In this document: positions 1 through 32,000 of the stretch, piece by piece | Position numbering within the stretch: position 1 is the first letter of the stretch | How the letters are laid out: each line of letters starts with the position of its first letter | Origin: an uncultured Acidobacteriota bacterium | Lineage (GTDB): Bacteria; Acidobacteriota; Terriglobia; 20CM-2-55-15 | Length of the DNA stretch: 32,000 nt | Direction of reading: 5' to 3' | Assembly (NCBI GenBank): GCA_963738025.1 | Contig: CAVTWA010000005.1 | Coordinates: 192,502-224,501, forward strand | The notes under the pieces: model-generated | The model's input: the letters and a program-made list of their open reading frames with translations, nothing else | Database searches by the model: none | Told to the model about the DNA's origin: nothing | Position numbers and translations under genes: made by a program

Positions 1-777
1 ATTCCTGTAACTTATGAGTTCGATTCCGGATTTCCTAATGAGATCGCGAATGTCCTGGCCAGTCAGGATCTTCAGTTCGCGTTCTCGTTGTTCCAGAAGC
101 CTGGTCGGCGTTTTATGAAGATCGTCGTCAAGATAACCAGGATGGCACATGACTTCATGTGCACCAGGAGCCAGATCTCGAATGATACTCCCAAATGCCT
201 CGAGGTCCAAAAAACCAGTTTCTGCGACTCCATAAAAACGGTCGGGGCCCGCCATTGCATTCGGCAGGCAGCGCTTCCAGGCGAGCCGTGCACCTGCGGC
301 AAACATGTATTGCTGGAGGATCGCGGCGCGCGCGTTCGGATAGCGGCGCAGCAGCGGCAACAAGCGGGGTGTTTTCGCGTTCATTGTCCGAATCGCGCGG
401 ATCCCATATTCCGGAGCCACCGTACGAACGATTTTCCAAACGGCAGGTATGATATGCACGTGTTTGTGGCCATCGAGATGGGTAATCTGCAGGCCGGCGC
501 TCAGTACTTTTTCGATTTGTGAGCGAATCTCGCGTTCTAAATGGAGCCGGTGCGCCCGGAGAGCCAGCCCGAAAGGTTTGTTGGTGAGATTCAGGTGCAG
601 GCCGATATCCAGACCGGGATTGTGTTGTGCCAGTTCCACCGCCGAGTCGAACGCAGAGGCATTGACCATCAGACTGGCGCTGGTCACCACACCGTGCTGA
701 TGCGCGAAGACAATGGCGCGGTTTACCCCGTCCGTGAGGCCAAAGTCATCGGCAGTTACAATCAGCTGCTTGTTCAT
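1..777 (-). CDS. hpnK: YdjC/ChbG-family hopanoid-associated deacetylase HpnK (C-terminal end runs off the window start)
   Basis: Absent from the ORF track because no stop codon lies in the window. My minus-strand translation from ATG 777-775 reads MNKQLIVTADDFGLTDGVNRAIVFAHQHGVVTSASLMVNA...QITHLDGHKHVHIIPAVW...EVMCHPGYLDDDL... The ADDFG N-terminus and the HLDGHKHVH histidine cluster are typical of the YdjC family. The start lies 4 nt after the hpnI stop. Confidence 0.8.
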   Translation of the reverse strand, partial: MNKQLIVTADDFGLTDGVNRAIVFAHQHGVVTSASLMVNASAFDSAVELAQHNPGLDIGLHLNLTNKPFGLALRAHRLHLEREIRSQIEKVLSAGLQITHLDGHKHVHIIPAVWKIVRTVAPEYGIRAIRTMNAKTPRLLPLLRRYPNARAAILQQYMFAAGARLAWKRCLPNAMAGPDRFYGVAETGFLDLEAFGSIIRDLAPGAHEVMCHPGYLDDDLHKTPTRLLEQRERELKILTGQDIRDLIRKSGIELISYRN

Positions 778-780
778 GAG

Positions 781-1923
781 TCAGACCGCGCGTAATTTTC
801 CATTCACAAGCTCGAATCGCTTTCCGCGCCAGATGACCTGCCTGCCCGCGTAACAGAAAATCCACACCGCGAGGGCCGCAATGTCCCGAAACGGGAGCAG
901 CCAAAGATAAAGAAAGGGCCTGGAATCGCGTAGCACGCGAACATTGATCGTCAGCAGCACAGCGTACCTGAGGACTAATGCCGATGCGAATAAAAACCAC
1001 GCCCATGTGACGGCCGGCAGGAGAGCTATCGTAAGCAGTCCCCAGGGAATTGCGAACGTGAATAGCAATCCCAGGTAGCCGCCCGGCCGCGATGTACGAA
1101 TGGCTCTCGCCCAGCGAAGTTGGTGCTGAACAAATTCTTTCAAGGAATACCGCGGGAGGTAATGATCCACGACGCAATCTGCGAGTTGAACGCTCAGGCC
1201 AGCCTGCGAGATGCGATAGCCGAGCTGATAATCATCGGCCAGGTAGTCTGCCAACGGGGTGAAGCCACCGACCGCATCCAGTGCGCCGCGCGAGAACGCC
1301 AGCGTCGATCCCAATCCGAATCGCAGTTCCCCTTCCAACCGCTTCGCGCACAGAACACCAGGGACAAAGTCGGAGCTGATCCCCAGTGATTCGAGTTTTG
1401 AACCCAGGCTGGCTGAAGCTATGCCTCGATAAAGGCAAGTCACCATGCCGACGGAGTCATTTTTCAACGGCGCCACGACTCGACGAACATAATCATCGGG
1501 GACGTGGATATCGCTGTCGTTGATCAATATGAACTTGTGACGGGCGTGAGGCAGCATCTGGACGAGGTTACTGATTTTCAGGTTGGTTCCCAACTGGTCC
1601 GGGCAGGGGACCAGCTTCATGTGAACGTCAGGGAACTCGGTCATCACCTGTTGCACGACAGGTATGATTGCGTCGGCCGGATCTGCAACACCAAAGATGA
1701 TTTCAAATACCGGATAGTCCTGGATGCAGTGGCTGCGCAAGCTCGTATATGCGTGCGGGTCCATGCCGCAAAGCGGTTTCAATATCGAAACAGGAGGCGT
1801 GAATTCCGTAGTGCCCGGGTCCGGCTCCCGCCGTCCAGATGCCACGGCGCTCCACAGAGAAAATAGACAATAACCGATGCTGCAAAGTGTTCCGACTATA
1901 CAAAGAATCGCCAAAACAATCAT
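781..1923 (-). CDS. hpnI: Hopanoid-associated family-2 glycosyltransferase (HpnI-like, ceramide-glucosyltransferase-like fold)
   Basis: 380-aa ORF with an N-terminal TM helix and a GT core (VSILKPLCG, ILINDSDIHV with a DxD-like DSD, QLRWARAIR), followed by C-terminal TM helices. ATG at 1923. It sits between the EamA pair and hpnK, in the context of hpnJ and hpnK. Confidence 0.8.
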   Translation of the reverse strand: MIVLAILCIVGTLCSIGYCLFSLWSAVASGRREPDPGTTEFTPPVSILKPLCGMDPHAYTSLRSHCIQDYPVFEIIFGVADPADAIIPVVQQVMTEFPDVHMKLVPCPDQLGTNLKISNLVQMLPHARHKFILINDSDIHVPDDYVRRVVAPLKNDSVGMVTCLYRGIASASLGSKLESLGISSDFVPGVLCAKRLEGELRFGLGSTLAFSRGALDAVGGFTPLADYLADDYQLGYRISQAGLSVQLADCVVDHYLPRYSLKEFVQHQLRWARAIRTSRPGGYLGLLFTFAIPWGLLTIALLPAVTWAWFLFASALVLRYAVLLTINVRVLRDSRPFLYLWLLPFRDIAALAVWIFCYAGRQVIWRGKRFELVNGKLRAV

Positions 1924-1932
1924 CGCGGCGTT

Positions 1933-2301
1933 TTAACTGAAGGAAAGCAGGGCAACGCCGATGCATACCAGAACGACGCCTGCCCAGCGAATGGGCGCGA
2001 CTTTTTCGTTAAGGAGGAATTTCGCGCCAAAAGCGCCCGTCACATAGCTCAACGCAGTCGCGGGTACTACGAGACTGGCATCTGCCCATGACAGCAGCGC
2101 CAGAAGCGAGAAAAATGCAATCGCCATGAGGCCGATACCTAACCACATCCAGCCCAGACGGAAGGCGCGCCCCAGCATGGGCAAAACCACAGAAGGCCTG
2201 AAACTCTGAACCTCGCCGATTCTTTTCATCGCGTACGTCACACAGATATCGCCGGCCGTGCCCGTCAGAACCACGATCCCGATGAAAACCCAGAGACGCA
2301 T
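1933..2301 (-). CDS. Half-size EamA/DMT-superfamily membrane protein (about 4 TM), paralog of the upstream gene
   Basis: The track ORF is 1933-2379. I place the start at ATG 2301 (MRLWVFIGIVVLTGTAGD...), 2 nt after the upstream stop (2304-2306). The protein is hydrophobic and about 122 aa. Its C-terminal signature NEKVAPIRWAGVVLVCIGVALL parallels GETVSPMRWMGVLLICAGVALV in the neighbouring gene. Confidence 0.6.
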   Translation of the reverse strand: MRLWVFIGIVVLTGTAGDICVTYAMKRIGEVQSFRPSVVLPMLGRAFRLGWMWLGIGLMAIAFFSLLALLSWADASLVVPATALSYVTGAFGAKFLLNEKVAPIRWAGVVLVCIGVALLSFS

Positions 2302-2303
2302 GT

Positions 2304-2735
2304 TCAATCTCCGATGGTACGCGGTGCGGTTCCACCAACCAGAGCGACGCCCGCGCAGATCAAAAGGACGCCCATCCACCGCATCGGTGAAACAGTTTCA
2401 CCAAGTAAAAAGTAACTGAGCACCGCGACGAACGCATAGCCGATGGCGCAGACCGGTTGCACGTAGCTGAAATCTGCCCGGGAAAGGAGAAGCAGGTATG
2501 AAATGAAAAAAATCAGGAAGCTCAGAATTCCGGTCCATATGGTGCCCGACGTGAAAGTCCTGACAAAAACGGCCAGCAGGGCCGAAGGCGAATAATTCTT
2601 AATTGCACCTACTTCTTTCATCCCCTTGCTCAGCAGAACATTGCCCAGGGCGCTGAAAAACACCACGGACACAATGAGCGAGTAGGTTTTGGAATTCATG
2701 CTGCTGACATCGCGAACCGCAGCTGTTGGTTGCAT
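2304..2735 (-). CDS. Half-size EamA/DMT-superfamily membrane protein (about 4 TM)
   Basis: The track ORF is 2304-2789. Its first 14 codons would overlap hpnJ, so the likely starts are ATG 2735 or ATG 2699 (MNSKTYSLIVSVVFFSALGNVLLSKGMKEVG...). I cannot choose between them because neither has a clear SD. It shares a LLSxADxSxVxP motif with the downstream paralog. Confidence 0.6.
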   Translation of the reverse strand: MQPTAAVRDVSSMNSKTYSLIVSVVFFSALGNVLLSKGMKEVGAIKNYSPSALLAVFVRTFTSGTIWTGILSFLIFFISYLLLLSRADFSYVQPVCAIGYAFVAVLSYFLLGETVSPMRWMGVLLICAGVALVGGTAPRTIGD

Positions 2736-2746
2736 ACCGCTGTACT

Positions 2747-4205
2747 CTAGGAGGAAGGAAGTTCCTGTCGCTTTCTTGCGTACTTCCAACGCTCGGAGCG
2801 CACGCGCATGTATTCCACCGCTTCTTCGTAGAGCCGTTGCCGCTCATTCGAGTCCCACAGGGCGTCGCGCACAATGCGCCAGACGACTCGCGGCCTGAAA
2901 TAGTAGGAATCGTAGAACCGATTGACAGCTGCCATCATTTCTTCGCGAGGCAGCCCCGGGTATGCGATATGAGGAAGTTGATGGCCTCCACTGTCCGCTG
3001 CAGCTTCGCCGGACATGAAGTTGTTGCCGGCGAGTTGGTTGTACAGTTCCGTCCCCGCGTATGCGTGAGCGATGGACACCTGGATCGTTTCCGTATCCAG
3101 TTCTTTAGCGAAATCGAGTGTTCGCTTTATCGTTTCACGAGTTTCGCCCGGCAATCCGATGATGAAGTCACCATGGATCCGAATGCCGACCTTCTTGCAA
3201 TTCCTGGTGAATTCGCGAGCCTGTTCGACTGTCGCGCCTTTTTTGATGTTTTTCAGAATCTGGGGATCTCCCGATTCATAACCTACGATGAAAAGACGCG
3301 CGCCCGAGTCCGCCATCGCCTTCAGAGTCTCGTAGTCGCTATTCACGCGCGCCGTGCACGACCAGCGGAACTTCAGCGGCTTCAGCTTCGCACAAACATC
3401 AAGGACTCGATCTTTCCGGATGTTGAAGGTGTCATCGTCGAAGAAGAACTCCTTCGCCTGCGGGAACAGCTGCAGCGCCTGCTTTACTTCGCGCGCGACA
3501 TTCTCACTTGAACGCGTACGCCAGGCATGGCCCGATAAAGTCTGTGGCCATAGACAAAAAGTGCACATTGCCGGGCAGCCACGCGACGTATAGAAAGCAA
3601 CGTAGGGATGCAGCAGAAAAGGAACGTTGTAATTTTCAATCTTGAGGTCGCGTTTGTACACTTCCGTAGCGAAAGGCAGCTGGTCGAGATCTTCGGTTTG
3701 CAGCTGCGGCCGGGAAGGGTTCAGCCGCAGGCGGCCATTCTCCAGATAACCGGCGCCAGCAATCTCGCTCAAAGGCTTGCCCTTGGCATACTCGACGACG
3801 GCGTGATCGAACTCGCCGCTGACAATGAAATCGATTTCCGGATTGCTGATCAGACAGTCCGGCTTGATCTGTACGGGCGGCCCGACGAAGGCCACTTTCA
3901 AGCTTCGGCCTGACCTGCTTCATCTGCCGTACCATGGCAACGTCATTTGCGAATCCAACCGTCGATGTGAACAGCACCAGAAACTCATAGTCTCGAGCGA
4001 TCTGGATTGTTTCTTCGGGTGTGACATGATGCGATGGCGCATCCAGCAGCCGGCTGCCCGGCAACATCCCAGCTGGATAGCTCAGCCAGACCGGATACCA
4101 GAACGACTCGATTTCGCGGGTCGCCGGCCAGCGCGAGCTTGCGCCGCCATCAAAGTTCTTGAAACTGGGAGGATTCAACAAAAGAGTTTTCATTACGGAC
4201 GGCAT
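2747..4205 (-). pseudogene. hpnJ: B12-binding radical SAM protein HpnJ, split by an apparent +1 frameshift near 3900-3906 (true pseudogene or sequencing/assembly error)
   Basis: The N-terminal part lies in ORF 3636-4205 (M..MKTLLLNPPSFKNFDGGASSRWPATREIESFWYPVWLSYPAG...DVAMVRQMKQVRPKL). The remainder lies in ORF 2747-3901 (KVAFVGPPVQIKPD...YTSRGCPAMCTFCLWP with CxxxCxxC). The two frames join cleanly as ...RPKL/KVAFVG if one nucleotide in ccgaagCTTGaaagtg is ignored. Confidence 0.8.
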
Positions 4206-4230
4206 AAGCGATCTATTCTACGCTGGAAGT

Positions 4231-4303
4231 CTGGGGACGGCGTACTAAATTACCTGAATTGGACTTCAAGCCAGGTGATTTACTGACTTAGTGCGCGCCC
4301 CAG
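4231..4303. repeat. Degenerate copy of palindromic repeat family A (intergenic TolC-hpnJ)
   Basis: The sequence ctggggacggcgtactaaattacctgaatt...ccaggtgatttactgacttagtgcgcgccccag resembles GGGGACGGTTGCCTAAATCACCTAAATT in the copies at 9584 and 12814. The outer ctgggg/ccccag and inner cctg/cagg segments pair. It starts 1 nt after the TolC stop codon (4305-4307). Confidence 0.6.
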
Positions 4304-4304
4304 A

Positions 4305-5609
4305 TTATTGATAGATCTTCGTAAGGTCGCCGGTTGTGCTGAGAACGTCCAACTGCGCTTTCTGACGATCGTAGTCGGCATCCAGATAGGCGAGCCACTT
4401 TTCGTTTTCATCCAACCTGGCGCGCTCGATATCGCGGCTGTTGGCCCGCCCCTCCATGAAGTTCGCCTGGATGATCTTTACGTTTTCTTGAGCAACTTCC
4501 AGCTCAAGGCGTGCAACTTCGCGGGCCGCGTCGAGTTCGCGCACGCGGTAATACTGGCGTGAGGCTTCGAGTTCGAGCGTCTGGCGTTTATTGCGTAATT
4601 CCATTTCCGACGCGTTCAGTTCGCTCTTCGCGAACGCGATGTTGGCGGACCGCTGCGCACTGATCAGAGGGATTCTGATCTGGAGCCCAACGGTGAAGTT
4701 ATTCGCCTGGAACTGCCGGTAATAGTTTTGGAAGTTGTTATACCGGCCAAACACGCCGTATTCGCCCACCGCGTCGATTGTCGGCCACTTGGTCTTGATT
4801 TGACCGGCAACGAGATGTTCTTTCGCTCTGCGATCGTATTCGCTCTGGCGCAAATCGAGGCTTCTTTCGACAGCGCGATCGACAATGTCCCGTTCGCGCT
4901 CGGTTGCCTCGATAGACAGTGGCTCCGTTGCAACGTCGATGCGCTGGTCCGGAGGGATGCCCATCAGCGCAGCCAGTTGCTGTTGCAGCTGGCTTTCACG
5001 GCTTTCGAGCTGAACGATGTGCTGTTCGGTTCTCGCGGCCGCAAGCTCCGCTTTCTTGGACTCAATAGGCAGTTCGTAGCCTTCTTTCACGCGCTGTTGA
5101 GTGAAACTGAGAATTCGCGTGTTGCTTTGCCGCTGATTCCGCATCAGGTCTAAAGAATGACGTACCTTGCCAAGTTCGAGATAGGCGGAGCTCGCTTGAA
5201 GCGCAACGGAATTCCGCGTCTTTTCCAGTTCGAGCCGCTGAATTTCTTTGCGCTCCTCTGCGGCTCTTAACTGAGCCGTTTGCACTGGGTTAAACAAGGC
5301 CTGCACGTAAGAGAAATTGATAATGGAGGGTGCTGCGCCCCCCGGCGTTAAGGGAAAGCCGTAGGTATAGGCCGCTCCCGAGCCCGTATACAAATTGGGT
5401 TGAAACGCAGACTTGTTGACGCCGATTTCTCTTTCCGCGACCTCATATCGCGCCTGCGCGAGCGCAACTTCACGACTGCTGCGGAGCGCCTTGTTCACGG
5501 CATCTTTCAAGGCGACGGGTTGTAAATCCTGTGCCTGAAGCGCGCAGGGTGCGATCGCACAACAGGCGGCGCAACTTGCGAGGAACCTGACAAATCGATT
5601 TTTATTCAT
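4305..5609 (-). CDS. TolC-family outer-membrane efflux protein
   Basis: The track ORF is 4305-5675. The likely start is ATG 5609 (MNKNRFVRFLASCAACCAIAPCALQAQD, signal-peptide-like), which overlaps the permease stop as ATGAATAA. The protein is long, coiled-coil rich and shows the two-fold repeated architecture typical of OEP/TolC proteins. Confidence 0.8.
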   Translation of the reverse strand: MNKNRFVRFLASCAACCAIAPCALQAQDLQPVALKDAVNKALRSSREVALAQARYEVAEREIGVNKSAFQPNLYTGSGAAYTYGFPLTPGGAAPSIINFSYVQALFNPVQTAQLRAAEERKEIQRLELEKTRNSVALQASSAYLELGKVRHSLDLMRNQRQSNTRILSFTQQRVKEGYELPIESKKAELAAARTEQHIVQLESRESQLQQQLAALMGIPPDQRIDVATEPLSIEATERERDIVDRAVERSLDLRQSEYDRRAKEHLVAGQIKTKWPTIDAVGEYGVFGRYNNFQNYYRQFQANNFTVGLQIRIPLISAQRSANIAFAKSELNASEMELRNKRQTLELEASRQYYRVRELDAAREVARLELEVAQENVKIIQANFMEGRANSRDIERARLDENEKWLAYLDADYDRQKAQLDVLSTTGDLTKIYQ

Positions 5610-6802
5610 AACGCAGAGCTTCGGTTGGTTGCAGTTTGGCCGCGCGGCTGGCCGGCAGATATCCAAAAACAACACCGGTCATGCATGAAACAGCGAAGGC
5701 CACAACAATAGACAGGCCGGAGATCGGGATCGTCAAACCAGCCGGCATCAAAGGCCTCAAAAGGAAAGGAATCCCGAGAGCAATCAGAATTCCCAGCACG
5801 GCACCGGTTCCGCTAATGATTAACGCTTCGAGCAGAAATTGGTACAAGATTTCGCGTTTGGCTGCGCCAATCGCCTTGCGGACACCGATTTCGCGAGTAC
5901 GTTCACTGACGGTCACCAGCATGATATTCATGATGCCAACGCCGCTGATGACCAGCGTCACGGATCCAACGGCCAGCAGCACCGCGCTCACAGCCAGCGA
6001 GATATTTCTCGCCGCGTCGAGAATTGCGCTGAGGTTCTGGACGTTGTACAGAGAGCCCGAGCGATGGCGGGAGCGCAGGACATTCTCCACCCCTCGCGTT
6101 AAAGCGGGTACAGCTTCCGGCTGCGGTGCCTGAGCATAAAGGACTTTTACGGTGTCCGTTCCCGCGTAACTCTTCAACAAGCCAAACGGCACGATCAGCG
6201 ATTCGCGGGCGATCTCGGATTGGCCGAAAGTGGCGATACGTTCCTTAAAGACGCCGATGACCGTGAACCTCAATTCTCCAACCCGGATGTCCTGTCCGAC
6301 AGGATCGGTCCCTGCAAACACGATGCGCGCAAGATCCTGGGTGAGCAAGCACACCTTACTGTGGGATTGAAAATCATCACCGTCGAAATATCTTCCATCG
6401 AGGACGAGAAGGTTCCTGATCTTTTGAAAGCCTTCCGTAACAGCGACCAGCGTGACGGGGCGCTCGACGCCGCCCGGCCACCACAGCCATCTGTATGTCG
6501 TGCGTGGCAGCCACTTCCGAGGCGGCCGGTACTTCCCGCCGGATGGTTTCCATGTCGTCTATGGTTATTTCATCGCTGAGCGTGTTCGCTTGCGTGCCGG
6601 TCCGGATCAACTCCGCATACACCAGGTTTGAACCTACACCTTCTATTTGCGTGATGATGTAGTTCCTGCCGACCAGAGAAATCGTAACGACGAGCACGAT
6701 GCAGGCGCTGCCGATGACGACGCCCAGCGTTGTCAGGAATGCCTTGACCTTATTCGCACGAAGGGCATCGATCGAGATTTTCCACAGTTCGCTCTGCAGC
6801 AT
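5602..6802 (-). pseudogene. MacB/DevC-type ABC transporter permease (MacB_PCD + FtsX domain), split by an apparent +1 frameshift near 6470-6480
   Basis: The N-terminal part is in ORF 6377-6802 (MLQSELWKISIDALRANKVKAFLTTLGVVIGSACIV...ATHDIQMAVVA). After gtggtggccGggcggc the sensible reading continues in another frame (GGVERPVTLVAVTEGFQKIRNLLVLDGRYFDGDDFQSHSKV) and runs into ORF 5602-6354 (CLLTQDLA...TVSERTREIGVRKAIGA...LPASRAAKLQPTEALRYE, an FtsX signature). One extra base in the ccc/gg run restores a single protein of about 400 aa. Confidence 0.8.
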
Positions 6803-7641
6803 TAACGGCTGATGCGGGCGAGCCAGTTCATGGCGGATTTGTGTGAAGGGAAATCGCTCTTTTCAGGTACGGACGACACATACGACTTCAACAGCTGCTC
6901 AGCCCTGTTTGCATCGCTGCCCCGCAAGATAAGGACGACGGCGCGGTAGAACCCGACGCGCGGATCCCTGGAATCCACGCGGACCGCGTCATTGATTGTT
7001 CGTTCGAGATTCGTTGCGTCTTTGCGATCGGCAAAAAATTCTGCGGCCTCCATATATGGATCGATGAGGGTGGGGTGCTGATCTAAAACTGCGAGATATT
7101 CAGTTTCGGCGGGCCTCCATTGTTTTTCCGCGCGAAGGTACACTGCCCGCGCCAGCCGTCCCTCGATCGGGTCAATCGCTGCAATCGCCTCAATCTGTTG
7201 TTTGGCCTTCTCCTTGTCGCCGCCGACGATCCATGGCGCCTCGACACAATACTCCATGAGATCCCGCCGGGCTGCGATGTTGCCCGGAGCGAGCCTGACG
7301 GCGGCTTCGAACGCCTGCTTCACCTTTCTTGCCAGGAAAAAGCTGTGACTCTCTTCCGCTTTTGCACCGTAGGCGCGGCCAAGCCATCGGTTGTACTCGG
7401 CGTTTTGCGGCGCCAACTTTACTGCCAGCTCCGCCTGGTTGACGGCTTCATCGTAATTTCGCATCTCGTAGTTTGTGCGCGCCGTCCAGTAATGAAGTGA
7501 AGCATTATCGGGCGAATGCTCGAGGGCTGCGTTTAAGGTATTCAAGGCAGCTTTATAGTTGCCCGCTTCGAATTGAACGTGGGCGGATTGCGCGACGTCC
7601 TGCGCGAATAATAGCGAAAGAAGTATTGTCCCAAGAATCAT
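6802..7641 (-). CDS. Secreted tetratricopeptide-repeat (TPR) protein
   Basis: 279-aa ORF with a signal-like N-terminus (MILGTILLSLLFAQDVAQSA). It has repeated TPR-like helices (YKAALNTLNAALEHSPDNASLHYWTARTNYEMRNYDEAVNQAELAVKLAPQNAEY...). Its start overlaps the adaptor stop as ATGA (7638-7641), and its stop overlaps the permease start as TAATG at 6802. Confidence 0.65.
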   Translation of the reverse strand: MILGTILLSLLFAQDVAQSAHVQFEAGNYKAALNTLNAALEHSPDNASLHYWTARTNYEMRNYDEAVNQAELAVKLAPQNAEYNRWLGRAYGAKAEESHSFFLARKVKQAFEAAVRLAPGNIAARRDLMEYCVEAPWIVGGDKEKAKQQIEAIAAIDPIEGRLARAVYLRAEKQWRPAETEYLAVLDQHPTLIDPYMEAAEFFADRKDATNLERTINDAVRVDSRDPRVGFYRAVVLILRGSDANRAEQLLKSYVSSVPEKSDFPSHKSAMNWLARISR

Positions 7642-8876
7642 CGTTCTGTCCCAGCGACTGTCTGTCCTTCTCGCAATTCCGAATCCATCGGAAGAGCTAC
7701 CGTGTCTTGCTCCGTAATACCCCCCAGGATTTCATACGTGGTCGGATTCGAGATTCCAACCATCACTTCCCGGCTTTTGACTTTATTGTCCTCAACGACA
7801 AAGACGTAGCGTTTGGCGCCGTCGGTGCGCACTGCCGCGCGCGGTAGCGTCAGGACATTTTCGCGGTCGGCAACCCGAATTTTTACATTAACGTTCGTAT
7901 TCGGTAAAAGTTCGGCCGCCTCATTATTGACCGAGCAAAGCACTTCGCCGACATTGCGTGAGCCCCGCGTCGAGATTGTTGTAGGAAGCTGTTCGATTAC
8001 GCCCATCCATACTCGAGCCGGCAAAGCGTCCCAAGTGATTTCGACGATCTGTCCCTGTTTCAGTGAGCCGAGTTCCGGTTCGTCAATAAAAGCGCGTACT
8101 CTGGCGCGTCTGAGATCCGCCATTTCCGCGAGAGTGTCGCCCATACGGACAAACGTTCCGGAGCGCGCCGGAAGCGAATAAATCGCGCCCCCGACAGGAG
8201 CAGTGACGCCCGCGGAATTGATCTTCTGCTCCATGGATTGAATGGACTCCCGTGCCTCGTCCGCCCGCAGAGCAGCCCGTTGCGCTTGTATTTTGGAGCG
8301 GGCGGATAGTGTGTTCTTTTTTTCTTCCAGCAGGTGTTTTTCCGCTTCGGCTTTTTCCAGTGCGATTCTGTTCTGGTCCTGTTCCTGACGTGTTGCGGCC
8401 TGACTCTGTATCAGCCGGCTGAGAGCTTCTCTATCTCGAGTGAGTTGCGTTATCTGTCCGATTGTTTTGGCCAGATCGCTCTGGATCTGCGCCAGATCGT
8501 CAGGTGAGCCACCCTGAAGTGCGGTGTTTTGCTCTTCCTGCGCACCAATGAGCTGATCTCGCATGCGAGCCAGTTCGCTTTTGACATCCGTGGCGTCAAG
8601 CTCGAGCAGCGGGTCTCCAGCTTTTACCATTTGTCCCTCTCTGACGTAGACCGCTGAGATGCGTGTCGAAAGCTGGGCTTGAATGACATGCGGCTCGATC
8701 GGTTCGACTTTTCCATTTCCCGTCGTCCAGGAGCTGAGTTCCTGACGAGCGGCATGGGTGACGGATATCCTGAGAGGCCGATCGCGCCCAGGGCCCGTTG
8801 CCGCCACAAACACCAGTACGGCTGCTCCTGCAACCAGGAGAAACACCCAGATCGATTTGGTAAGCGTCGTCGCCAT
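7638..8876 (-). CDS. HlyD/MacA-type periplasmic adaptor (membrane fusion protein)
   Basis: The track ORF starts at a TTG (8882); the ATG at 8876 gives MATTLTKSIWVFLLVAGAAVLVF (N-terminal anchor). It has a lipoyl-like motif (VKAGDPLLELD), a long coiled-coil segment (QSDLAKTIGQITQLTRDREAL...LEKAEAEKHLLEEKK) and a C-terminal beta-barrel region, which is the usual MFP layout. Confidence 0.8.
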   Translation of the reverse strand: MATTLTKSIWVFLLVAGAAVLVFVAATGPGRDRPLRISVTHAARQELSSWTTGNGKVEPIEPHVIQAQLSTRISAVYVREGQMVKAGDPLLELDATDVKSELARMRDQLIGAQEEQNTALQGGSPDDLAQIQSDLAKTIGQITQLTRDREALSRLIQSQAATRQEQDQNRIALEKAEAEKHLLEEKKNTLSARSKIQAQRAALRADEARESIQSMEQKINSAGVTAPVGGAIYSLPARSGTFVRMGDTLAEMADLRRARVRAFIDEPELGSLKQGQIVEITWDALPARVWMGVIEQLPTTISTRGSRNVGEVLCSVNNEAAELLPNTNVNVKIRVADRENVLTLPRAAVRTDGAKRYVFVVEDNKVKSREVMVGISNPTTYEILGGITEQDTVALPMDSELREGQTVAGTER

Positions 8877-8882
8877 CAGCAA

Positions 8883-9563
8883 TCAAGCCATCTTAACAAA
8901 CTGAAGTCCTGCATCCTTCCAGCGCGGCAACCAGAACGCCAGAGCGTCCAACATATGGCTCCGGTTGGTGTTAGACGTCCGATGATCGCCGTCGTGAAGA
9001 AGAATAATGTCTCCTGTCCGAACCTTTTGCAGCCGCCGCCGCATGTCGTGGCCGGACTGAGGCTTCCAGTCGCGTCCGTTAACCGACCACATCACGATTT
9101 TGGAGAAGCCAGCGCGTTGCGCTGCCCGGAAAAACTGCGGCCCCCGGAAACCGTAGGGAGGCCGGACGCACTCCGTGCGTTTCCCGGTCGCCTGGAAAAC
9201 AGCTTCATCGCAGCGGTTCAATTCGTCGACGATCCGGCGCGTACTGAAGAACACCAGGCTGCGATGCCCGAACGTATGATTCCCGATGGCGTGATTTCGA
9301 GCGGTAATCTCTGACGCCAGGTTCGGATATTGGCGGACGTACTTCCCCAGAACAAAGAATGTTGCCTGGATCTGGTGCTTCTCCAGAAGCGCCAGAATGC
9401 GAGGAGTCACTTGCGGGTTCGGCCCGTCATCAAACGTCAGGGCGCAGCTGCTACCCGCCCGCCGCACGACCTTGCCGAATATCTGGGATCTCGGGTGAAA
9501 CGTTCCCCAGGCCGCCAGCCCTCCACCAGCCACCGCCGGCAGTATGATCTCCGCTGCATTCAC
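8883..9563 (-). CDS. Polysaccharide deacetylase family protein (CE4 / NodB homology domain)
   Basis: 226-aa ORF with a GTG start at 9563. It carries NodB motifs: ALTFDDGPNP (TFDDG), HAIGNHTFGH (HxxxH) and RPPYG. Its stop lies 6 nt upstream of the adaptor ATG. Confidence 0.8.
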   Translation of the reverse strand: MNAAEIILPAVAGGGLAAWGTFHPRSQIFGKVVRRAGSSCALTFDDGPNPQVTPRILALLEKHQIQATFFVLGKYVRQYPNLASEITARNHAIGNHTFGHRSLVFFSTRRIVDELNRCDEAVFQATGKRTECVRPPYGFRGPQFFRAAQRAGFSKIVMWSVNGRDWKPQSGHDMRRRLQKVRTGDIILLHDGDHRTSNTNRSHMLDALAFWLPRWKDAGLQFVKMA

Positions 9564-9583
9564 ACTGGCATTGTAAAGCCGTT

Positions 9584-9668
9584 CCGATAAATTCGGGGAC
9601 GGTTGCCTAAATCACCTAAATTGCGGAGCAATTTAGGTGATTTAGGCAACCGTCCCCGAATTTATCGG
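9584..9668. repeat. Palindromic repeat family A, perfect copy (41-nt arms, 3-nt centre)
   Basis: The left arm CCGATAAATTCGGGGACGGTTGCCTAAATCACCTAAATTGC (9584-9624) is the exact reverse complement of the right arm (9628-9668), with centre gga. The right arm contains the hpnE stop codon (9662-9664). It fills the gap between hpnE and the deacetylase gene. Confidence 0.95.
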
Positions 9669-11032
9669 GCGAACCACCGCGCCAGGCCGCTCGGGGGCAG
9701 ATCTGGTTTAACCAGGGATACCCGCCGACCCTCCATATCGAGAATGGCTTCCGCGGCCCGGTAACCACTTCGCACAGCGCCTTCCATGGTTGCCGGCCAG
9801 CCCGTCTGTGTCCAATCACCCGCGAGCAACAGATTACGAACTGATGTGGTCGTCTGGGGACGCCAACGGTCACAATCTGGTTCGGGCGAAAACGTGGCCG
9901 TATTTTCTCGAATGACTACTGAACGCAGCAGCCGGGCCTTGCGAACTGCTGGCAGCAATTCACCCAATTCGCGCAGGCAAACGTCGACGACATCTTGCTG
10001 CGAACGATCCGACAAACTACGTGAGGCGCTGATCACAATCTGCAGGTATTCGCCGGCCCTTTTGTTAAAAATCCACTGGATCGTCTGGTCCACGGATGTC
10101 AGAAACGGTTCTGTCATCACGCTGCCTGAGAACCACAAGTGAACACCGGTTATCGGTGACATGCGCAGCTGCTGGACTTTCGCGAACAGGGGGTCACGCT
10201 GCAGATGTTCGGGAAGGAGTTTCATCAGCCTGTCGGCTGTTACGGCAGCGACATAATAGTCGGCTTCCAGAACGCTACCGTCATCGAGCTTGATACCGGA
10301 CACTATTTCCTTAGCGTGGATTTCGGCTATTCCGCACCGCATTCGAACCTGCCCTCCGTTTTGACAGATCCGGTCCCCGCCGGAAGCGTAAAGATCCGCC
10401 AGCGGAACGGATGGAATGCCCATGGCAAATCCCTTCCGGTTGGCTAAAAAGGCTTTCCAGAACACGTCGATACCGTAGCCGGCATCAATGTGATCGAGTT
10501 CCTCGTTCAGCGCGCTGACGAGAACTGTCCGCCAGAAGCGATCAATCGCTTGACGTGTCTGTTTCTGGCGGCGCAGCCAGTCCATCATACTGAGCGTCTC
10601 AGGGAGGCGGGGACGGCCTCCGCTCAGTAGAATCCGCATCAGCGCGCTTGCGATTCCGAGTTTGTCGCGCCAGCTCAGTAGCGAAAATCTAGCGAATGAA
10701 GCGGACAAATGGAATGGTGCGGGAAGAGCAGCGGGCCGCATTTCGGCGCGACGGCCCGTGGAATCCGCGAAGAACAAGGTTTCGTTATATGTAATTTTCG
10801 CCAAGACGCCGATGCGGAAGTAGAAATCCTCCAGGTTCGTGCAGCAGCGAAGGGTGACATGCTGACAGTTGTCGATGTGCTCGTCCCCTTGAAGGACATA
10901 AGACGTTGCCCGGCCACCCAATCGCGGAGAGCGCTCGAACAAAGAAATCCGGCATCCCGCATCTGCTAATGCTGTAGCTGCAGAGAGGCCGGCCAGGCCG
11001 CCTCCGATGACGATTACGTGTGGCGGGGGCAC
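9662..11032 (-). CDS. hpnE: Hydroxysqualene dehydroxylase / squalene-associated FAD-dependent desaturase HpnE
   Basis: The track ORF 9662-11326 has an N-terminal extension lying inside hpnD. The plausible start is GTG 11032 (VPPPHVIVIGGGLAGLSAATALADAGCRISLFERSPRLGGRA, a GxGxxG FAD fold). It has an amine-oxidase-like C-terminus (LLLAGDWTQTGWPATMEGAVRSG) and follows hpnC-hpnD. Confidence 0.85.
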   Translation of the reverse strand: MPPPHVIVIGGGLAGLSAATALADAGCRISLFERSPRLGGRATSYVLQGDEHIDNCQHVTLRCCTNLEDFYFRIGVLAKITYNETLFFADSTGRRAEMRPAALPAPFHLSASFARFSLLSWRDKLGIASALMRILLSGGRPRLPETLSMMDWLRRQKQTRQAIDRFWRTVLVSALNEELDHIDAGYGIDVFWKAFLANRKGFAMGIPSVPLADLYASGGDRICQNGGQVRMRCGIAEIHAKEIVSGIKLDDGSVLEADYYVAAVTADRLMKLLPEHLQRDPLFAKVQQLRMSPITGVHLWFSGSVMTEPFLTSVDQTIQWIFNKRAGEYLQIVISASRSLSDRSQQDVVDVCLRELGELLPAVRKARLLRSVVIRENTATFSPEPDCDRWRPQTTTSVRNLLLAGDWTQTGWPATMEGAVRSGYRAAEAILDMEGRRVSLVKPDLPPSGLARWFAR

Positions 11033-11904
11033 AGTCCCGATTTCCAGAGGCCGGCGCCTGCGCGCAGCATAATCCAGGCTTTTGCCAGTCCGGACAATCC
11101 GGGATGAGGCTGAGCAAGCACGTCGTAATGAATCGATTCTATTTTTGCGAGAATTCCACTGTAAATTCTCATCAACGTCCAGAGAGCTGCCTGGCTGTCG
11201 CGATCGATCAACTGCAACAACTGGACTCCCTCGTCGTATAACCCCCAGGCACGATCGGCCTCGAATCGCATCAGTTGTACGAATGCGGGGCTGGCAACGG
11301 CCCGCGAGAGGTCTTGAGAGCTGCAACCGAACCGCTTTAGATCTTCCTGAGGAAGATAAATTCGCCCCATCGAATAATCTTCCGCGATATCCCGAAGAAT
11401 GTTCGTTAATTGAAAAGCGATTCCAAGCTTCGGCGCCAGATCGAGAGCTTTACGATCTGAAAATCCGAAGACGTGCACACAACACAAGCCAACCGTTCCG
11501 GCTACGCAATAGCAGTAGCGGCTCAAATCTTCGAAGGTCTCATAGGTACGGATGCCGAGATCCATCTCGGTCCCAGACATCAGATCGTGAAAATACTGTG
11601 GAGGAATCTTATACCGCTGGATCGTATCGTGGAACGCAATCAAGAGCTGGTTATTGTTGTAGTTTCCCTGAAGCGCCTGGTCCAGAGCATTGCGCCATGC
11701 CTTTAATCCTTTGCCCTTTTCGCTTACTTCGCCTTCCGCGTCGGAGATGTCATCGGCTCGCCGCATGAACGCATAGAGCGCGCACAGCGCGTCGCGCTTC
11801 GCGGCAGGCAGCAAGGCGAAACCGTAATAAAAATTACGCGCTGCGGCCCACGCGAGGTTGCGACAATGCTCGTAAGAAGCTGCCAATTCGGTAGCGTTTG
11901 GCAT
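11014..11904 (-). CDS. hpnD: Presqualene diphosphate synthase HpnD (squalene/phytoene synthase family)
   Basis: 296-aa ORF with ATG at 11904. It has Asp-rich motifs (YAFMRRADDISD and NILRDIAEDYSMGRIYLP) and the YCYCVAGTVG motif typical of trans-isoprenyl diphosphate synthase head-to-head enzymes. Confidence 0.85.
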   Translation of the reverse strand: MPNATELAASYEHCRNLAWAAARNFYYGFALLPAAKRDALCALYAFMRRADDISDAEGEVSEKGKGLKAWRNALDQALQGNYNNNQLLIAFHDTIQRYKIPPQYFHDLMSGTEMDLGIRTYETFEDLSRYCYCVAGTVGLCCVHVFGFSDRKALDLAPKLGIAFQLTNILRDIAEDYSMGRIYLPQEDLKRFGCSSQDLSRAVASPAFVQLMRFEADRAWGLYDEGVQLLQLIDRDSQAALWTLMRIYSGILAKIESIHYDVLAQPHPGLSGLAKAWIMLRAGAGLWKSGLCPRHT

Positions 11905-12784
11905 AAGTTAGACCCAAAAGACGAAGCTTGGCCCTGCCGCTGAGGGCCGGCCGGATTCGCAGAGTGTTGTAGCCAATGGATTCGATCGCGTCAAGTACGG
12001 CGAGGCCACCCTGGCTGAACAACTCGATATCGACGCGCAGTCCGCCGTCGACTTTTCCCACTAACGGCAAACCTTGTGCAAACAGTGCGCGTGTGCGGAA
12101 GACGAGTTCGCGCATCAATACCTCATACCGCTCGTCGAATTCTTTGTTGAACAGGTCGGTTTCCGTCAATCCATATGCATGCAGCAGATCGAGCGGAATG
12201 TAGATACGGTCCTTATCCAGATCCCGTGCCACATCCTGCCAGAAGTTTGCCAGTTGAAGCGCAGTGCAGGTGAAATCCGATAGTGTCTGCCGCTCCTGGT
12301 CGCGATATCCACCTAAATAGAGCACAAGACGGCCGACCGGGTTTGCCGAGTACCGGCAATAGTCTGCCACCGCGTCCCAATTGGCGTAGCGACGCGTTGT
12401 TTGATCGCGGCGGAACGCCGTAAGCAGATCTTCAAATGGTTGTTTCGGAATGCTGAAAGAGTCGATTGTACGGTGGAGTGCAACGAACACTGCATGGTCT
12501 GGAGAGCCGTCATAGCACCGTTGCAGCCCGTCTCCCCACCAGTTCAGCAGCTCCATGGCGGCTTTCGGATCGGAAATTTCGTCAGCGAGATCATCCGCCC
12601 ACCGGCAATATGCGTAAACGTTGTAAAAGTGTTGCCGGAGATGCCGCGGCAACAGGTAGCTGGCGACCGTGAAATTTTCGTAGTGATGCTTAGCGAGCCA
12701 GCGGGTGTACTCCTGCGCCGACTTCAGCGACGCCCCGGATGGCGGCAAGCGGCGGGCAATCTCGAAATCTGGAGGTAGTTTCAT
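11834..12784 (-). CDS. hpnC: Hydroxysqualene synthase HpnC (squalene/phytoene synthase family)
   Basis: The track ORF begins at TTG 12793; the ATG at 12784 gives MKLPPDFEIARRL... It has motifs YAYCRWADDLADE, YCRYSANPVGRL and NFWQDVARDLDKDRIYIP. Its 3' end overlaps the hpnD start by 71 nt. Confidence 0.85.
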   Translation of the reverse strand: MKLPPDFEIARRLPPSGASLKSAQEYTRWLAKHHYENFTVASYLLPRHLRQHFYNVYAYCRWADDLADEISDPKAAMELLNWWGDGLQRCYDGSPDHAVFVALHRTIDSFSIPKQPFEDLLTAFRRDQTTRRYANWDAVADYCRYSANPVGRLVLYLGGYRDQERQTLSDFTCTALQLANFWQDVARDLDKDRIYIPLDLLHAYGLTETDLFNKEFDERYEVLMRELVFRTRALFAQGLPLVGKVDGGLRVDIELFSQGGLAVLDAIESIGYNTLRIRPALSGRAKLRLLGLTYAKRYRIGSFLRALSQPRVGRSA

Positions 12785-12813
12785 TTCACGCAACCAAAGA
12801 ATTTACCCATGGC

Positions 12814-12888
12814 AATTTGGGGACGGTTGCCTAAATGACCTAAATTGCGGTGCAAATTTAGGTCATTCAGGCAACCGTCCCCGAATTT
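12814..12888. repeat. Palindromic repeat family A, imperfect copy (intergenic ADH-hpnC)
   Basis: The sequence is aatttGGGGACGGTTGCCTAAATGACCTAAATTGCggtGCAAATTTAGGTCATTCAGGCAACCGTCCCCgaattt. It keeps the same core as 9584-9668 with a few substitutions and one indel. The C:G pair of copy 1 (9613/9639) is G:C here (12837/12864). The element ends at the stop codon of the upstream dehydrogenase (12888-12890). Confidence 0.9.
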
Positions 12889-13922
12889 CAGGGCATGACG
12901 GCGACCTTGAGCTGTCCGTTCCGGTTCTTCATATGTTCGAAGACCTGCGGCAGTTCGCTCAACGGAACTTCCCCTGTCACAAAATCCTTCGCGCTGACTT
13001 CACGGCGAGCGATGAGATCGAGAGCTTCGCGTATGAAACGCGGTGTGTGGTGGAAGCTGGATTTGATCGTAATTTCCGAATAATGCACTGCCGAGGCTTC
13101 CAACTCGACCTTGGTTCCACGGGGACATCCGCCAAACAAGTTTATTGCACCCCCGCGCCGGACCATCTGCAGAGCCCATTGCCAGGTCATTGCCGAGCCC
13201 ACGGCCTCAATGACCGAGTCAGCGCCGAACCGCCGGTAGGTGAAGTCCCGAACAGCCGAAACCGGATCGTCGATTTTCGAGATATCCCAGGCTGCGGAAG
13301 CTCCCAGCCGTTCGGCAGCCTTGATTTGACTGCTGCGCTTGCCTAACGCGATTACGTGCGCGCCACGGCTGGACAGCACACGGACGAACTGTAAACCAAT
13401 CGGGCCGCACCCGATGACGACGGCGGTGTCACCAGACTGGATGCCCGTTTCGTCGACAGCCCGGAGCACGCACGCGAGCGGTTCGACGAGAGCGGCTTCA
13501 ATAAAGTCGAGGTGATGTGGTATTTCAATCAGATTCTCGCGCACGATCCGTGCAGGGATCAATGCGTATTCGGCATAAGCGCCGTTGTTGAAAACCAGAT
13601 CTTCGCAGAGATTCGCCTTATCTTTGCGGCAGAAGAAACACTCGTTGCAAGGAGCCGAATTTGCGGCTACAACCCGCATGCCCAGCGGGTACTTGTCGCG
13701 GACGGCATGACCCGCGTCGGCAACGATACCGGAAAGTTCATGTCCGAAGATTGCCGGCGGCACGATCATCCGGGCGTGATAGCCCTGCTTCCAGACTTTG
13801 AAATCCGTTCCGCAGGTCAGAGCCACTTTGACCTGGACCAGAAGGTCCTCCGCTCCGACAGTCGGAACCGCCACCTTTTGAATTTTTAGATCTTCTCGAC
13901 CGTGCAGGACGGCCGCCATCAT
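12888..13922 (-). CDS. Zinc-dependent medium-chain alcohol/polyol dehydrogenase (MDR family), copy 2
   Basis: The track ORF 12888-14096 overlaps the upstream gene. The likely start is ATG 13922 (MMAAVLHGREDLKIQKVAVP...). It has the catalytic-zinc motifs LTCGTD and FGHELSG, the structural-zinc motif CNECFFCRKDKANLC (CxxCxxCx7C) and the Rossmann motif GCGPIG. Confidence 0.85.
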   Translation of the reverse strand: MMAAVLHGREDLKIQKVAVPTVGAEDLLVQVKVALTCGTDFKVWKQGYHARMIVPPAIFGHELSGIVADAGHAVRDKYPLGMRVVAANSAPCNECFFCRKDKANLCEDLVFNNGAYAEYALIPARIVRENLIEIPHHLDFIEAALVEPLACVLRAVDETGIQSGDTAVVIGCGPIGLQFVRVLSSRGAHVIALGKRSSQIKAAERLGASAAWDISKIDDPVSAVRDFTYRRFGADSVIEAVGSAMTWQWALQMVRRGGAINLFGGCPRGTKVELEASAVHYSEITIKSSFHHTPRFIREALDLIARREVSAKDFVTGEVPLSELPQVFEHMKNRNGQLKVAVMP

Positions 13923-13942
13923 GTGCCCGTTGCGAGCAGTCC

Positions 13943-15043
13943 TCACGGCAGAATCACCAGCTTCAGAGAACTGTCTGCGGGATGGGATGCCATCGCAAAA
14001 GCCTGCTCGACCTCGTTGAGTGAAAAACGATGAGTAACAAGTTCGTTCAGAAGAACGTGATTGTCGAAAACAAGGCGCGCCGATTCCTCCTGACAATCAA
14101 CTGCTGCACTGTAGCTGCCAAGAATCTCTTTTTCTTCCACTCCGACGGCCGCTCCTGGAAATTGAATCTGCGTTACCGGATCGTTTTGCGCAAATAAGAG
14201 TACCCGTCCACCGGGCCGTGCAAGGTCCAGTGCGACGGGAACGAGCTTCGCATCCGCCACCGCCAGCAGTACGGCATCGGCCCCTATACCACTGCGCCGC
14301 TTGCGAATTTCTGCGGCGGCATTCGAAGCCGCAGGATCCAGACACGCTTCGGCGCCGAAACGCACACTCATCTGCCGGCGAAAGGGCAGCGGGTCGCTGG
14401 CAAATACCGTAGCGCCCGCTGCGCGGGCTAAAAACGTCAGTAAAAGACCCACAGGGCCTTGTCCGATGACAAAGACGACCTCTCCTGGCGCGACACGCGC
14501 TTTCCGGACTGCTTTCAGGCAGGTGTTTACTGGTTCGACGAAGATGGCTTCCTGAAAGCTCACATCGTCCGGTATCGTCACCACACCGCGATTGACGATA
14601 TGCGGCATTACCCGCACGTATTCGGCAAAGCCGCCGCCATTCGGATCAAACCCGGCTGTGACGCCGGTATTTTTGTATTGAGTACACTGAGAGAACAATT
14701 GTCGATCGCAGTAAAAGCAATTTTCACATGGAATGTGATGAAAGCTGATCACGCGATCACCAATGGACCACCGCTCAACACCCGCTCCAACCTGCACGAT
14801 GCTGCCGGCGATCTCGTGGCCAAAAATCTGCGGTGGTTTGACAAGGTCATGCCGCACTTTCTTGACGTCTGTTCCGCAGATGCCGCAAGCCGCAACCCGA
14901 ATGAGAATCTCACCCGTTCCAACCACGGGCACCGGCACGGTTTCGAGGCCGATCCGGCCTTTGCCGCGATATACGCCCGCCCGCATTTCGTTCGGAATCA
15001 GAACCGGGGATTCGGGTGGCGCTGTCTGCACTCGAGTACTCAT
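13943..15043 (-). CDS. Zinc-dependent medium-chain alcohol/polyol dehydrogenase (MDR family), copy 1
   Basis: 366-aa ORF with motifs ACGICGTD, FGHEIAG, CENCFYCDRQLFSQC (CxxCxxCx7C) and GQGPVG. Its ATG (15043-15041) overlaps the hpnG stop (15042-15040) as ATGA. Confidence 0.85.
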   Translation of the reverse strand: MSTRVQTAPPESPVLIPNEMRAGVYRGKGRIGLETVPVPVVGTGEILIRVAACGICGTDVKKVRHDLVKPPQIFGHEIAGSIVQVGAGVERWSIGDRVISFHHIPCENCFYCDRQLFSQCTQYKNTGVTAGFDPNGGGFAEYVRVMPHIVNRGVVTIPDDVSFQEAIFVEPVNTCLKAVRKARVAPGEVVFVIGQGPVGLLLTFLARAAGATVFASDPLPFRRQMSVRFGAEACLDPAASNAAAEIRKRRSGIGADAVLLAVADAKLVPVALDLARPGGRVLLFAQNDPVTQIQFPGAAVGVEEKEILGSYSAAVDCQEESARLVFDNHVLLNELVTHRFSLNEVEQAFAMASHPADSSLKLVILP

Positions 15044-15750
15044 CGCAATATCGGCTCCGCCGCAATCCGATAACTCTTTTCATTCGACATGAGAAATTTC
15101 ACATAGCGATCCAGAAAACCCGCCAGGTTGCGGATTGCTGCAGAACTGCCGACGCCGAACCTGACGAAATCCGGCAAACGCGCCGGGTGCTTTAATAATT
15201 CCGTGATCATGCTTATCCATGCCAATTCTCCGCGATCGGTTACGGTCTTGCTGAAGTCGATCGGAAGCTTTTGCTCCGGGGAATCCGAAATCGTCCGGAT
15301 TGCAACAGCCGGGACGCCGGCACGCTGTGCTTCGGTGAGCACGTGGAAGCTTTCCATGTCCACAGCGTCGGCCGCCTGAGCGATTTCCGCCCGTTCGGTT
15401 GCGGAATTTGCGATAGCGGCTGAAGTGAAGAAAAAATCCAAGGGTTTTGCGCCACAACGAACTGCAGCATCGATCAGACCTCCGTCTCCAGGAATGACCG
15501 TCTTTTTGCCTGCAGCTCTGACGCCCCGAGCGACGGTGATCGTGCCGACGCGGTTTTCACTTTTCAGGCTGCCCGCCAGGCCGGATGCAATGCACACATC
15601 GACACCGCGAGCGAGGGCTTGCCGGAGTTCGACTGGCGAGCGGCGCATTCCGATACCTGTTAAAACCACTTGAATGTCTTCAGTCAGTTCTGCAGGTCCG
15701 CGCCAGTCGCGCATCTCCGATCGAACCGCGAACGTTACTAAAATCTTCAT
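15040..15750 (-). CDS. hpnG: Hopanoid-associated phosphorylase/nucleosidase HpnG (PNP/UDP family)
   Basis: The track ORF starts at TTG 15765; the ATG at 15750 gives MKILVTFAVRSEM... It shows PNP_UDP-like segments (VCIASGLAGSL, DAVDMESFHV, VAIRTISD). It sits between hpnA and the dehydrogenases, downstream of hpnH. Confidence 0.7.
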   Translation of the reverse strand: MKILVTFAVRSEMRDWRGPAELTEDIQVVLTGIGMRRSPVELRQALARGVDVCIASGLAGSLKSENRVGTITVARGVRAAGKKTVIPGDGGLIDAAVRCGAKPLDFFFTSAAIANSATERAEIAQAADAVDMESFHVLTEAQRAGVPAVAIRTISDSPEQKLPIDFSKTVTDRGELAWISMITELLKHPARLPDFVRFGVGSSAAIRNLAGFLDRYVKFLMSNEKSYRIAAEPILR

Positions 15751-15771
15751 GCGAGTCTTTTTCAACCTGGC

Positions 15772-16782
15772 TCAGGCTGCCCCGCGATTTGCGCCACGCG
15801 TGACGTAGCCATTATCGACATACCAGCGCGCTGCGCGCTCTAAAGCAGCGTCCACGCTGCCGGCTGAGAAGCCAAGTTCGCGCTGGGCGAGCGAACAATC
15901 GACAAACATTTTGTGCCGTGACATGCGAACACCTTCCAGAGGAATCCGGGGTTCGCGCCCCGTTAACGAGCAGAATATGTTTTCTGCAAAGCCCGCGGCC
16001 AGTGCAGCCGCGTACGGCATCTTTAGACGCGGAGCACGGCGGTTGGTGGCTGCAGCGAGCGAATCCAGAATCTGCTTCAGGCTCATGTTCCTGCCGCCGA
16101 GGATGTACCGTTGTCCAATGCGGCCGTGCTGGAGCGCCTGCCAATGGCCTGCCGCCACGTCCTCAACGGCGACGATGTTCATACCCGTATCGACATACGC
16201 GGGCATGCGACCGTTTAAAAAGTCTAGGATAATGCGACCGGTTGGTGTGGGCTTCCAATCGCAAGGTCCTACGGGCGTTGTCGGATTGACGACGACAGCA
16301 GGAAAACCCCTGGCCGCGGCTTCCAGGACGGCTTCTTCGGCCAGCAGTTTGGATTTCTTGTAGTGGCCGATCATGTCGTCGACAGTCGCCTTTGTCCTTT
16401 CGTCCGGCAGACTCTGTGAGTGCGGGACTGCTATCGTCCCGACCGTGCTGGTGTATATGAACCGCTCAACTCCGGCACTGCGGGCGGCCGCGATCAGATT
16501 GTTTGTACCCAGAAGGTTGCTCTCGTAAAGTTCATTGGCATCTCTGGACCACAGGCGATAGTCGGCTGCCACATGAAACACATGGCTGACGCCCTTGAGC
16601 GCCTGATCCAGAGAAGACTGGTTGCGCAGGTCTCCTTCGAACGCTTCAACAGGTAAATCCCGAATGAAACGGCGTTCACTTGTGCGACGAACGAGAACGC
16701 GGACGTCCCTTGTTTTCTCAACAAGCAAGCGCGTCACATGCAATCCGACAAATCCCGTCGCACCGGTGACTAATGTCGCCAT
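15772..16782 (-). CDS. hpnA: Hopanoid-associated NAD-dependent sugar epimerase/reductase HpnA (SDR, extended family)
   Basis: The track ORF is 15772-16833. The likely start is ATG 16782 (MATLVTGATGFVGLHV, a GxxGxxG motif), which overlaps the hpnH stop as ATGA. It has the YxxxK motif (HYKKSK) and resembles dihydroflavonol-reductase-like SDRs. Confidence 0.8.
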   Translation of the reverse strand: MATLVTGATGFVGLHVTRLLVEKTRDVRVLVRRTSERRFIRDLPVEAFEGDLRNQSSLDQALKGVSHVFHVAADYRLWSRDANELYESNLLGTNNLIAAARSAGVERFIYTSTVGTIAVPHSQSLPDERTKATVDDMIGHYKKSKLLAEEAVLEAAARGFPAVVVNPTTPVGPCDWKPTPTGRIILDFLNGRMPAYVDTGMNIVAVEDVAAGHWQALQHGRIGQRYILGGRNMSLKQILDSLAAATNRRAPRLKMPYAAALAAGFAENIFCSLTGREPRIPLEGVRMSRHKMFVDCSLAQRELGFSAGSVDAALERAARWYVDNGYVTRGANRGAA

Positions 16783-17819
16783 CAGGCAGTGACGCTCCGG
16801 GGGCGCATCTTCGCTGGACTGGATAACTGCCATTTCAGCAGCTTCCAGCTGTCTCCCAACTTCCGGTTTGCTCCCAGCACGGCAGACGGTTCGTACCCCG
16901 CGTGGACCATACAGTCGGCGCAGCGTGGATCGCGACCATGGCCGTATTTTTCCCAGGGAGTCTTGTCGATCAGGTCCTTGAATGACGAGTGGTGCTTGTC
17001 CGTCATCAGGTAGCAGGGCCCCTTCCAGCCGCGCGGGTTGTAGGTTGGATTACCCCACGCCGTGCACATCATGTCGCGCTCACCGGCAAGGAATTCCAGA
17101 TAGATCGGCGACGTCATGAGCTGAAAGTGTCCGAGCAGTTCGCGCGCCTGGCGGAACTTTTCGCGAATGTCGTCGCGCGACATGAAGATTTCTTTCGATT
17201 GCACTGCGGCATACGAATACGCAGGCGAAACCATGAATCCGTCAACGCCCAGGCCCGACAGGTATTCGAATAGTTGGCGGATTTCCTTCAAGTCGGTTTC
17301 TTTGAAAATGGTCGTGTTGGTACAAACCAGGAAACCGGCTTCCTTCGCTGCCTTGATTCCTTCAATCGCCAGCTGAAAAACCCCTTCCCGCTCGACGCAC
17401 ATGTCATGCGTTTTTTCGAGACCATCGAGGTGCACGTTGAAGAACAGCCGCGACGAGGGTTTGAACTCGTGCAGGCGTTTCTTAAGAAACATTCCATGCG
17501 TGCACAAATAGATGTGCTTTTTGCGGCCCAATAACTCACTCACAAGACGCCCGAGTTCGGGGTAAATCATGGGTTCGCCGCCGCAAATCGAAACGATGGG
17601 CGCGCCGCATTCCTCAGCTGCAGCAAGGCACTGCTCAACGGAAAGCTTTTCTTTGATTGTGTCGGCATATTCACGGATGCGACCGCAGCCGGTGCACGTC
17701 AGATTGCACGCGTGCAGGGGCTCGAGCATCATCACCAGAGGAAACTTGTCGACGCCGCGTAGCCTTTTGCCAGCGATGTACTTGGACATGCTGGTTGTCA
17801 TAGTCAGTGGAAATCTCAC
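16782..17819 (-). CDS. hpnH: Adenosylhopane synthase HpnH (radical SAM)
   Basis: 345-aa ORF with radical SAM motif LEPLHACNLTCTGCGRI (CxxxCxxC) and a C-terminal segment WGNPTYNPRGWKGPCYLM...DPRCADCMVHAGYE typical of HpnH. The GTG at 17819 overlaps the shc stop by 1 nt; alternative ATG starts are at 17801 and 17789. Confidence 0.9.
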   Translation of the reverse strand: MRFPLTMTTSMSKYIAGKRLRGVDKFPLVMMLEPLHACNLTCTGCGRIREYADTIKEKLSVEQCLAAAEECGAPIVSICGGEPMIYPELGRLVSELLGRKKHIYLCTHGMFLKKRLHEFKPSSRLFFNVHLDGLEKTHDMCVEREGVFQLAIEGIKAAKEAGFLVCTNTTIFKETDLKEIRQLFEYLSGLGVDGFMVSPAYSYAAVQSKEIFMSRDDIREKFRQARELLGHFQLMTSPIYLEFLAGERDMMCTAWGNPTYNPRGWKGPCYLMTDKHHSSFKDLIDKTPWEKYGHGRDPRCADCMVHAGYEPSAVLGANRKLGDSWKLLKWQLSSPAKMRPRSVTA

Positions 17820-19720
17820 TAAACCCTCGCTAACTGTCGATATCGAGCTAGTGCAAACATTGGAAAATAATGACGGTAAAGATGGTATTTCAAATAAAAC
17901 ACCTTCGGAAAACCCGTCCCTGTAAACGGCACTTCATCCCAGGAGCCATGATCGTTCTGGCGTTCCAGCAGATATGCAACGGCCGACTGAACAGCCGGAT
18001 CATTCACGTCGTAGACCGTGAGCAGTCCGAGCAGGCCCCAGGCCGTCTGCGACGGCGTGCTTTCGCCCCTTCCCATCTCAGCAGGATCGTTGTACGACGT
18101 GCACGATTCGCCAAATCCGCCGTCTGCGTTCTGAACCGAGCGGAGCCATTCCGCGGCTTTGACCATCGCCGGATGCTGTCTTAATCCAACCGCATATAGA
18201 GCCCGCAAAACGCCGCTCGTGCCATATACATAATTGACTCCCCAGCGGCCATACCAGGGACCATTGGGGTATTGCTCCTTCAGCACATATGCAATTCCCC
18301 GTTGGACGCGAGCGTCGGCATCGGTCCAGCCGAACCGGCCGAAGCACTCCAGCACGCGGGCGGTCACGTCAGGAGACGATGGATCAAGCATGGCGTTGTG
18401 ATCGGCGAAGGGGATATGGTTCAAAATGGCGCGATCGTTGTCGCGGTCAAAGGCTCCCCAGCCGCCATCCCGGTTTTGCATACTTGCCAGCCACTTCATT
18501 CCTAGATCGACGGAGTGGTCCAAGCGTTCGCGGTCGGGGTAGGGAGCATTTTGAAGCGCCATCAGCACAAATGCCGTGTCGTCGACGTCCGGATAGAAAT
18601 CATTGCGAAATTCGAAAGCCCAGCCGCCGGGCGATGCATCCCGATTTTTGATTTGCCAGTCACCCGACCCCAGAATCTGTTTGTCCAGCAACCACTCCGT
18701 GGCTCTTTTCAACACATCGTCAGATCGTGAACCGGCCTCGATCAGCGTGAATGCAGCAATTGCCGTGTCCCAGACCGGCGACAAACAGGGCTGCAGGCGA
18801 ATCGTGATGCTGTCTTCGATTTCGAATTTGCCGAACTCGCTGATCTGCCGCGCGGTCAATGGATGCGTCGGAGAATGGCCAAGAGCCATCAGAGCGAAAA
18901 TGGAATTCATCATTGCCGGATAGATGGCAGCGAGGCCTTCCGTGCGCTCCAGATGTTCGACCATCCAGTCCGTTGCCAGATCCAACGCGCGTTTGCGTCC
19001 GGGTTTCCAGGGGATTCGTTCGTAAATCTTGAGCCCGCGGTCGAGAGTGAGGAAGGCGTTTCGCCAGCTGACTTCGGCGCCTATTTCAAACATCGCCTTC
19101 GTCTTTGACCGGTCGCAGAATAACTCGTCCAGGTGCGCGGTTTTCGGCACGGGCCAGCACGGCTTGTGCGCATATAGAATCGTCAGAGGCACAACGATCG
19201 CGCGAGTCCACGACGACATCTCGTAGATGTTGATGTACGCCCAATTGGGCAAAAGCATCAGCTCCGGCGGTATGGCCGGCACCATTTCCCAACTGATCAC
19301 GCCGGCAAGCGCCAGATAAAGTCGGGTAAACGAATTTGTATGTTCCAGGCCGCCAAGTTCGCGGACACGGCGGCAGGCGCGCACCATATGCGGAGCGTCC
19401 GGAGAGTCCCCGGCAAGTTTCAGCGCGAAATAGGCCTTAACCGTGGCGTTTACTTCAGAAGGGCCGCCGCTGAAGATGTTCCAGCCGCCATCGCTCAACT
19501 GCCGGCGGCGCACATACTCCGCGAGTTTGCGGACGCGGATGTGATCGAACTTATCCAGAACGTGGAGGTAGAAGATATAGTCGGATTCGAGCGTCGTGTC
19601 CGCTTCCAGCTCACCCAGCCAGTAACCTTCTTCGTACTGCAGAGAGATTAGAAACGAAACCGCGCGCTCGAGCGATTCTTCGAGCAGGGATTGTGTTTCG
19701 AGTTCTAGATTCTGTGACAT
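17819..19720 (-). CDS. shc: Squalene-hopene cyclase
   Basis: 633-aa ORF with the catalytic DxDD motif in FYPDVDDTAFVLMAL. It has multiple QW repeats (RRRQLSDGGWNIF, LASMQNRDGGWGAF, LRSVQNADGGFGE, LLERQNDHGSWDE) and the terminal GTGFPKVFYLKYHLYRHYFP segment. Confidence 0.95.
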   Translation of the reverse strand: MSQNLELETQSLLEESLERAVSFLISLQYEEGYWLGELEADTTLESDYIFYLHVLDKFDHIRVRKLAEYVRRRQLSDGGWNIFSGGPSEVNATVKAYFALKLAGDSPDAPHMVRACRRVRELGGLEHTNSFTRLYLALAGVISWEMVPAIPPELMLLPNWAYINIYEMSSWTRAIVVPLTILYAHKPCWPVPKTAHLDELFCDRSKTKAMFEIGAEVSWRNAFLTLDRGLKIYERIPWKPGRKRALDLATDWMVEHLERTEGLAAIYPAMMNSIFALMALGHSPTHPLTARQISEFGKFEIEDSITIRLQPCLSPVWDTAIAAFTLIEAGSRSDDVLKRATEWLLDKQILGSGDWQIKNRDASPGGWAFEFRNDFYPDVDDTAFVLMALQNAPYPDRERLDHSVDLGMKWLASMQNRDGGWGAFDRDNDRAILNHIPFADHNAMLDPSSPDVTARVLECFGRFGWTDADARVQRGIAYVLKEQYPNGPWYGRWGVNYVYGTSGVLRALYAVGLRQHPAMVKAAEWLRSVQNADGGFGESCTSYNDPAEMGRGESTPSQTAWGLLGLLTVYDVNDPAVQSAVAYLLERQNDHGSWDEVPFTGTGFPKVFYLKYHLYRHYFPMFALARYRQLARV

Positions 19721-19729
19721 TTTTAGGTG

Positions 19730-20710
19730 TTAAGAACCGACACGTTCGAATTTGTCCAGTGGCGCCGGTAAAGGAAAATGTACGTTCTCTTCGATGAGTT
19801 CCACTTCTTCAATTCTGGTAAAGCCTCGCTGCCGCAGGCTTTCCACGACCTGCTGGACTAAAATTTCGGGAGTAGAAGCACCGGCCGTGACCCCGACATT
19901 CTCGCAATCGGCAAGCCATTCGGCTTGAATGTCTCTGGCACTTGCGATCAAGTGCGCCGCGGTACCCTTTCCGCGCGCTACCTCGACAAGGCGGTTCGAA
20001 TTCGAGCTGTTCTCCGCGCCCACCACGAGGATCAGGTTCGCCCGTTCGGCAAGCGCCTTGACGGCAGTCTGACGATTCTGGGTCGCATAGCAAATGTCGG
20101 AACTTGCAGGGGAAATGATCGAAGGAAAGCGTTGCTTTAAACGATCGACAATCGCCTGCGCGTCGTCGAGACTCAAGGTGGTCTGAGTGGCGTAGATCAC
20201 GCGGTCCGCTTGAACGTTTTCAAGCGCATCGACGTCATCGACGCTGGATACGACGTGAATGTGATTTGGCGCCTCACCGAATGTCCCGATCACTTCGTCA
20301 TGATTCCGGTGACCAATCAGAATGATGCTGTAGCCTTCTTTGGCGTACCGGACGACTTCGATATGCACTTTTGTCACAAGCGGGCAGGTCGCATCGATCA
20401 CCGACAACCGGCGCCGGTCCGCGTCGTCCCGCACATCGGGGGCAACGCCGTGCGCGCTGAAAATGGTGACCGCGCCGTCCGGCACTTCTTTCAGGTCTTC
20501 GACGAAAACGGCTCCCCGGGCTGCCAGTTCATCGACTACAAACCGGTTGTGGACGATTTCCTTCCGTACGTAAACCGGTGCGCCGAGCCTTTCCAGCGCT
20601 ATTTCGACAATATCGATTGCTCGAATAACACCGGCGCAAAAGCCTCTCGGTTTTGGAAGTAATACAGTTTTAGCATGCTCCGGCATCAACTCTCCCGCGC
20701 GCAAACTCAT
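19730..20710 (-). CDS. ispH: 4-hydroxy-3-methylbut-2-enyl diphosphate reductase (IspH/LytB)
   Basis: 326-aa ORF with ATG at 20710. The three cluster-binding Cys contexts are present (RGFCAGV, DATCPLVTKVH, SDICYATQNRQ), as are the SAHGV and VVGAENSSNSNRL motifs. Confidence 0.95.
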   Translation of the reverse strand: MSLRAGELMPEHAKTVLLPKPRGFCAGVIRAIDIVEIALERLGAPVYVRKEIVHNRFVVDELAARGAVFVEDLKEVPDGAVTIFSAHGVAPDVRDDADRRRLSVIDATCPLVTKVHIEVVRYAKEGYSIILIGHRNHDEVIGTFGEAPNHIHVVSSVDDVDALENVQADRVIYATQTTLSLDDAQAIVDRLKQRFPSIISPASSDICYATQNRQTAVKALAERANLILVVGAENSSNSNRLVEVARGKGTAAHLIASARDIQAEWLADCENVGVTAGASTPEILVQQVVESLRQRGFTRIEEVELIEENVHFPLPAPLDKFERVGS

Positions 20711-20793
20711 CAGTCAGATTGTATCGAATCGCAACCCACCCGGAAATCTGCATCCTAACACGGACTTCGCGTCCCTGTAACGCAGGCTTAACA

Positions 20794-21180
20794 TTAAATG
20801 TTTTTAATGAGATGGCTGAAACTCCAACGTAGAAGGGTACTTACAAATTCCTTATTTCTTCTGGAGGGCGTTGACAGGACACGCTTCGGAGTCAGCGGAT
20901 ACTTCTGCAGTCGAACACCGGTCGCGTCGAAGAACGCATTGGCGATCGCTGCGGTTGCACCCGCCATCACCTCTACGCCTGCCCGTCGAGCGCTCGTTCA
21001 GCCAGTACTATACAAACATCATCTGTCTGAGAGAAAACGCGCCACAACACCGCCGGCGCGCCGAACCCCTCGCGATCTGCGAGCTGAACCGCTGTATGCA
21101 CTAGCGCGAAAATCGGCGGTTGGACGAGTTCACCCGAAGCCTCGTCCTCAATAGCAAGTTCCCCGGCGAGGATCCCGAAT
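20794..21180 (-). pseudogene. C-terminal remnant of a molybdopterin-dependent oxidoreductase (aldehyde oxidase/xanthine dehydrogenase, IorB/CoxL-like), truncated and frameshifted
   Basis: My minus-strand translation ending at TAA 20794-20796 reads ...RRAGVEVMAGATAAIANAFFDATGVRLQKYPLTPKRVL..., which resembles the conserved C-terminal GxGE...APAIANAxFDATGxRxxxLPxTPxxV motif of this family. The upstream part (…LADREGFGAPAVLWRVFSQTDDVCIVLAERALDGQA*) is in a different frame (track ORF 20973-21368). Protein-like sequence stops at the AT-rich junction near 21180. Confidence 0.45.
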
Positions 21181-21466
21181 TTCTTGGAATTTCTAAAATT
21201 CAAAATAAAGTCGATATATCTAATTGATAATAAGCTATATATCCGAAAATGTGACGCATGACCGACACTCTTGGAAGAAAGGATCAAAAATTGCATCTTC
21301 GTTAGCGCAGTTTTGGGTCCAATCTCAATTCCGTTCGAGATGTGGAGAGACAGGGAATCCGGCCGCATGTCTCTCGACCTTTATTGGCGTGGCTGGAATC
21401 AACTTCAAATAAGGCTGCGCGCTATCGCGCTTGCGTGTGCGCGTAACGAAAAGAAAGAGGTGAAAT

Positions 21467-22111
21467 ATGAAAAATTCGACTGCTAACAAAATCAAGACCA
21501 AACTGGCGTTTCACAATGTGTCGGACGCGCATGCCCAACAGCAATTCCTTGCAGTGCTGAAGGGTATGAAGAACAATCCGGCATATCCGATCCCGCCGGT
21601 GGATATGGCGACTTTCGAAAAGGGTGTGGACAGTTTCGGCACGCTGCTCACCGATGCGCAAGATGGAGGCAAGAAGGCCATCAGCGCGAAGGACAAACAG
21701 CGTGTGGCGGTGATCAAGATGTATACGGACCTCGGACATTACGTCGAGTCGGCATGCAACGACGATCCCGCAATCTTCAATACCAGTGGTTTCAGCGCAG
21801 TTGTCAGAACCAGGACTGCGCCAGCGCCGCTGACAGGTTCGAGCTTCCAATGGATCGATCGCGGTCCCAATAGCGGAGAGATTGCCGTAAAGATTGCTGC
21901 TCTGATCGGAGCAATCGCTTACGAACTCCGTTATACCCTGGTGGCCAACGGCGTAGCGTCCGGTTCCCCGACCACGCTCACGCTGACCAGCCCCCGCAAG
22001 CTCATCCTGACCGGCCTGACGCCGGCTGGAACCTACCAGTTCCAGGTCCGCGCGTTGGGTAAGTTGGGATTCAATGATTGGAGCACTCCGATGACGTTTA
22101 TCTGCGCCTAA
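21467..22111 (+). CDS. Hypothetical protein with helical N-terminal half and C-terminal fibronectin type III-like domain
   Basis: 214-aa ORF preceded by aagaaaGAGGTGaaatATG (good SD) and followed by a strong terminator. The C-terminal pattern ...YELRYTLV...LILTGLTPAGTYQFQVRALGKLGFNDWSTPMTFICA is a typical FN3 F-G strand signature. The longer antisense ORF 21422-22162 reads as compositional noise. Confidence 0.6.
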   Translation: MKNSTANKIKTKLAFHNVSDAHAQQQFLAVLKGMKNNPAYPIPPVDMATFEKGVDSFGTLLTDAQDGGKKAISAKDKQRVAVIKMYTDLGHYVESACNDDPAIFNTSGFSAVVRTRTAPAPLTGSSFQWIDRGPNSGEIAVKIAALIGAIAYELRYTLVANGVASGSPTTLTLTSPRKLILTGLTPAGTYQFQVRALGKLGFNDWSTPMTFICA

Positions 22112-22141
22112 CTGGTGGCAGAGCGTCGGAGTGTTCGATTC

Positions 22142-22175
22142 GGCCCGTGGATTTACATCCACGGGCCTTTTTTTT
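22142..22175 (+). terminator. Rho-independent terminator of the FN3-domain gene
   Basis: The stem GGCCCGTGGAT (22142-22152) pairs with ATCCACGGGCC (22157-22167) around loop ttac. It is followed by eight T residues (22168-22175), 30 nt after the stop codon. Confidence 0.8.
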
Positions 22176-22233
22176 GGCAGCAGTCACCGCCCTCGGGTTC
22201 ACTGCCACCGTTGAGGCTTATAAAACGCCAAAA

Positions 22234-22347
22234 GTGAACCACGACCAATCCTGCCGAAAAGATAAGCCACGAATTGAACGAATTAAACGAATTTGAATCC
22301 GTTTAATCCGTTCAATCCGTGGCTTATCTCTCCGATTCGGTAAAATC
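22234..22347. repeat. Hairpin repeat family B, copy 1 (upstream of kinase gene)
   Basis: The sequence is gtgaacca...cctgccgaaaAGATAAGCCACGAATTGAACGAATTAAACGaatttgaatcCGTTTAATCCGTTCAATCCGTGGCTTATCTctcc...aaaatc. The 30-nt arms (22260-22289 and 22300-22329) are complementary except for two A/C positions. Each arm is built from three 9-nt units (ACGAATTnA). Confidence 0.9.
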
Positions 22348-22445
22348 TTTCATATTGGCCGCGGTACGGTAGACCGAAAACCCTCACGAGGCTTGTAGCG
22401 GCCGCAAGTCCTTTCCCACAATGTTCTATAATCACCTGCGAAATC

Positions 22446-25088
22446 ATGTCTTTGACTATCGGCACACAACTCGGCTCGCATGAGATAACCGCCCTGTTAG
22501 GTAAAGGTGGCATGGGCGAGGTCTATCGCGCCCGAGATCTGAAGTTGAAGCGCGAAGTCGCTATCAAGATCCTGCCCGAGGAATTCTCGTCCGATGCTGA
22601 TCGCGGTGCGCGTTTTCAGCGAGAGGCCGAGGTTCTCGCATCGCTTAATCATCCCAATATTGCGGCAATTTACGAAATCGAACAATTCGGCGGCCGGAAG
22701 TTCCTTGTGATGGAACTCGTGTTGGGCGAGACTCTGGCGGAACGGCTTGAGCGCGGGCCGATTCCAGTGGATGAGGCGCTCGGCATCGCGAAGGAGATTG
22801 CGGAAGGACTGGAGACGGCGCACGCGAAGGGGATCATCCATCGGGATCTCAAGCCTGCCAATGTGAAGATCACGCCGAACGGAAAGGTGAAGATCCTCGA
22901 CTTCGGGTTGGCGAAAGCTTACGAGTCGGAATCCGGCAGCGCGAATCTGTCAAGCTCTCCCACGTTGAGCCTCGCCGGCACCATGCAAGGCGTGATCCTT
23001 GGTACTGCAGCGTACATGTCGCCGGAGCAGGCGCGCGCGGAGCCCCTGGATCCGCGAACGGACCTGTTTTCTCTTGGCGTCGTGCTCTATGAGATGACGA
23101 CGGGCCGGCCGCCCTTCAGCGGCCTTGTCGTGCCGGTCATTCTCGACGCGATCCTCCACAAGACGCCCCTCGCTCCAAGCCGGATCAATGCAGAGCTGCC
23201 GCCGGCTCTCGATCGGATCATCTTCAAGCTGCTCGAAAAAGATCGGGCAGCCCGTTTCGCATCCGCGTTTGAGATAAGCAAGGCGCTGAGGGTGCTGGAG
23301 GCCGGAATGCCATTCGCGTCCACCAAACGTGGATGGCCTGGGCGTATCGCTATAGGAGCAGTCCTCCTCGCAGTGCTGGCGGGCGTGACCATGTGGCAGC
23401 GAACGCGCCCGAAGTTTCCTGCCCCATCCGACTACATGCAGGTGACTTACGTGTCGGATTCGGCCACCTCGCCGTCCCTCTCGCCTGATGGGAATACGTT
23501 GGCGTTCATTCGAGGGCCGGCCACTTTTTTTGGCGCGGGCCAGATCTACGTGAAAGCGCTTCCAGACGGCGATCCAGTAAGGCTGACACAGGATGGACTC
23601 AGCAAAATGAGCCCGGTCTTTTCGCCCGATGGCTCACGCGTCGCCTACACGGCTGTCGACCAGAACTTCGAGTGGAATACATGGATCGTTTCGCTCGTCG
23701 GACGCGAACCAAAGCTGTGGCTGAAGAACGCCTCTGGACTGTCGTGGATGGACGCCACCCACGTTCTGTTCTCGGAGATGACCGGCATGGGCATTCACAT
23801 GGGTCTCGTCACGGCGACAGAGGATCGGAACCAAACCCGCTCGGTGTACCAGCCGGCTGACGCGCAGGGGATGGCCCACCGCTCCTCGCCTTCTCCGGAC
23901 GGCAAGTCGGTGATTCTCGTCGAGATGGTGTCGAACGTCTTTAAGAAGTGTCGCGTCGTACCCGCTGATGGGAGCTCGCCTGGAAAGAGCGTTGGTCCCG
24001 AGGGCGAGTGCACGGCAGCCGCCTGGTCGACCGATGGCCGCTGGATGTATTTCTCGGCAAAGGTGAGCGGTGTGTTTCATATCTGGCGGCAGCGCTCGCC
24101 ACACGGAAGTCTTGAGCAACTCACGAACGGTACATCGGAAGAGGAAGGTATCGCCATCGCGCCCGATGGGCGTTCGTTATTCACCTCGCTGGGAACGGCC
24201 CGGAGCGCCGTCTGGGTCCATGACGGCCGGGGCGACCGCGAAGTGTCGGGAGAAGGCAACGCATTCGTGCCCACTCTAGCCCCGGTCATGTCGCAACCGT
24301 TTTCCTCCGATGGCCGCAAGCTGTTCTACCTGGTCCGGCAAGGAGCGCAACCCGTCGGCCTGGATCAGCGCTCGGGAGCCTTGTGGGTGGTCGATCTGGA
24401 CACGGAGCGCCGCGAACTGTTGCTTCCAGGCTTCGATGTGACCGCCTATGACGTCTCGCGCGACGGCAAGCGGGTTGTATTCGCAGCGCTGGACAGCATG
24501 GGGCAGTCTCATCTTTGGCTCGCACGACTGGATGGAAAGCTATCGCCGCGTCAAATCTCCGCGATTGAAGCGGATAGCCCACACTTCGGCGAGCACGACT
24601 CCATCCTGTTCCGCGGCGGAGACAGTACGGCCCGCTTCATCTTTCGGATGGAGGAAGACGGCGGTCAGCCTCGTAAGGCTGTCGCCGAGCCGGTTTTATT
24701 CTTTCTGAGCGTGTCACCCGATGATGCATGGCTGGTCGCCCGCGTCGCTTCGAAGGAGCATAACGGCAGCGCCGTCGTTGCCTTTTCCACGCGCGACGGA
24801 AGGACTGCACCTTTGTGCGGTGAGTGCGAAGCCGACTGGGCACCGGGCGGACAGGAGTTCGTCATCAGGGGGTTATTCCAGCAAAACAAATCGCTCAGGA
24901 TTGCGCTAGTCCCCGGAAATTCTCTTCCTGCACTGCCCGCAAACGGGTTCCACTCCGAAGCCGACGTGGCCGCCCTGGCTGGCGCCAGCATCGGCGAGGA
25001 ACTTCAATATCCGGGACGTGACCGTGCACAGTATGCTTATGTGAAATCTTCGATTCAGCGAAACATCTATCGCGTGCCACTTCCATAG
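22446..25088 (+). CDS. Membrane Ser/Thr protein kinase with extracytoplasmic PD40/TolB-like beta-propeller domain
   Basis: 880-aa ORF with Hanks kinase motifs GKGGMGEVY, AIK, HRDLKPANV, DFGLAK and GTAAYMSPEQ. It has one TM helix (RIAIGAVLLAVLAGVTMW) and then repeated SPDG-type PD40 motifs (LSPDGNTLAF, FSPDGSRVAY, PSPDGKSVIL, WSTDGRWMYF, IAPDGRSLF, FSSDGRKLFY, VSRDGKRVVF). Confidence 0.9.
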   Translation: MSLTIGTQLGSHEITALLGKGGMGEVYRARDLKLKREVAIKILPEEFSSDADRGARFQREAEVLASLNHPNIAAIYEIEQFGGRKFLVMELVLGETLAERLERGPIPVDEALGIAKEIAEGLETAHAKGIIHRDLKPANVKITPNGKVKILDFGLAKAYESESGSANLSSSPTLSLAGTMQGVILGTAAYMSPEQARAEPLDPRTDLFSLGVVLYEMTTGRPPFSGLVVPVILDAILHKTPLAPSRINAELPPALDRIIFKLLEKDRAARFASAFEISKALRVLEAGMPFASTKRGWPGRIAIGAVLLAVLAGVTMWQRTRPKFPAPSDYMQVTYVSDSATSPSLSPDGNTLAFIRGPATFFGAGQIYVKALPDGDPVRLTQDGLSKMSPVFSPDGSRVAYTAVDQNFEWNTWIVSLVGREPKLWLKNASGLSWMDATHVLFSEMTGMGIHMGLVTATEDRNQTRSVYQPADAQGMAHRSSPSPDGKSVILVEMVSNVFKKCRVVPADGSSPGKSVGPEGECTAAAWSTDGRWMYFSAKVSGVFHIWRQRSPHGSLEQLTNGTSEEEGIAIAPDGRSLFTSLGTARSAVWVHDGRGDREVSGEGNAFVPTLAPVMSQPFSSDGRKLFYLVRQGAQPVGLDQRSGALWVVDLDTERRELLLPGFDVTAYDVSRDGKRVVFAALDSMGQSHLWLARLDGKLSPRQISAIEADSPHFGEHDSILFRGGDSTARFIFRMEEDGGQPRKAVAEPVLFFLSVSPDDAWLVARVASKEHNGSAVVAFSTRDGRTAPLCGECEADWAPGGQEFVIRGLFQQNKSLRIALVPGNSLPALPANGFHSEADVAALAGASIGEELQYPGRDRAQYAYVKSSIQRNIYRVPLP

Positions 25089-25105
25089 GCTCATCGTTTC
25101 TCGGC

Positions 25106-25209
25106 GTGAACCAACCTGCCGGAAAAGATAAGCCACGAATTGAACGAATTAAACGAATTTGAATCGGTTAAATCCGTTCCGTGGCTTATCTCTTCCCGTC
25201 TGGAAAATC
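25106..25209. repeat. Hairpin repeat family B, copy 2 (downstream of kinase gene), right arm degraded
   Basis: The sequence is gtgaaccaacctgccggaaaAGATAAGCCACGAATTGAACGAATTAAACGaatttgaatcGGTTAAATCCGTTCCGTGGCTTATCTcttcc...aaaatc. The left arm and loop are identical to copy 1. The right arm carries substitutions and a 4-nt deletion. It has the same orientation as copy 1. Confidence 0.85.
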
Positions 25210-25749
25210 GGTACGCCCGATCAGGTTATTGTGAGCTTCAGTAAGCAGATCAGTTGCGACCTTTTCTTACCAGATGCAGATCGGTCCCGCATGAAAGGTT
25301 TGTCCGATATCTTGCCCTCCGCAGGTCCTTGGGTGGTAACGGAAGTCAGACTGAATACCCATTTGGAATCGTCGGCGGCAGCGCCACGAGAAAGTAGCAC
25401 GTTTGATGGGTGGTAGGCCGCAAAGGCCCACCTGCCGGGAAGAAAACTGGTCAGAACATCTATAATACGTTCAGCCGAGCTGACTCGCAGCGACCACGGG
25501 CTGGGCTACCGGAAGACGTGCAAAGTTTCGGAGTTGGCAGAGTGGCTCGGGCCACCCTCACGGGCACCGCCGGTCTCTCCGGCGTCCTACAAGTATCTCA
25601 CCCAGCCGGATTGGTTCTAAGACGCGCCACAGGCAGTGCTGGATTCGTGTGCCCCGGCCTGCCCGATGCCCATCTTACATTCAAGCGTTTCAATCGAGCG
25701 CGGTAAATAATTGCTGCTGTACGTCAGCTCCCTTGATAGTCTCCTCTCG

Positions 25750-26175
25750 ATGCCTCAGAATCCTGACGTTCGGTGGCGGCAACGATTTCAAAGCTTTCGC
25801 AAGGCCTTAACCCAATTAATTGCCGCCGCTGATTTGGCGAAGCAAAGAAAATTGTCCGACTTGGAGCAGCAGGGGCTGATTCAAGCCTTTGAATTCACTC
25901 ACGAACTGGCATGGAACACACTAAAGGATTTTCTCGAATCGCGTGGAGCGGCGAAAATCTACGGTTCCAAGGACGCTACACGCGAAGCGTTCTCAAGGGG
26001 ACTGATCGCGAACGGCGATGAATGGATGGCAATGATCCAAACTCGGAACCGCAGTAGCCACACGTACAATGAAAAGACCGCCAAAGAATTGGCCGATGCA
26101 ATCCTGTCCAGCTTTGTGGGGGAGTTCGAAACGTTGCTTGTCACATTCACCGATCTGGAGATACAGGAGCAATGA
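25750..26175 (+). CDS. HEPN-domain nucleotidyltransferase substrate-binding protein (HI0074 family; HepT-like toxin)
   Basis: The track ORF begins at TTG 25711; the ATG at 25750 gives MPQNPDVRWRQRFQSFRKAL... It shows family-typical FEFTHELAWNTLKDFL and the Rx4H HEPN motif in QTRNRSSHTYN. Its stop overlaps the downstream ATG as ATGA (26172-26175). Confidence 0.8.
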   Translation: MPQNPDVRWRQRFQSFRKALTQLIAAADLAKQRKLSDLEQQGLIQAFEFTHELAWNTLKDFLESRGAAKIYGSKDATREAFSRGLIANGDEWMAMIQTRNRSSHTYNEKTAKELADAILSSFVGEFETLLVTFTDLEIQEQ

Positions 26176-26507
26176 ACTTTCGTCATGGCCTGTCAGAAAA
26201 AACGGTATCGCGAATCACCGAAGTCCTGGCACGATTTCCCGTGGAGAGGGCACTGGTTTTCGGTTCGCGGGCAAAGGGCACATACAGGCCCGGCTCGGAT
26301 ATCGATCTCGCGCTGGTCGGCGCGTCCCTCGATTGGCGAACGGTTGGAAAGATCTACGATGCACTCGATGACCTGCTGCTGCCGCATCGCTTCAGTCTGA
26401 TCGCTTACGACGAGAATACCGATTCCGAAGTCGCTGCACACATTGTTCGCGTGGGAATTACTGTCTTTGAACGAGTACACCCACCCGGTGAACTGCTCAG
26501 ACTATGA
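26172..26507 (+). CDS. Minimal nucleotidyltransferase (MNT; MntA-like antitoxin)
   Basis: 111-aa ORF with the pol-beta superfamily motif LVFGSRAKGTYRPGSDIDLAL (GS-x10-DxD). It is translationally coupled to the HEPN gene. Confidence 0.85.
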   Translation: MNFRHGLSEKTVSRITEVLARFPVERALVFGSRAKGTYRPGSDIDLALVGASLDWRTVGKIYDALDDLLLPHRFSLIAYDENTDSEVAAHIVRVGITVFERVHPPGELLRL

Positions 26508-26702
26508 TCGTCGCTCCTGTTGCGCGACCCAGTTGGAGCAGTCATACGGGCACCCGTCCTTTTGCGCTCTCAAGAATATTCATTTTTTACCGGCGATCTG
26601 AGCGTCGACCTCCGACAGAATATCGATGCTAACCAGCTTTCCATGATTTTGTGCCACCTGTATTTGGGTCTTATGGGACTACTCGATCAGAAAGTTCCGT
26701 GC

Positions 26703-27230
26703 TCACTTTGATCGAATCGGGGTTATCAAATACGAACTTGGACCCGTTTGCCGGATCATGTTCAACCACAAGATCAAAGCTATATACCAGTACGATGCTC
26801 CGTTGTGATGGCCACTTCGAAAGATCCATTGCAAAGCGTTTTCGTGTGCAGCGTTGCCCAAGATGTCGTGAACTGGACGGCTGATCGGCCCAAGGATCTC
26901 CGCCGAGAGCATCTCACCCTCGGGCGAAACATTACATTGTATTTTCAGCGTTCCTTTATCGGTTCCTGAACTTCGCTGTGATGAGCCTTGCTCAGGATTT
27001 TATCGGTTATGTCGTCTAGACGAGCACTGTCGCGGCAACCTAAACAGCATATCCACTAGCAGGCAGTCAAAAGAGATCGCTAAGGCCGAGAGTGCAGTCA
27101 AAATACGGGTACCCTTGCGCCATGGATAGCGAGTAGCCGCAATCCGTCCTGTTGCCGCTGAGCATGAATTCAGTGTCCGAGGTAGCGACTTAACGGCCAG
27201 TGATAAATTCCCATACCTGACAACGTGATT
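26703..27230 (-). pseudogene. Possible TonB-like protein remnant (N-terminal anchor + TonB_C-like domain) with in-frame stop and no evident start
   Basis: A single minus-strand frame reads ...RKGTRILTALSALAISFDCLLVDMLFRLPRQCSSRRHNR*NPEQGSSQRSSGTDKGTLKIQCNVSPEGEMLSAEILGPISRPVHDILGNAAHENALQWIFRSG... with TAA at 27000-27002. The pattern GTLKIQxxVxxxGxxxxxEIL...LxxAAxxxAxxWxF resembles the TonB C-terminal domain. There is no ATG upstream of the TM-like segment. Confidence 0.3.
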
Positions 27231-27689
27231 CTACAGTGCACCCTGGCGCTTGAAGGACTGGATGATCTGATCGAGGTTGGCTAGAAATCGTGATCGCGCT
27301 TTCTTGTCCATGGGCGTGGGACCGCTATGCATTTCACCCCTTTGTCGCAAATCCTGCATCAGGGCCCGGGTCGCGACTGCGGTGCCGATGTTATCGGAGG
27401 TGAACTCCACACCCTTCGGGCCCAAAACCCGAACGGATTTCTTTACGCACCGATCGGCAAGAAGAATATCGGCCGTAACGACGATGTCGTTCGGCTTTGA
27501 ATTCTCGACAATCCAATCATCTGCCGCATCGAAGTCGCCAGTCACAACCACCATTTCGCGAAGCGAATTAAGTGGAACGTTCAGTCGTTTGTTCGCGACA
27601 AGTACGACGGGAAGTTTGTAACGATCAGCAACTCGGTAGACTTCCTCCTTCACTGGGCACCCGTCGGCGTCAACGTAGATTTTTGTCAT
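27231..27689 (-). CDS. yaiI: YaiI/YqxD family protein (UPF0178, DUF188; PIN-like fold)
   Basis: The track ORF is 27231-27827. The start is placed at ATG 27689 ([39 protein letters not shown]...), which aligns by eye with E. coli YaiI (MTIWVDADACP...LVLVANQSLRVP...VITADIPLAA...). The sequence contains [15 protein letters not shown]. Confidence 0.85.
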
Positions 27690-27860
27690 CGCGTTCGATA
27701 CTACAACGGGTCCGGGCCCGCGACTGTGTTGATTGCTGGGTAAAGGTTCGGCATGAAAACCCGGCGCGGCCTTGATCAAGGAAACCTGCCGCCGCATCCG
27801 CCTGGCTCGCAGTTTCTGGAATGGCATAACAACCCGGCCTGCCGTGAGCGAAGGAAAGCC

Positions 27861-27989
27861 ATGGCGCTTTATGACACTTTGAGCGAGACCGAGCGGGAGA
27901 TGATGCCCCGGGTGTTGCGAGTGTGGTTGCGCTACAGGAGCGAGAAGTATTTTGGCGATGATCGAACGCCGGGAGGTCGCAAGAAGTAA
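27861..27989 (+). CDS. Small hypothetical ORF (42 aa), divergent from yaiI
   Basis: An internal ATG at 27861 of track ORF 27753-27989 is preceded by gaAGGAAagcc (SD-like). The peptide is [43 protein letters not shown] recognise no family, so coding status is uncertain. Confidence 0.2.
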
Positions 27990-28200
27990 TGATCCAGAGT
28001 TTGATGAAAGAGCAACTGCGTTAATTTCCGGAAGCGCGGTTCTCGGGATCTAAGGCACCTTCACATTTTCACAATACCGGCATCTGTCACTTGTGACGCA
28101 CAGCATGTTGACCACGAAACGTTCCACTGCGACGGTGTGACGGTCAATCAGTATTCGGGCCCGTCTTTCGTCCCACTGCGATAGACTCGTCTGACGATCT

Positions 28201-31008
28201 ATGTCACTTTCTGAGGGCGACAAGCTTGGGCCTTACGAAATCGTCGGCCTTATCGGGACCGGCGGCATGGGCGAGGTATATAGGGCGCGGGACACACGGC
28301 TCAATCGGGATGTCGCGATAAAAGTGCTGCCTCACGCTTTTGCGACTGCGGCTGCGCGGGAACGCTTTCAGCGCGAGGCTCGCGCCGCTTCGGCGCTCAA
28401 TCATCCCAATATCTGCGTAGTCCACGATGTGGGTGAGGCGGCAGGCCATCCCTTTCTGGTGATGGAGTTGCTCGACGGCGAAACGCTGCGCGAGCAAATC
28501 GCCGGGAAGTCTCTCGATCTCCCGGCGGCCGTGACGTTGAGCATTGAGGTCGCCGACGCGTTGGACGCCGCCCATACCAAGGGGATCATCCATCGCGATA
28601 TCAAGCCAGCCAACATTTTTGTAACCAAACGCGGTCACGCCAAGGTGCTCGACTTTGGCTTAGCAAAGCAGGATCAGCACTCGGATACCAACGCTGTGAC
28701 CGTGGACATGCTCACCGAGCCGGGCACGGCCATGGGCACCGTCGCCTATATGTCGCCCGAACAGGCGCGCGGCCAACTCGTAGATGCGCGTAGCGACCTG
28801 TGGTCTTTGGGCGTCGTTCTGTACGAAATGGTGACCGGATCGCGGCCCTTCGACGGCCCGACCTCCCCGATCATTTTCGATGCCCTCCTGAACAAGAAGC
28901 CCCAGCCGGTTCGCGAGCGAAATCCAAAGGTGCCTGCCGAGCTGGACCGGATCGTCGGCGGGCTTCTGGAAAAGGATCGCGCATTGCGGTACCCATCCGC
29001 CGCGGAACTGCGTGACGATCTAAAGCGATTGCAAAGCGGATTGAGCCCGGCCACACGAGACGGAAGCCGCAGCCCTCGGCTGAAATACGGAATCATTGCC
29101 GCCGTGATGTTGATTCTGGCGACCGGCGGGTTCTTCTTGTGGCAACAGCGCAGCCAGGCGAGGCAACTCACCGACAAGGACTCGATCGTCCTCGCCGATT
29201 TCAAGAACACGACGGGTGACCCGGTTTTTGACGAGACGCTGCGCCAGGGGCTGGCGGCGCAGTTGGAGCAATCCCCATTCCTGAGCCTGATTTCCGACGA
29301 GCGTATCCGCCAGATGTTGGCGCTGATGAAGCAATCGCCCGATGCAAAACTCACGCCCGAAATCGCTAAGGAGGTTTGCGCACGGAGCGGCAGTGCAGCC
29401 GTGCTGGAGGGTTCTCTTGCAGCCGTCGGCAGTCAGTATGTATTGGGTTTCCGCGCGAAGAACTGCCGGAACGGGGACATTCTCGATGAAGAACAGGTCC
29501 AGGTGCCCAAGAAGGAAGAGGTCCTGAACGCGCTCAGCCAGATCGCCGGCAGATTCCGAACGCGCGTCGGCGAGTCACTGGCGATGGTGAAGGAACATGA
29601 AATCCCCCTGATCGAGGCGACGACGGCTTCGCTCGAAGCGCTGCAAGCGTACAGCGCGGCTCAGGCGGTGAATGTTTCGAAGGGGAGCGGGCCGGCGATT
29701 CCGCTGTTTAAGCGCGCCGCCGAGTTGGATCCCGGTTTCGCACTGGCCTCCGCCCATTTAGGTTCTGCGTACGGCGTCATCGGCGAATCGGTCCTGGCCG
29801 CGGACAGCCTCAAGAAGGCCTACGCGATGCGGAATCACGCCAGCGATCCGGAGAAGTTTTTCATCACCCTCAATTATGAGCGGGACGTGACCGGCAATCT
29901 CGAGAACGCGGCTCAGATTGGCGAGTTGTGGGCACAAACCTATCCACGCGATGTGCGAGCCTACTCGCAGTGGTCAGTTGTCTCGCGGATGGAGGGACGT
30001 CATGACAAGTCGCTGGATGAAGCATCTAAGGCTATCGCCATCGATCCGGACTTTGCCTTCGGCTACATCAGTCAGGCGAGGTCCTACCTTATTCTGGATC
30101 GCCTGGAAGAGGCCGAGAAAACGTTTCTTGCGGCGTCCGCCCACAAACTCGAGCCGGCGAACCTCTTTCTCCTGCGCTACTACGTCGCGTTCTTGAGAGG
30201 AGACGCGGCCGCCATGGAACGCCAGGTTACGCGGGCCCGGGATCGGCCCGACAGCGAAGACTGGATGACGCACGCGCAGGCTCTTGTTGCAGCCTACTCG
30301 GGGCGCTTGCAACTCGCACGAAGCCTGTCGCGGCACGCCATTGATTTGGCCCAGCAGTCCGGCAAGCATGAGAGAGCCGCTACATTCGAGGGCGCAACCG
30401 CACTTTACGAAAGCGTCCTCGGGAATGCGGCGGACGCCATCGCGCTAGGAAAGGCTGCTCTGAAGTTATCCCAAGGCCGCGACGTAGAATATGCGGTCGC
30501 ATTTGTACAGGCGAAACTTGGAAATACTGAGCAGTCGCAGAAACTGGCAAGCGATCTGAATCGCCGGTTTCCCGAAGACACGTCGGTTCAATTCCAATAC
30601 CTGCCGGTGCTTCGCGCGCTCGCCGATCTCAAGGAGGGTTCCCCCGCCAACGCAATACAGGAACTCCAATCTGCCGAGCGTTATGGACTCGCTATGAACG
30701 GACTAAGCCTCAATGCATTCTACGGTGCAATGTATCCGGCGTACGTGCGCGGCGAGGCATTTCTCGTTGAGCACAAGGGCGGGGAGGCCGCGGCCGAGTT
30801 CCAGAAATTAATTGATCATCGTGGGATCGTATTGGCCGATCCGGCCGCCGCGTTGGCACGACTTGAAATCGGCAGAGCTTGGGTGTTGGCGGGAGAGAAG
30901 GCAAAAGCGAAGACTGCATACCAGGATTTCCTCGCCCTCTGGAAGGATGCCGACCCTGGCGTCCCGATCCTGATCGAAGCGAAGAAAGAGTACGCTGCGC
31001 TACATTAG
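28201..31008 (+). CDS. Membrane Ser/Thr protein kinase with extracytoplasmic TPR-rich sensor region
   Basis: 935-aa ORF with kinase motifs [27 protein letters not shown] and [10 protein letters not shown]. It has a TM helix ([19 protein letters not shown]) and then a [25 protein letters not shown] module. This is followed by many TPR-like helices ([11 protein letters not shown]..., [32 protein letters not shown]...). Confidence 0.9.
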
Positions 31009-31114
31009 CTCTAACCACCGGCGGACCTCTATTCCGTTCCAGGCGGATTCTTATCCGTAACTTCTCCTCGTTTAGCGGGAAGTTCTCCAATCGGCCGAAG
31101 TTGGCAATGGTTCT

Positions 31115-31522
31115 CTAGTCGGTTGCTCGTACAAGTGCCAATGGTCTGTAAAACTGTCGCAGCGCCCTCTGCTGCCTTGCGATCGTGGACCTCGCCTCGG
31201 TGGGGAGGTCCGATTTGAGAGCCTGATCGTAGGAATCGAGCACCTGTCGAAGAGCATCCGTTCCGGTTTCGGCGGAAAGGCGTTCGAACGGAAACGAGCT
31301 GAAGTCTTCGATGACGTGCATGAGGGTTTTCCTGCCCATTTGCCGAATCTCGTTCCTCAACTCGACTGTGAACTGATCCAGCTTTTGCTCGACGCTTTCC
31401 GTGAGTTGCCGAAGTGCGGGTTCGGCGTGGGTTACAGGCGCGTCATGAAAGATCTGGCGGCATTGCGTACAGGCATCGATCAGCCGGACCAGACTGTAAA
31501 CGGATTCCGAGTTCTTCAACAC
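31115..31522 (-). CDS. Four-helix-bundle protein, PA2169/DUF2383-like (ferritin-like superfamily)
   Basis: 135-aa ORF with a GTG start 9 nt after the upstream stop. The pattern LVRLIDACTQCRQIFHDA...QKLDQFTVELRNEIRQMG...VLDSYDQALKSDLPTEARSTIARQQRAL matches my recollection of the DUF2383 layout (LNDLIExxxDGxxGF...; ...AYEEALxxDLPxxxRxxVxxQ). This rests on memory only. Confidence 0.5.
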   Translation of the reverse strand: MLKNSESVYSLVRLIDACTQCRQIFHDAPVTHAEPALRQLTESVEQKLDQFTVELRNEIRQMGRKTLMHVIEDFSSFPFERLSAETGTDALRQVLDSYDQALKSDLPTEARSTIARQQRALRQFYRPLALVRATD

Positions 31523-31531
31523 GCGTACCTT

Positions 31532-32000
31532 CTAATTCGAAGATGTCGACAAATCTTTCGCGGGAGGCAGTTTCGACGCATCCCAGCCTCCGCCTAATGC
31601 TTCGATCAGCGAAACACTGGCGGTCAACCGGCGCGTGAGCAATTGCGTGGCAACATCCTGGGCGTTCAACAGCGCCGCCTGCTCGGTGATGACGGTCAAA
31701 TACGTCGTCGTACCGGCTCTATACTGCGCGGTGGACACGGTGAGGGCGCGGTTTGTAGCGCCGATCGTCTCCTCTACCTTGGCCGCTTCCTGTTCGAGAA
31801 TCCGCAGTGCAGCGAGATTATCTTCGACCTGTTGAAACGCTCCGAGAACGGTCTGGCGATAGCTGGCGACGGTGGCGTCGTAGCCGGCCTGCTCTTCGGC
31901 AACAATGGCTTTTCTGCGGCCTGCATCGAACAATGTGTATGCCAGAGACGGACCGACGGACCAGATGCGGCTCGGCCAGCTGAACCAACTGGTCAGACTC
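31532..32000 (-). CDS. Outer-membrane efflux protein (NodT/OprM-type RND outer-membrane factor), C-terminal part; 5' end beyond window
   Basis: The reading frame is open from the window end (…SLTSWFSWPSRIWSVGPSLAYTLFDAGRRKA…) to the stop at 31532. The C-terminal segment QQVEDNLAALRILEQE...AQYRAGTTTYLTVITEQAALLNAQDVATQLLTRRLTASVSLIEALGGGW is the canonical OMF ending. Confidence 0.75.
   Translation of the reverse strand, partial: SLTSWFSWPSRIWSVGPSLAYTLFDAGRRKAIVAEEQAGYDATVASYRQTVLGAFQQVEDNLAALRILEQEAAKVEETIGATNRALTVSTAQYRAGTTTYLTVITEQAALLNAQDVATQLLTRRLTASVSLIEALGGGWDASKLPPAKDLSTSSN

Follow-up and report, generated by a model that had tools for sequence, protein, structure and literature searches.

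The three palindromes that interrupt the hopanoid gene cluster of a soil acidobacterium, in the 32,000-nucleotide stretch analysed here (the window), most probably, at a rough probability of 0.8, belong to a mobile but non-autonomous hairpin family that has its arms from a RAYT-like Y1 transposase unit, and were inserted late at junctions that tolerate insertions. The initial annotation had described them as REP/BIME-like and in kind this was right: they belong to a family of extragenic palindromic repeats that occurs throughout the genome, has a real association with stop codons and shows strong covariation in its stems, so that the refuting outcome which that annotation had named is not what was seen. 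It had also seen in them a dedicated device punctuating the supercluster at module boundaries; this is unsupported, as the placement rule is common to the whole family and the stems are followed by no U-tract. The elements of this family (family A) are ordinary genomic passengers and not purpose-built operon punctuation.

All three palindromes are real and lie at 4231-4303 (copy 1), 9584-9668 (copy 2) and 12814-12888 (copy 3), with no strand assigned to any of them; copies 2 and 3 are near-perfect hairpins and copy 1 is a diverged relative. The core of copy 2 runs from AATTC (9590-9594) through an GGGGACGGTTGCCTAAATCACCTAAATT arm starting at 9595, a 3-nt centre and an inverted arm ending at 9657 to GAATT (9658-9662), and the palindrome continues 6 nt past this core at either end (CCGATA/TATCGG), giving 41-nt arms of perfect complementarity and a mRNA-sense fold of -76 kcal/mol. 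Two further copies in the same genome (C5:712566 and C4:551352) share its 73-nt core with 100% identity. Copy 3 consists of AATTT (12814-12818), arms at 12819-12846 and 12855-12882 with two mismatches, and GAATT (12883-12887); its 33-nt arms are 94% complementary and fold at -54 kcal/mol in the mRNA sense. The compensatory change first reported between these two copies, C:G at 9613/9639 in copy 2 versus G:C at 12837/12864 in copy 3, is correct. Copy 1 forms a much weaker hairpin. Its left arm (GGGGAC-GGCGTAC-TAAATTACCTGAATT) agrees with family A in 24 of 28 positions but has the heptamer GGCGTAC at its centre in place of GGTTGCC, and its right arm is decayed and holds an indel. The genome-wide arm-profile search did not recover this copy; its heptamer type has no second occurrence in the genome that holds the window (G000) and is nearer to the arm types of the congeners G002 and G008. 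Copy 1 is homologous to family A, but of a sister or older subfamily. Its T:G pair at 4251/4277, previously read as an RNA wobble, is a wobble on the plus strand only and a C:A mismatch in the actual minus-strand mRNA.

The stop coordinates bear out the claim that each element lies at, or within 1 nt of, the end of a minus-strand gene. The TAA of the TolC-like outer-membrane efflux gene (4305-4307) is 1 nt from copy 1, the TGA of the second zinc alcohol dehydrogenase gene (ADH2; 12888-12890) directly adjoins the GAATT of copy 3, and the TAA of hpnE (9662-9664) falls inside the outer palindrome of copy 2, with one T in common with the terminal AATT. The hpnE stop is formed partly by the element, and the gene is a codon shorter than its counterparts in the congeners. 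Copies 2 and 3 flank hpnE (9662-11032), hpnD (11014-11886) and hpnC (11834 to about 12784), so that this minus-strand block (9662-12793) is indeed bracketed on both sides; its internal overlaps (-19 and -53 nt) recur unchanged in most congeners. Between copies 1 and 2 (4305-9563, minus strand) lie genes for TolC, a split FtsX and MacB_PCD pair, TPR, HlyD and polysaccharide deacetylase proteins. The upstream hopanoid genes (12888-20710, minus strand) encode, according to Pfam, two zinc alcohol dehydrogenases, PNP_UDP (HpnG-like), epimerase (HpnA-like), radical SAM with DUF3463 (HpnH-like), squalene-hopene cyclase and LytB/IspH proteins. Gene calls were made with a hexamer model, so that a few genes were missed and start sites are approximate. 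The proposed split into modules holds broadly with the Pfam assignments, except that the polysaccharide deacetylase gene sits inside the 'exporter' module. Similarly, the elements do occupy three larger intergenic gaps (99, 98 and 94 nt), but these gaps are large because elements of 73-85 nt sit inside them.

Placement next to stop codons is the rule for family A throughout the 9.15-Mb Terriglobia genome. The arm pattern has 156 matches there, against five for a control pattern, and these resolve into 66 full and 21 partial copies (about 87 in total). The element joins two copies of a ~33-nt arm, (T/A)AATTC-GGGGAC-GGTTGCC-TRAATYACCTRAATT, as an inverted dimer around a centre that is either short or variable and ~20 nt long; full and partial elements fall into two size classes differing only in this centre, and truncated derivatives are also present. 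Although the genome is 86% coding, any overlap with a called gene is limited to 20 nt in 53 of 65 full copies, and 39 of the 65 are surrounded by co-directional gene pairs. Across 71 junctions between a gene 3' end and an element, the median distance from the stop is 4 nt, and in 26 of them the stop falls within the element or overlaps with it (20 by 1-2 nt, six by 21 nt). Copies between co-directional genes are nearer to the stop than to the next start in 32 of 38 cases (p = 2e-5), and the residual spacer is below 60 nt at 27 of 39 such junctions. The elements are not clustered above random (nine gaps under 10 kb versus 7.4 expected), and two canonical copies within 20.7 kb are only mildly unusual (Poisson P = 0.017).

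Comparison with relatives dates the insertions. Eight congeners have the same cluster gene order with no element at the three junctions occupied in G000 (J1-J3), and these junctions are tight in most of them (about 1-14 nt), with a J3 spacer of about 1-9 nt in five and a J2 spacer of 12-14 nt in four. The ADH-hpnC adjacency recurs in metagenomes, at 67 of 80 loci, and the element is missing from all of these; this HpnC scan returned no close strain (best amino-acid identity 74%) and so no precise empty site. Because the congeners keep the gene order with tight junctions, the elements are late insertions and not scars of assembly. The modules therefore exist without the elements, as the initial annotation had thought worth checking, yet J1-J3 are junctions that tolerate insertions genus-wide; J2 and J3 hold unrelated insertions in four other congeners (G005-G008). 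Junctions inside the modules have identical overlaps in all genomes compared. Thus, the apparent punctuation of modules arises because insertions are tolerated at those junctions. We also considered that elements persist where room already existed, but the ancestral J2 (12-14 nt) and J3 (about 1-9 nt) spacers are no larger than other junctions.

The link to a transposase comes from the same genus. The G007 Y1 gene (L166 1144-1923) has family-A arms at 1099 and 1123 and a hairpin at 1931-2020, and those of G002 and G005 are flanked by homologous inverted arms (L167 1122(+) and 2623(-); L171 1505(+) and 2094(-), respectively). The Y1 proteins of the congeners contain HUH and Tyr motifs, and their best NCBIfam match is the REP-associated tyrosine transposase (NF047646), at 50-60 bits, below the curated RAYT cut-off of 80. 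Arm heptamers differ by species, with 46-110 half-sites in each (46-108 in G002, G005 and G008). Because the congener Y1 genes are bordered by family-A or homologous arms, with an arm variant particular to every species, we regard family A as a REPIN-like arm-dimer. Its distribution is restricted: among nine congeners, family A occurs in G000 and G007, and it occurs in none of 32 other relatives; in a scan of a genome collection, the matches listed were mostly chance 17-mers, and among them were real elements in SMAG_U9530 (very likely G007) and in two further MAGs of Acidobacteria. In G000 we found no Y1 gene with flanking family-A arms; two solo arms each precede an ATG and were considered as a transposase start, but their neighbours, read from translations, are a histidine-kinase-like gene and an apparent oligopeptide-transporter gene. 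As the sole Y1 gene of G000 (C6:437899) has another hairpin family at its flanks (family C, GGGACAGGTCACTTTTT), we infer mobilization of family A in this genome only from its relatives, and for the family we observed neither a transposition event nor an excision product nor any polymorphism between strains.

Empty sites are also seen for the copies at C3:553926 and C3:496307: the G000 element lies at the apex of a hairpin, and at exactly this place the relatives show a terminator-like hairpin without any interruption. Some copies inside older terminator hairpins keep the T-run of the hairpin. Such long older hairpins host only 5-10 of 63 copies, and whole-flank folding energies show no significant overall shift (p = 0.16). 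The flanks of elements are complementary in inverted rather than direct orientation (mean 2.8 nt versus 0.56 by chance). No target-site duplication could be defined; because the terminal AATT is self-complementary, a 4-bp duplication is possible.

From these observations we propose that a RAYT-like Y1 (HUH) tyrosine transposase unit has the family-A arms as its terminal inverted repeats. This unit would be of the 'TIRYT/TIRtron' type described for Acidobacteria and would operate like a REPIN-RAYT system. Copies would spread in the genome and persist almost solely in intergenic DNA right behind stop codons, with some settling at the apex of terminator hairpins that were already there. The hopanoid-cluster copies would then be late insertions of this lineage's own, at three junctions where there were no overlapping, translationally coupled genes to break. 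Once transcribed, the perfect stems of 33-41 bp may act as strong stem-loops in the polycistronic mRNA, perhaps as RNase III substrates, as blocks to 3'-exonucleases or as obstacles to ribosomes terminating within 15 nt. A regulatory side-effect of this kind (an RNase III site, 3'-end protection or stalling at stops) is possible, and if the hairpins do make the modules differ in expression, that would be a by-product.

It is unlikely that the hairpins are instead selected intercistronic RNA elements that set the stability, processing or partial termination of the mRNA module by module. REP sequences of E. coli do stabilize upstream mRNA, and depress translation if within 15 nt of the stop codon; the stems of copies 2 and 3 are highly stable in the mRNA sense, and all three cluster elements lie 0-1 nt from a stop. 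The covariation check that had been suggested is also positive, as the stem is kept by two-sided changes at 14 of 33 pairs, a value that none of 500 shuffles reaches. However, strong covariation alone is no sign of RNA function because it is equally expected for a DNA palindrome. Mismatches in the mRNA-sense stems do not favour G:U over A:C (14 versus 12, p = 0.85, a test of low power with n = 26), so that nothing points specifically to RNA-level selection; the copy 1 'wobble' is none in mRNA, and Rfam holds no match for the elements. A G+C-rich stem followed by a U-tract occurs at none of the three cluster elements, the terminator scan called none there, and no promoter was found at the elements. 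Furthermore, the stop-codon rule applies genome-wide whatever the gene function, and all eight congeners keep the cluster without elements at these junctions. The other inserts at J2 and J3 in G005-G008 could reflect selection for uncoupling modules instead of mere tolerance. A hybrid scenario is doubtful, and slightly more so: RAYT-like transposases and species-specific hairpins would co-diversify and insert by structure (at terminator apexes and stops), and the orphan G000 population would have been co-opted as RNase III or stability punctuation that uncouples the squalene synthesis, export and side-chain modules.

The remaining possibility, that the elements are classical MITEs (deletion derivatives of an IS with a DDE transposase) or traces of an assembly of the cluster out of separate modules, is very improbable. 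Long terminal inverted repeats, small size, two size classes differing only in the centre and truncated derivatives all suit a MITE, and the AATT at both ends can be read as a 4-bp duplication. However, no full-length IS with these arms was found in G000 and its solo arms adjoin ordinary genes, the flanks are not direct repeats, and in relatives it is Y1 transposase genes that carry the arms. The suggestion of MITE-like footprints of modular assembly is contradicted by the conserved, element-free gene order of the eight congeners and the ADH-hpnC adjacency of the metagenomic loci, and the assembly-scar version is largely refuted.

The reading of these palindromes as late mobile insertions matters in several ways. 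As the punctuation of the hopanoid cluster is recent and lineage-specific, it should not be taken for a part of the conserved regulatory design, and the elements mark instead the junctions where the hopanoid operon tolerates interruption. For annotation, they yield false ORFs, false N- and C-terminal extensions and stop codons, such as the element-derived TAA that ends hpnE one codon early. The REPIN/RAYT-like ('TIRYT') picture now reaches uncultured Terriglobia, with three species in which transposase and arms are matched, and with empty sites that directly show some copies to have landed in the apexes of terminator hairpins.

Several known systems resemble family A in part. The Correia elements of Neisseria are MITE-like, ~100-nt elements with terminal inverted repeats that are co-transcribed with their neighbours and cleaved by RNase III; they have no sequence similarity to family A and have TA duplications, and to our knowledge no Y1 transposase is associated with them. 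The REP/BIME sequences of E. coli are, like family A, extragenic palindromes mostly downstream of genes and often co-transcribed, but family A lacks the BIME mosaic organization and has much longer stems (33-41 bp). REPIN-RAYT systems of Pseudomonas and Enterobacteria (Bertels and Rainey, 2011, PMC3116915; Bertels et al., 2017, PMC5581495) share with family A extragenic inverted hairpin doublets at tens to hundreds per genome, a low-copy Y1 transposase and lineage-specific repeats. However, a single family-A arm is not palindromic (-3.3 kcal/mol versus -3.75 +/- 2.1 for shuffles), the termini are AATTC-GGGGAC without a GTAG or CGTC tag, and the congener Y1 proteins score under the NCBIfam RAYT cut-off. 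Finally, TIRYT genes, their GGGGWSAS terminal motif and families of the terminal repeats, including an Acidobacteria-specific TIRYT group, have been described (Di Nocera, De Gregorio and Rocco, 2013, BMC Genomics 14:522, PMC3733652). The passages of that paper which were searched contain no mention of genus-wide, species-specific arm variants or of insertion at terminator apexes, and family A differs in matching the motif at seven of eight positions (GGGGACGG) and in having no cognate gene found in G000. The arms of G002 (GGGGACAG) and of G005 and G008 (GGGGTCAG) match it at all eight positions. As in the TIRYT/TIRtron families outlined there, a RAYT-like Y1 gene lies between long inverted arms (in G007, G002 and G005), and the arms, whose start resembles the GGGGWSAS motif, are dispersed as a moderately abundant family of repeats that are often dimeric (in G000, 66 dimers plus 21 partial copies).

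The three palindromes lie in the hopanoid gene cluster of the source genome (G000) exactly where the initial annotation placed them, as do the stop codons that it reported beside them. In copy 2 (9584-9668), 41-nt arms pair perfectly around a 3-nt centre, and the hpnE stop (9662-9664) falls inside it, while copy 3 (12814-12888) has 33-nt arms that are 94% complementary and abuts the ADH2 stop (12888-12890) directly. Copy 1 (4231-4303), 1 nt from the TolC stop (4305-4307), is a diverged relative: the left arm still matches at 24/28 positions, the central heptamer has been replaced by a type that is unique in the G000 genome, and the right arm has decayed; it was missed by our arm profile when this was run genome-wide on G000. 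The exchange of C:G for G:C between copies 2 and 3 was also correctly described. However, the T:G of copy 1, previously read as an RNA wobble, exists on the plus strand only, and the minus-strand mRNA has a C:A mismatch. The spurious plus-strand ORFs that had been attributed to the elements lie at 12705-13346 and 3825-4286 and arise from an arm that is open in one of its reading frames; automated annotation at these elements would be misled by them.

Copies 2 and 3 belong to a hairpin repeat family, here called family A, in the G000 genome (9.15 Mb, 75 contigs, 56% G+C), of which the window covers C5:192502-224501. The arm core gave 156 matches (reversed control, 5), which make up 66 full hairpins and 21 partial copies. 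The element has the consensus (T/A)AATTC-GGGGACGGTTGCC-TRAATYACCTRAATT, a centre and then the inverse, and the two size classes of full hairpin (~63 and ~76 nt, outer G run to C run) differ solely in the centre. Truncated forms are also present, one of them a minimal hairpin, GGGGACGG-TTG-CCGTCCCC. In the MAG SMAG_U9530 (locus L061, DATFXZ010000617.1, ~5960-6080), a second palindrome (GGGGACAAGGGGTCAGACCCC...) is nested in the centre of a family-A element. The elements are not unusually clustered across the genome (9 gaps <10 kb vs 7.4 expected).

With genes from our own hexamer-model caller (8,328 genes, 86% coding, start sites approximate), spacers holding full copies were co-directional in 39 cases, convergent in 16 and divergent in 10, which is roughly the background. 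The association with stop codons extends genome-wide: across 71 junctions the median distance from element to gene 3' end was 4 nt. At 20/71 junctions stop and element share 1-2 nt, a T followed by the AA of AATTC forming TAA, and at 6/71 the gene extends into the element by 21 nt, ending at its CCTAAAT. For downstream starts the median distance was 44 nt. In co-directional spacers, 32/38 copies were closer to the stop than to the next start (p = 2e-5). Furthermore, the spacer remaining without the element was <60 nt in 27/39 of these cases, so an intra-operonic position is the norm for family A. The three hopanoid copies conform to this general placement rule, which may stem from target choice or from selection. 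Outside AATTC, flanks are mostly site-specific, with a mean complementarity of 2.8 nt (0.56 by chance). At C3:553926 and C3:496307, two copies with long flank stems, the element sits at the apex of a terminator-like hairpin, and the orthologous spacers of congeners G006, G007 and G008 hold that hairpin, outer stem and T-run included, without interruption. Long older hairpins of this sort occur at just 5-10/63 copies; between ADH2 and hpnC (junction J3, copy 3) there is none, and between hpnE and the deacetylase gene (J2, copy 2) it measures 6 nt.

Do these elements act as RNA? The stems covary strongly, with double-sided changes at 14/33 pairs, 96.8% of cells paired, 0/500 shuffles reaching the observed values, and far greater arm agreement within one element than between elements. 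However, a DNA palindrome would be expected to give an equal pattern, its symmetry perhaps coming from the mode of copying, template-switch correction or symmetric recognition by a protein. When each co-directional copy was oriented to its transcript, the stem mismatches (n = 26, low power) showed no preference for G:U over A:C (14 vs 12, p = 0.85). The stems have no following U-tract, a scan found no promoter-like site inside, and Rfam gave no match to the elements. Purpose-built punctuation is therefore unsupported, and by analogy with REPs and Correia elements the likely effects on mRNA would be RNase III cleavage, 3'-end protection or ribosome stalling at stops.

Pfam upheld the gene map of the cluster: LytB, squalene-hopene cyclase, HpnH-, HpnA- and HpnG-like genes and two zinc ADHs; then hpnC, hpnD and hpnE; then deacetylase, HlyD, TPR, a split MacB_PCD/FtsX pair and TolC; and finally an unknown gene, radical SAM, two EamA half-transporters, GT21 and YdjC. 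In the MacB/LolC-type permease (5602-6802), a stop and a 22-nt gap separate a MacB_PCD part of 141 aa from a PCD+FtsX part of 250 aa; since every congener examined has a gap of 18-21 nt there, the split is conserved and does not come from a sequencing error. The alternative proposal, that the palindromes are scars of modular assembly, is refuted by comparison with eight congeners (~66-72% DNA identity). All keep the same gene order, yet J3 is ~1-9 nt in G001, G003, G004, G005 and G006, and J2 is 12-14 nt in G001-G004. ADH-hpnC adjacency was found in 67/80 metagenomic acidobacterial loci (spacers 10-304 nt), none with an element in that spacer. The elements are thus lineage-specific insertions, and hpnE of G000 is one codon shorter, ending on an element-derived TAA.

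The module boundaries nevertheless have some meaning. Overlaps inside modules (-53, -19 and -74 nt) are unchanged in most or all genomes, whereas J2 and J3 have been widened by unrelated inserts in G005-G008. J2 holds 328 nt in G005 (locus L019, G005:C259, ~1002-1334), bordered by a diverged second copy of ~55 nt from the hpnE 3' end, and 404 nt in G006 (L018, G006:C7, ~4728-5133); J3 holds ~250 nt in G008 (L015, G008:C359, ~933-1179). The motif TTGATGGCGC(A/C)GCCACCC, common to the G006 and G008 inserts, points to a further repeat family. In G007, a 6.8-kb block between deacetylase and hpnE (L017, G007:C33, 3745-10462), encoding a DUF6798 protein, an ECF sigma factor, a Ser/Thr kinase, DUF3047 and unknown genes, splits the cluster at exactly the copy-2 junction, and J3 carries a hairpin like family B, not family A. 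Family B (GATAAGCCACGAATTGAACGAATTAAACG...) also brackets an 880-aa Ser/Thr kinase gene in the window (22244-22334 and 25110-25209), and its arm, with ~525 matches (<=2 mismatches) in G000, is far commoner than family A. J2 and J3 are therefore points where the operon tolerates interruption; that part of the module-boundary claim stands, but the family-wide placement rule and the element-free congeners leave no support for dedicated punctuation.

The REP-like reading was right in kind. G000 has one Pfam Y1_Tnp (RAYT-like) gene (G000:C6:437678-438510; locus L025, 1277-2109), whose flanks carry another hairpin family, family C (GGGACAGGTCACTTTTT; 61 exact core sites, with ~75-nt hairpins elsewhere in G000). 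Among nine same-genus genomes, family A occurs besides G000 only in G007, where its arms flank the Y1 gene (L166). The Y1 genes of G002 and G005 are flanked by the arms TAATTC-GGGGAC-AGACGTA-TAAATCACC and AATTC-GGGGTC-AGACGGG-TGAAT, respectively, and each species has a dispersed hairpin family with its own heptamer variant (half-sites: G000, 110; G002, 108; G005, 85; G008, 46; G007, 25; G006, 0). The Y1 proteins share 44-63% identity and contain the HUH and Tyr motifs; their top NCBIfam match, under cut-off, is the REP-associated tyrosine transposase. In contrast to classical REPs, a single family-A arm does not form a palindrome on its own and lacks a GTAG or CGTC tag, so family A is REPIN-like in working rather than a classical REP. 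The TIRYT/TIRtron class consists of RAYT-like genes between long TIRs that carry a GGGGWSAS motif and give rise to repeat families, and it includes an Acidobacteria-specific group (Di Nocera et al., 2013, PMC3733652). Family A, whose arm agrees with that motif at 7/8 positions, and the congener Y1 genes match this class.

Follow-up and report, generated by a model that had tools for sequence, protein, structure and literature searches.

MacB-type pumps are known for peptide and drug efflux, and the same transporter class includes DevBCA-HgdD, which exports heterocyst glycolipids in cyanobacteria. Few groups of soil bacteria are as abundant as the Acidobacteria, which also rank among the major producers of hopanoids; to our knowledge, a route of hopanoids to the outer membrane has been described only for HpnN-bearing Proteobacteria. 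HpnM, HpnS, and HpnT, identified by hpn microsynteny, are candidate hopanoid transport proteins in Proteobacteria; the same survey, which sampled few Acidobacteria, proposed Mla-like helpers in HpnN-bearing Proteobacteria, and MacB, TolC, FtsX, and TPR go unmentioned in the preprint (10.1101/2025.07.29.667474). The four pump proteins described here share with HpnN, HpnM, HpnS, and HpnT the proposed task of delivering inner-membrane hopanoids to the outer membrane, and their genes are likewise found in hpn microsynteny, but they belong to unrelated families, the RND, MlaC, MlaA, and lipocalin domains being absent from this set. HpnN itself, which the earlier note had described as absent from the window, was not found in the rest of the genome either (the best match to TIGR03480 scored 41 bits against a cutoff of 752), and a search of 151 Terriglobia genomes, run without a positive control, returned no hits at E <= 1e-60.

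The window analyzed here is a 32,000-nucleotide stretch from an uncultured member of the Terriglobia (Acidobacteriota). Its relevant features are as follows.

9584-9668, no strand: palindrome of 85 nt between hpnE and the CE4 gene, a perfect inverted repeat of 41+41 nt with 100% complementary arms
8883-9563, minus strand: CE4 (NodB-type) deacetylase (PF01522, 115 bits)
7638-8876, minus strand: periplasmic adaptor (membrane fusion protein) with matches to HlyD_D23, HlyD_3, and Biotin_lipoyl_2
6802-7641, minus strand: secreted all-TPR protein with ~7 repeats (TPR Pfam matches)
5602-6802, minus strand: MacB-type (type VII ABC) permease (MacB_PCD and FtsX), in two pieces, 6377-6802 and 5602-6354
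4305-5609, minus strand: TolC-family outer-membrane channel with a signal peptide (two OEP repeats, 138 bits)
4222-4306, no strand: second palindrome, separating the channel gene from hpnJ; by alignment, a diverged member of the same family
2747-4205, minus strand: hpnJ (NCBIfam HpnJ), with one additional G at 3906 disrupting the frame
1933-2789, minus strand: two half-size EamA genes (EamA profile)
781-1923, minus strand: hpnI (NCBIfam HpnI)
1-777, minus strand: HpnK-like YdjC gene (YdjC profile)

Open reading frames and profile matches agree with the earlier note in placing five tightly coupled minus-strand genes between hpnE and hpnJ, in the order CE4 deacetylase, adaptor, secreted TPR protein, permease, and channel, and the junctions read off the sequence are those it gave: a 6-nt gap, ATGA, TAATG, and ATGAATAA. 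The last of these is the overlap of the channel start with the permease stop; therefore, the true channel start is the ATG at 5609, and the alternative GTG at 5675 was rejected. Positions 1 to 4205 of the minus strand constitute the downstream half of a conserved block; relatives show this half in co-linear arrangement with the pump genes. The four pump genes belong to one block with hpnJ, the two half-EamA genes, and hpnI, which the HpnK-like gene joins in this genus.

One close counterpart is the tripartite MacAB-TolC pump, a type VII ABC system that works by mechanotransmission. The permease has four transmembrane helices and a periplasmic core domain, which is large and lies between the first and second helices as in MacB permeases; its intact orthologue, L071, matches PF12704 with 108.9 bits (positions 2 to 206 of 207) and PF02687 with 64 bits. 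It aligns over its full length with the MacB chains 5GKO, 5NIK, and 5LIL (E = 7e-50), covering the whole transmembrane and periplasmic part including the elbow and coupling helices. The coupling-helix motif ERTREIGVR is retained, with MLVTVSERTREIGVRKAIGA aligned to MLVSVTERTREIGIRMAVGA of Escherichia coli MacB, and this helix is predicted from its sequence to dock a nucleotide-binding domain. As in MacAB-TolC, the neighboring genes encode a long-hairpin adaptor and a TolC-family channel: the adaptor passes the TIGR01730 cutoff (138 bits versus 95) and combines an N-terminal membrane anchor with a coiled-coil hairpin of ~120 residues, and the channel carries both OEP repeats, which completes the tripartite set. 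Nevertheless, the pump proteins do not reach the MacB and MacA equivalog cutoffs, and the locus differs from MacAB-TolC in three respects: the permease has no ATPase domain and, in 79 of 80 species-level loci, no ATPase in cis; the gene for a secreted TPR protein is inserted between those for the adaptor and the permease; and the whole set is embedded in hopanoid genes. All homologues of the TPR protein share a signal-peptide-like N terminus, and the protein carries the conserved signature WLGRAYG...APWIVGG. Its AF2 model (pLDDT of 91.3) consists of 15 helices and matches only generic TPR solenoids in the PDB, so the fold gives no functional clue.

The resemblance to DevBCA-HgdD, described previously as the same architecture, holds only as an analogy. 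Both systems have a MacB-type permease, an adaptor, and a TolC-like channel, and a dedicated role in moving a glycolipid to the outer envelope would be the functional parallel. However, the adaptor scores only 53 bits against the DevB (TIGR02971) cutoff of 129, the operon has no DevA ATPase, and DevBCA has no TPR component. Acidobacterial FtsX/MacB-type permeases without an adjacent ATPase also include the ADOP family (acidobacterial duplicated orphan permease; TIGR03434), and the genome encodes many such orphans, but the permease in question is a single 399-aa unit rather than a duplicated protein of ~800 aa and scores 131 bits against a cutoff of 622; its assignment to ADOP was therefore rejected.

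In the window, no ABC ATPase is fused with the permease or encoded in the same operon, as had been noticed from the sequence alone, and on the contig the nearest LolD-type match lies at a distance of more than 50 kb. This lack of a linked ATPase is a conserved feature of the block, a MacB-type ATPase being found within 10 kb of only one of the 80 species loci. The genome encodes about 13 LolD-type ATPases and roughly 35 FtsX-type permeases. The proposed search for orphan ATPases did return candidates, namely three MacB/LolD-type genes without a permease; permease-less combinations of an adaptor and an ATPase are found at C1:126341-129540 and C31:223222-226005. The pump ATPase would thus be encoded elsewhere, and these proteins are candidate partners in trans.

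The TPR gene is present in all 8 other genomes of the genus. The loci examined in the genus were those of the window, four of these eight genomes, and related metagenome contigs; in them, hpnJ directly follows the pump genes, also in cases where hpnE and the CE4 gene are located elsewhere. The exception is G006, where no hpnJ was seen downstream and the permease gene is found on a different contig, likewise with no ATPase. In a set of 80 species-level loci dominated by one uncultured order, “Candidatus Acidiferrales,” the adaptor gene directly precedes the TPR gene in 77 of 77 cases. Among the 67 informative loci with at least 6 kb of sequence beyond the TPR gene, the downstream region contains the channel gene in 61, hpnJ in 59, the permease gene in 58, hpnI in 58, and EamA in 57, and the whole block is co-linear in 56; given that related genomes are not independent samples, these locus counts, like the family counts below, overstate the support.

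In several Terriglobia families, most of the species sampled have the pump set adjoining hpnJ, the EamA pair, and hpnI, and linkage to hpnJ was found in genus g1 and in families f4, f6, f9, and f11, that is, across distinct lineages and gene architectures. The latter range from TPR alone next to hpnJ in f4 to a mostly adaptor-TPR-channel-hpnJ arrangement in f9. The module lacks the permease gene in f9, in part of the f6 loci, and among the closest relatives, so the four genes do not make up an obligate unit. Permeases of these modules are 47 to 68% identical across families, compared to 41% or less for paralogues within the genome. The link between the TPR gene and hpnJ outlasts rearrangement, and of all members of the set, the TPR protein has the most constant link to hopanoids. 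Family by family, TPR and HpnJ show nearly identical distributions among 301 Terriglobia genomes, with relatedness uncorrected: 8 versus 7 of 34 genomes in f1 (in one genus only), 47 versus 48 of 49 in f5, 49 versus 48 of 50 in f6, 47 versus 51 of 51 in f9, 29 versus 25 of 47 in f4, and none of either in f10 and f12. Linkage and co-distribution with hpnJ make the hopanoid connection much stronger than the earlier note could know, although the substrate as such is still something we infer.

Membership in the hpnJ-hpnI block applies to the four pump genes and does not extend to the CE4 gene. Its product has all five catalytic NodB motifs (TFDDG, HTFGH, RPPYG, DW, and LLHD) and is a CE4/NodB deacetylase, but in G003, G004, and G005 the gene is found directly downstream of hpnE, with the pump genes located elsewhere. 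Because it remains with hpnE where relatives split the cluster, it is not part of the pump; it is a separate hopanoid-cluster gene tied to the hpnC-D-E block, and the proposal of a five-gene unit led by CE4 is not supported.

Whether the adaptor, TPR protein, permease, and channel form a single envelope-spanning machine of the MacAB-TolC (type VII ABC) kind, as a fixed part of the Terriglobia hopanoid head-group block, is in our judgment evenly balanced. The same weight attaches to our leading reading of its function, a MacB-like exporter for composite hopanoids that draws its energy from an ATPase encoded elsewhere. In this scheme, HpnI, HpnK, and HpnJ would build bacteriohopanetetrol (BHT)-glucosamine and the cyclitol ether at the cytoplasmic face of the inner membrane, and the ArnE/F-like EamA pair would flip the lipid to the outer leaflet. 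The permease, by means of its periplasmic domain, would extract it from there, and the lipid would pass via the adaptor and the channel to the outer membrane. The secreted TPR protein would serve as a periplasmic partner or chaperone, and a MacB/LolD-type ATPase would supply the energy from another locus. The machine would thereby take the place of HpnN, which the search of the class did not return. A more specific version appears somewhat less probable to us, namely that Terriglobia move BHT-glucosamine and the cyclitol ether by a machine not described before, with a TPR periplasmic lipid chaperone at its center, flanked by the adaptor, the TolC-like channel, and a MacB-type permease with its ATPase elsewhere, and with no dedicated inner-membrane pump where only adaptor-TPR-channel or TPR adjoins hpnJ. 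In either version, the ATPase-less four-gene set is a testable candidate for hopanoid transport to the outer membrane in soil Acidobacteria without HpnN, and these conserved transport genes within the hopanoid block provide concrete genes and proteins for lipid-binding studies. They are also a naturally occurring example of a MacB-type permease whose gene is consistently separated from that of its ATPase and accompanied by a TPR partner, which is relevant to the assembly and energization of type VII ABC systems.

The strongest competing explanation, albeit an unlikely one, is a MacB-type pump with a general role in efflux or resistance, exporting, for example, cationic antimicrobial peptides, antibiotics, or other amphiphiles; it would share an envelope-stress or resistance regulon with the head-group genes and transport no hopanoids. 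The nearest solved relatives of the permease are indeed macrolide and peptide pumps (MacB), the EamA pair has a weak match to ArnE/F of the polymyxin-resistance pathway, Burkholderia mutants in hopanoid head-group genes are polymyxin sensitive, and in f5, f7, and f8 TPR-permease pairs are present along with hpnJ but unlinked from it. Such a pump, however, would leave unexplained why the f4 TPR gene still adjoins hpnJ without adaptor, permease, or channel, why linkage to hpnJ is retained through several different architectures, and why the two distributions coincide per family, down to their confinement to one genus in f1.

The frequent absence of the permease from modules with an intact adaptor, TPR protein, and channel could also be accommodated by a periplasm-spanning assembly for another envelope process that needs composite hopanoids, such as protein or polysaccharide secretion or anchoring, with the TPR protein as a scaffold in the manner of PgaA, AlgK, and PelB and the permease as an option. 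In this genus, a CE4 deacetylase and a GT2 enzyme encoded nearby recall PgaB/PgaC-type systems. Yet the CE4 gene travels with hpnE and not with the adaptor-TPR-channel trio, the GT2 enzyme is above the HpnI equivalog cutoff (383 versus 310 bits), a polysaccharide synthase or secreted-substrate gene is not conserved in the block, and the permease orthologue persists elsewhere in G006; we regard this explanation as improbable compared to the hopanoid exporter.

The frameshifts bear on whether that exporter is functional in this organism. The extra C at 6472 that breaks the permease frame is real in the deposited sequence, but a 99.37%-identical contig from another assembly differs from the window by 78 substitutions and only two indels, precisely the bases that break the permease and hpnJ, and it encodes an intact permease of 399 aa and an intact HpnJ of 481 aa. 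About 13 frameshift-like junctions were counted genome-wide in 153 kb of conserved coding sequence (~1 per 12 kb), several of them clustered within single genes; in the related long-read contig L073, different genes are broken, whereas a short-read contig from that protein cluster has intact ones. The break in the permease frame probably arose in assembly and is not biological, and the suggestion that the module is inactive on its account is not sustained. Decay of the module through the single extra bases at 6472 and 3906, neither of which is a simple homopolymer extension and both of which strike one pathway, is very improbable in view of the intact counterpart contig, the abundance of such junctions in this assembly and in L073, and dozens of species with an intact module.

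The two palindromes were correctly recognized as belonging to one family and as bounding the genes on both sides; the copy upstream is perfect and the one downstream diverged. The upstream palindrome belongs to a dispersed REP-like family, with at least 40 copies genome-wide, and does not mark an ancestral module boundary: in the relative L013, it is absent, and hpnE and the CE4 gene are 3 nt apart. The downstream palindrome folds as a hairpin (-29.7 kcal/mol; z = -4.8).

Five minus-strand genes fill positions 4305 to 9563 of the window and were identified with Pfam and NCBIfam models as follows.

8883-9563, minus strand: CE4 deacetylase
7638-8876, minus strand: HlyD-type adaptor
6802-7641, minus strand: TPR protein
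6377-6802 and 5602-6354, minus strand: permease with MacB_PCD and FtsX domains, in two frames
4305-5609, minus strand: TolC-family channel with two OEP repeats

The junctions read from the sequence are a 6-nt gap, ATGA, TAATG, and ATGAATAA, just as the earlier note had described them, which places the start of the channel gene at ATG 5609. Upstream of these genes lie ispH, shc, hpnH, hpnA, hpnG, two zinc dehydrogenase genes, hpnC, hpnD, and hpnE; downstream are hpnJ, two half-size EamA genes, hpnI, and an HpnK-like YdjC gene. The window spans C5:192502-224501 of a 9.1-Mb genome assembly (G000; 75 contigs, 96% complete).

The TPR gene is found in all eight other genomes of this genus. In the loci examined within the genus, which came from the window, from four of these genomes, and from related metagenome contigs, the adaptor, TPR, permease, and channel genes immediately precede hpnJ, the EamA pair, hpnI, and hpnK, with the sole exception of genome G006, which has no hpnJ within 7.7 kb downstream. 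Among 40 TPR-centered loci sampled from other families, most of those from f6 (the closest outside family, with members labeled “Candidatus Acidiferrales” or Acidoferrum) show the order adaptor-TPR-permease-channel-hpnJ-EamA-EamA-hpnI, the f9 loci are mostly adaptor-TPR-channel-hpnJ, and 3 of 6 loci in f4 have the TPR gene alone between hpnJ and ispH-shc-hpnH. In f5, f7, and f8, the TPR gene or a TPR-permease pair is located apart from hpnJ. A third sample comprised 80 further species-level loci, in which the adaptor adjoins the TPR gene in 77 of 77 cases. In the 67 loci with at least 6 kb of sequence downstream of the TPR gene, that region contains the channel in 61, hpnJ in 59, the permease and hpnI in 58 each, and EamA in 57. 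All five are present together in 56 of these 67 loci, so that the linkage to hpn genes, which had been proposed as a check on the module, is indeed conserved in these relatives. The genomes share ancestry, and a single order supplied most of the 80 loci; such counts are thus evidence of conservation and not of independent events. A stronger argument is that the TPR gene has stayed linked to hpnJ across four different architectures. The entire supercluster of the window, with its CE4 gene, recurs in 2 of the 80 loci (L079 and L083).

The same association is seen in the distribution across families. When 301 genomes of the class were searched for the TPR protein (E ≤ 1e-15) and HpnJ (E ≤ 1e-80) and the results compared as family tallies, the two distributions nearly coincided.

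Genomes encoding the TPR protein and HpnJ in coded families of Terriglobia
f1 (genus of the window only): TPR 8/34, HpnJ 7/34
f3: TPR 3/31, HpnJ 8/31
f4: TPR 29/47, HpnJ 25/47
f5: TPR 47/49, HpnJ 48/49
f6: TPR 49/50, HpnJ 48/50
f7: TPR 11/14, HpnJ 10/14
f9: TPR 47/51, HpnJ 51/51
f10 and f12: TPR none, HpnJ none

The best-supported reading, to which we would give an even chance, is that the four pump genes encode a tripartite exporter of MacB-like design, dedicated to what the neighboring head-group genes produce. In such an exporter, the EamA pair would serve as a flippase and the TPR protein as a periplasmic partner, with an ATPase encoded elsewhere acting in trans. The analysis establishes the identities of the genes, their linkage, their co-distribution, and the lack of a linked ATPase, and from these we infer the substrate and the mechanism. 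Its main competitor is a general pump for efflux or resistance that is co-regulated with hopanoid remodeling. The dedicated-exporter reading is held near one-half because the TPR-permease pairs of f5, f7, and f8 are unlinked to hpnJ and because the permease is often lost from the module. Of the four pump genes, that for the permease is the least consistently present. In the closest relatives (L011, L012, and G006), the channel gene directly follows the TPR gene; G006 encodes an intact permease with 76% identity on another contig, with no ATPase nearby, while G160, a member of f4, has no permease orthologue, its best match showing 30% identity. The TPR homologues all start with a signal-peptide-like segment, have no lipobox cysteine where one would be expected, and share the signature WLGRAYG...APWIVGG. 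The AF2 model of the TPR protein (pLDDT 91.3) is a solenoid of 15 helices. No curated family names the protein, and a fold search with the model matched only TPR solenoids of a generic kind, namely designed CTPR proteins, OGT, and Tom70, and gave no functional lead.

No LolD/MacB-type ATPase is encoded in the window, as had been noted from its sequence, and this absence is conserved, with none found within 10 kb in 79 of the 80 species-level loci. In an alignment to MacB structures, the permease has retained the MacB architecture throughout its transmembrane and periplasmic parts, along with the sequence of the coupling helix, the element through which solved MacB proteins touch their ATPase domain; this argues that the permease still needs an ATPase. 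The adaptor is preceded, in the opposite orientation, by a gene with ~30% identity to an ABC ATPase in 51 of the 80 loci. At the one such locus examined as a source of the missing partner (L032:4536-7302), this gene is part of an ABC-2 transporter that has its own pair of ABC2_membrane_6 permeases, an arrangement also seen in most “Ca. Acidiferrales” loci, and is probably a separate system, perhaps with some cross-talk; by analogy with NodIJ, flipping of a GlcNAc-lipid by this transporter is conceivable. The ATPase found near the TPR-permease pair in f5 was also rejected as the partner, being the MlaF component of an MlaE-MlaF-MlaD set. With ~13 LolD-type ATPase genes and ~35 FtsX-type permease genes in G000, orphan permeases are the rule in this genome. 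The search for orphan MacB/LolD-type ATPases elsewhere in the genome, suggested in the earlier note, yielded two loci, C1:126341-129540 (L074) and C31:223222-226005 (L075), each of which combines an HlyD-type adaptor with MacB/LolD-type ATPase(s) but has no FtsX permease. The ATPase genes concerned number three, one at C1:127452-128165 and two within C31:223222-224623. Mirroring the ATPase-less permeases, the ATPases of these two loci may be partners in trans. The next gene in the C1 locus encodes a 355-aa protein without a Pfam family.

The known RND hopanoid transporter HpnN, absence of which from the rest of the genome had been a further point to check, was not found in G000 (best match, 41 bits against a cutoff of 752) or, at E ≤ 1e-60 with a model that had no positive control, in 151 genomes of the class. 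A survey of hopanoid genes in Acidobacteria described three gene clusters and mentioned no transporter or efflux gene (PMC5462960). In Proteobacteria, HpnM, HpnS, and HpnT have been proposed alongside HpnN on the basis of microsynteny in a study that noted few acidobacterial sequences and made no mention of MacB, TolC, FtsX, ABC, or tetratricopeptide proteins (10.1101/2025.07.29.667474). Further full-text searching of the literature revealed nothing relevant.

The frameshifted permease had raised the possibility of an inactive module, which the comparison with L071, a contig of another assembly, makes unlikely. Over 12.7 kb this contig matches the window at 99.37% identity, and the differences amount to 78 substitutions and just two indels, one being an additional C in the window at position 6472, in the permease, and the other an additional G at position 3906, in hpnJ (2747-4205). 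Both genes are intact in L071, encoding a 399-aa permease and a 481-aa HpnJ. A related long-read contig, L073, has breaks elsewhere (in hpnC/D/E, the adaptor, and the permease), and a short-read contig with the same TPR protein has both adaptor and permease intact. When 1067 long open reading frames of relatives were used as probes against the whole G000 genome, ~13 frameshift-like junctions were detected in 153 kb of conserved coding sequence, some of them clustered (three or four in a single gene on contig C27 and two in another on C8), a background rate that matches two per 32-kb window. The assembly thus appears to contain many single-base indel errors, so that a “pseudogene” in it should be accepted only with support from reads. 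Given the intact L071 genes and the indel-rich assembly, the broken permease most likely reflects an artifact of assembly, and real pseudogenization of the permease and hpnJ is unlikely.

The CE4 deacetylase, which had been placed at the head of a five-gene module, is not part of the pump. In three genomes with a split hopanoid cluster (G003, G004, and G005), its orthologue directly follows hpnE on one contig, and the adaptor, TPR, permease, and channel genes precede hpnJ on a different one. All five NodB motifs are present in its translation, and the enzyme is probably active. A role as an HpnK replacement is ruled out, since an HpnK-like YdjC gene is present after hpnI and CE4 stays with hpnE in the split clusters. 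Such a gene follows hpnI throughout the genus (window positions 1-777; L011, L013, and L015), with that of L013 scoring 207 bits on the HpnK model against a cutoff of 233. Acidobacteria of subdivisions 1 and 3 were reported to lack hpnK in a 2017 survey (PMC5462960); judging from these genes, the lineage of the window may make the cyclitol ether after all.

Palindromes do flank the five genes on both sides, as the earlier note had it, but they are not ancestral borders of a module. The one at 9584-9668 is perfect over 85 nt and is one of at least 40 copies of a REP-like family dispersed across the contigs of the genome; that at 4222-4306 has diverged from its family and folds into a hairpin, and another copy is found at 12810-12892. 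In L013, a more distant relative than L071, the hpnE-CE4 and channel-hpnJ spacings are only 3 and 16 nt, too short for a copy, which indicates that the palindromes are species-level insertions into intergenic gaps. The spacer at 9564-9661 has no mismatches to L071, which comes from the same species.

Two further observations concern the surroundings and the variation of the pump genes. In L065 (positions 3740-7244; f5) and similarly in L067, the MlaE-MlaF-MlaD lipid transporter genes and, immediately after them, a YdjC gene resembling hpnK (187 bits with the HpnK model in L065) lie ~2.4 kb upstream of the TPR-permease pair, a possible second link of lipid trafficking to hopanoid head-group genes. 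Finally, the adaptor region (window positions 7638-8882) carries 31 of the 78 substitutions relative to L071 (2.5%), and the channel gene, hpnD, and one EamA gene carry none. This excess suggests a local hot spot, possibly reflecting recombination or diversifying selection on the adaptor.

What the first reader, a model, noticed from the sequence alone, without database searches (positions are those of the whole stretch)
12888..15043. Tandem Zn-dependent dehydrogenases translationally coupled to hpnG: candidates for the unassigned ribosylhopane -> bacteriohopanetetrol reductase
Seen: two paralogous MDR-type dehydrogenase genes directly follow hpnG. Both appear intact, with CGTD and GHE catalytic-zinc motifs, a CxxCxxCx7C structural-zinc site and a GxGxxG Rossmann motif. 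The hpnG stop and the first ADH start overlap as ATGA (15040-15043). The pair ends the ispH-shc-hpnH-hpnA-hpnG module, just before a palindromic punctuation element. Established: Shc makes hopene, HpnH makes adenosylhopane and HpnG removes adenine to give ribosylhopane. Conversion of ribosylhopane, via its open-chain aldehyde, to bacteriohopanetetrol is a NAD(P)H-dependent reduction. To my knowledge no gene has been firmly assigned to that step. Inference: an aldehyde/polyol-reducing MDR enzyme placed immediately after hpnG is the right chemistry in the right position. Two copies could form a heteromer or act on different side-chain carbonyls.
Basis: partly seen in the sequence, partly recalled or inferred. 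Interest (0 to 1): 0.72.

Follow-up and report, generated by a model that had tools for sequence, protein, structure and literature searches.

The report
Paired zinc dehydrogenases inside hopanoid cluster
Two intact zinc-dependent dehydrogenase genes sit as a fixed pair inside the hopanoid lipid gene cluster of soil Acidobacteria, which makes them good but unproven candidates for the one hopanoid side-chain step that still has no assigned enzyme.

Summary
ADH1 (15043-13943) and ADH2 (13946 or 13922 to 12888) are intact zinc-dependent medium-chain dehydrogenases (MDRs) on the minus strand.

The pair does not end the module. It lies between hpnA-hpnG and hpnC-hpnD-hpnE.

The two proteins are only 29% identical, so they are ancient paralogues. 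ADH2 followed ADH1 in 146 of 147 related loci. At least one hopanoid or squalene gene was nearby in 129 of 134 loci with enough flank. These include an Armatimonadota MAG and other deep lineages.

ADH1 keeps an NAD-type Asp. ADH2 keeps an NADP-type Gly-Lys/Arg-Arg.

Papers up to 2025-26 still give no enzyme for ribosylhopane to bacteriohopanetetrol (BHT). The window also encodes the BHT-consuming enzymes HpnI and HpnJ. That leaves HpnA, ADH1 and ADH2 as the only unassigned enzymes in the cluster.

Three points weigh against the assignment:
- Sinninghe Damsté et al. (2017) already noted these genes as ug1 and ug2, without proposing a function.
- A BHT producer lacks ug2.
- The pair is linked to hpnCDE as tightly as to hpnG.

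The reductase role is plausible but unproven. Interest 0.55.

The parts
13943..15043 (-). ADH1: 366-aa zinc-dependent MDR dehydrogenase with an NAD-type cofactor motif (Asp217). It probably corresponds to 'ug1' of Sinninghe Damsté et al. 2017.
   Evidence: ORF. Pfam ADH_N at 93.7 bits and ADH_zinc_N at 64.7 bits. No NCBIfam equivalog; the best hit is Tdh at 157 bits against a cut-off of 458. C53, H76, E77, E170 and C106/109/112/120 are invariant in 80 sequences, and D217 is kept in 79 of 80. The AlphaFold2 model has pLDDT 85 and TM about 0.8 to MDR structures.
12888..13946 (-). ADH2: 352-aa zinc-dependent MDR dehydrogenase (344 aa if it starts at ATG 13922) with an NADP-type motif (Gly194-Lys195-Arg196 in 344-aa numbering). 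It probably corresponds to 'ug2'.
   Evidence: ORF. Pfam ADH_N, ADH_zinc_N and Glu_dehyd_C (44 bits against a cut-off of 34.9). H61, E62, E147 and C92/95/98/106 are invariant; C37 is kept in 71 of 76 sequences; K/R195 in 74 of 76; R196 in 73 of 76. The best solved-structure relative is 4ej6 at E=6e-49. A start codon overlaps the ADH1 stop by 4 nt in 51 of 80 orthologous loci. Gene callers report both 352-aa and 344-aa forms.
15040..15765 (-). hpnG-like nucleoside phosphorylase/nucleosidase whose stop overlaps the ADH1 start (ATGA).
   Evidence: Pfam PNP_UDP_1. The best NCBIfam hit is TIGR03468 HpnG, at 103.5 bits and below its cut-off of 187. Equally divergent HpnG-like ORFs sit directly upstream of ADH1 in Bryobacterales and Terriglobales loci. 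A 4-nt overlap with ADH1 occurs in 42 of 80 loci.
15772..16833 (-). hpnA: hopanoid-associated NAD-dependent epimerase/dehydratase-family SDR. Its function is unknown, and it is a rival candidate for the reductase.
   Evidence: TIGR03466 at 448 bits against a cut-off of 368. It lies upstream of the pair in most loci, directly so where hpnG is absent.
16782..17819 (-). hpnH: adenosylhopane synthase (radical SAM).
   Evidence: TIGR03470 at 446 bits against a cut-off of 225.
17819..19720 (-). shc: squalene-hopene cyclase.
   Evidence: TIGR01507 at 757 bits.
19730..20710 (-). ispH.
   Evidence: NF002189 at 453 bits.
12814..12887 (.). Palindrome of 33-nt arms that starts immediately after the ADH2 stop and lies between ADH2 and hpnC.
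   Evidence: Arms are 94% complementary. The RNA hairpin folds at -62.6 kcal/mol, z = -10.5, with no T tail. A second copy lies at 9595-9657 after hpnE; 4 arm matches were found against 0 expected.
11834..12793 (-). hpnC: hydroxysqualene synthase.
   Evidence: TIGR03464 at 332 bits against a cut-off of 250.
11014..11904 (-). hpnD: presqualene diphosphate synthase.
   Evidence: TIGR03465 at 276.5 bits, just under the cut-off of 278.6.
9662..11326 (-). hpnE: hydroxysqualene dehydroxylase. The true start is probably later than the ORF start.
   Evidence: TIGR03467 at 452 bits against a cut-off of 283; the match begins at residue 104 of the ORF.
781..1923 (-). hpnI: the glycosyltransferase that uses BHT as acceptor.
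   Evidence: TIGR03472 at 383.5 bits against a cut-off of 310.
2747..4205 (-). hpnJ, split into two overlapping ORFs (3636-4205 and 2747-3901).
   Evidence: TIGR03471 positions 1-141 and 98-470 fall on the two separate ORFs.

Best explanation
ADH1 and ADH2 are a co-inherited, co-translated pair of active zinc-dependent MDR oxidoreductases that belong to the hopanoid pathway of Terriglobia-type Acidobacteriota and a few other lineages. The most likely substrate is the ribose-derived C5 side chain of extended (C35) hopanoids.

Proposed mechanism (inferred, not shown): HpnH adds 5'-deoxyadenosyl to diploptene, and the HpnG-like enzyme removes adenine to give ribosylhopane. The pair then carries out NAD(P)-dependent redox chemistry on that sugar or polyol. 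ADH2 is the NADPH-type enzyme and would reduce the carbonyl form to the polyol BHT. ADH1 is the NAD-type enzyme and would carry out a second step, either as a partner subunit or as an oxidising or epimerising step on a secondary hydroxyl. HpnI and HpnJ, encoded in the same window, would then use the BHT.

Shown here: gene integrity, conserved active sites, the contrast in cofactor motifs, pair co-inheritance, frequent 4-nt start/stop overlaps and hopanoid-cluster synteny. Inferred: the substrate, the direction of the reaction and the division of labour between the two enzymes.
For: 1. Synteny. Of 165 related loci from genomes and metagenomes, ADH2 follows ADH1 in 146 of 147 with room. At least one hopanoid or squalene gene is present in 129 of 134 loci with 3 kb or more of flank. 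The immediate upstream neighbour is HpnG in 88 loci and HpnA in 30. The immediate downstream neighbour is HpnC in 94 and HpnD in 11.
2. Coupling. Start and stop codons overlap by 4 nt at hpnG/ADH1 in 42 of 80 loci and at ADH1/ADH2 in 51 of 80. In the window these are ATGA and GTGA.
3. Both enzymes look active. The catalytic Cys/His/Glu/Glu and the four structural Cys are invariant or nearly so.
4. Cofactor contrast. ADH1 Asp217 aligns with the Glu of an NAD-dependent TDH, and with Ala199 of the NADP-dependent ketose reductase 1e3j. ADH2 has Gly-Lys-Arg there.
5. The nearest characterised relatives are polyol, sugar and threonine dehydrogenases. ADH2 also passes the Pfam threshold for the glucose-dehydrogenase C-terminal domain.
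6. Pathway-hole logic. The reduction step has no assigned enzyme. The cluster encodes the BHT-using enzymes HpnI and HpnJ. HpnA, ADH1 and ADH2 are its only unassigned enzymes.
7. Sinninghe Damsté et al. 2017 report ug2 in all subdivision 1 and 3 acidobacteria. That includes species lacking hpnC and hpnE, which argues against a hydroxysqualene substrate.
8. From my own memory of a paper the library does not hold: Bodlenner et al. 2015 found that the cell-free reduction of ribosylhopane needed NADPH.
Against: - C. thermophilum makes BHT and BHT cyclitol ether yet lacks ug2. From my own knowledge, the hpn clusters of Rhodopseudomonas, Zymomonas, Burkholderia and Streptomyces contain no such pair. 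It therefore cannot be the universal reductase.
- The pair is linked to hpnC-hpnD(-hpnE) as tightly as to hpnG. L081 (Armatimonadota) and L086 have the pair next to hpnCD(E) with no hpnG adjacent.
- L083, L085 and L087 show the pair with no hopanoid gene nearby.
- One whole lineage has ispH-hpnA-ADH1-ADH2-hpnD-shc with neither hpnG nor hpnH in the operon.
- One reduction needs only one enzyme.
- Polyol/threonine-dehydrogenase-type MDRs usually act on secondary alcohols or ketones, and aldose reduction is usually done by aldo-keto reductases.
- Close structural relatives include a C=C reductase, AibC.
- HpnA is an equally placed candidate.
- The NADP-type motif of ADH2 is not kept in the most distant pairs: L085 has Asp and L086 has Glu at that position.
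Confidence: 0.35

Rival explanations
1. The pair modifies the finished side chain rather than making BHT. An NAD+-dependent oxidation by ADH1 would be coupled to an NADPH-dependent reduction by ADH2, or to further chemistry. Possible products are a BHT stereoisomer, a keto, lactone or amino derivative, or the handle for the very polar or bound hopanoids of subdivision 1 and 3 acidobacteria. BHT itself would be made by HpnA or by a housekeeping reductase.
For: Opposite cofactor types are conserved within the pair, as in oxidise-then-reduce epimerisation couples. About 90% of the bacteriohopanepolyols in a subdivision 1 strain are not solvent-extractable, and their intact structures are unknown. 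C. thermophilum, which lacks ug2, makes ordinary BHT and BHT cyclitol ether. The family's typical chemistry is on secondary hydroxyls. ADH2 matches the sugar-1-dehydrogenase C-terminal domain.
Against: No acidobacterial hopanoid with such a modification has been described in the papers read. Rohmer degradation gave ordinary tetrafunctionalised products. The cofactor contrast is lost in some distant pairs.
Confidence: 0.22
2. The pair serves squalene or precursor supply together with HpnC, HpnD and HpnE. For example, it could act on hydroxysqualene or a farnesyl-derived alcohol or aldehyde. Its position next to hpnG would then be an accident of operon fusion.
For: hpnC or hpnD is the immediate downstream neighbour in 105 of 115 loci. 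The pair travels with hpnCD(E) and has no hpnG next to it in Armatimonadota (L081), L086 and L122. Sinninghe Damsté et al. 2017 grouped ug2 with hpnC-D-E.
Against: From my own knowledge (Pan et al. 2015, as cited), HpnC, HpnD and HpnE alone suffice for squalene synthesis in E. coli, so no step is missing there. ug2 persists in species lacking hpnC and hpnE. In L017, L045, L049, L051 and L165 the pair stays with hpnA-hpnG while hpnCDE lie elsewhere. A zinc alcohol dehydrogenase cannot deoxygenate hydroxysqualene.
Confidence: 0.13
3. The pair is an ordinary polyol, sugar or threonine dehydrogenase pair of central or osmolyte metabolism that has become fixed in the operon and has no hopanoid substrate.
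For: Sources annotate it as L-iditol 2-dehydrogenase. The pair occurs without hopanoid neighbours in L083, L085, L087, L090 and L157. In the Armatimonadota MAG it lies next to a threonine-aldolase-like gene.
Against: A fixed position inside the hopanoid operon with start/stop overlaps, kept across lineages whose ADH1 orthologues are only about 50% identical to the window's, is hard to explain by chance. Scores lie far below every curated equivalog cut-off.
Confidence: 0.12
4. HpnA, not the MDR pair, is the ribosylhopane reductase.
For: HpnA is an NAD(P)-dependent SDR found in essentially all of these clusters. Sinninghe Damsté et al. proposed it for this step.
Against: The same paper cites evidence that hpnA is not essential for BHT in Burkholderia cenocepacia and that Rhodopseudomonas lacks hpnA.
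Confidence: 0.1

Closest known systems
Polyol-dehydrogenase / L-threonine 3-dehydrogenase branch of the zinc MDR superfamily (for example whitefly NADP(H)-ketose reductase 1e3j, human sorbitol dehydrogenase 1pl6 and Pyrococcus TDH 2d8a/2dfv)
   Same: The two-domain architecture is the same: a GroES-like domain plus a Rossmann domain. So are the catalytic zinc ligands (Cys/His/Glu plus a second Glu), the four-Cys structural zinc lobe and the GxGxxG motif. Identity is about 24-30% and the ADH1 model superposes at TM about 0.8.
   Different: Scores are far below every curated equivalog cut-off, at 137-157 bits against 380-458. ADH1 and ADH2 each form their own conserved orthologue group, with signatures such as FVEPVNTCLK in ADH1 and RGYHARM, FGGCP and HYSEIT in ADH2. 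They always occur as a pair within hopanoid operons, which is not known for sorbitol or threonine dehydrogenases.
ug1 and ug2 of Sinninghe Damsté et al. 2017 (Front Microbiol 8:968)
   Same: The positions match: ug1 comes after hpnA-hpnG and ug2 comes before hpnC-hpnD-hpnE. ug2 is described as a Zn-binding alcohol dehydrogenase of about 350 aa present in all subdivision 1 and 3 acidobacteria.
   Different: That paper left both genes as 'unknown function', tied ug2 to squalene genes and proposed hpnA for the reduction. It did not report that ug1 and ug2 are an obligate pair of distant paralogues, the cofactor contrast, or the occurrence outside Acidobacteriota. The identity of ADH1 with ug1 is inferred from position only, because the figure could not be read.
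TarJ / CDP-ribitol synthase (ribulose-5-phosphate reductase, an MDR; from my own knowledge)
   Same: It is an NADPH-dependent zinc MDR that turns a pentose-derived carbonyl into a ribitol unit. BHT's side chain is in effect a C5-substituted ribitol.
   Different: No specific sequence relationship was tested. TarJ reduces a 2-ketose phosphate, not a lipid-linked aldose. The nucleotidyltransferase::MDR fusion P0136 found here is only 38-41% identical to ADH1.
The NADPH-dependent ribosylhopane-reducing activity in Methylobacterium organophilum extracts (Bodlenner et al. 2015; known from citation and my own memory)
   Same: It is the reaction proposed for the pair, and its cofactor matches the ADH2 motif.
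   Different: The protein behind that activity was never identified. Whether Methylobacterium has an orthologue of the pair was not testable here.

Membership tests
[quoted passage not shown] | N-terminal GroES-like catalytic domain plus C-terminal Rossmann domain (PF08240 and PF00107 above gathering score). | tested here: met
   ADH1 scores 93.7 and 64.7 bits; ADH2 scores 73.3 and 66.2 bits. All are above cut-off.
[quoted passage not shown] | Catalytic zinc ligands (Cys, His and Glu, with a second Glu in this branch) and a four-Cys structural zinc site. | tested here: met
   ADH1 C53, H76, E77, E170 and C106/109/112/120 are kept in 80 of 80 sequences. In ADH2, C37 is kept in 71 of 76 (Asp in 5), and H61, E62, E147 and C92/95/98/106 in 76 of 76. 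The assignment to ligand positions rests on alignment with 1e3j, 2d8a and 4ej6.
[quoted passage not shown] | MDR three-dimensional fold. | tested here: met
   The ADH1 model has pLDDT 85 and pTM 0.85. Foldseek against the PDB gives TM 0.76-0.84 to MDR structures. The ADH2 model failed (pLDDT 37), so for ADH2 the fold rests on sequence only (4ej6, E=6e-49).
L-threonine 3-dehydrogenase (TIGR00692 / NF003808) | Whole-protein score at or above the curated equivalog cut-off. | tested here: not met
   ADH1 scores 157 and 148 bits, and ADH2 137 and 136 bits, against cut-offs of 458 and 380.
Sorbitol / L-iditol 2-dehydrogenase (the label given by JGI) | Close sequence relationship to characterised sorbitol dehydrogenases, and activity on sorbitol or iditol. 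| tested here: inconclusive
   Foldseek gives only 22-28% identity between the ADH1 model and 1pl6, 3qe3 and 1e3j. For ADH2 these are phmmer matches only, at E=2e-34 to 1e-29. There is no curated equivalog match. Activity cannot be tested here.
Hopanoid biosynthesis (hpn) gene set | Conserved placement within hopanoid gene clusters across lineages. | tested here: met
   129 of 134 loci with enough flank carry hopanoid or squalene genes. The order hpnA-(hpnG)-ADH1-ADH2-hpnC/D is conserved. An Armatimonadota MAG also shows it.
Hopanoid biosynthesis (hpn) gene set | A hopanoid phenotype on deletion, or activity on a hopanoid substrate. | not testable with these tools
Ribosylhopane reductase (the unassigned BHT-forming step) | Use of NADPH. 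| tested here: inconclusive
   ADH2 has the NADP-type Gly-Lys/Arg-Arg where NAD enzymes have Asp or Glu. This is an inference from a motif. ADH1 is NAD-type, and distant ADH2 orthologues vary.
Ribosylhopane reductase (the unassigned BHT-forming step) | Presence in every organism that makes BHT. | tested here: not met
   C. thermophilum makes BHT and BHT cyclitol ether but lacks ug2, according to Sinninghe Damsté et al. 2017. The pair could therefore be at most a lineage-specific solution.
Ribosylhopane reductase (the unassigned BHT-forming step) | Co-occurrence with hpnH and hpnG, the genes that make the substrate. | tested here: inconclusive
   hpnG or hpnA is adjacent in 118 of 136 loci. However, several lineages show the pair with no hpnG or hpnH within 10 kb. 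Whole-genome presence could not be checked.

The most novel reading that the evidence does not exclude
ADH1 and ADH2 form a dedicated, possibly heteromeric, NAD/NADPH two-enzyme module that converts ribosylhopane into BHT or a BHT stereoisomer or derivative. In Terriglobia-type Acidobacteriota and some other phyla it would be the missing last enzyme of C35 hopanoid side-chain formation. Other bacteria would solve the step with unrelated reductases.
Probability: 0.3. Interest if true: 0.75.

Novelty: new member of a known kind. Interest (0 to 1): 0.55.

Why it matters
Bacteriohopanepolyols are major bacterial membrane lipids and the source of the geological hopane record. The route from squalene to BHT has one step with no gene: the reduction of ribosylhopane. 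That has been so since the intermediate was described in 2014-15, and papers from 2025-26 still say so.

A conserved, cluster-embedded pair of intact oxidoreductases turns the question into a short experiment. The test is co-expression with shc, hpnH and hpnG, or an assay with synthetic ribosylhopane.

Even if the pair does something else to the side chain, it would bear on another open problem. Acidobacterial hopanoids are mostly non-extractable and structurally uncharacterised, although Acidobacteria are among the most abundant soil bacteria.

The limits are clear. The chemistry is ordinary dehydrogenase chemistry, the co-location was already noted in 2017, and the pair cannot be the universal enzyme.

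Tried and rejected
- TDH, sorbitol dehydrogenase, IolM and other curated families: all NCBIfam scores are far below cut-off, so I rejected membership.
- HpnG::ADH fusion as Rosetta-stone evidence: the long relatives (P0136, P0221, P0156, P0176, P0181, P0219) showed no HpnG domain. P0136 is a sugar-1-phosphate nucleotidyltransferase::MDR fusion, and the others have no recognisable extra domain.
- Recent tandem duplication: rejected, because the two proteins are 29% identical and both orthologue types are already separate in distant lineages.
- The palindrome as an intrinsic terminator: it has no T tail and no promoter-like site follows it. Promoter-like and terminator-like counts across the cluster are at chance level.
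- ADH2 structure: the AlphaFold2 model from 15 close homologues failed (pLDDT 37). No fold search was run for ADH2.
- Taxonomy of the hpnG-less lineage (L168 type): cluster look-ups returned no organism names. Its proteins are roughly equidistant from all labelled acidobacterial orders.
- Reading Bodlenner et al. 2015 and Liu et al. 2014 directly: neither is held in the library.
- P0125 (43% identical to ADH1) is a lone MDR in a cyanobacterial context and is not part of a pair. I excluded it from the family counts.
- My first ADH2 set contained two mis-extracted ADH1 sequences (L050, L076). They account for the 'D:2' at position 194, and I noted and discounted them.


Full report
**Observation**

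The minus strand of the window carries a row of genes:

| Gene | Coordinates |
|---|---|
| ispH | 20710-19730 |
| shc | 19720-17819 |
| hpnH | 17819-16782 |
| hpnA | 16833-15772 |
| hpnG-like phosphorylase | 15765-15040 |
| ADH1 | 15043-13943 |
| ADH2 | 13946 or 13922 to 12888 |
| 74-nt palindrome | 12887-12814 |
| hpnC | 12793-11834 |
| hpnD | 11904-11014 |
| hpnE | 11326-9662 |

- hpnH, hpnA, shc, ispH, hpnC and hpnE pass their NCBIfam cut-offs. hpnD misses its cut-off by 2 bits.
- The hpnG-like gene has HpnG as its best hit but scores 103 bits against a cut-off of 187.
- The ADH1 start and the hpnG stop overlap as ATGA at 15043-15040.
- Both ADH ORFs are intact. Each has the CGTD and GHE motifs, the CxxCxxCx7C motif and GxGxxG, and each passes Pfam ADH_N and ADH_zinc_N.

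The description is therefore correct, with two amendments. First, the pair lies in the middle of the hopanoid cluster, between the side-chain genes and the squalene genes, not at its end. Second, the two proteins share only 29% identity.

**What the proteins are**

- No curated NCBIfam equivalog claims either protein. The best hits are Tdh and IolM at 137-157 bits against cut-offs of 380-458.
- The nearest solved structures belong to the polyol/threonine dehydrogenase branch of the zinc MDRs. They include whitefly NADP(H)-ketose reductase 1e3j, archaeal TDHs, sorbitol dehydrogenases and the uncharacterised 4ej6.
- An AlphaFold2 model of ADH1 (pLDDT 85) superposes on these at TM about 0.8. The ADH2 model failed.

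I extracted orthologues from 80 genome loci.

- In ADH1, C53, H76, E77, E170 and the four structural Cys are invariant.
- In ADH2, H61, E62, E147 and the four structural Cys are invariant. C37 is Cys in 71 of 76 sequences and Asp in 5.
- At the end of the second Rossmann strand, ADH1 keeps Asp217 in 79 of 80 sequences. ADH2 has Gly-Lys/Arg-Arg at that point.
- In the HMMER alignments this position is Glu in an NAD-dependent TDH and Ala199-Arg200 in the NADP-dependent ketose reductase.

By the established rule for MDR cofactor choice, ADH1 is an NAD-type enzyme and ADH2 an NADP-type enzyme. This is an inference from a motif. It weakens in the most distant pairs.

**Synteny**

A scan of one genome per GTDB species with an ADH1 alignment found more than 587 relatives. 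The best 80 were kept. Nearly all are labelled Acidobacteriota (Acidiferrales, Terriglobales, Bryobacterales). I searched these loci with the window's hopanoid proteins by tblastn. Every locus that reached past ADH1 had ADH1 followed by ADH2. Wherever the flanks allowed, the pair lay between hpnA(-hpnG) and hpnC-hpnD(-hpnE).

In the loci about 50% identical to the window's ADH1, tblastn missed hpnG. Even so, the ORF directly upstream of ADH1 is a divergent HpnG-like phosphorylase.

Start and stop codons overlap by 4 nt at hpnG/ADH1 in 42 of 80 loci and at ADH1/ADH2 in 51 of 80. This suggests that the window's ADH2 starts at GTG 13946.

A search of 1.8 billion cluster representatives showed a handful of full-length relatives at 40-48% identity, followed by a continuum of ordinary MDRs. 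Their contexts were as follows:

- An Armatimonadota MAG has a threonine-aldolase-like gene, then ADH1, ADH2, hpnC, hpnD and hpnE.
- Another lineage has ADH1-ADH2-hpnC-hpnD with overlapping starts.
- Three lineages have the pair alone.

In all of these, the first gene is ADH1-type (41-45% identical) and the second is ADH2-type (43-48% in four of the five loci, 34% in L087). The pair is therefore an old two-gene unit.

A metagenome scan seeded with these distant sequences gave 80 more loci, again almost all inside hopanoid clusters. One recurrent architecture is ispH-hpnA-ADH1-ADH2-hpnD-(shc), with no hpnG.

Totals over 165 loci:

| Measure | Count |
|---|---|
| ADH2 adjacent to ADH1, where there is room | 146 of 147 |
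| At least one hopanoid or squalene gene, with 3 kb or more of flank | 129 of 134 |
| Upstream neighbour HpnG / HpnA / none | 88 / 30 / 18 |
| Downstream neighbour HpnC / HpnD / none | 94 / 11 / 10 |

The sample is dominated by one phylum, so the loci are not independent events.

**What the synteny does and does not say**

It places the pair firmly in the hopanoid pathway. It does not choose between the side-chain half and the squalene half.

- Some lineages keep the pair with hpnA-hpnG while hpnCDE lie elsewhere: L017, L045, L049, L051 and L165.
- Others keep it with hpnCD(E) only: L081, L086 and L122.

Three arguments tip the balance towards the side chain.

1. The squalene route has no missing step, whereas the side-chain route does. 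A November 2025 paper states that the enzyme for ribosylhopane to BHT 'has not yet been established'. [quoted passage not shown] Targeted searches found no paper assigning a dehydrogenase.
2. According to Sinninghe Damsté et al. 2017, ug2 is kept in subdivision 1 species that lack hpnC and hpnE.
3. The window also encodes HpnI (above cut-off) and HpnJ, which consume BHT. BHT must be made, and the only unassigned enzymes in the cluster are three NAD(P)-dependent oxidoreductases: HpnA, ADH1 and ADH2.

- C. thermophilum lacks ug2 yet makes BHT and BHT cyclitol ether. From my own knowledge, the classical model producers have no such pair in their hpn clusters.
- A single reduction does not explain two co-inherited enzymes with opposite cofactor types.
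- This MDR branch normally handles secondary alcohols and ketones.
- HpnA is an equally placed candidate.

A side-chain modification remains a serious rival. Candidates are an oxidise-then-reduce epimerisation, or formation of a keto, lactone or amino handle. About 90% of the bacteriohopanepolyols in a subdivision 1 strain are not solvent-extractable, and their intact structures are unknown.

**Prior knowledge and novelty**

The co-location is not new. Sinninghe Damsté et al. 2017 drew 'ug1' after hpnA-hpnG and 'ug2', a Zn-binding alcohol dehydrogenase of about 350 aa, before hpnC. They left both as unknown.

New here:

- ug1 and ug2 are an obligate pair of deeply diverged paralogues.
- Start/stop overlaps at the gene junctions are frequent.
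- The cofactor contrast is conserved.
- The pair occurs outside Acidobacteriota.
- The explicit link to the unassigned reduction.

I file this as a new member of a known kind of enzyme with a testable candidate role. Confidence that the pair acts on the C35 side chain, with BHT formation the favoured reaction, is 0.35. Interest is 0.55.

Noticed in passing
window 12814-12887 and 9595-9657: The same long palindrome occurs twice: directly after the ADH2 stop and directly after the hpnE stop, so it brackets hpnC-D-E. The arms are about 28-33 nt. The RNA hairpin folds at -62.6 kcal/mol (z = -10.5) and has no T tail. It looks like a REP-type repeated element rather than an intrinsic terminator.
   Followed up: partly
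window 2747-4205 (minus strand): hpnJ is split into two overlapping ORFs. ORF 3636-4205 covers HpnJ profile positions 1-141, and ORF 2747-3901 covers positions 98-470. This suggests a frameshift, which could be a pseudogene, a sequencing error or programmed.
   Followed up: no
window 8883-9563 (minus strand): A NodB-type polysaccharide deacetylase (PF01522) lies immediately downstream of hpnE. Subdivision 1 and 3 acidobacteria are reported to have hpnI and hpnJ but to lack hpnK. This enzyme could therefore be the missing deacetylase for BHT-N-acetylglucosamine.
   Followed up: no
window 4305-8882 (minus strand): A tripartite efflux set lies between the hopanoid genes and hpnJ/hpnI: a HlyD-type adaptor, a TPR protein, a MacB/FtsX permease and an OEP outer-membrane factor. 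A possible role in lipid export was not examined.
   Followed up: no
L168 7795-15105; also L091, L092, L094, L108, L114, L125, L130, L132, L136, L144, L145: A distinct lineage has the operon ispH-hpnA-ADH1-ADH2-(single hpnD-like synthase)-shc, with no hpnG, hpnH, hpnC or hpnE nearby. Its proteins are roughly equidistant from all labelled acidobacterial orders. The organism could not be named.
   Followed up: partly
L081 8946-9977 (Armatimonadota MAG GCA_028871815.1): A threonine-aldolase-like PLP enzyme (PF01212, 321 bits) sits directly upstream of the ADH pair and hpnC-D-E. No shc, hpnH or hpnG lies within 10 kb.
   Followed up: partly
protein P0136 (602 aa, Logan contig): A fusion of a sugar-1-phosphate nucleotidyltransferase domain (residues 1-250) with an ADH1-like MDR (38-41% identical). 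It recalls the pairing of CDP-ribitol synthase with its reductase.
   Followed up: partly
L021, L029, L041, L043, L053, L062: MAGs labelled Verrucomicrobiia, Rugosimonospora, Binatia, Patescibacteria and Eisenbacteria carry clusters that are 60-65% identical to, and fully syntenic with, those of Acidiferrales. These labels (SMAG series) look unreliable, or the bins are contaminated.
   Followed up: no
ADH2 orthologues, e.g. L034 9052-10083: In 5 of 76 ADH2 orthologues the catalytic-zinc Cys (C37) is replaced by Asp, while all the other ligands are kept.
   Followed up: no
window 22446-25088 and 28201-31008 (plus strand): Two large Ser/Thr protein kinases, with PD40 beta-propeller or TPR C-terminal regions, flank the cluster on the ispH side.
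   Followed up: no
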